This document shows positions 1 to 33,344 of a DNA stretch of 33,344 nucleotides, one piece after another. How positions within the stretch are numbered: the stretch's first letter is position 1; each line of letters starts with the position of its first letter. The notes under the pieces are model-generated. The model was not told the origin of the DNA, did not search any database, and saw only the letters and a program-made list of their open reading frames with translations. Origin of the DNA: Planctomycetota bacterium (GTDB taxonomy: Bacteria > Planctomycetota > B15-G4 > SIAN01); contig JANNXA010000002.1 in the NCBI GenBank assembly GCA_031409275.1, positions 1 to 33,344 of the forward strand. The letters run 5' to 3'. The position numbers and the translations under genes were made by a program.

Positions 1-140
1 GTCATCCCCGGAGAAGCCCCGGCGGCCTCGATCCACGCCACGTCGGCCGGCCACAACGCTGCTCCAGCGATCTCCATCCCTCAGGATCTACCGATCGCCG
101 GGCGCCGTGTCCAGCGGGGGGACTTGTGGACGGTGGTCAG
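1..140 (-). mobile_element. Probable end of an IS4-family (IS50-group) insertion sequence extending off the left edge; possible transposase N-terminus starting at 77 on the minus strand
   Basis: The reverse complement of 122-140 is CTGACCACCGTCCACAAGT. It has the same length as the IS50/Tn5 outside end CTGACTCTTATACACAAGT and shares its CTGAC and CACAAGT termini. A minus-strand ATG at 77 opens MEIAGAALWPADVAWIEAAGASPGMT..., which runs off the edge. Confidence 0.45.
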
Positions 141-179
141 ACTCTCACGCCGGCCCGCAGGTTAAGGACGACGTTAGGT
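141..179 (+). repeat. Truncated attC site (right arm only)
   Basis: 156-178 CGCAGGTTAAGGACGACGTTAGG is identical to the right end of attC 815-913. The core site GTTAGGT is at 173-179. The left arm is absent, with the IS-like end in its place. Confidence 0.75.
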
Positions 180-239
180 GGACCAAGCCAAGGGTTGAGC
201 AACCCGTTTCATTCTGCCCAGAGATGGAGGCGACTTCGC

Positions 240-800
240 ATGGCGATGAAGAAGCTTGTGACCGGCACTATTCTATGTCTCACGGTGTCGGTCCTCGCGG
301 CATGCAGTTCCTCTAGTCAGCGTCTTGTTTCCATCCCATTGACATCGCCGATTCCGGTCGGAACGTCATGCGCCCTCGAAGTTGTCGGGAACCCACAGAC
401 GGACACCCTCGCGAACTCGACCTTGCAAGCTCTGCTCAACTCGATGTTGACTGGAACTGGGGTTTTTGGCCAAGTCGTGCAGAGTGGCGCGCCGGCAGAC
501 TATGCGCTTCGTATCGAGGTCCAGAAGTGCTCTCGCGTCTCGTCGACCTCGCGTTTCATGTTGGGTGTCTTCGCAGGCAGCAATGAAATTGCGGCCGTCG
601 TCGTGCTACGCGAGCTCGCGACTGGAAGCGTCGTCACATGCTTCAACGTCAATGGCTCGTCCGCAAGTCACCCGCTCTCGAATGAAAACGAATTCGACGA
701 CGCCCTGCGCGAAGCTGCCAATGAAATTTGCGCCGGCCTGAGAACGACTGCGGCAACGCAGCCTTCTCTTGCGAATCCGGGCCAACCACCATCCAAGTAG
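240..800 (+). CDS. Cassette 1: lipoprotein (DUF4410-like)
   Basis: GGAGG at 226-230 precedes ATG 240. MKK, a hydrophobic stretch and lipobox LAAC. The RFMLGVFAGSNEI..V.L...ATG.V segment resembles DUF4410 lipoproteins. Confidence 0.75.
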   Translation: MAMKKLVTGTILCLTVSVLAACSSSSQRLVSIPLTSPIPVGTSCALEVVGNPQTDTLANSTLQALLNSMLTGTGVFGQVVQSGAPADYALRIEVQKCSRVSSTSRFMLGVFAGSNEIAAVVVLRELATGSVVTCFNVNGSSASHPLSNENEFDDALREAANEICAGLRTTAATQPSLANPGQPPSK

Positions 801-814
801 CTTCTCATGTGGCC

Positions 815-913
815 ACCTAACATGCACTTGCAGCTGACGAAGTCGCCGATACGGTGGCGGGCGGTCGAACGGCGCCCAACCGGCGCCTTCGCAGGTTAAG
901 GACGACGTTAGGC
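815..913 (+). repeat. attC site (99 bp)
   Basis: Inverse core ACCTAAC 815-821, core GTTAGGC 907-913, internal imperfect inverted arms (CTGACGAAGTCGCCG / CGGCGCCTTCGCAG). Confidence 0.92.
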
Positions 914-965
914 GAACGTTGCGTATGCGGTTGCCCCGGTACTCCAGGTATCGAACGAGATCTCG

Positions 966-1400
966 ATGGCTTTCAATTTTCGAACGGTCAGGCTCGCAGC
1001 AGTAGGTGCTGGAGTTCTGTTACTCGCATGGCTGTACTTCGGGCCGCGGCACGATGTTCTTTACGCATCCAACGGCACTCGCGCGTGGTCTGGCTACCTC
1101 GTCAGAACCTGGAACCCAATCTTCACTGAAGTCGACCAGAACTTCGTTCGACACGGCGTATGGGAGTTCTGGTGGCCGAATGGAAATATGAAAGAGAGGG
1201 GTAAGTACTCCTTCGGCTGGAAGGAAGGGCGATGGACTTCATGGTGGCCCAATGGCGTGAAACAATCCGAAGGTTATTACGCCGACGGGGACAACGCGTC
1301 CGAGGAAGGACGTCGACAAGGTTGGTGGGATGACTGGAAGGAAGACGGTAAGCCAGACCAGCACAAGAGCGGTAACTACCATCATGGGTTCAAAAAATAG
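966..1400 (+). CDS. Cassette 2: membrane-anchored MORN-variant repeat protein (YwqK-like)
   Basis: N-terminal hydrophobic helix followed by repeats HGVWEFWWPNGNMKERGKY / EGRWTSWWPNGVKQSEGYY / QGWWDDWKEDGK. Confidence 0.8.
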   Translation: MAFNFRTVRLAAVGAGVLLLAWLYFGPRHDVLYASNGTRAWSGYLVRTWNPIFTEVDQNFVRHGVWEFWWPNGNMKERGKYSFGWKEGRWTSWWPNGVKQSEGYYADGDNASEEGRRQGWWDDWKEDGKPDQHKSGNYHHGFKK

Positions 1401-1500
1401 ATGCGACTCGCGAACTCAGTCGGGCGTGTACTCCTCAGGTAACTAAATTCACCCGCGATGGCGTTTCGGTGCATGCCAATCACCTCTGCAACTTGACGTC

Positions 1501-1599
1501 GCCTAACAAGCCCTTGAACCTGACGAAGTCGCCGTTACGGTAGTCGGCGATTGAACAGTTCCTGACCGGCGCCTTCGCAGGTTAAGGACGACGTTAGCC
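1501..1599 (+). repeat. attC site (99 bp)
   Basis: GCCTAAC 1501-1507 and GTTAGCC 1593-1599. Arms CTTGAACCTGACGAAGTCGCCG / CGGCGCCTTCGCAGGTTAAG pair, leaving two extrahelical bases. Confidence 0.93.
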
Positions 1600-1628
1600 C
1601 GATTAACAACTCGCGCGAGGATGACTGA

Positions 1629-2171
1629 ATGAGTGCGGATGACATTGCGTTCTGCGCAGTCTGCGGTGTATCAATCGGTCAGCGAGTATCAGCTGATGAG
1701 TCGCCGTTGTGTCAGGAATGTAGTGACGCAGCTATTGACAACGACGAAGCGGCATCTTCGGGAGTTGCTGACGACCACGAGACGGCAGGACAAATCGGCG
1801 CCGCAGCGCCGATGACAAGATCGCCCGGACGAAAACGAGTCATTCCGGGCCGCAGGCGGCACTCGATGAATGACGCGGCCGCTGAACGCACAGCGCATAA
1901 TCCGATGCGGCGCCCGGCTGTCGTTATCATTGTGATAGCTGGCGTTATATTGTTTCTTATTGTGTTTGGAGTGGTGCTTCGCGGTCCGCCAGCTGGCGCG
2001 ACGCTTCGAGTCAGGTACTATCAGAATGGCAGCCTCGTCAGTGAATGGTACGGAAGAAATTTGAATGACATGGGCAATGACATGTTTGACTTTGTTGATG
2101 CACGGACGGGTCTGAATGTCGCAATCTCGAAGACTGGTGCAGTAGTTGAGGTTCTAGCTGAATCAAAGTAA
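1629..2171 (+). CDS. Cassette 3: hypothetical membrane protein with N-terminal zinc ribbon
   Basis: GAGG upstream of ATG. CAVC...CQEC, acidic linker, transmembrane segment VVIIVIAGVILFLIVFGVVL, small C-terminal beta-rich domain. The ORF fills the cassette. Confidence 0.75.
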   Translation: MSADDIAFCAVCGVSIGQRVSADESPLCQECSDAAIDNDEAASSGVADDHETAGQIGAAAPMTRSPGRKRVIPGRRRHSMNDAAAERTAHNPMRRPAVVIIVIAGVILFLIVFGVVLRGPPAGATLRVRYYQNGSLVSEWYGRNLNDMGNDMFDFVDARTGLNVAISKTGAVVEVLAESK

Positions 2172-2199
2172 CCGGCATCAACACGGCGGTTGAAAGGCG

Positions 2200-2298
2200 G
2201 GATAACATGCGCTTGAACCTGACGAAGTCGCCGATACGGTGGTCGTTGATCGGTCTGTTCCTGACCGGCGCCTTCACAGGTGAAGGACGACGTTCGGC
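2200..2298 (+). repeat. attC site (99 bp), terminal and slightly degenerate
   Basis: GGATAAC 2200-2206 and GTTCGGC 2292-2298. Same arm sequences as the other two sites with a few substitutions. Confidence 0.88.
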
Positions 2299-2443
2299 GA
2301 ACCGGAGGTCCGCCCACTGACTCGGTCTACCGAAGCGGTTGAGTCTTGCCGCTCGAGTCGAGGGTCGCGTTGCAGCTGAGCCTCCTTCTTCCCGTAGTCG
2401 CCGCGGCGATTTGTGGGGCCAGAGTGGTGCGTCGCGACCGCTG

Positions 2444-2829
2444 CGCGTATTTCGAAATCGAACGGCCTCGGCTGAATCGCGCGCCGACTTGCCTCTAGAT
2501 CAGCTGCTTGGCGGATTCGTGCGATGGGAGGTCGGCCGCCAGTCCGAGGAATGCTCCGTGCGCGGCGTTCATGATGCGACGAGGACTTTGCTGCGGGTGG
2601 CGTCGCGACGGCTACGCCGCGAGGCGGTGGCAGTACGACAAGAGCCCGCCGATCCGCAAGTCGCGCAAGACTCGGCCGCTCTGGTTCCCGGCATCGACGC
2701 CCGGCGGTATGGGGTGGGGGGGAGAGTAGCGGCAGGGCTTTGGTGCCTGGCGAGCGTCGGGAGCCATTTGGATCGCGCCATCCTCACGCCCCAAGACGCG
2801 GTCGCGACCGATCGGTTGCACGCTACGGG
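2444..2829 (-). mobile_element. Degenerate internally deleted IS remnant (MITE-like), copy 1
   Basis: Ends are CGCGTATTTCGAAATCGAACG (2444-2464) and, as reverse complement ending at 2829, CCCGTAGCGTGCAACCGATCG. It retains a transposase-type C-terminus ...IGGLLSYCHRLAA* (stop at 2612) and is colinear with 24504-25009. Confidence 0.65.
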
Positions 2830-2830
2830 A

Positions 2831-2983
2831 GAACTCAACGTCGCGACGGCGATTCTCTCGACCATCAACGGCGGTGAGCAGAACTCGGCTGGCGGCTACG
2901 GATCGACGCTGGGCGGCGGCCGGAGCCGGTCGGTGATCGGGTTGGATGACTGGCTCGCGGGGACTCTGTTCGAAGACCAGTGA
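2831..2983 (+). pseudogene. 3' fragment of a Gly-rich repeat protein paralogous to 23467-24435
   Basis: ELNVATAILSTINGGEQNSAGGYGSTLGGGRSRSVIGLDDWLAGTLFEDQ* aligns by eye with DGNIANGLLSTVTGGSGNTASGTLSSVSGGLGRTATSDNDWVAGSLSEDQ*. It begins right at the mini-element end. Confidence 0.8.
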
Positions 2984-3182
2984 CCGACTCGGCACGGAGA
3001 GTCTTGCCCCTTCTGATTCGAAGGGACGAGCGTTTCACGCCGCGAGCGGCCGGCTCTTCGTCAACACGTCGAAGGACCGGCCGTGGTTCCGATCTACGGG
3101 GTGCCTACTTCAGCCGGTAATCCTCACGCTTCGGCTTCACGACGTCCGCCATCTCCTCGGGTCGCTGTGCCCGACGATCCGG

Positions 3183-3392
3183 TCACTCCGCCTCGGCCCA
3201 CACCCGCGGCGGCTCGTCGTCATCGACGTACTCGACGTGGATCACGTTCGGGTTGCAGCAGACGGGGCAGTCCTCGACGTACTCCTGCTCGTCGCCCGCG
3301 GAGCGATCGAGCGCGATCTCGATGGTCTCGCCGCAGCTTGGACAGGTGTAGGCAGTGCCTTCGCGACGACGGTTGTTCTTCCTTTGCCGCAT
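3183..3392 (-). CDS. CPXCG motif cysteine-rich small protein
   Basis: YTCPSCGETIEI..D.S.G..QEYVEDCPVCCNPN matches the Cys-rich CPXG family pattern. Confidence 0.85.
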   Translation of the reverse strand: MRQRKNNRRREGTAYTCPSCGETIEIALDRSAGDEQEYVEDCPVCCNPNVIHVEYVDDDEPPRVWAEAE

Positions 3393-3477
3393 TACCGGAG
3401 CTTACGTTTGGCTCTTCTGCGTTGCGCAGCAGAGGCGCGTCACGCTCAACGGTCACTGCTGCAAGTCGGTCGCTGAT

Positions 3478-4116
3478 TCACTCGCCCGCCCCGCGATGCT
3501 TCACGGCGTCGGCATCAATCCAGTCCGGCTCCTCGTAGCTCATCCCATTGCGCCCCGGCACCTTGCGCGTCGGTCCCGCCCTGTAGCGCGGGCACGCGAC
3601 CGGCCCGTAACAGAACGTCTCGAACCGGCACCGCTTCTTGCTCGGGTTCCAGTGGTCGACGACGATCTCGACCGCCATCATGCAGCCCCAGACGCACGTC
3701 GCGCACTTGCACTCGTAGGTCCGCGCGTCGAGCCGGCGATGGCCGCGTTCGAGGTAGGTGGGCAGAGGAACCGGAACCCCGAGCCATGGCGGCGCGTCGC
3801 CTCTCGTGTCGGGGTCGCGCGCGACGACCTTGAGCGTCGAGACCTTGTAGAACTCGGCGACTTCGGTCCGCGGGTCGGCGACCCGAAGGCTCTCACCCGC
3901 CAAACGGTCGCCAGCCCGGATCTGGTGCTTGGCCTGGGCCGCCTCGCCGATCGCGACGCTGAACGGCCGCTCGTCGCCGCCGATCGCTCCGGCGATTCGG
4001 AGGACGTAGCCCTGGTAGACGTGGCTGCGCTGGTCGAAGGATCGCAAGAGCCGGATGCGAGGCTGGATCGCGACGACCTGACCGCTCCAGGTGATCTTTG
4101 CGGACGGGGTGGCCAT
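3478..4116 (-). CDS. Hypothetical protein with Cys cluster (probable metal-binding)
   Basis: Reads as a globular protein from ATG 4116 (MATPSAKITWSG...) with high GC at third positions. Motifs CATCVWGC and FCYGPVACP. Confidence 0.75.
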   Translation of the reverse strand: MATPSAKITWSGQVVAIQPRIRLLRSFDQRSHVYQGYVLRIAGAIGGDERPFSVAIGEAAQAKHQIRAGDRLAGESLRVADPRTEVAEFYKVSTLKVVARDPDTRGDAPPWLGVPVPLPTYLERGHRRLDARTYECKCATCVWGCMMAVEIVVDHWNPSKKRCRFETFCYGPVACPRYRAGPTRKVPGRNGMSYEEPDWIDADAVKHRGAGE

Positions 4117-4367
4117 GGCGCTGCAGAGAGTAGACCGCGTCCCGTCGATCCCCATCGGTCCAGAGGTTGTCCACGGGGAGGTAACCCGAAGCCGGGCCAG
4201 CCCCTTTCCGCGCGCTTCGGCCTCACTGCTGGTCCAGAGAAGCTCCGCATCTCCCCGGGGATTCAGAGAAGGTAGGCTGCGGCCCGCGCGGCCAAGAGGG
4301 CGCACGCCACGCCGTCCAGCCACTATGAGCCCCCGCCTGCCCCGGGCGTTGATGTTGGCGAGGATTC

Positions 4368-7253
4368 GTGAACCTGACCGACTACCACGCCAAGCTCTTT
4401 GCCTACGAGCTGACGAAGCGCTGCGCGTCCGACAGCGCGGAGAAGCTGGCGACGGCACTGGCCGATGCACAGGTCGACCTCAATCCGCATCAGGTTGATG
4501 CGGCGCTGTTCGCGTTCCAGAGCCCGTTCTCAAAAGGGGCGATCCTCGCTGACGAGGTCGGCCTCGGGAAGACGATCGAGGCAGGTCTGCTGCTGGCGCA
4601 GAAGTGGGCGGAACGCAAGCGTCGGCTCCTCGTGATCCTTCCCGCGAACCTGCGCAAGCAATGGAGCCAGGAGCTCGCCGACAAGTTCCACCTGCCGTCG
4701 GTAATCCTTGAGACTGGCACGTTCAACGAGACGGTCCGCCGCGGAAACCTGAACCCCTTCCAGCAGGACGCGATCGTCCTTTGCTCCTATCAGTTCGTGC
4801 GGACGAAAGAGCCGTACGTTCGCCAGACCGCCTGGGACCTCATCGTGATCGACGAGGCGCACCGGTTGCGAAACGTCTACCGGGCGACAAGCAAGATCGC
4901 CGTCGCCGTCAAGCAGGCGATCGCACCCTTCCCGAAGGTGCTGCTGACCGCCACGCCGCTTCAGAACTCCCTGCTCGAGCTCTACGGCCTCGTCAGCATC
5001 GTCGACGACTTCGCCTTCGGTGACCTCGAGAGCTACAAGGCGCGCTTCTCGCGGCTCACGAGCAATGACGACTTCGCCGAGTTGAAGAGCCGCCTGAAGC
5101 CACTTTGCAAGCGGACGCTCCGTCGCCAGGTGCTCGAGTACATCAAGTACACGAACCGCCACGCAATCGTGCAGGAGTTCGTGCCATCTCCGGACGAGCA
5201 GCGCCTCTACGACCTAGTCTCGCAGTACCTGCAGCAGGAGAAGCTCTACGCGCTCCCGGCGAGTCAGCGCCAGCTGGTCACGCTGATCCTGCGCAAGCTC
5301 CTCGCGTCCTCGACGTACGCGATCGCCGGCACGCTCGACGGATTGGCGCAGCGTCTCGACGCGGCGGCCGCAGCCTCTGAAGCCGTCCAATCACCGCCCG
5401 CCGAGCTCCCGGAGAACCTCGAAACGTTTGACGAGCTTGCAGACGAATGGGACGAAGACACCGACGCGCCCGAGCAATCTGTCGGCCCGAAGCTCACGCC
5501 GGAGCAGCTGGCCGAGCTGAAGCGGGAGCGCGCGCAGCTCGGCGAGTTTCTCACGCTTGCGCGGTCGATTCTCAAGAACTCGAAGGGTGAGGTCCTGCTG
5601 ACGGCGCTGCGCCGCGCCTTCGCCGCGGCGACCGAAGCGCGAAAGGCGGGCGGTTCCTCGACACTGGGCCAGAAGGCGGTGATCTTCACTGAGTCGCGGC
5701 GCACGCAGGAGTACTTGTTCCAGCTCCTCGAACAGACCGAGTTCAAGGATCGGATCGTTCTGTTCAACGGGACGAACAGCCACCCCCGATCGAAGGCAAT
5801 CCTCGCGGGCTGGCTCGATAAGCACGCAGGCACCGACCGGATCAGCGGCTCGCCGAGCGCGAACATGCGCGCAGCCCTCGTCGACCACTTCCGCGACCAC
5901 GCCGCGATCATGATCGCCACGGAAGCGGCCGCTGAGGGACTGAACCTCCAGTTTTGCAACGTCGTCGTGAACTACGACCTGCCTTGGAATCCGCAGCGCA
6001 TCGAGCAACGCATCGGCCGCTGCCACCGCTACGGCCAGGAGTTCGACGTGGTCGTCGTCAACTTCCTGAACAACAGCAACGCCGCCGACGTGCGTGTCTA
6101 CCAGCTCCTCGACGAAAAGTTCCGCCTCTTCGACGGCATCTTCGGCGCGAGCGACGAGGTGCTCGGCGCGGTCGAGTCGGGCGTCGATTTCGAGAAGCGG
6201 ATCGCGGCGATCTATCAGCGCTGCCGCACGCCCGAGCAGATCCAATTCGACTTCGATCAGCTCCAGCTCGAGCTCGAAGCGAAGATCGCCGAGGGACAGC
6301 GCGACGCGCGCGAGAAGCTGCTCGACAACTTCGACCAGGAGGTCGTCGAGAAGGTGAAACTCCAAAGCCGCGACCTCCTCGACCGATTCCAAGAGCGGCT
6401 CTGGGCTGTCACGTGCCACCAACTCGCCGGCCACGCCGACGTTGACGACCGCACGCACAGCTTCCTGCTGCGCGACAATCCGTTCCCCAGTGAGACAATC
6501 CATCCCGGCCCCTACCGCATGGGGAAGGCGGTCGACGACGCGAACACCTACCGCATCGGCCATGCGCTCGCGCAACGCGTGCTGGCGAGCGCCGTCGAGA
6601 TCGCGACGCCGTCGGCCGAGCTGACGTTCCAGTTCCGGGAGAGCGGGAAGCGGATCGCGATCCTCGAACCGCTGGTCGGCAAGAGCGGCTGGCTGCTGGC
6701 GACCCGCATCACGGTGCAAGCGATCGAGGCCGAGGATCACCTCCTGCTGATCGCGGTCGCCGACGAGGGCACCACGCTCGACGAGTCGCAAAGCCGACGC
6801 CTCTTCGACCTTCCGGCCATCGCCGGCGCGCATCGCGACGCGCCTCCTGAAGTCGAGACTCGCTTGGCGGAGGCTAAGACGCGCCGACAGCGCGATCTCG
6901 TCGCGCAGCTCATGACGCGCAACGGCCGCTGGTTCGATGCGGAGGTCGCCAAGCTCGATCGCTGGTCGGAAGACCTGAAGCTCGGACTCGAACGGGAGCT
7001 GAAGGAGCTCGACGGCGACATCCGCGGCGCACGGCGGCAGATCGCGAGCACGGTCACTCTTGACGAGAAGCTCGCCGCGCAACGCGCGCTCAAAGGGCTG
7101 GAGCAGCAGCGGAACCACAAGCGGCGCGACCTCTTCGAGGCGCAGGATCAGATCGACGCGAAGCGCGAGGAGCTGATCGGCGGAATTGAGCGGCAGCTCG
7201 CCGCAAAGCAAGAGGACCAGCCGTTGTTCGTCGTACGCTGGACGCTTCGATAG
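4368..7253 (+). CDS. SNF2-family helicase/ATPase with C-terminal coiled coil
   Basis: LADEVGLGKT, DEAH, LTATPLQN, EGLNLQ, NYDLPWNP..IEQRIGRCHRYGQ. GTG start after GAGG. Confidence 0.95.
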   Translation: MNLTDYHAKLFAYELTKRCASDSAEKLATALADAQVDLNPHQVDAALFAFQSPFSKGAILADEVGLGKTIEAGLLLAQKWAERKRRLLVILPANLRKQWSQELADKFHLPSVILETGTFNETVRRGNLNPFQQDAIVLCSYQFVRTKEPYVRQTAWDLIVIDEAHRLRNVYRATSKIAVAVKQAIAPFPKVLLTATPLQNSLLELYGLVSIVDDFAFGDLESYKARFSRLTSNDDFAELKSRLKPLCKRTLRRQVLEYIKYTNRHAIVQEFVPSPDEQRLYDLVSQYLQQEKLYALPASQRQLVTLILRKLLASSTYAIAGTLDGLAQRLDAAAAASEAVQSPPAELPENLETFDELADEWDEDTDAPEQSVGPKLTPEQLAELKRERAQLGEFLTLARSILKNSKGEVLLTALRRAFAAATEARKAGGSSTLGQKAVIFTESRRTQEYLFQLLEQTEFKDRIVLFNGTNSHPRSKAILAGWLDKHAGTDRISGSPSANMRAALVDHFRDHAAIMIATEAAAEGLNLQFCNVVVNYDLPWNPQRIEQRIGRCHRYGQEFDVVVVNFLNNSNAADVRVYQLLDEKFRLFDGIFGASDEVLGAVESGVDFEKRIAAIYQRCRTPEQIQFDFDQLQLELEAKIAEGQRDAREKLLDNFDQEVVEKVKLQSRDLLDRFQERLWAVTCHQLAGHADVDDRTHSFLLRDNPFPSETIHPGPYRMGKAVDDANTYRIGHALAQRVLASAVEIATPSAELTFQFRESGKRIAILEPLVGKSGWLLATRITVQAIEAEDHLLLIAVADEGTTLDESQSRRLFDLPAIAGAHRDAPPEVETRLAEAKTRRQRDLVAQLMTRNGRWFDAEVAKLDRWSEDLKLGLERELKELDGDIRGARRQIASTVTLDEKLAAQRALKGLEQQRNHKRRDLFEAQDQIDAKREELIGGIERQLAAKQEDQPLFVVRWTLR

Positions 7254-7270
7254 AGCGCACGGGGAAGCTG

Positions 7271-9076
7271 ATGGCCGACAAGAAGTACAAGCTTGAGCTG
7301 ACGTGGATCGGGAAAGAGAACCGGCCACGTCTCGAGCCGCGCATCCTGCTCGAAGATCCGTCGCTCTCCTATCACGCGAAGCAGCGCGTCACCGATCACG
7401 ACCACTTCGACAACATGCTGATCCAGGGCGACAACCTGCTCGCGCTCAAGGCGCTGGAGCAGCAGTTCGCAGGGAAGGTAAATTGCATCTACATCGATCC
7501 GCCGTTCAATACTCAGCAGGCCTTCGAACACTACGACGATGGCATTGAACACTCGCTCTGGCTCACATTGATGCGGGATCGACTAGTCCTGCTTCATCGC
7601 CTGCTTCACCCGAGCGGGTCGTTACTCATCCACATTGACGACAACGAACTTGGGTACCTAATTGCATTGACAGATGAGGTGTTTGGGCGTGGGAATCGAG
7701 TGTCCGTGATCACATTCAAGCAAAGCTCGGCATCGGGCCCAAAGGCAACCAATCCTGGCCTCGTAACGACGACGAACTTCATTCTGTTGTACGCAAAAGA
7801 ACGCGATCGCTGGTCGAGCAATCGAGTTTTCGTTCCGGCAGCGCGTGACGAGAGGTACTCCAAGTTCATTGACAACTATGAGGCCGGCGCAAGCGCGTGG
7901 AAACTCATCGGCCTTCGCGAAGCGTTCCTTCGAGCGGAGGGCTTTAGTAACTGGAATCAGGCGAAAGCGAAGCACGCCGACAAGATTGAGGCGAAAGTCA
8001 CCGCCTTCGTACTCGCCAATCCAGACCGCGTCGTGAGGACCGCTCGCGTGGCGTCGGGCGACGTCAATGAAGCGGCGAGGTTGGCACTTGCGGCCTCAAG
8101 CGAGACTCGCGATGTAGTTCAGATCAGTCGCCGAAGTGGCAAGGACGACTACTACTTCCTCAACGGTGAACAACTTGTCTTTTACAAAGCAAAGACACGA
8201 GTCCTTGACGGAGTGATCACCACCGCATCGCCGTTGAGCAATCTCTGGGACGACGTGTTGTCGAATAACCTTCACAATGAAGGTGGAGTGAGCTTCCCAA
8301 ACGGAAAGAAGCCGGAAGCGCTGATCAAACGAGCACTCGAGCTGACGACAAAGCCGGGCGACCTATTGTTGGACTCCTTCGCAGGCTCCGGTACCTCTGG
8401 CGCAGTAGCGCACAAGATGGGTCGTCGCTGGATCATGGTCGAACTCGGCGACCACGCCCAAACGCTCGTTGCTTTAAGATTGAAGAAGGTCGTCGATGGC
8501 GCCGACTCTGGCGGGATCTCCGAGTCCGTGAACTGGAAAGGCGGCGGCGGCTTCCGCTACTACCGCCTCGCTCCCTCGCTCCTCGAGCGCGACAAGTGGG
8601 ACAACTGGGTCGTCAGCAAGCAGTACAACAAAGAGATGCTCGCGGAGGCGGTCTGCAAGCTCGAAGGCTTCACCTACGCGCCGAGCAGCTCTCACTTCTG
8701 GATGCACGGCCAGTCGACCGAGCGCGACTTCATCTACGTCACGACGCAGTTCCTGACGCACGAGCAGCTCGCCGCCATCAGTGACGAGGTCGGACCCGAG
8801 CGAACGCTGCTCGTCTGCTGTTCGGCGTTCCGCGCCAAGCCCGACCAGTTTCCAAATCTCACGCTCAAGAAGATCCCGGCCGCCGTGCTGTCGCGCTGCG
8901 AATGGGGCAAGGACGACTACAGCCTCAACGTCGCCACCATCCAGGGTGAAGAGCCGCCGCCAGCCGTCGACGCGGCCGCGGCGGGATCGACGGAGGCACC
9001 GGCCACTGCGCGGCCACGTCGGAAGACGCGGTCGGTCCAGGAGTTCCCCTTGTTCGAGCGGAAGGGGGACCAGTGA
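7271..9076 (+). CDS. mod: Type III restriction-modification methyltransferase subunit (probable m6A)
   Basis: IQGDNLLAL, IYIDPPFNT (motif IV) before the target-recognition region and LDSFAGSGT (motif I), i.e. beta-class order. W.GGGGF tail. Stop overlaps the res start (GTGA). Confidence 0.93.
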   Translation: MADKKYKLELTWIGKENRPRLEPRILLEDPSLSYHAKQRVTDHDHFDNMLIQGDNLLALKALEQQFAGKVNCIYIDPPFNTQQAFEHYDDGIEHSLWLTLMRDRLVLLHRLLHPSGSLLIHIDDNELGYLIALTDEVFGRGNRVSVITFKQSSASGPKATNPGLVTTTNFILLYAKERDRWSSNRVFVPAARDERYSKFIDNYEAGASAWKLIGLREAFLRAEGFSNWNQAKAKHADKIEAKVTAFVLANPDRVVRTARVASGDVNEAARLALAASSETRDVVQISRRSGKDDYYFLNGEQLVFYKAKTRVLDGVITTASPLSNLWDDVLSNNLHNEGGVSFPNGKKPEALIKRALELTTKPGDLLLDSFAGSGTSGAVAHKMGRRWIMVELGDHAQTLVALRLKKVVDGADSGGISESVNWKGGGGFRYYRLAPSLLERDKWDNWVVSKQYNKEMLAEAVCKLEGFTYAPSSSHFWMHGQSTERDFIYVTTQFLTHEQLAAISDEVGPERTLLVCCSAFRAKPDQFPNLTLKKIPAAVLSRCEWGKDDYSLNVATIQGEEPPPAVDAAAAGSTEAPATARPRRKTRSVQEFPLFERKGDQ

Positions 9077-11805
9077 ACCCGACGCTCAACGCCATTGCGA
9101 GTCGGCTCAGCCTGCGCGCGCCGCAGCGCCGCTCGCTCGAGATCCTCGGTCGGCTGCTGGAACTCTCGAATCCCACGAAGAACGTCGATCTCGCCGCGTC
9201 GCTCGCGAACCTGCGCGCGGAGTTCCCGACGCTCGTCGACTTCGAGCGGGAATTCCTTTCGGTCTGCTTCGCGCTCGCGACTGGCGTCGGCAAGACCCGC
9301 CTGATGGGCGCGTTCATCGCCTACCTCGCGCTTACCGGCAAAAGCCGCCACTTCTTCGTGCTCGCGCCGAACCTGACCATCTACGACAAGCTCATCGCCG
9401 ACTTCAAGCCGGGGACATCGAAGTACGTCTTCCAAGGCATAGCCGAGTTCGTCACCGCGCCGCCCGTGGTGGTGACGGGAGAAAACTACGAGGCCGGTTA
9501 CGGCGTCCGTGCCGCGCTCGCTCCCGGACATCTGCCGCTGCGCGGTTCGTTCGACGAGGCGATCCACGTCAACGTCTTCAATATCTCGAAGATCAACTCC
9601 GATGTCCGCTCGTCGCAGCGTGGCGGCAATCCGCCACGGATCAAGCGCCTCGCCGAGTACATCGGCGAGTCATACTTCGAATACCTTGCAAACCTCCCCG
9701 ACCTCGTCCTACTGATGGACGAGTCGCACCGCTACCGCGCCGATGCCGGCACGAAGGCGATCAACGAGCTCAAGCCCATCCTCGGACTGGAGCTGACGGC
9801 GACGCCCTTCACCGAGTCGGCCAAGGGGCCGGTGCCGTTCAAGAATGTGATCTACAGCTACCCGCTCGCGCAAGCCATTGCGGACGGCTTCGTCAAGGAA
9901 CCGGCGGTCGCGACCCGCAAGGACTTCGACGCCAGCAAGCTCACTCCGGAGCAGCTCGAGCGGATCAAGATCGAGGACGCCGTGCGCCTGCACGAGCAGG
10001 TGAAGACCGACCTCAGGATCTACGCCAACCAGAACGACAAGGCGATCGTCAAACCGTTCATGCTCGTCATTGCCCGCGACACCGAGCACGCTGGTCGCCT
10101 GATCGAGGCGTTCAAGTCGCCGTCCTTCTTCGATGGGCGCTACGCCGACAAGGTGATCCAGGTCCACTCGGCGCTGACCGGCGAAGAGAAGGACGAGACG
10201 GTGCAGCGGCTCCTCGCCGTCGAGTCGGCCAGCGAGCCGACCGAGATCGTCATCCACGTCAACATGCTGAAGGAAGGCTGGGACGTCACCAACCTCTACA
10301 CCATCGTCCCGCTGCGCGCCGCCAATGCGCGGACGCTGATCGAGCAGTCGATCGGCCGCGGTCTTCGCCTTCCGTACGGCAAGCGCGTGGGCGTTCCGGC
10401 CGTCGATCGCCTCACGATTGTCGCGCACGACCGCTTCCAGGAGATCGTCGACGAGGCGAATCGCGGCGACTCGATCATCAAGAACGTGCAGACGATCGTG
10501 CTCGACCCGGATGGCGCGCCGCTGCCGAAGCAGATCATCGAGGTGGCGCCGATGATCGATGCGATCGTCTCGGGAAGGCCGTCCATCGCGCTTCCGCTGT
10601 CGTCGACTGGGGCGGCGCACGATGAGACGGTCGCGGCGTTGTTCCAGAAGCCGGGGGAGCTGGAGCTCGCGCGCGCGACGCTGTCGGCCATTCACGCGCA
10701 GTCGGGCGTCCGCACTTCATCTGAACTGCTCACCCCGGAGAACCAGGCGAAGCTCCTCGCGAACGCGATGTCGCTCCGCCCAGTGCAACCGAGCCTTCCC
10801 TATGCCAAGGTCGACGATCCGATGGCGGTCGTCGCCGAAGCGACGAATCTCCACCTCAAGCACACGATCGACATCCCGCGGATCACGGTCGTTCCGATCG
10901 ACGAGGTCGTGGCGGGATTCACGCCGTTCGATCTCGACTGCTCTGGTCTCCAGCTTCAGCCCGTCGCCGAGGACATCCTCATCCAGCACCTGCAGAGCCA
11001 TCAGCAGGAACAGCTGTCTGTAACCGATCACGGCGTCGCCGAAGTACGGCTCGAGAACTACATCGTGCGCGCGCTGGTTGACTATGCGGAGGTCGACTAC
11101 GACTCGAACGCCGACCTCCTGTATCGACTCGCCGGTCAGGCGATCGCCCACCTGCGCTCGTACCTGAAGAACGACGACGAAGTCCGCAACGTGCTGCTCT
11201 ATCACCAGTCACGGATCGGAGCCCTGATCCAAGCGCAGCTCGAACGTCACCGATTCGAACGCACTGCGGGCTTCGAGCCGAAGGTGACCAAAGGGTTCAC
11301 GCCACTGCGCACAACTCCTTATTCGATCGTTCCCGGCGACCCCCCGAGGGAATTCCGAGCTCCTGTCGAGGCCAAGAGAAACATCGATCAGCTGCTTTTC
11401 TGCGGCTTCAAGAAGTGCCTCTATCCGCTCCAGCGTTTCCAATCCGATCCGGAGCGGCGCTTCGCCGTCGTCCTGGAGAACGACGGCTCGGCACTCAAGT
11501 GGGTCAAGCCCGCGAAGGGCACGATCGCAATCACGCTGCGTGGCGGCTCGCAGTACGAACCCGATTTCGTGGTCGAGACCAGGACGGCGCGATTCCTCGT
11601 CGAGGTCAAGCGATCCGATCAGCTCGCAGAAGATGGCGTGGTCGCACGCGCCCGTGCCGCCACGATGTGGTGCAAGCATGCAACCGACCATACGAGGACC
11701 ACGGATGGAAAGCGGTGGGGCTACGCGCTGATCCGTGACACCGCCATCAAGGAGAACATGAGCTTCGATGGGCTGGTGGCGGAGTTTGAGCAACACGCGA
11801 CGTGA
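9073..11805 (+). CDS. res: Type III restriction endonuclease subunit
   Basis: ATGVGKT, DESHRY, LTATP, MLKEGWD, QSIGRGLR helicase motifs. C-terminal YEPDFVVE...LVEVK nuclease motif. Confidence 0.93.
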   Translation: MNPTLNAIASRLSLRAPQRRSLEILGRLLELSNPTKNVDLAASLANLRAEFPTLVDFEREFLSVCFALATGVGKTRLMGAFIAYLALTGKSRHFFVLAPNLTIYDKLIADFKPGTSKYVFQGIAEFVTAPPVVVTGENYEAGYGVRAALAPGHLPLRGSFDEAIHVNVFNISKINSDVRSSQRGGNPPRIKRLAEYIGESYFEYLANLPDLVLLMDESHRYRADAGTKAINELKPILGLELTATPFTESAKGPVPFKNVIYSYPLAQAIADGFVKEPAVATRKDFDASKLTPEQLERIKIEDAVRLHEQVKTDLRIYANQNDKAIVKPFMLVIARDTEHAGRLIEAFKSPSFFDGRYADKVIQVHSALTGEEKDETVQRLLAVESASEPTEIVIHVNMLKEGWDVTNLYTIVPLRAANARTLIEQSIGRGLRLPYGKRVGVPAVDRLTIVAHDRFQEIVDEANRGDSIIKNVQTIVLDPDGAPLPKQIIEVAPMIDAIVSGRPSIALPLSSTGAAHDETVAALFQKPGELELARATLSAIHAQSGVRTSSELLTPENQAKLLANAMSLRPVQPSLPYAKVDDPMAVVAEATNLHLKHTIDIPRITVVPIDEVVAGFTPFDLDCSGLQLQPVAEDILIQHLQSHQQEQLSVTDHGVAEVRLENYIVRALVDYAEVDYDSNADLLYRLAGQAIAHLRSYLKNDDEVRNVLLYHQSRIGALIQAQLERHRFERTAGFEPKVTKGFTPLRTTPYSIVPGDPPREFRAPVEAKRNIDQLLFCGFKKCLYPLQRFQSDPERRFAVVLENDGSALKWVKPAKGTIAITLRGGSQYEPDFVVETRTARFLVEVKRSDQLAEDGVVARARAATMWCKHATDHTRTTDGKRWGYALIRDTAIKENMSFDGLVAEFEQHAT

Positions 11806-11887
11806 CCGGAAGGGAGCGTGGCCCGGGGCGGTTACTGGTGACGAGCGTGAAGCCGGGGTCGGAGTTCCTCGACGATCTGGGGCGCAA

Positions 11888-14800
11888 GTGACTCTCACGA
11901 CGGAGATCGCGGTTCGCTGCCTTTCCCTCGATCTCGAGATCCATCCCCGCGACGAGACGATCGATCAGATCGGCGCGGTGCGCGGCGATCGCGAGGAGTC
12001 GTTCCGGTGGGAGCGCTCGCGGTCGAAGGAGGATCTATCGAAGGCGCTGGAGCGACTTGACGACTTCGCGCGCGGCAGCGAGTTTCTGCTCGGCCACAAC
12101 CTGATCGCCTTCGACGCGCCGCGCTTGCGAGCGGTCGCACCCGGGCTCCGCCTACTCGAGCTGCCGATGCTCGATACGTTGCGGCTCAACCCGCTCGCGT
12201 TCCCCAAGCACCCGTATCACAGCCTCGTCAAGCACTACCAGGATGGAAAGTTGCTGACGGGGCGACGCAACGACCCCGAGGCCGACGCGCGCATCGCGCT
12301 CCAGCTCTTCCGCGAGCAGTGCGATCGATTCGCAGCACTCGTGGGCGAGGCGCCAGACCTGCTTGCGGCTTGGCACCAGCTCACCGGGGTGGGCGTCGAG
12401 GGCGCTGGCTTCGACCGCCTCTTCGCGGAGATCCGCCGAGCACGCCGTCCCTCGACAGGCGAGGCTGCCGCTGCGATCGCGGGCTGGCTCGATGGGCGCG
12501 CATGTCGGACGCGCGCAGCGAAGCTGCTGGACCGATCGGACGACGAGGCCGACTGGCCGTTGGCATTTGCGCTCGCGTGGATCTCGGTCGCCGGCGGCAA
12601 CTCGGTGCTGGCGCCCTGGGTGCTGCATCAGTTCCCGGCCGCTGCGGAGCGGATCGCCGAGCTGCGCGATCGCGCGTGCCAGGAGAGCGGCTGCGCGTGG
12701 TGCCGCGAACATTTCGACTCGCGGCGCTCGCTCCAACGCTGGTTCAAGTTCGCGGACTTTCGGCAGGAACCGAAGGGGCCGGACGGCGCGCCGCTCCAGA
12801 AGGCCATCATCGACGCCGCGATGGCCGGGGACCACGTACTGGGGATCCTCCCGACCGGCACCGGCAAGTCGATCTGCTACCAGTTGCCGGCGCTCGCCCG
12901 GTTCGAGCATCGTGGCGCGCTCACGGTGGTCATCTCGCCGCTCGTCGCGTTGATGACTGACCAAGTGGACGGCCTTCAGCGCCGCGGAATCGCGAGCGCC
13001 GCCGCGATCACGGGGCTGTTGTCGATGCCCGAGCGCGGCGCTGCGCTCGATCGCGTCCGGCTCGGCGACGTCGCAATCCTGCTCGTATCACCGGAACAGT
13101 TGCGCAGCCGCGCGGTACGCAGCGTCCTCGACCAGCGCGAGATTGCCGCGTGGGTGCTCGATGAGGCGCACTGCCTCTCGAAATGGGGTCCCGACTTTCG
13201 CCCCGACTACCGCTACGTCGGCCGCTTCATCCGTGATCGGGCGCGCGGCCGCCCGTCGCCGCCGCTCCTCGCGCTCACGGCGACGGCGAAACGCGACGTC
13301 GTCGAGGAGATCGTCGCGTACTTCCGCAAGGAGCTGGCGCTCGAGATGCGGGTCTTCGACGGCGGCGCGGAGCGCACCAACCTCGCATTCGAGGTCGTGA
13401 AGACCGAACCGGAGCGTCGGATCGCCGACATCGAGCAGTTGTTGCGATCGGATCTCCTCGACCACGGCAAGGGCGGAGCGATCATCTACTGCTCGACGCG
13501 CCGGCGCACGGAGGAGGTCGCGGCAGCACTGAGCGAACGCGGGATCGGGGCGGCGCACTACCACGCCGGGCTGACGCCGGAGCTGAAGAAGGATCTCCTG
13601 AAGCGCTTCATCGGCGGCGAGCTGCGCGTGATGACGGCGACGAACGCCTTCGGCATGGGAATCGACAAGGACGACGTGCGACTCGTGATCCACGCCGATC
13701 TCCCGGGCTCGCTCGAGAACTATCTCCAGGAGGCCGGTCGTGCCGGGCGCGACGAGAAGCCCGCCCGCTGCGTGCTGATGTGGAACGCGGACGACGTCGA
13801 GCGGCAGTTCCGGATGTCGGAACGGTCGAATCTCTCGCGACGCGAGATCGAGGCGATCCTCCGGGCAATCGAGCGGATCGACAAGCGGCGCCGGCTCGGG
13901 GGCGAGATCGTCGCAACTACCGGTGAAATCCTCGCGCACGAGAGCGACGGCGAGCTGCTGCGCGACGGTGTCACGGACGACACGCGCGTCCGTACCGCGA
14001 TCTCGTGGCTCGAAGAGGCAAAGCTGCTCGAGCGAAACGAGAATCGCGTCGAGGTCTTCCCGGCGTCGCTCCGCGTGAAGGACCTCGACGAGGCGAAGCG
14101 CGCCCTCGTGGCGCGTGGCGTGGTCGAACCGTGGCTTGGCGCGATGACTGCCATCGTGCGCGAGCTGCTCTCGTCGCCGCCCGATCGCGGCCTTTCGACC
14201 GACGAGCTGATGGCCGTCGCCGGCATGACCTCCGACCAGATCAAGAAGGCGCTCCGCGATCTCGAGAGATGCGGGATCGCGACCGATGACACCCAGCTCA
14301 CGGCATTCGTCCATGTCGGGGTCGATCGCTCCTCGAAGTCGAGGCTCGATGAGGTCGTCGCCCTCGAGCGCGCACTTCTCGATCTCCTGTCCGAACTGGC
14401 TCCGGACGCCGGAAAGGGCGAGACTGTCCCGCTCTACATCCGGCGCGTTACGCAGTCGCTGAAGGACTCGGGGTTCGAGCGCACCCTGCCAGAGCACGTC
14501 TGGCGGCTCTTGCGGAGCATCGCGGAAGACGGGCGTGAGGAGAGCGGGGCAGCGGGAAGCTTCGGCCTCCGGCGCGACGACTCGGAGGTGGCCCGGGTCG
14601 AGCTGCGCCGCGATTGGTCGGCCGTGCGCGATCTCGCCGCACGACGCCGTGCCGGTGCGGGTCGCCTGCTCGACCACTTCCTCTCGAATCTGCCGGAACG
14701 CGCGCGCGGCCTCGACCAGCGCGTTGAGACGACGCTCGGTGCGCTGCGGCGCGCGCTTGAGGACGACCTCCTTCTGAAGGCACAGGCGCGCGACCTCTCG

Positions 14801-17107
14801 CGACTTCTCGATCGCTCCTTGCTGTGGCTCCACGAGCAGGAGGTGCTCCGGCTCGGCAAGGGACTGACGATCTTCTGCCCGGCGATGACGATCCGGCTCC
14901 CGGCCGAGCGGCGCCGGTTCGCTGCGGACGACTTCGAGCCGCTCAGCGCCCACTACCGCGAGAAACGGGCGCAGATCCATGTCATGGCGGCCTATGCCTC
15001 AAGAGGCATCGCGGCGATCGCGGACGCGCTGCGGCTCGTCCATGACTACTTCCATCTTGTTCGAGCCGCCTTCCTCGCGAAGTGGCTGCCGGGCTCGGAG
15101 GAAGAGATCGCACGACCGACGACCCGTGAGTCGTGGAACGCGATCGTCGAGGAGCTGAGTCCAGTCCAGCGCCGGATCGTCGCCGACGAGCGTGAGCGCG
15201 CGAACGTCCTGGTGCTCGCCGGCCCCGGCTCGGGGAAGACCCGCGTCCTGGTGCATCGCATCGCGTACCTCGTTCGCGTGCGGCGCGAGGAGCCGCGCGG
15301 AATCCTGGCACTCGCCTACAACCGCCACGCGGCCGTCGCAATTCGCCAGCGACTTGAAGCGCTGATCGGGGATGACGCCCGCGGAGTCACCGTTCTCACC
15401 TGCCACGCACTGGCGATGCGGCTCGCCGGCGTTGCACTCGACGGAGCGCGCGGGCACATCGACGAGGACTTCTTCGACGCGATCCTCGAACGCGCCACCG
15501 CTCTGCTGCGTGGCGATGGCATGTCGGCCGACGATGCCGATGAACAGCGATCTCGCCTCCTCGCCGGCTTCCGATGGATCTTGGTCGACGAGTACCAGGA
15601 CATCGCTGCGCCGCAGTACGACCTCGTCGCGGCACTCGCCGGCCGGACGCTGAACGACAAGGAGGATGACCGGCGTCTCAACCTCTTCGCCGTTGGCGAC
15701 GACGACCAGAACATCTACTCGTTCAAAGGCGCGTCCGTCGAGTTCATCCGCCGCTTCGAGACCGACTATCAGGCCAAGTCGGCCCACCTGATCGAGAACT
15801 ATCGCTCGACGGCGCACATCATTGCGGCCTCGAATGCGCTGATCGCGCCGGCAGCGGCGCGGATGAAGGCCGACCGTCCGATCACGATCAACCGAGATCG
15901 CCGCGCACAGCCGGCAGGTGGTGATTGGGAGACGCTCGACCCGGTCGCGCGCGGCAAGGTGCAACTGCTGCCGGTCGGTCCTGATCCATGCACCCAAGCA
16001 GTCGCCGTCGTGGCGGAGCTGCGACGGCTTGCGTCGGTCGCTCCGAAGTGGGACTGGTCGCAGGTCGCCGTGATCGCGCCCCAGTGGCGGTTCCTCGAAC
16101 CGGTGCGCAACGAGTGCGCTCGGCTCGGCATCGCCGCACAGATGGCGGACGAGGAGCTTCCGAAACTCTTCCGAATGCGCGAGGGCGACGCATTCCTCAC
16201 CTGGATGCGCGGGCTGCGTCCGGCACCGTTCAATGCAGCCGTCGTGCAGGGCTGGATCGAGAACCAGAATCGTGGACCGTGGTGGTCCTGCGTGCGCGAG
16301 GCGGTAGCGGAGTACGTCGCCGAGCACCGCCTGAGCGCGACAACGGGGGCCGAGACACGGTCGGGTGAGTCGCCTCCGCGTGCGGCATTGGCGATGCCGA
16401 TCGATCACTTCGTCGAATGGTTCCACGAGTGGTGCCGGGAGCTCCGGCGGAGAACGAAGGGGCTGCTCCTGCTGACCGCCCATCGCGCGAAGGGGCTCGA
16501 GTTCGACCACGTCGTCGTACTCGACGGAAACTGGGATCGTCGCGGCGGCGGCGAGGATCCAGACGCCGCTCGCCGGCTCTACTACGTTGCGATGACGCGG
16601 GCGCGCCGAACGCTGCTCCTCGCCCGTGGCGACCGAAACGACGATGGGCGACGAGGTTCCCAAAGCGTCGTCGACGAGCCGTTTCCGTTCGACGCATTCG
16701 TCGGCTGCCCTGCGATCATCCGTCGCGAGGCCACGCCGTTGCCTGCTCCAGCGCCGGAGCTTCGTCGAAGCGTGCGGACTTTGACGCTCGCCGAGGTCGA
16801 TCTCGACTTCGCTGGGCGCCACGCTCCCGATCACCCGATTCATCGTGCGATTGCGGAGCTGAGGTGCGGCGATCCACTTGAGGCGGTTCGCGAGGTCGAT
16901 CGGATCGTCGTGCAAGATCGATCGGGTCGGACGGTCGGCCGACTGGCGTCAAAGTTCGAGGTGCCGGTCGATCAGCGGATTCGCGCTTCCGTCGCCGCGA
17001 TCGTCGTTCGCACGCGACGTGACTGTCGGCCTGAGTTCGAGCGGTCGATTCGAGCGGAGCGGTGGGAGCTGGTGGTGCCCGAGATCACGATTGATCCGAA
17101 TCCGTAG
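11888..17107 (+). CDS. Multidomain DEDD-like exonuclease / RecQ-family helicase / UvrD-Rep-family helicase fusion (about 1740 aa)
   Basis: N-terminal DLE...GHNLIAFD...DTL...D. RecQ motifs PTGTGKS, DEAHC.S.WG.DFRP.Y, TATA, FGMGID, QEAGRAGRD. SF1 motifs AGPGSGKT, DEYQD, VGDDDQNIY, NYRS, TAHRAKGLEF, YVAMTRAR. The start (GTG 11888) is uncertain. Confidence 0.9.
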   Translation: MTLTTEIAVRCLSLDLEIHPRDETIDQIGAVRGDREESFRWERSRSKEDLSKALERLDDFARGSEFLLGHNLIAFDAPRLRAVAPGLRLLELPMLDTLRLNPLAFPKHPYHSLVKHYQDGKLLTGRRNDPEADARIALQLFREQCDRFAALVGEAPDLLAAWHQLTGVGVEGAGFDRLFAEIRRARRPSTGEAAAAIAGWLDGRACRTRAAKLLDRSDDEADWPLAFALAWISVAGGNSVLAPWVLHQFPAAAERIAELRDRACQESGCAWCREHFDSRRSLQRWFKFADFRQEPKGPDGAPLQKAIIDAAMAGDHVLGILPTGTGKSICYQLPALARFEHRGALTVVISPLVALMTDQVDGLQRRGIASAAAITGLLSMPERGAALDRVRLGDVAILLVSPEQLRSRAVRSVLDQREIAAWVLDEAHCLSKWGPDFRPDYRYVGRFIRDRARGRPSPPLLALTATAKRDVVEEIVAYFRKELALEMRVFDGGAERTNLAFEVVKTEPERRIADIEQLLRSDLLDHGKGGAIIYCSTRRRTEEVAAALSERGIGAAHYHAGLTPELKKDLLKRFIGGELRVMTATNAFGMGIDKDDVRLVIHADLPGSLENYLQEAGRAGRDEKPARCVLMWNADDVERQFRMSERSNLSRREIEAILRAIERIDKRRRLGGEIVATTGEILAHESDGELLRDGVTDDTRVRTAISWLEEAKLLERNENRVEVFPASLRVKDLDEAKRALVARGVVEPWLGAMTAIVRELLSSPPDRGLSTDELMAVAGMTSDQIKKALRDLERCGIATDDTQLTAFVHVGVDRSSKSRLDEVVALERALLDLLSELAPDAGKGETVPLYIRRVTQSLKDSGFERTLPEHVWRLLRSIAEDGREESGAAGSFGLRRDDSEVARVELRRDWSAVRDLAARRRAGAGRLLDHFLSNLPERARGLDQRVETTLGALRRALEDDLLLKAQARDLSRLLDRSLLWLHEQEVLRLGKGLTIFCPAMTIRLPAERRRFAADDFEPLSAHYREKRAQIHVMAAYASRGIAAIADALRLVHDYFHLVRAAFLAKWLPGSEEEIARPTTRESWNAIVEELSPVQRRIVADERERANVLVLAGPGSGKTRVLVHRIAYLVRVRREEPRGILALAYNRHAAVAIRQRLEALIGDDARGVTVLTCHALAMRLAGVALDGARGHIDEDFFDAILERATALLRGDGMSADDADEQRSRLLAGFRWILVDEYQDIAAPQYDLVAALAGRTLNDKEDDRRLNLFAVGDDDQNIYSFKGASVEFIRRFETDYQAKSAHLIENYRSTAHIIAASNALIAPAAARMKADRPITINRDRRAQPAGGDWETLDPVARGKVQLLPVGPDPCTQAVAVVAELRRLASVAPKWDWSQVAVIAPQWRFLEPVRNECARLGIAAQMADEELPKLFRMREGDAFLTWMRGLRPAPFNAAVVQGWIENQNRGPWWSCVREAVAEYVAEHRLSATTGAETRSGESPPRAALAMPIDHFVEWFHEWCRELRRRTKGLLLLTAHRAKGLEFDHVVVLDGNWDRRGGGEDPDAARRLYYVAMTRARRTLLLARGDRNDDGRRGSQSVVDEPFPFDAFVGCPAIIRREATPLPAPAPELRRSVRTLTLAEVDLDFAGRHAPDHPIHRAIAELRCGDPLEAVREVDRIVVQDRSGRTVGRLASKFEVPVDQRIRASVAAIVVRTRRDCRPEFERSIRAERWELVVPEITIDPNP

Positions 17108-17224
17108 CCGCGCCTCGGATGTCCGCGACGGCGCGATCAGACGGAGTTGCCCGCCATTGTCTTGGGTGTGGAGAGGTCAACTCACTGGCGCGTCGCTCCT
17201 CGAAGGGGCGTAGGAGCACGGACC

Positions 17225-18469
17225 ATGCCCTGGGAACCCTTCCACCTCACGCGAGAGCAGATCTACGCAGCCGTCTGGTCCGAGCCGATGCGGGACGCGG
17301 CGAAGCAGTTCGGCATCTCGGACGTGGCGCTCGGGAAGATCTGCCGGAAGCTCGGAGTGCCGCGGCCGAAGCAGGGCTACTGGCTGCGGCGGCGCGCTGG
17401 GCAGACGCCGTCTCGAACCGAGCTGCCGCCGCTCGAGTCGGGGCAGCTCTCCGAGCATGTCGGCCAGCGATGGCGTGAGCAGGAGAATCCGGCAGCGTGT
17501 GACCCGGCTGGCGTGGTGGCCGACAGCGATCACACCGACCCCGTCCGCGATGTGATCGTCGAGGAGCCGATCGAGGTTCCGGCGACGCTTGACCATGCGC
17601 ACCCGCTCGTCCGCCAGACTGCCGCCGTTTATCGGCGACCGCCCTCGTACCGCCCTGCAGGAAACGACGACAAGGTGCGGTACCTCGACCTCAGCGTGTC
17701 CACCGCCGCCCTGGACCGCGCACTGCGGATCATGGACGGCCTGCTACGAGCCTTCGAATCCAAAGGCATGCCGGTGCACGTCGGCAGCGATGCCCCGCAG
17801 GGCGAAGCTCAGCCACCTCGTCCGGGTTGGCTGCCCAGGAACGCCACGCACGTCAAGGTGGACGGCGTCTGGATCGCATTTCAGATCTTCGAGTACCACA
17901 ACATCCGTCAGGTGCTGCCCGAGCCCTACAAGGGGATCACCGGAGCGCGGCTCAAGGAGTTCTTGGAAACGAGGCGACCACAGCGATCGAAAGTGCCGAA
18001 CGGATTGCTCGCCATCCGCGTCAGCCATCGCTGGGCCTACGGCTGGGAGCCGCTGTGCGAAGACGGGAAGCGAACTCGGATCGAGGATCGGCTGGGCCGG
18101 TTTCTTCCAGCGCTTCGGGCAGCCGCCGAGCGCGTCAAGAAAGCTGACGCTGAACACGAAGCGCGCGAGATGGCAGCACGCGAAGCTGAGAAGCGGGGCT
18201 GGGAAGAAGAAAAACGTCGCCGCAAGGACGAGGCGGATGTCGCGGCCCTGCGGACGATGCTCGCCGACTGGCGCGAGGTGCGAGACATCCGGGCGTACGT
18301 CGACGAGGCGCGGGCGATCGTCGCGGCCGGCGGGCTGGTGATCCGGGAGGAGTCGACTTTGGCCGAGTTCATCCGCTGGGCGACGGCACGGGCGGACCAG
18401 ATCGATCCGCTGCGGGCGCTTCGGGAGGAGGTTCGAGAGAGGGGGAGTGCCGCCAGCCGAACGTCGTGA
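17225..18469 (+). CDS. Hypothetical protein with N-terminal HTH-like domain and C-terminal charged coiled coil
   Basis: AGGAG upstream of ATG 17225. LTREQIYAAVWSEPM...AKQFGISDVALGKICRKLGVPRP..GYW pattern. EAEKR..EEEKRRR helix. Confidence 0.8.
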   Translation: MPWEPFHLTREQIYAAVWSEPMRDAAKQFGISDVALGKICRKLGVPRPKQGYWLRRRAGQTPSRTELPPLESGQLSEHVGQRWREQENPAACDPAGVVADSDHTDPVRDVIVEEPIEVPATLDHAHPLVRQTAAVYRRPPSYRPAGNDDKVRYLDLSVSTAALDRALRIMDGLLRAFESKGMPVHVGSDAPQGEAQPPRPGWLPRNATHVKVDGVWIAFQIFEYHNIRQVLPEPYKGITGARLKEFLETRRPQRSKVPNGLLAIRVSHRWAYGWEPLCEDGKRTRIEDRLGRFLPALRAAAERVKKADAEHEAREMAAREAEKRGWEEEKRRRKDEADVAALRTMLADWREVRDIRAYVDEARAIVAAGGLVIREESTLAEFIRWATARADQIDPLRALREEVRERGSAASRTS

Positions 18470-18477
18470 CGGTTACG

Positions 18478-18645
18478 CGCGGGGAGCACAATGTTCGCTC
18501 CGCCACGCGGCGAGCGTCGGGGCTCATGGGATCAACGCCATGCCTTTGGCGGCTGAAGCGGCTCGGGGGCCGAAGGGCTGATTCCGCCAAGAAATCGGAC
18601 ACAATGTGGTTGTTCGGGGGCGGCCGTTCGGTTGCGCCCTACGGG
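18478..18645 (-). mobile_element. Solo non-coding end of the same IS-derived family, copy 2
   Basis: 18581-18647 matches 24945-25011 at 61/67 nt by manual count. Weaker colinear similarity continues left to about 18478 versus 24841. Confidence 0.75.
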
Positions 18646-18762
18646 CGAGATCGAGCCGGCCGCCTTCGATCGGCCCGATCCGACAACCAGCATCGACGAT
18701 TTAGCGCATCACTTCCCGCCCCAGGCCCTCGGCAAGTAACCGCGAGGTGGTGCCGCTCCGTC

Positions 18763-19845
18763 TCAGTCGGGAATGTCCATGTCATCGTGCGACACGACGT
18801 TCGCAAACTCGATCGCGCCACCGTCGATGCCGGGGAGCACCCACCAGTGCAAGCGCCCAGCCGCTGGCGCACCGTTCTTGAGTGCGCACCGCCACGCCTG
18901 GGCGCCGTCACGCGCACGAACTCGCTGCGGCGCGGCGCCCTTGTCGCCGTCGCGCAGCCAGTGAACCTGCAGACCAGCGATGCTGGAGGCGCGTCCCGAT
19001 GCGACGTGGGCGCAGACTTCCGAGATGCGCGACACTCCGATGCTCTTGAGCTTGCCGACCGACTCGACGAAGCGCGGTCCGACCCGCAGTAGCTTCAGCG
19101 GAAACTGCTTCGAATCGGCGAGCGGGTAGAGGCGACCGTAGGCATCGAGAATCTCGGCAAGGAAACGTACCGGCGACGAGAGCGGATGGTCCTGCGCTTC
19201 GGCATCGCGCACTCCAGTCGTGCGGAGCTTCTTGCGCAGCGCCTGCGTAGTCTGTCGCGCGTCGCTGAGCTCCTCTTTCTGGCGCTCGACGGTCTTCTCG
19301 AGTTCATCGCAGTGGCGGGCCAAGTGCCGACTTTCCCTCGCGAGCTCGTCGATTCGAGCGCGAGCCGTTTCGATGGTTTCGGCGCTGAGTCGAGGTGCTG
19401 CTGCGGGGAGCGGTTCAGTTGCCTCGAGGCCAAGCAGCGAAACGACGCGATGCGCGACCTGTGCAACATCCTCGGGGAAGTGGATGAACAGGAGCGGGTG
19501 CTCGTATGGACTCGAGTCCCGCGCGAGGCCCGGCCACCAGATTCTCACGGCACCGCCGTAGACATCCAGGAGCGGCGGAAGTGCCGCCTTGAGCCGCCAC
19601 GTCGGATCGCCGGTCGGAATCACGACCACGCGACCGTTCGGGCCCACCGTGTTCGCGAGCCACTCCGCCGAGATCGGTGGTTCGCGGTCGCCCGAGAGGG
19701 TTGTCAAGGCAATCACCGGGTCGGGTCGATGCGGATCGAGGACATCGTCGCGAACGAACGCCTCGACTTCCTCTGCGATGAGGCGGCGCGGTTCGAAGCG
19801 CCCTGGGGCTCTTGCCAAGGAACCGGATTCGGAATCGAAGTTCAT
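18763..19845 (-). CDS. Hypothetical protein: N-terminal alpha/beta domain, coiled coil, RelE-like C-terminal domain
   Basis: GGAG precedes ATG 19845. Heptad-rich ARARIDELARES...LRKKLR. C-terminal VHWLR...AWRC...GRLHWW...IEFANVVSHDD. The toxin-fold call is inference. Confidence 0.7.
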   Translation of the reverse strand: MNFDSESGSLARAPGRFEPRRLIAEEVEAFVRDDVLDPHRPDPVIALTTLSGDREPPISAEWLANTVGPNGRVVVIPTGDPTWRLKAALPPLLDVYGGAVRIWWPGLARDSSPYEHPLLFIHFPEDVAQVAHRVVSLLGLEATEPLPAAAPRLSAETIETARARIDELARESRHLARHCDELEKTVERQKEELSDARQTTQALRKKLRTTGVRDAEAQDHPLSSPVRFLAEILDAYGRLYPLADSKQFPLKLLRVGPRFVESVGKLKSIGVSRISEVCAHVASGRASSIAGLQVHWLRDGDKGAAPQRVRARDGAQAWRCALKNGAPAAGRLHWWVLPGIDGGAIEFANVVSHDDMDIPD

Positions 19846-20023
19846 GACTACGTTCTCCATGTAATGCGGAATAGGCCTCGAAACAGCCATGAGCGGGTAC
19901 GGCGAGCTCAAAGTGATTAATCCTTGCTGTCCAACGGTCGGACGAGAGAACACGCTCCGAACTAGAAAATCCCGATGTCGTCGAGGTGGACGAACGCTGG
20001 AAGCCTGGGCACCTCCGGCTTGG

Positions 20024-20371
20024 CTACGACTTCGATGCGTCAGCAGCAGCCGGAGCACTTCCAAGCCCGAACAGATCTGTGCAGGCAACCAAGATCCGAA
20101 GGAATGCTCCGCACGCGGATGCGAGCGACGCTCTGACGGAGGCCGAGGTGACGGCCTCCCGGTCCGCTGCGATTGCTTGAACGACGGCGCTCAGCTCATC
20201 GAAGGAGATGATGACCCGGTAGCAGTGATTCGCGAGACCGCTGAAGTCGGGCACAGAGCCAGACTCGAAGACGATCGCCTTTGCCGCAAGATCAACACGA
20301 ATCCTCGGCGCCCTCAAGTCCCTCGGATTCCATCCGCAATCAGCAACAGCACCTCGTCGTGTAACGATCAT
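20024..20371 (-). CDS. Hypothetical protein
   Basis: AGGAG 6 nt upstream of ATG. Globular-looking sequence. Co-oriented with 18763-19845. Confidence 0.6.
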   Translation of the reverse strand: MIVTRRGAVADCGWNPRDLRAPRIRVDLAAKAIVFESGSVPDFSGLANHCYRVIISFDELSAVVQAIAADREAVTSASVRASLASACGAFLRILVACTDLFGLGSAPAAADASKS

Positions 20372-20944
20372 CGTCGGCTCCTGAGCATCGATTGAATTAC
20401 GTGGACTGGCTTTCGGATCTAAAAGCCGTTTATTTTGATGAATGAATTGGAATTAGAATTCGCGTGTTTGAATACTTTGGATTAGTCAATTCAAAGAAAG
20501 TGAAACAACACGTCTAAGGCGATTGAGAATGAAGGTAATCGGTCGCGTTACTGAATTAGAATTAGATGTCGGGGCGGGGATCAACTCGGCCGCACGCCGA
20601 CGACGAACGAGCATCCTACATGGCGCCACCGCCGCGTCAAGGTCCGTCATGATCGGCAGCGCGTTACCGCGCGCACCGTGGGGCACGATCGTCCGGCGCT
20701 GCTACCGCTTCGCTTCGGACGCCTCAGTCGGGTTGAGGCAGACGGAGGTTTCACGCAGGTGATCGCGTTTGTCGGCTCGCTCGTCGTGGCGTGAGCGTGG
20801 CGGTCGCATCTGCTCGCTGAGATCGAACGTCGAAGTGGATCAGGCCATCGAAAGAGGGTGCGATGCACCGACGACGCGGACGTGGGCAACGTCGCCACCA
20901 AGCGATGGGAGCGGGCCCATCGAGTCGGGCGGTAGGATCTTCTC

Positions 20945-21715
20945 GTGGCCCAAAGCCTCTTCAACTTTCGCTTCCGCCTGCTGCCGTGGGAGGCATGCCT
21001 GCATTTCAACGTCGCCGGCGTGGAGCTGAGCGACCGCGTTGGAGTGGTCTGCACGCGAAATGAGCTGGGCCTCCTGATGGTCGGTGATCCTGCACAGAAC
21101 GACGCCATGCGAGCGCAGGCTCATCAACTCGCTCGGGGCCTCGTTCATGGCCATGCGTTCTGTTCGTACCCGACGGGTGCGTTCGTTGACGTCGAGCCGA
21201 TCGCCTGGCTTGAGGTGCCTGACTGGACGCCGTCCGAGAAGCCAACCGTGACGGGGTACATGCACGCCTCGCTCGCCAGCGTCCCGCTCACGCCCGAGCA
21301 CAAGGACAACGTCCCGTTGCGAGATGCTGCCACGATCATCCGGGACGCAGGTTCAAATCCTTCCGTGTACTTGGCGCTGGCCGACTTTCACGCGGCGCAC
21401 CGCGAAGCCGGACTCTACGGCGCCTTCTACGCCTTCCGCGTTCTCGAGGACGTGGGCTACATGTTCGGGGTTGCGAAGAATGACAAGCCCGATTGGGACG
21501 CGATGAACCGGGCGTTCGGCACGAAGGAAGCGGACTGGAAGCGGCTGACGGACGCCGGGACGAGGGCGCGGCACATGCAGCCTGGTGCACTTGCGACGTT
21601 GACGGCGATCGAGCGTGCTGAACTGTTGAACCTCGCCCACGATGCGCTTGCCCATGCGATTCGTTATGTGCGAGGACCGAAACCAAAGTGGGTCAGTTTG
21701 TCGTCTTCGTCCTGA
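20945..21715 (+). CDS. Hypothetical protein with HEPN-like helical C-terminal domain
   Basis: GTG start after AGGA. Beta-rich N-terminus, then ALADF...FYAFRVLED...W..M...L...ARH helical region. Confidence 0.7.
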   Translation: MAQSLFNFRFRLLPWEACLHFNVAGVELSDRVGVVCTRNELGLLMVGDPAQNDAMRAQAHQLARGLVHGHAFCSYPTGAFVDVEPIAWLEVPDWTPSEKPTVTGYMHASLASVPLTPEHKDNVPLRDAATIIRDAGSNPSVYLALADFHAAHREAGLYGAFYAFRVLEDVGYMFGVAKNDKPDWDAMNRAFGTKEADWKRLTDAGTRARHMQPGALATLTAIERAELLNLAHDALAHAIRYVRGPKPKWVSLSSSS

Positions 21716-21932
21716 AATACCCGAGCCCCTTCCCGCACGCCGCCGCCCAGTCCTCAAGCTCGACGAAGTCGACGCGGCGTTCACCCAGCTCGCATTTTGA
21801 GACCCAGGTCTGCGGCCGATCGACCTTGGCGGCGACCTCGACCTGCGTGAGCCCGGCATCGAGCCGCGCCTGCCGAAGGCGTTCGCGAAACGCTTGGTAT
21901 CGCCGGGTCTGAAGCGCCTTGGAGGAGCCCAT
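21693..21932 (-). CDS. XRE-family HTH transcriptional regulator
   Basis: LRQARLDAGLTQVEVAAKVDRPQTWVSKCELGERRVDFVEL. Confidence 0.9.
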   Translation of the reverse strand: MGSSKALQTRRYQAFRERLRQARLDAGLTQVEVAAKVDRPQTWVSKCELGERRVDFVELEDWAAACGKGLGYFRTKTTN

Positions 21933-21985
21933 TGCCGTGGGAGCTTGCTCCCTGCAATGGAGTAGACCGCAGCGGGGTACACTCC
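21929..21985. promoter_or_regulatory. Start-codon/RBS-occluding hairpin (21929-21960) and adjacent operator-like imperfect palindrome (21959-21985)
   Basis: CCATTGC-cgt-GGGAGC-tt-GCTCCC-t-GCAATGG and GGAGTAGACC-N7-GGTACACTCC (8/10 dyad), lying between divergent genes. Confidence 0.45.
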
Positions 21986-22133
21986 GGGCGCTTGCCTGGG
22001 GCAGAGCCAGGTGCGCCGTGCTCTCGCGACCGCCGATCGCTGGAGTGCTGGTTCACCGGAGGGGTTCTCGATGCGGGGTCTGGTCGCCTTGTCGCGGCGG
22101 CAGTGATGCGGCGACCCGCGAGAGGAGTACTTC

Positions 22134-22949
22134 ATGAACAAGGACGTGCTCAAGCGGCTCCGGAAGTTCGTCCCGCATGTTCTCAAGGCCCAGGACGACA
22201 ACCTGAACGAAGCCGACACGCTCGTTCGGATCATGAAGTTGTTCGAGGTCGTCCTCGGCTACGACTCGCTCTCCGAGATCAGTCGCGAAGCGCAGGTCAA
22301 AGACCGGTTCGTCGACCTGGCAATCAAGAGCGACGGCGTCGTCAGGTTCTTGGTCGAGGCCAAGGCGGCGGGAGCGACGCTGCGTGATCGCCACATCGAA
22401 CAGGCTCAGCGGTACGCCTCGGAGGGCAACCTCCGCTGGGTCGTCTTGACGAACGGCGTGAACTGGACGCTCTACCACCTCACGTTCGAGCAGGGCATCG
22501 AGTACACGAAGGCGTTCAGCATCGACCTGCGAAACGACCCGATCGAGCAGTGCGCCGAGAAGCTGGCGTTGCTGGAGCGCAAACACGTTCACGGCGGCGG
22601 ACTCGAAGAGTTCTGGACGCACCAAGTCGCGCTGAGCCCGTCCTCGATCGCGCGTGCGCTGTTCACCGGCGACGTGCTCGGCGTGATCCGAAGGGAGATC
22701 CGCCGCCACGAGGAGATCCTGATCGACCCCGAGGACCTGGCCGTCGCGATCCACGAGATGTTCTCGACCGAGGCCCGTGAGCAAATCGGACCGCTCAAGA
22801 TCCGGCGGAAGCCGAAGCCGCGATCGCGCGACGCGAAGGGCAGCTCGCTTGACCAACCGGCCGCGAGTTCGTCGGTCGAGTGCGAGCCGTCGACGGAGAC
22901 CCCGGGCGCCAGCGCGTCCGAGCCAGAGGCGATGACCGACGGGCCGTGA
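22134..22949 (+). CDS. Stand-alone HsdR N-terminal-like PD-(D/E)XK nuclease domain protein
   Basis: GAGGAG RBS. NEADT...VDLAI...LVEAK...QAQRYA...VVLTNG..W. No helicase domain; disordered C-terminal tail. Confidence 0.85.
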   Translation: MNKDVLKRLRKFVPHVLKAQDDNLNEADTLVRIMKLFEVVLGYDSLSEISREAQVKDRFVDLAIKSDGVVRFLVEAKAAGATLRDRHIEQAQRYASEGNLRWVVLTNGVNWTLYHLTFEQGIEYTKAFSIDLRNDPIEQCAEKLALLERKHVHGGGLEEFWTHQVALSPSSIARALFTGDVLGVIRREIRRHEEILIDPEDLAVAIHEMFSTEAREQIGPLKIRRKPKPRSRDAKGSSLDQPAASSSVECEPSTETPGASASEPEAMTDGP

Positions 22950-23189
22950 CGTTGGCGAACCGGCGGACGAACTGGAAGCTCGATGACGGGACGACGTTCG
23001 CCGACTGGGAGGCGCGGCGGCTTGGACCGGGCGGCGGTGGTTCGGGCTCGGCGTGACGGATCGGGGCACGGGTAACCGATCGCCCTGGCGCGGCAGTTCG
23101 ACGAGACCGTGCGCGACGAAGCGTTCTTCGCGTCGTTCGCGAAGGTCGTCGGTTCGGTGGAGCCGCCGGGACGAGTGCCGAAGTCCTGA

Positions 23190-23354
23190 CACCGGCCGTC
23201 CGGCGGAATCGAGCGCGGCGTACGCAGCCCGACCGTGAACCCGCTCACCAAGGTCGCGGCGGCTCTCCAGACCAAGCCGACGTACCTCCTCACGGGGCGA
23301 TGGGCGTCGTGGTCCAGTTCTTCGTCCGACGGGCGCTTCTCGGACTTTCTCTGA
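23190..23354 (+). pseudogene. C-terminal remnant of a second XRE HTH gene
   Basis: The frame reads SGGIERGVRSPTVNPLTKVAAALQTKPTYLL, typical of the C-terminal half of XRE proteins. There is an in-frame TGA at 23187-23189 and no start codon. Confidence 0.55.
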
Positions 23355-23466
23355 ATCAACGCCTCGATGTTCGTTCTGTCGTTGGCGAAAGCGGTCACGA
23401 TTCGGCACCCTGGGCATTTGTGGCTGAAGGTTCGCACTCAGACATTCTCGGTTCGCGGGGGCATTG

Positions 23467-24435
23467 ATGAACACGGAACGACTCGCTCGCGGCTTTGCAT
23501 GGTCCACGGGCTGCGCGGTTTTGGTGTGGGCCGCATCGCGGCCACTCGGTGCTCAAGTGACGGCACCACGACACACATGTCTCACGGCGGAGCAGCGAGA
23601 GATCTTAAGCCACCTGAGTATCGAGTACGTGCCCGACGGGCTGGGCGGGCAGCTCAAGACGATTCGCGTGACGGGCGTGAACGTGCAGATCGTCAACGGT
23701 CTAGGGAATACGGACTCGACGAATGGACTTGGGAACCTGATCGTTGGCTACAACGAACTGGGTAACCCGGCCGGTGACGTCAGGGTTGGGTCGCACAACG
23801 TCTGCATTGGAGTTCGTGATACTTATTCAAGCTACGGCGGCATCGTGGTCGGCCAAGATAATGCCGTCACTGGAGCCTACTCATCGGTCACGGGCGGGCG
23901 CAACAATCTCGCGAGTGGAGTCTCCTCGCACATTAGCGGGGGCGGTGGCGACTATCCAATCGGGCACGTCTACCAAGAAGGAAACCTCGCCAGCGGTCCA
24001 TTCTCAAGCGTAAGCGGAGGTGTCGTAAACGTCGCGAGTGGAAGGTGGGATGCTGTTAGCGGCGGAAATCACAACTTGGCTTCTGGCGGAGGCTCGTCGG
24101 TAAGTGGGGGTCAGAACAACATCGCGAGCGGTCCAAGTTCGTGGGCCGCTGGCGGCTTGGACAACGACTCCGGTGGTTACTGGACGTCGGCAATCGGTGG
24201 CTACAACAACTGGGCGGCTGACGGGCTCTGCCTTGGTGGGTCGAACAATCAGGCGTTCATCGGAGGATCGTGCGTGGGCGGCGATGGCAACATCGCGAAC
24301 GGATTGCTCTCTACGGTGACTGGTGGATCTGGAAACACCGCAAGTGGAACGCTCAGTTCGGTCAGTGGAGGACTAGGTCGAACTGCAACCAGCGACAATG
24401 ACTGGGTGGCCGGGTCTCTGTCTGAGGATCAGTGA
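23467..24435 (+). CDS. Exported Gly-rich repeat (beta-solenoid, adhesin/fibre-head-like) protein
   Basis: Possible signal peptide ending PLGA-Q. About 14-aa repeats GGxxNxAxGxxSxV. C-terminal DWVAGSLSEDQ. Confidence 0.85.
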   Translation: MNTERLARGFAWSTGCAVLVWAASRPLGAQVTAPRHTCLTAEQREILSHLSIEYVPDGLGGQLKTIRVTGVNVQIVNGLGNTDSTNGLGNLIVGYNELGNPAGDVRVGSHNVCIGVRDTYSSYGGIVVGQDNAVTGAYSSVTGGRNNLASGVSSHISGGGGDYPIGHVYQEGNLASGPFSSVSGGVVNVASGRWDAVSGGNHNLASGGGSSVSGGQNNIASGPSSWAAGGLDNDSGGYWTSAIGGYNNWAADGLCLGGSNNQAFIGGSCVGGDGNIANGLLSTVTGGSGNTASGTLSSVSGGLGRTATSDNDWVAGSLSEDQ

Positions 24436-24503
24436 CGAAAGATCGCGCTGACACTCGCGGCCGGAAGACATCCAGTCCCGCAAACTGGTCGGAGTTGTTA
24501 GAG

Positions 24504-25009
24504 ACCGAAGAGTGCAACCGAACGAGCGTGGCGGAATCGGGCGCTCGAACGCCCTTCAGTCGTCCGGTTGGCTGATTCCCGCGCGTGAAATCGGCCGACG
24601 CTCGCACGACGAGGTACTCGCTGCGAGCGAATCGCGACGAGGGCGAGGGATCCGATTGCGTCGCGAGAGTTACGCCGCGAGGCGGTGGTAGAACGACACA
24701 AGCCCTCCGAACTTTGCTGGCCGAGTTGCGCTTTGAGGATGCGGTTCTCCTCGCGGAGGTAGTCGAGAACGCGCTGCTGGTGGCGGTTGAGCCAGCCGGC
24801 GAGGACGACGGCCAGAACGTGAAGGTTGGGGGGCATGGGGCGCGGGAGCGTATCGGGATGGTGTGGCGATGGGGCGAGCGTTGGTGGCTCAGCCAATCAG
24901 CGCGATCCTCGTGACGGCCGACACAGACCGCGACCGATCGACTCATTCCGCCACGCAATCGGACACGATGCGGTTGTTCGGGGGCGGCCGTTCGGTTGCA
25001 CCCTATGGG
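24504..25009 (-). mobile_element. Internally deleted IS (rve integrase-core-type transposase remnant) with terminal inverted repeats, copy 3
   Basis: GTGCAACCGAACG at 24512-24524 and its exact inverse at 24989-25001. N-terminus MPPNLHVLAVVLAGWLNRHQQRVLDYLREENRILKAQLG (ATG 24836) joined out of frame to C-terminus FGGLVSFYHRLAA* (stop 24670). Confidence 0.8.
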
Positions 25010-25165
25010 CGGGGCGTGTCGGCGCGGTTACCGTTGCCGTGTCGAGAGGTCGAACAGAAAGTTCACAATGTCGCGGTGCGGAGCACGGAATGCCGCTTAA
25101 GACGTCGTCTGCGGTAAGATGCCGATGGCGGAGCGCCATTCGAAAGTTCCAGCCTAGGATTGAAC

Positions 25166-26092
25166 ATGAATAACGAAGCGCAAGGCGATAGTCCGAAGAT
25201 CGTTGCGTTGGCGGAAGAGGTGCAATGCATCCGCAAGGAACTCGCGGACATTCAGATGAAGTCTGATAAGGAGCGGTTGATCCGCTCAATCAACAGGCAG
25301 TGGATGAAGGCTGCTGGCGCCGTTCTCCTTGGTATACTAGGAGTCGGTGGGTATGCGGTTATCCCGCGGATGATCGGGGCCGAACTTAAGAAGCAGATCC
25401 CCGAAGGCGTGACGGCCAAGCTTGACGCGCTCGTCCGTTCCTCGGAGGAAAAGAAAGTCGCAATCGACGGGATTGTCGCGGGTGCGACTGAGTTGCTTGA
25501 TCCGGCGTCCGGACTCGCGTTGATGATTCCTCCGGTCGGCAGCATCGTTGCTTGGCCGAGCACGTTGGAGTTGGGCCAGGGATGGCGCGAATGCAATAAC
25601 GATCTCATCGACTACTCGAAAGACGCGGCCGGACGATTCGACGCGATCGTCAAGATTCTCGGCAACCATTATGGTAACAGCGCGGAGAGTCGAGAGCGCC
25701 GTCAGTTGTTCCTACCGGATCTAAGGGGGTGTTTTCTCAGGGGCAGCGGTGCTGGAGCGGGCGAAATTGGAGTCCGACAGGAGTGCGCAACGAAATTGCC
25801 GACCGACCCGGACGCGCCTTTCGTGACGGACGTTGAACCAGTCGCAAGTCTGACGAGCAACATAAACTTGGTGACGAAGACCGGCACGGCTGATCGCCTC
25901 CTTGTGTTCGATCGCGACTACACAGTCAAGAGCGACGGCCACGATAAAATCGTTGGAGCTGGACAAGAACCGAATCTTGCGTTTTCAGCGCCAATACGTG
26001 ATGTGCCAGCTCATAGTCACAAAATCGACGGGGGAGACTCTGAAACCCGACCGGTGAACTACGCCGTTAGGTGGATAATCCGAGTCTGGTAG
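25166..26092 (+). CDS. Membrane-anchored protein with phage tail-collar-like domain
   Basis: Coiled coil, then transmembrane segment AAGAVLLGILGVGGYAVI, then PVGSIVAW...GWRECN...LPDLRGCFLRG...HSH...ETRPVNYAVRWIIRV. Confidence 0.85.
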   Translation: MNNEAQGDSPKIVALAEEVQCIRKELADIQMKSDKERLIRSINRQWMKAAGAVLLGILGVGGYAVIPRMIGAELKKQIPEGVTAKLDALVRSSEEKKVAIDGIVAGATELLDPASGLALMIPPVGSIVAWPSTLELGQGWRECNNDLIDYSKDAAGRFDAIVKILGNHYGNSAESRERRQLFLPDLRGCFLRGSGAGAGEIGVRQECATKLPTDPDAPFVTDVEPVASLTSNINLVTKTGTADRLLVFDRDYTVKSDGHDKIVGAGQEPNLAFSAPIRDVPAHSHKIDGGDSETRPVNYAVRWIIRVW

Positions 26093-26320
26093 TGACGGCG
26101 CCATGTGACCGACGTTTTGCGGTGCTCATCACCACGACGTTCTGTGCTTTTTGTCGAGATCTCGACACTCCGGGCGAAGAGAAGCCCGCTGGCATGTTCG
26201 GCGGTTGGACGACTTGGTCACGGTTTGGCACTCGCACCGAGTGCATGTGCTCCTTGGCAACCACGGACACCCGGCTCGTGCTGGCGCGCGTTTCGGTCGG
26301 TGCCGCGTCGTCTCCTCAAG

Positions 26321-27592
26321 TCAGGCGCAGACGGCGCACCGACGTGCGCGATTCGCGGCGAGTCGCTCGTCGCGGGCGACACTTGTCGCGGCCGCGAGCC
26401 GATCAGGGACAGCGTTACCCGTTCCGAAGCACATCTCATCGGGTGTTTGGCCGCGGAACGCCGAGTGGGAGAGGCGCGGGTTGTGCTCGGCGACGTAGAA
26501 GGCGACGAGCGACCTGACCGTGGACATCGAGTCGAGCGGATGCAAGCACAGCCATTGGTGCTTCAAGCAGCGCCACCACGCTTCGATCATCGAGTTGGAG
26601 AAACGGATCTCGGTTTGGGCCAGCACGCGCTTCAAGAGCCCGGACGTGATCAACGCATTGACGGCGTCGTTCTTGTTCTCCACGCCGGCGTCGGCGAGCA
26701 CGGTCGGTACGAGGGCGGAGCCGTGGACCACTTGGCCGCCGGCCTCGACGAGGACGGCGACCGCGTTGGCCGGGTCGAAGCGGTCGAGCAGACGCCACGC
26801 GAGGATGCGGCGCGAGAAGTTGTCGATGACGGCGTGCAGGTAGACGCGGCTGTGGTCGAGGAGGCGGATCAAAGTCGTGTCGATATGCCACACGTCATTT
26901 GACCGCGCGGCACGAATGCCGACGCGAGGTTGCGCGGGGTGGACGCGAAGACGCGGCCGACGCCAGCCACGCTGCACAACGAGCCGCAACCAGGTCGTCG
27001 GGGACGCGAACACGACGCCGATGCGCTGCGCGAGCACGGCGAGCCGGCTGGTTGGGACATGGCGATAGTCGGGCGCGGCCACCAGCGCGCCGATCGTCGA
27101 TACCTCGGCCGGTGTCAACCGCTGCGGCGAGGAGTTCGGGCAGGAGGACTGGTCTGCGAGCTGGCAGACGATCGCCGCGTTTCTCCAGGCGTGGAGCCGA
27201 GCGGCGGATAGGCCGAGGAGGGCGAGGACCCGTTGCAGGCCGAGCACGGATCGGGTGCGCTCGATGGCCCGAAGCAGTCGTTCCTTGTCGAGTGCCGGGA
27301 TGCGAAGACGCAAAAGGTCCGGCGCGACGGTGCGCAGCAGGACGAACAGCACGCGCATGACAGCGGTCAGGCGCTGGTTGCGCTTCTCGAGTCGCGCGAC
27401 GCTACAGCGCAACTCGGCGAGGGAGGCGTCTCCGTCCGCGGCCACGGTGATCGAGCGCGGCGCTCGTCGAAGCCAACCTGCCGCCGTGGAGCGGGGCACG
27501 CCGAGCCGGGTCGCGATCGTCGGGTCTCTGGTCTCCTGCACGAGTTGGACGAGACGATGGTCGTAGATCTGCTGGTGGCGCTTGGACTCCAT
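26321..27592 (-). CDS. DDE transposase with rve integrase core (IS3/IS481-like)
   Basis: N-terminal HTH (ATRLGVPRSTAAGW), zipper, WHIDTT...VIDNFSR...LADAG.EN...NSMIEAWW..LK...HN...HSAF.GQTP. Element ends not identified. Confidence 0.9.
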   Translation of the reverse strand: MESKRHQQIYDHRLVQLVQETRDPTIATRLGVPRSTAAGWLRRAPRSITVAADGDASLAELRCSVARLEKRNQRLTAVMRVLFVLLRTVAPDLLRLRIPALDKERLLRAIERTRSVLGLQRVLALLGLSAARLHAWRNAAIVCQLADQSSCPNSSPQRLTPAEVSTIGALVAAPDYRHVPTSRLAVLAQRIGVVFASPTTWLRLVVQRGWRRPRLRVHPAQPRVGIRAARSNDVWHIDTTLIRLLDHSRVYLHAVIDNFSRRILAWRLLDRFDPANAVAVLVEAGGQVVHGSALVPTVLADAGVENKNDAVNALITSGLLKRVLAQTEIRFSNSMIEAWWRCLKHQWLCLHPLDSMSTVRSLVAFYVAEHNPRLSHSAFRGQTPDEMCFGTGNAVPDRLAAATSVARDERLAANRARRCAVCA

Positions 27593-27648
27593 CCCGGCAG
27601 AGTCTGCCACAGTGCCGGCGCGGAGAAGACCGGCCGTGCGCGCCCACC

Positions 27649-29949
27649 TCAGCCGTCCAGCCCGAGCTCCCGCAGCAGTTCCTCTCGCGGTGGCGGGATC
27701 GAGCCCCCCGGGACGACGATGTCGGGCATGGTCCGGATCAGGATCGCGACCCGGCGACGGCCATCCGGCGTCGCGCACGCGGCGCGCGGGGTCAGGTTGC
27801 GCAGGATCGGTACCGGAGTGTCGAGCCAGCGTCGGTTCGCCTCGCGCAGCATCTTCTCGAGCGCGGCCCGCTCATCGGGTTTGAGCGCCGCAACGGTTAC
27901 GGGAGACTTCAGGCGGTCATCGAGCGGCGTTTTGCCACCGGCGACCTCGTGCGTGGTCGACCGCTCGAACCGAACTCCCGGGATGCGCTCGATCCACTGC
28001 CGTGCACGCTTGAGTCGCGCGCGCGAGTTCACCTCGAGCACGAGGCGATCGTCGAGGAGTTCGATCCGTCCGAGGACCGTGTTCTCGCCGAAGCCGGGGG
28101 CCGGACCGCCGAGCCGCAACCACGTAGCGGAGCCTGCCAGCTCGTCGAAGTCGACCTCCTTGCGTGCTCGCAGCGCAGCTTGCAGCGTCCCGACCTCCAT
28201 GACGCGGAAGGTCGCAGTCTGCGGTTCCAGCGGTTCGCCATCCGTGTTGCAGAACGTCGGGACCGTCGGATGGCGCGTCCGCTCGAGGTGTAGCGCCCAA
28301 AGTCGTCCGGTCAGGTGCGCCGAGCGCCGCAGGCCTTCCGGGGTCAGCTCGACGCCGTGCGCTTCGAGGAGATGCATGGCGGCGTTGAACTCCATGGCTT
28401 TCACCGGCGGCCCTGCGACGACGCAGGTGTCCCACTCGCCGAGCCGCACGAGCCGCAGCAGGACGTAGAAGCCTTCGATGTCGCAGCCGGAGAGCGCCCG
28501 GTCATGAATCGTCGCTCGCGTGCCGGTGAGGAGGTCCTCGATCTCGAGCGTCGCGCCAGGCGCGGTCGCCACGATGCGGAAAAAAGAGAACCGCGCGCTG
28601 ATTCGCGCTTCGATGAGGATGCGCTCGAGCGGCGTCGTCTTACGTCGGCGCAGCTTGCGCTCGAAGTAGGTGGGTGATTTCACGGTGGCGCGGTAGTCGG
28701 CGAAGAACCACTCCATGAAGCCCGCCATTGGCAGCAGACGGTGGAGTTCGTTCACCACCTCTTCGCCGATGGCATGGCTACCGAAGAAGCGCGCCAGCGC
28801 GCGCTCGGGCGGCGGCTGCTGGCCGCACACGTCGAGGAGCAGGCGCTCGAGGAAGACCCGATCGGCTTCCTTCCATTCGTGGAGCGTCGTGGGCATCCGT
28901 TCCACCGAACGCTGCTCCTTCGCGGACTCGCGCGCGATCTCCTCGAACTTCGCTTCCAGAGAATCAATGGCGGCGAGTAACGCCGGGGGCTCGGGCTCGA
29001 AGCTGGCGGCGATCCCGAGCCGGTGCAGCGCGTCACGGAGACCGTCCCGCAGGTCCTCCGCCGCGAAAGCGATCTCGCGGGGCAAGCCCAGACGCCGGTC
29101 CGGCGTCTCGCCTCGGAAGAGCTTCTCGAGGGCGGCCGCGGCTTGGGCGACGTCGCCGGACGAGAAGGGTTCGGCTCCGATGACCCGGCCCGAGGCTTCG
29201 TCGACGACGATGAAGAGGACGGCGCTCGGGGCGTCGTCGCCGTCCTCCAGAGAGATGAGTGTCGGTACCCAGGTGGCGAGCCAGCGTTCGTCGAGGCGTG
29301 GTAGGCCGCGGTCGATCGTGCCGAACGCGGCGACCGCCGGAGTCTTCGAGGCTGCCGTCGCGGTCGGCCACGGCACGACATGGCTGCTCACATGGGCGTC
29401 GCGTCCCTCACCTTCGACCACGATCTCGAAGATTCGACGGCGGCGGGCGTCGAGCGGGCGGGGCTGGAAGTCGCCCACGGCGTGGACGGCGAGCACGGCA
29501 TGGACGCTCGCGAGCAGGAGTCGACGTTCTTCCCGATTCGGGAGCCGTCCGCGGCGGTGGGGCGGCTTCACGAACGCCGACGGCGCGAGGCCGTCATGCA
29601 GAACCTGAAACCCGGCGTCGTTGAGCAGGCCGCGCTGGTCGATCGGAATGCCGCTCAAGGGTTCCACGGTGATCGAGAGCATCGAGATGCGATCGACCGC
29701 AGCGGGCGGACGGTCGCCGACTGCGGTGCTCATGGCCAGGGTCTGCGCGAAGGCGTCCTCGCCGCGCGCCAGGAAGAGGCCGTAGTCCGACCCGAGGTGG
29801 CCCATGATCGTCGCGACGAGCGGCGCGTCCTCACCGGGCACTCGGATCAGGAACGATGCGTCGGCTGGGACCTCGCGCCAGAGGCGGCGGCGGTGGAGTT
29901 CGAGCGCCGCGGCAACCAGGTCACGCGCGATGGGATCGAGTTTCGGCAT
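27649..29949 (-). CDS. Large hypothetical protein with C-terminal Xre/MbcA/ParS-like domain
   Basis: 766-aa ORF with high GC at third positions. WLDTPVPILRNLTPRAACATPDGRRRV..L motif near the C-terminus. Confidence 0.8.
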   Translation of the reverse strand: MPKLDPIARDLVAAALELHRRRLWREVPADASFLIRVPGEDAPLVATIMGHLGSDYGLFLARGEDAFAQTLAMSTAVGDRPPAAVDRISMLSITVEPLSGIPIDQRGLLNDAGFQVLHDGLAPSAFVKPPHRRGRLPNREERRLLLASVHAVLAVHAVGDFQPRPLDARRRRIFEIVVEGEGRDAHVSSHVVPWPTATAASKTPAVAAFGTIDRGLPRLDERWLATWVPTLISLEDGDDAPSAVLFIVVDEASGRVIGAEPFSSGDVAQAAAALEKLFRGETPDRRLGLPREIAFAAEDLRDGLRDALHRLGIAASFEPEPPALLAAIDSLEAKFEEIARESAKEQRSVERMPTTLHEWKEADRVFLERLLLDVCGQQPPPERALARFFGSHAIGEEVVNELHRLLPMAGFMEWFFADYRATVKSPTYFERKLRRRKTTPLERILIEARISARFSFFRIVATAPGATLEIEDLLTGTRATIHDRALSGCDIEGFYVLLRLVRLGEWDTCVVAGPPVKAMEFNAAMHLLEAHGVELTPEGLRRSAHLTGRLWALHLERTRHPTVPTFCNTDGEPLEPQTATFRVMEVGTLQAALRARKEVDFDELAGSATWLRLGGPAPGFGENTVLGRIELLDDRLVLEVNSRARLKRARQWIERIPGVRFERSTTHEVAGGKTPLDDRLKSPVTVAALKPDERAALEKMLREANRRWLDTPVPILRNLTPRAACATPDGRRRVAILIRTMPDIVVPGGSIPPPREELLRELGLDG

Positions 29950-29989
29950 GGGCTGAGCAGGTCCTCGATGGCAACGACGGCTGTGGGTG

Positions 29990-30631
29990 CTACGGCGTTC
30001 GCTCAACGTCGCCGCGCGCCTCATCCCAGCGGATCATCCCCTCGCACGGATCGACGATGCGGTCGATGTCGGGCACGAGATTGCGCGTGCGGACGAGAGC
30101 GAACGCCCTGACTTCCGTGTCCGGAAACCTCTCCTTCACGACGTAGCAGGTCGCGAACAGCATTCGACCCGCGGTCACGAAGTCATCGACGATCGTGATC
30201 TGCGTGGGGGCGAAGAGGGCGTCCTCTACCGCGAGGGTCGACAAGTGGTGATCGACCTTCGGCCGATCGACGCCGACGGCGAACGCTGACTTCGGAACGG
30301 CGAGTGTTCGTCGGACGCAAGCGGCGACTTGATTGCCGAAGCCACTCTGGACGAGGGCATCGCAAATCGCCTTCGCCGGCCAGAGCGCGTGCTCGTCAGA
30401 CAGCGGGGCGCTGCGCGGTGCCGGTACGAGGGTGGTGTCCGGTCCGAAGTAGCGAGCGATCAAATCGACGTCGATTCCTCGCAGGTGCTCGATCGCGCGA
30501 GCGAGTGTCGCTGCGTGCCCTTGCTTGACGGCGTCTCGCACCTTGCGCGATCGCGCAGCGACATCGGAGGTCCCAATCCGCGAGTAGGCCAGCAGAGCTG
30601 CGAACGGGACTTCAGAAAGGGACCTCTTCAC
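29990..30631 (-). CDS. Type I phosphoribosyltransferase-fold protein (ComF-like)
   Basis: LVPAPRS loop and PRPP-binding motif ITIVDDFVTAG. Overlaps the 3' end of the DprA-family gene by 20 bp. Confidence 0.88.
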   Translation of the reverse strand: MKRSLSEVPFAALLAYSRIGTSDVAARSRKVRDAVKQGHAATLARAIEHLRGIDVDLIARYFGPDTTLVPAPRSAPLSDEHALWPAKAICDALVQSGFGNQVAACVRRTLAVPKSAFAVGVDRPKVDHHLSTLAVEDALFAPTQITIVDDFVTAGRMLFATCYVVKERFPDTEVRAFALVRTRNLVPDIDRIVDPCEGMIRWDEARGDVERTP

Positions 30632-31313
30632 GGGCGGGCCTCTGCGGGAGGTGGTCGAGGACGGTGTCGAGGTTCTTGCGCGAGAGGACCTGGGCGCCGT
30701 AGCGGATCATCTCGGCCGGCCAAGTGAGCGCGCTGTTCGTCGCGACCGACTCAAGGAGGAAGAGCAGCCGCCCGAGTCGCAGCGCCTCCCATCCTTGGTG
30801 CAGGGTGCCGCTCTTCTCGCCGGCCTCGATGATGATCGTCGCGTCCGTGAGAAGGGCCATCGTCCGGTTGCGGATCGGGAAGTTCTTGATGCCGCCCGGC
30901 GTGCCCGACTTGAACTGCGAGACCGCCAAGTGCTCGCGCATGATCCGCTGCTGGAGGGCGCGGTTCTCGGCCGGGAAGGACTCGTCGAGCGGGGTTCCGA
31001 GGACGGCGAGCGTTCGGCCGCCGCCTTCGATCGCCGTCGCGTGCGCGACGGTGTCGACGCCGGCCGCGAGACCGCTGACGACGACCATGCGGCGTTCGAC
31101 CAGTCGCGCCGCGATCACCTTGGCCCGTCGGAGACCTTCGGACGACGCCGCGCGCGAACCGACGACGGCGATGCGCGGTCCGGCCTCGAAGACGGCGCGG
31201 TCGCCAGCGACGAAGATCCGCGGCGGCGCGTTCTTGCGCTCGACGTCGTTGAGTGTCCCGAGTAGATCCTCGGGCGTTAGCTCGGCGTCGTCGATGTGAA
31301 TCGATTCGTTCAT
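30612..31313 (-). CDS. dprA: DprA/SMF-family protein (Rossmann domain only)
   Basis: IAVVGSR, VVSGLAAGVDTVAH, AVLGT, FPIRNRTMA, IIEAGEKSGT. At 233 aa it lacks the N-terminal SAM-like and C-terminal winged-helix domains. Confidence 0.9.
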   Translation of the reverse strand: MNESIHIDDAELTPEDLLGTLNDVERKNAPPRIFVAGDRAVFEAGPRIAVVGSRAASSEGLRRAKVIAARLVERRMVVVSGLAAGVDTVAHATAIEGGGRTLAVLGTPLDESFPAENRALQQRIMREHLAVSQFKSGTPGGIKNFPIRNRTMALLTDATIIIEAGEKSGTLHQGWEALRLGRLLFLLESVATNSALTWPAEMIRYGAQVLSRKNLDTVLDHLPQRPAREEVPF

Positions 31314-31542
31314 CGCGCCTCGCCTCGCGGCCGTTTTTGGTCGCGGCGAAGTCTACCGGGCGGCCGAGCGCCGCCGTCGGCCCGCTCCGAGGGCACGTAC
31401 TGGACGCGCGGTACGGGAGTCCCCGTCGCGCCGGCCCCGTCGACTGCCAACCTGGAACTGGCGGGGAGCCGTCCTGGCGGCGGCCGACCGACGTCTGGTC
31501 GATGCGCCCGACGCCGGGTTGGGGCGCCTCTCCGAGCGTCGG

Positions 31543-31758
31543 TCACTCCGCCCGAGCGACCGTCCGCCTCTCGATCGCCTTGCAGACCTCGCAGCGCATC
31601 TCGCCGAGCTCCGTGACCGCCCACGCGGCGCGGACGCGGGGCGTAACGCGGCGCCATCGGTCGCGCCACCACGAGTCGGTGACCTGCCGCGGCGCGTGCT
31701 CCTCGCAGCAGATCTCGCCGGTCACGGGCGAATGGAAGAGGGGCGCGGTCGCGAGCAT
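31543..31758 (-). CDS. Small hypothetical Cys/His protein
   Basis: GGAG RBS; CCEEH...CEVC motif; 13 bp downstream of the preceding ORF. Confidence 0.65.
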   Translation of the reverse strand: MLATAPLFHSPVTGEICCEEHAPRQVTDSWWRDRWRRVTPRVRAAWAVTELGEMRCEVCKAIERRTVARAE

Positions 31759-31771
31759 GGGCGGTCTCCGG

Positions 31772-31987
31772 TCAGCGGACATCGACGTACTCGAAGCAGA
31801 GTCGCAGGACCTCGTCGTAGGACGCGGCGCCGTGGGCGCGTCGGGAGAACTCGTCGGCGGCGTCCGGCCTGCCCGCGTCGATCAGTCGTCGTCGCACACG
31901 CCCGATGATCGCGAAGACGTTGCCGTCGGTCCCGACGAGCCGGCAGCGGGGCTTCGCCTTGGTGTCTCGGCGCTCTCGGTCCTGCAT
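31772..31987 (-). CDS. Small protein of a type seen on phage/mobile elements
   Basis: GGAG RBS; KP.C.LVG.DGNVFAIIGRV.R.L..AG....ADEF...A....SYDEVL.L..EYVDV pattern. Confidence 0.8.
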   Translation of the reverse strand: MQDRERRDTKAKPRCRLVGTDGNVFAIIGRVRRRLIDAGRPDAADEFSRRAHGAASYDEVLRLCFEYVDVR

Positions 31988-32061
31988 GGGGGTCTCCGTT
32001 GAGGGCCGACGTGGCGCAGCCCGCAGGAGCGTTCGCCCGTCGGCGATGGTGGGTACCGCAT

Positions 32062-32526
32062 TCATCGAGAAGTGCGCCGCCCCCTCGGCGGCCGCGTTGC
32101 CGGGACTCGGAGAACGGCGAGCAGTGCCCACGCCGCCGCGAGGGCGGCTCGGACGGCGTCAACCTTCGGTCGACCCGCTCCGAGGATCTCGCGAACGAGA
32201 TGGTCCGCCAGCGCGCGCACCTGCTTCGACGGATTGCCAAACCCGTGCGCCGCGCAGGCGGCGATGCCGTGCTCGATGCCGACGTCGAAGTAGGCGGCCT
32301 CGCGGCGCGCCCGGATCTCGTCGGCCGCCCGCTCGTAGCGGAACCAGAGGCGTCGGCGCCGCGGCCCGAGCACCTTGACGATCGCCGTCGCGGTCTCGTC
32401 GGCAACGCGCCGCGCCTGGCGCAGGCCGACGCGCCGTCGGACGGTCCGATCGACGGGGTGCTCGTAGCTCGGCTCGGTCTCGAGGGCGCGGTAGGTGGGG
32501 CGGGGGGTGCTGGTGCGGTGCTTCAT
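32062..32526 (-). CDS. Hypothetical protein
   Basis: GAGGGG RBS; ATG overlaps the upstream stop (ATGA); helical REAAYFDVGIEHG segment. Confidence 0.65.
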   Translation of the reverse strand: MKHRTSTPRPTYRALETEPSYEHPVDRTVRRRVGLRQARRVADETATAIVKVLGPRRRRLWFRYERAADEIRARREAAYFDVGIEHGIAACAAHGFGNPSKQVRALADHLVREILGAGRPKVDAVRAALAAAWALLAVLRVPATRPPRGRRTSR

Positions 32527-32696
32527 CGGGACGCCCCCTCGAAGCGCGATCGCCAGCGCAACTCGGCGGCGTAGTGGTGCATCTGCCGCAGAACGCCGCG
32601 CCACGCCGTGCCGCCCGCGTAGCCGTCCCGCCGGAGGCCGCGGGCGATCGTGTTCAGCGTCGTCAGCGAGAGCGCGTCCCTGGTCGCGGGCGTCAT
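32523..32696 (-). CDS. 57-aa hypothetical protein (not in the ORF track)
   Basis: MTPATRDALSLTTLNTIARGLRRDGYAGGTAWRGVLRQMHHYAAELRWRSRFEGASR*, with ATGA overlaps with both neighbours. Confidence 0.6.
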   Translation of the reverse strand: MTPATRDALSLTTLNTIARGLRRDGYAGGTAWRGVLRQMHHYAAELRWRSRFEGASR

Positions 32697-32887
32697 CGCG
32701 GCCGTCCGGTGGCGAACCGCGCGCCTTCCAAGAACGCCTCGGCGTACAGGTCGACGGCGGTCATCCCGTCGAGCACCGCATCCGGCGACAAGCGGTCATG
32801 TGCCCGGTCGTCGGCCTCGGCGCGGATCTCGTCGACCGTCGGGTCGACCTTCTCGGCGCTGGCCGCCGAGCCGTTCTTGGTCGTCAT
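32693..32887 (-). CDS. Small hypothetical protein
   Basis: GGGAGG RBS before ATG 32887; stop overlaps the next ATG. Confidence 0.65.
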   Translation of the reverse strand: MTTKNGSAASAEKVDPTVDEIRAEADDRAHDRLSPDAVLDGMTAVDLYAEAFLEGARFATGRPR

Positions 32888-33056
32888 CGCGTCCTCCCTC
32901 GCGCGACCATCCGCGCGTGAGGGACATGCAGGAGCGGGGTGCAAACGAATGCAAGGCGGTGACACGAATCCGCGCACTCTCGTTCCAGCGCCGTCGTCGA
33001 GGAACGGCGGGACCGTGATGTCGCCGACCCCGACCGGGCCGGCTTCGGGCGGCGCG

Positions 33057-33344
33057 TCAGAGCGCACACAGGGCGTCGGGCGCGGGCTCCAGCGCCGGCT
33101 CCGCGACCTCCGGAAGCGTCCACACCGCCTCGAGGTCCGCCCAGGTCAGCGCACGGGCGCCCACGGGGAGTGCGTCGGTGACGACCTCCCCGGGGACGTT
33201 CGCAAGCTCACCATCCGCAGCAACTGCCCCCGCTACCACGTTGGTCACCTTCGCTGACGCGAAGGTTCCGGCCACGTTGGTCACCTTCGCGGCCCGAATC
33301 GTCAGGTGCCGCACCGTCGCGCGGCGCATCGCCCGCCTCCAGCC
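33057..33344 (-). CDS. Possible 3' end of a gene entering from the right edge
   Basis: Open frame to the window edge; contains an AKVTNV duplication. No recognisable family. Confidence 0.35.
   Translation of the reverse strand, partial: GWRRAMRRATVRHLTIRAAKVTNVAGTFASAKVTNVVAGAVAADGELANVPGEVVTDALPVGARALTWADLEAVWTLPEVAEPALEPAPDALCAL
33236..33290. repeat. 19-bp direct repeat (period 36) with nested hairpin
   Basis: CCACGTTGGTCACCTTCGC at 33236-33254 and 33272-33290; ACCTTCGC-tgac-GCGAAGGT at 33247-33266. Confidence 0.7.

What the first reader, a model, noticed from the sequence alone, without database searches (positions are those of the whole stretch)
4368..17107. SNF2 - Mod - Res - exonuclease/RecQ/UvrD operon: type III R-M extended with three extra helicase motors
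Seen: four co-directional, closely spaced genes (17-bp gap, GTGA overlap, about 82-bp gap) with four intact helicase/ATPase modules, two nuclease-type domains and a methyltransferase. Established: canonical type III systems need only Mod and Res. Inference: a composite anti-phage system in which the SNF2 ATPase and the double helicase remodel, unwind or degrade DNA after or alongside restriction. I know of no mechanistic description of this four-gene unit. It is the strongest candidate for an undescribed system in this window.
Basis: partly seen in the sequence, partly recalled or inferred. Interest (0 to 1): 0.8.

Follow-up and report, generated by a model that had tools for sequence, protein, structure and literature searches.

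The report
SNF2-type III restriction plus passenger helicase
The four genes are real and intact but form two separate units: a three-gene type III restriction system with an extra SNF2 motor, a kind reported in 2021 whose motor likely helps without being a fixed subunit, and an exonuclease-double-helicase gene that usually stands alone and likely just landed next to it.

Summary
In detail: four intact, co-directional genes (SNF2, Mod, Res, exonuclease-RecQ-UvrD fusion). The four-gene system does not hold.

The fusion had this SNF2 or Res nearby in 0 of 80 GTDB loci. Res had the fusion nearby in 0 of 80 metagenome loci. The fusion shared no plasmid with them (17 records against 33 and 45) and none of 300 same-phylum genomes.

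SNF2-Mod-Res is a real unit: 33 of 35 SNF2 loci carry a type III Mod. Murray et al. 2021 (PMC8259958) reported this arrangement, and the window's SNF2 is 43% identical over its full length to the SNF2 at the E. coli NCTC86 locus I take to be Eco86II. Here it sits on a different Mod/Res subfamily.

The SNF2 is RapA-shaped, has swapped among three unrelated Mod/Res subfamilies, and its operon traps other defence genes. It is likely a loosely coupled helper motor.

The fusion belongs to a large, solitary family with a DnaQ-fold domain carrying Asn in place of the catalytic His. I found no paper on it.

This scan had already reported both parts separately on other DNA.

The parts
4368..7253 (+). 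RapA-like SWI2/SNF2 ATPase (961 aa), the accessory third gene of the type III R-M unit; no nuclease motif; lacks RapA's N-terminal region
   Evidence: Pfam SNF2-rel_dom + Helicase_C; RapA is the best PDB hit by sequence and by fold; 43% identical over 979 columns to the SNF2 at the NCTC86 locus
7271..9076 (+). Type III Mod, beta-class amino-methyltransferase (DPPF before FAGSG), 601 aa; m6A or m4C not determined
   Evidence: PF01555; PADLOC PDLC03636 E 7e-197; GC3 0.75 against 0.83-0.86 in the other three genes
9073..11805 (+). Type III Res: SF2 ATPase plus C-terminal PD-(D/E)XK nuclease, 910 aa, PADLOC subfamily PDLC03648
11888..17107 (+). Stand-alone fusion: DnaQ-fold exonuclease-like domain (aa ~10-190), CxxC, RecQ motor (~300-660), unassigned conserved middle (~660-1090), UvrD motor (~1093-1580), unassigned C-terminal domain (~1620-1739). 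A passenger, not a core gene
   Evidence: synteny

Best explanation
The stretch holds two units: a three-gene type III restriction-modification system (SNF2-Mod-Res), and an exonuclease-RecQ-UvrD gene that likely arrived separately at its 3' end. SHOWN: gene content, intact motifs, the tight SNF2-Mod-Res linkage, the independence of the fusion, the RapA-like fold and the partner swapping of the SNF2. FROM ESTABLISHED KNOWLEDGE (type III enzymes, PMC8259958 introduction): a Mod2-Res1 complex methylates one strand of a short asymmetric site. It cuts unmethylated DNA about 25-27 bp downstream after ATP-triggered one-dimensional communication between two inversely oriented sites. INFERRED (about 35% for this particular role): the SNF2 is a double-stranded DNA translocase that works on the DNA rather than as a fixed subunit. 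It would clear bound proteins (RNA polymerase, nucleoid or phage DNA-coating proteins) or recycle Mod2-Res after cutting, so that restriction works inside cells. INFERRED: the fusion would act alone on DNA ends or forks, its two motors unwinding while the DnaQ-fold domain trims or holds a 3' end, in defence or repair. It may use ends made by any restriction enzyme but has no dedicated link to this one.
For: The fusion is independent. (1) 0 of 80 fusion loci had this SNF2 or Res; 63 had >=7 kb upstream. (2) 0 of 80 Res loci had the fusion; 46 had >=1.5 kb downstream. (3) None of 17 fusion plasmids is among the 33 Res or 45 SNF2 plasmids. (4) In 300 same-phylum genomes the 4 with the fusion are not among the 29 with SNF2 or the 28 with Res. 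(5) The genome's own second fusion gene (contig C18) lies among metabolic genes next to a transposase. The three-gene unit is real. Mod was present in 57 of 57 Res loci with >=2 kb upstream, and SNF2 in 28 of 34 with >=7 kb and 21 of 24 with >=9 kb. 33 of 35 SNF2-anchored genome loci have a type III Mod and 31 have Mod and Res. All 23 plasmids with a full-length Res also have the SNF2. 7 of 7 further SNF2 plasmids opened have Mod-Res, one in the order Mod-Res-SNF2. Coupling looks loose. The SNF2 pairs with three Res subfamilies (PDLC03648, 03647, 03654). The window's Res has no significant BLAST match to the NCTC86 Res (E 0.17) while the two SNF2s are 43% identical. On the SNF2 tree the PDLC03647 partner needs at least 5 changes across starred branches, and holding partner groups together is rejected (p-AU 5e-100 and 2e-7; 32 of the 62 rows). 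Murray et al. found the ATPase unnecessary for methylation and saw none of its peptides in a partially purified Eco86II fraction that cut DNA.
Against: No function was tested here. The roadblock/recycling role rests on likeness to RapA; the SNF2 lacks RapA's N-terminal ~120 residues and the whole-chain TM-score is only 0.38-0.54. The partner label is still clustered on the tree (9 changes against 19.9 in shuffles), so some co-adaptation is possible. The SNF2 is not universal: 6 of 34 Res loci with >=7 kb upstream lacked it (long cargo may hide it), L231 lacks it over ~11.8 kb upstream of Mod, and seven half-length actinobacterial Res hits have none. One fusion locus (L030) does lie just behind a Mod-Res of another subfamily.
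Confidence: 0.8

Rival explanations
1. The four genes are one composite system: Res cuts, then the fusion unwinds and degrades from the cut ends, and SNF2 loads or remodels the complex.
For: Tight co-directional spacing. L030 has Abi-Mod-Res-small gene-fusion, with a different type III subfamily. The enzyme logic is plausible.
Against: 0 of 80, 0 of 80, 0 of 17 and 0 of 4 co-occurrences. The genes 3' of Res and on both sides of the fusion are highly variable.
Confidence: 0.07
2. The SNF2 is a true third subunit that binds Mod2-Res transiently and turns sliding into processive translocation, or remodels the complex in vivo.
For: Near-exclusive linkage to type III Mod-Res (33 of 35), kept when the gene order changes. 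Partner labels are clustered on the tree.
Against: It partners with Mod/Res subfamilies that share only motifs and has swapped repeatedly. It was not detected in active Eco86II (PMC8259958).
Confidence: 0.3
3. The SNF2 serves a guard or back-up layer: it senses inhibition of restriction or stalled complexes and activates the cargo effectors lodged between the genes, or it merely acts as the conserved 5' arm for cassette exchange.
For: 27 of 32 loci with both SNF2 and Mod have >=850 bp between them. Genes inserted between the core genes (SNF2-Mod and Mod-Res gaps) include AbiD-, IetA-, HerA-, PtuA-, PDC-S02/04/05/13-, AIPR-, Abi_C- and DUF2130-type genes.
Against: Cargo-free loci such as this window keep an intact SNF2. 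The cargo families are too varied for one activation mechanism. The ATPase motifs are invariant, which a mere recombination arm would not need.
Confidence: 0.2
4. The fusion is a DNA-repair or fork-processing enzyme (WRN-like) with no role in defence.
For: Most neighbours are metabolic or unrelated. Only 11 of 134 scanned flanking proteins hit PADLOC at E<=1e-35, and two of these are a generic kinase and an RtcR-like regulator. Full-length relatives are about 50-59% identical across distant phyla.
Against: Patchy presence (4 of 300 same-phylum genomes, 1 of 40 relatives), plasmid copies, and places beside CBASS, AbiE, Hhe, GmrSD, HipA-like and R-M genes. No background rate was measured for these neighbours.
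Confidence: 0.45

Closest known systems
Type III R-M systems with an extra helicase-like ATPase 5' of mod (Eco86II of E. coli NCTC86, BspHIV; Murray et al. 2021, PMC8259958, whole text read)
   Same: Order ATPase-mod-res; the ATPase has SF2 motifs and no nuclease motif; 43% identity over the full length to the NCTC86 gene.
   Different: The window's Mod (601 aa) and Res (910 aa) belong to another subfamily than the NCTC86 pair (1040 and 1126 aa). The methylated base (m4C there) is unknown here. I identified the NCTC86 locus as Eco86II from the record title and the paper's description; the text gives no locus tag for it.
Classical type III R-M (EcoP15I, EcoP1I)
   Same: Beta-class Mod plus Res with SF2 ATPase and PD-(D/E)XK nuclease, adjacent and overlapping.
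   Different: Extra SNF2 gene. Res is only distantly related to the NCBIfam PRK15483 model (28 bits against a cut-off of 564).
RapA and its defence relatives DrmD (DISARM I), BrxHII (BREX type 3), HmaA
   Same: SWI2/SNF2 core followed by RapA-type C-terminal domains; RapA is the top structural hit along the whole chain. PMC12839542 section 27 describes this architecture for BrxHII.
   Different: RapA's N-terminal region is missing (PMC12839542 calls it a Tudor pair). Below the DrmD cut-off (656 against 950 bits). No other DISARM, BREX or Hma gene among the seven proteins scanned in PADLOC.
WRN (exonuclease-RecQ; recalled, not tested) and exonuclease-DinG of Staphylococcus aureus (PDB 9ii8)
   Same: A DnaQ-fold domain at the N-terminus of a helicase; Z 15.0, rmsd 4.5, 234 residues aligned to 9ii8_A.
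   Different: The fusion has a second, UvrD motor and two unassigned domains, and N-x4-D in place of H-x4-D in the third exonuclease motif.

Membership tests
Type III R-M | Beta-class Mod with DPPY/F and FxGxG | tested here: met
   DPPF at 76, FAGSG at 370; MTase_III E 7e-197
Type III R-M | Adjacent Res with Walker A/B and a C-terminal PD-(D/E)XK motif | tested here: met
   GVGKT 71, DESH 216, PD...EVK 830-846, invariant in alignment A2; REase_III E 8e-233
Type III R-M | One-strand methylation of an asymmetric site; ATP-dependent cutting needing two inverted sites | not testable with these tools
   needs methylome and biochemistry
Three-gene type III group of Murray et al. 2021 | Extra SF2 ATPase gene 5' of mod, without a nuclease motif, not homologous to Res | tested here: met
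   position; Pfam shows no nuclease family; own-genome tblastn gives no SNF2-Res cross-match at 1e-10
Three-gene type III group of Murray et al. 2021 | The ATPase is a close homologue of the Eco86II accessory gene | tested here: met
   43% identity, 979 columns, E 0; the locus was identified as Eco86II by inference
Three-gene type III group of Murray et al. 2021 | Mod/Res homologous to Eco86II (applies to the narrower Eco86II subfamily only) | tested here: not met
   Mod matches at motifs only (39% over 90 aa); Res E 0.17
Three-gene type III group of Murray et al. 2021 | m4C methylation (property of the two characterised members) | not testable with these tools
   DPPF does not tell m4C from m6A
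DISARM class I | DrmD at cut-off plus DrmA, B, C and DrmMI in the locus | tested here: not met
   656 against 950 bits; neighbours' best hits are MTase_III and REase_III
Four-gene SNF2-Mod-Res-fusion system (proposed) | Recurrent co-occurrence of all four genes | tested here: not met
DnaQ/DEDD exonuclease (fusion N-terminus) | DnaQ fold with four acidic residues | tested here: met
   pLDDT 90; Z 11-15 to DinG, Cap18 and epsilon; D15/E17 in 93 of 96 rows (3 gaps), D76 and D133 in 96 of 96
DnaQ/DEDD exonuclease (fusion N-terminus) | General-base His or Tyr before the last Asp (H-x4-D in DEDDh; motif recalled) | tested here: not met
   Asn128 in 95 of 96 rows; the conserved His111 or His116 might substitute, untested
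RecQ and UvrD motors (fusion) | Walker A/B and motif VI intact | tested here: met
   K327, D425, E426, K1117, D1234, E1235 in 96 of 96 rows; TIGR00614 above cut-off

The most novel reading that the evidence does not exclude
The exonuclease-RecQ-UvrD protein is an undescribed one-gene anti-phage machine: two motors and a non-canonical N-x4-D nuclease in one chain that chews DNA ends left by any restriction enzyme. The SNF2 is a plug-and-play motor that clears proteins off DNA for at least three unrelated type III lineages, so in this genome the four genes do cooperate as cut-then-degrade.
Probability: 0.15. Interest if true: 0.7.

Novelty: new member of a known kind. Interest (0 to 1): 0.3.

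Why it matters
The four-gene system is not real as a conserved unit, so it should not be chased as one. Two open questions remain testable. First, the job of the type III accessory SNF2, left open in 2021: this window is a cargo-free example, and the partner swapping shown here predicts that SNF2s will cross-complement between unrelated Mod-Res pairs. The SNF2 is common (29 of 300 genomes in this phylum sample; 258 of 5426 E. coli genomes), and the gaps in its operon are a ready source of candidate defence genes. Second, the solitary exonuclease-RecQ-UvrD family (at least 2463 clusters) has no study that I could find.

Tried and rejected
1. Four-gene unit: rejected by reciprocal synteny (see evidence).
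2. DISARM, BREX, Hma, Dpd, Gabija, PsyrT: the PADLOC hits cover shared helicase cores only.
3. A conserved partner for the fusion: none. The recurring neighbour clusters are metabolic genes shared by related genomes.
4. Fusion middle region and C-terminal domain: no Pfam or PDB profile match. The ESM Atlas returned only the family's own clusters and one UvrD cluster (query P0005).
5. Fusion in phages (tblastn) and E. coli genomes (DNA-level, low sensitivity): no match.
6. Promoter/terminator scan: chance level.
7. Codon use does not separate the fusion from SNF2/Res (GC3 0.83 against 0.85-0.86), so composition gives no support for separate arrival.
8. The AU test on all 62 rows did not finish. 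It was run on 32 hand-picked rows without the two long branches, LG+G4, with groups named after seeing the tree, so the p-values are somewhat overstated.
9. All-against-all BLAST of 8740 ORFs timed out and was redone on 1945 filtered ORFs; that heuristic gene caller mislabels some genes.
10. Of 148 flanking ORFs, 134 were scanned; I left out repeats of one shared neighbourhood and mis-called frames.
11. No complex prediction was sent, because the report does not claim binding.
12. Paper searches did not surface Murray 2021, which does not use the word SNF2; one search found it by enzyme name. Searches found no paper on the fusion. Most subscription papers are outside the library.

Full report
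OBSERVATION. Family scans call them an SNF2 ATPase, a type III Mod, a type III Res and a protein with RecQ and UvrD motors. The window is contig C2 of genome G000, at 65% GC against about 69-70% for most large contigs. It also holds integron-like repeats, a transposase and other defence-like genes, so it looks like an accessory island. I did not determine the organism.

DOES THE FUSION TRAVEL WITH THE OTHER THREE? No. I used the family-specific middle region so that ordinary RecQ and UvrD genes would not be counted. (a) GTDB: the best 80 of 590 confirmed loci. None had this SNF2 or Res; 67 had >=1.5 kb and 63 had >=7 kb upstream. With a wider panel of type III proteins, 2 of 80 had a Mod. In L030 an Abi-Mod-Res block of another subfamily lies just upstream, at a contig start. 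In L096 the Mod is on the other strand, 6.7 kb away. (b) Metagenomes: the best 80 of 496 Res loci. None had the fusion; 46 had >=1.5 kb and 37 had >=3 kb downstream. (c) Plasmids: 17 records with the fusion, 33 with Res and 45 with the SNF2; the 17 are in neither other list. I opened 8 of the 17 and none had the trio; one lies beside a type I R-M system. (d) 300 same-phylum genomes: SNF2 in 29, Res in 28, fusion in 4, with no overlap between the 4 and the others. With only 4 carriers this last test is weak on its own. (e) G000 has a second, 1912-aa fusion gene on C18 among metabolic genes and next to a transposase, and the one relative of 40 with a full-length fusion has it beside a sulfatase and a glycoside hydrolase.

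DO SNF2, MOD AND RES TRAVEL TOGETHER? Yes. From Res: Mod in 57 of 57 loci with >=2 kb upstream; SNF2 in 28 of 34 with >=7 kb and 21 of 24 with >=9 kb. All 23 plasmids with a full-length Res have the SNF2 (15 are near-identical Salmonella copies), while seven half-length actinobacterial Res hits do not. From SNF2: I fetched 35 of the 37 match rows outside G000, leaving out two short second fragments. 33 have a type III Mod and 31 have Mod and Res; two end at a contig edge after Mod, one is a SNF2 fragment, and one long-branch copy has neither. Seven SNF2 plasmids missing from the Res list all had Mod-Res of other subfamilies, one with the SNF2 moved behind Res (four of them scanned). Some Res loci have lost the SNF2 or keep a fragment (L231, L232, L235).

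IS THIS KNOWN? Yes. Earlier notes of this scan pointed to Murray et al. 2021, which I found and read whole. Its figures are not held, and its two supplements (accession list, raw gel) were listed but not read. It reports type III systems with an extra helicase-like ATPase 5' of mod in more than 500 genomes, of unknown function, not needed for methylation and not detected in a partially purified Eco86II fraction that cut DNA. The E. coli NCTC86 record has SNF2-Mod-Res. Its SNF2 is 43% identical to the window's along the whole chain, but its Mod and Res are not close. So the window is a member of the three-gene group on a different Mod/Res subfamily.

WHAT I CAN ADD ON THE SNF2. Its model (pLDDT 79, pTM 0.66) matches RapA best, along the whole chain, without RapA's N-terminal region. 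PMC12839542 (passages and section 27 read) describes the same RapA-type layout for BREX BrxHII. On a 62-row tree the window's nearest SNF2s (67-69% identical) sit with a different Res subfamily, and partner type changes at least 5 times across well-supported branches. Constraining partners together is rejected on a 32-row subset (caveats under Tried and rejected). A protein that stays with type III systems while exchanging unrelated partners more likely works through DNA than through a fixed interface; that step is inference. 27 of 32 loci carry >=850 bp between SNF2 and Mod, and the genes inserted between the core genes are often known or candidate defence genes. This matches the embedding theme of bioRxiv 10.1101/2024.01.29.577857 (passages read). 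The window has no such cargo, and the fusion is best read as a passenger at the 3' end.

THE FUSION ITSELF. It belongs to a large family (2463 clusters at E<=1e-20 among 7990 scored), about 50-59% identical across distant phyla. The N-terminal 300 residues fold with high confidence into a DnaQ-type exonuclease with four conserved acidic residues but Asn at the His position, so nuclease activity is likely but unproven. Both motors are fully conserved. Eleven of 134 flanking proteins hit PADLOC, with no background measured, so defence and repair both remain open (I put them near even). Searches found no paper on it. Earlier notes of this scan describe the same family as a solitary mobile gene; my counts agree and were made before I saw them.

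OTHER PAPERS. Seen as passages only, with nothing on this unit: PMC10853773, PMC2292703, PMC11232893, PMC11090510, PMC3710099. PMC12757443 lists a type III REase, a Mod and an SNF2 helicase together as cargo of a Cronobacter element.

VERDICT. The genes are real and the grouping is wrong. The three-gene core is a new member of a described but unexplained group, and the fourth gene is an independent, unstudied family. Interest 0.3.

Noticed in passing
window 156-2302: Three full and one partial ~97-nt attC-like repeats (81-84% alike, hairpin-forming) separate short ORFs, like an integron cassette array. Similar repeats lie on contigs C22, C55 and C50, and an integron integrase above the TIGR02249 cut-off is on C27.
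   Followed up: partly
window 18763-20088 (-): ORF with a weak match to PADLOC HEC-07, a RelE-type candidate defence protein (E 5e-16; family described).
   Followed up: no
window 17225-18469 (+): 414-aa ORF right after the fusion with an N-terminal RWP-RK-like helix-turn-helix (E 2e-6, below cut-off); not a conserved neighbour of the fusion.
   Followed up: partly
window 22134-22949 (+), 26321-27778 (-), 27649-30024 (-), 30612-31313 (-): HSDR_N/MmeI_N-like nuclease, rve integrase-core protein, DUF7309/DUF6930 protein and DprA-like protein, consistent with an accessory island.
   Followed up: no
window 7271-9076: Mod has lower GC3 (0.75) and codon adaptation (0.56) than SNF2, Res and the fusion (0.83-0.86; 0.68-0.73), suggesting a more recent exchange of mod or its specificity region.
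   Followed up: partly
L013:10668-16406 (G000 contig C18): Second, 1912-aa copy of the fusion family in the same genome, 36% identical, next to a transposase.
   Followed up: partly
L023, L024, L189-L191, L194 (just 5' of the SNF2): A small helix-turn-helix gene or a WYL gene often overlaps or abuts the SNF2 start (annotated mads1-like in some E. coli records); none is evident in the window.
   Followed up: no
L246:10905-21668: E. coli island at tRNA-Phe with an AAA ATPase and S8 peptidase pair (IetAS-like) lodged between SNF2 and Mod.
   Followed up: no
L158:4589-6940 and 10 other Res loci (cluster c1): A ~780-aa SMC/AAA-type ATPase with no PADLOC hit at 1e-40 is among the commonest inserts between SNF2 and Mod; DUF2130 and AIPR inserts also recur. 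These are candidate defence genes.
   Followed up: partly
L030:195-11187: Abi_2-Mod-Res (another type III subfamily)-104 aa-fusion: the only other type III/fusion neighbourhood seen; the contig begins just upstream.
   Followed up: partly
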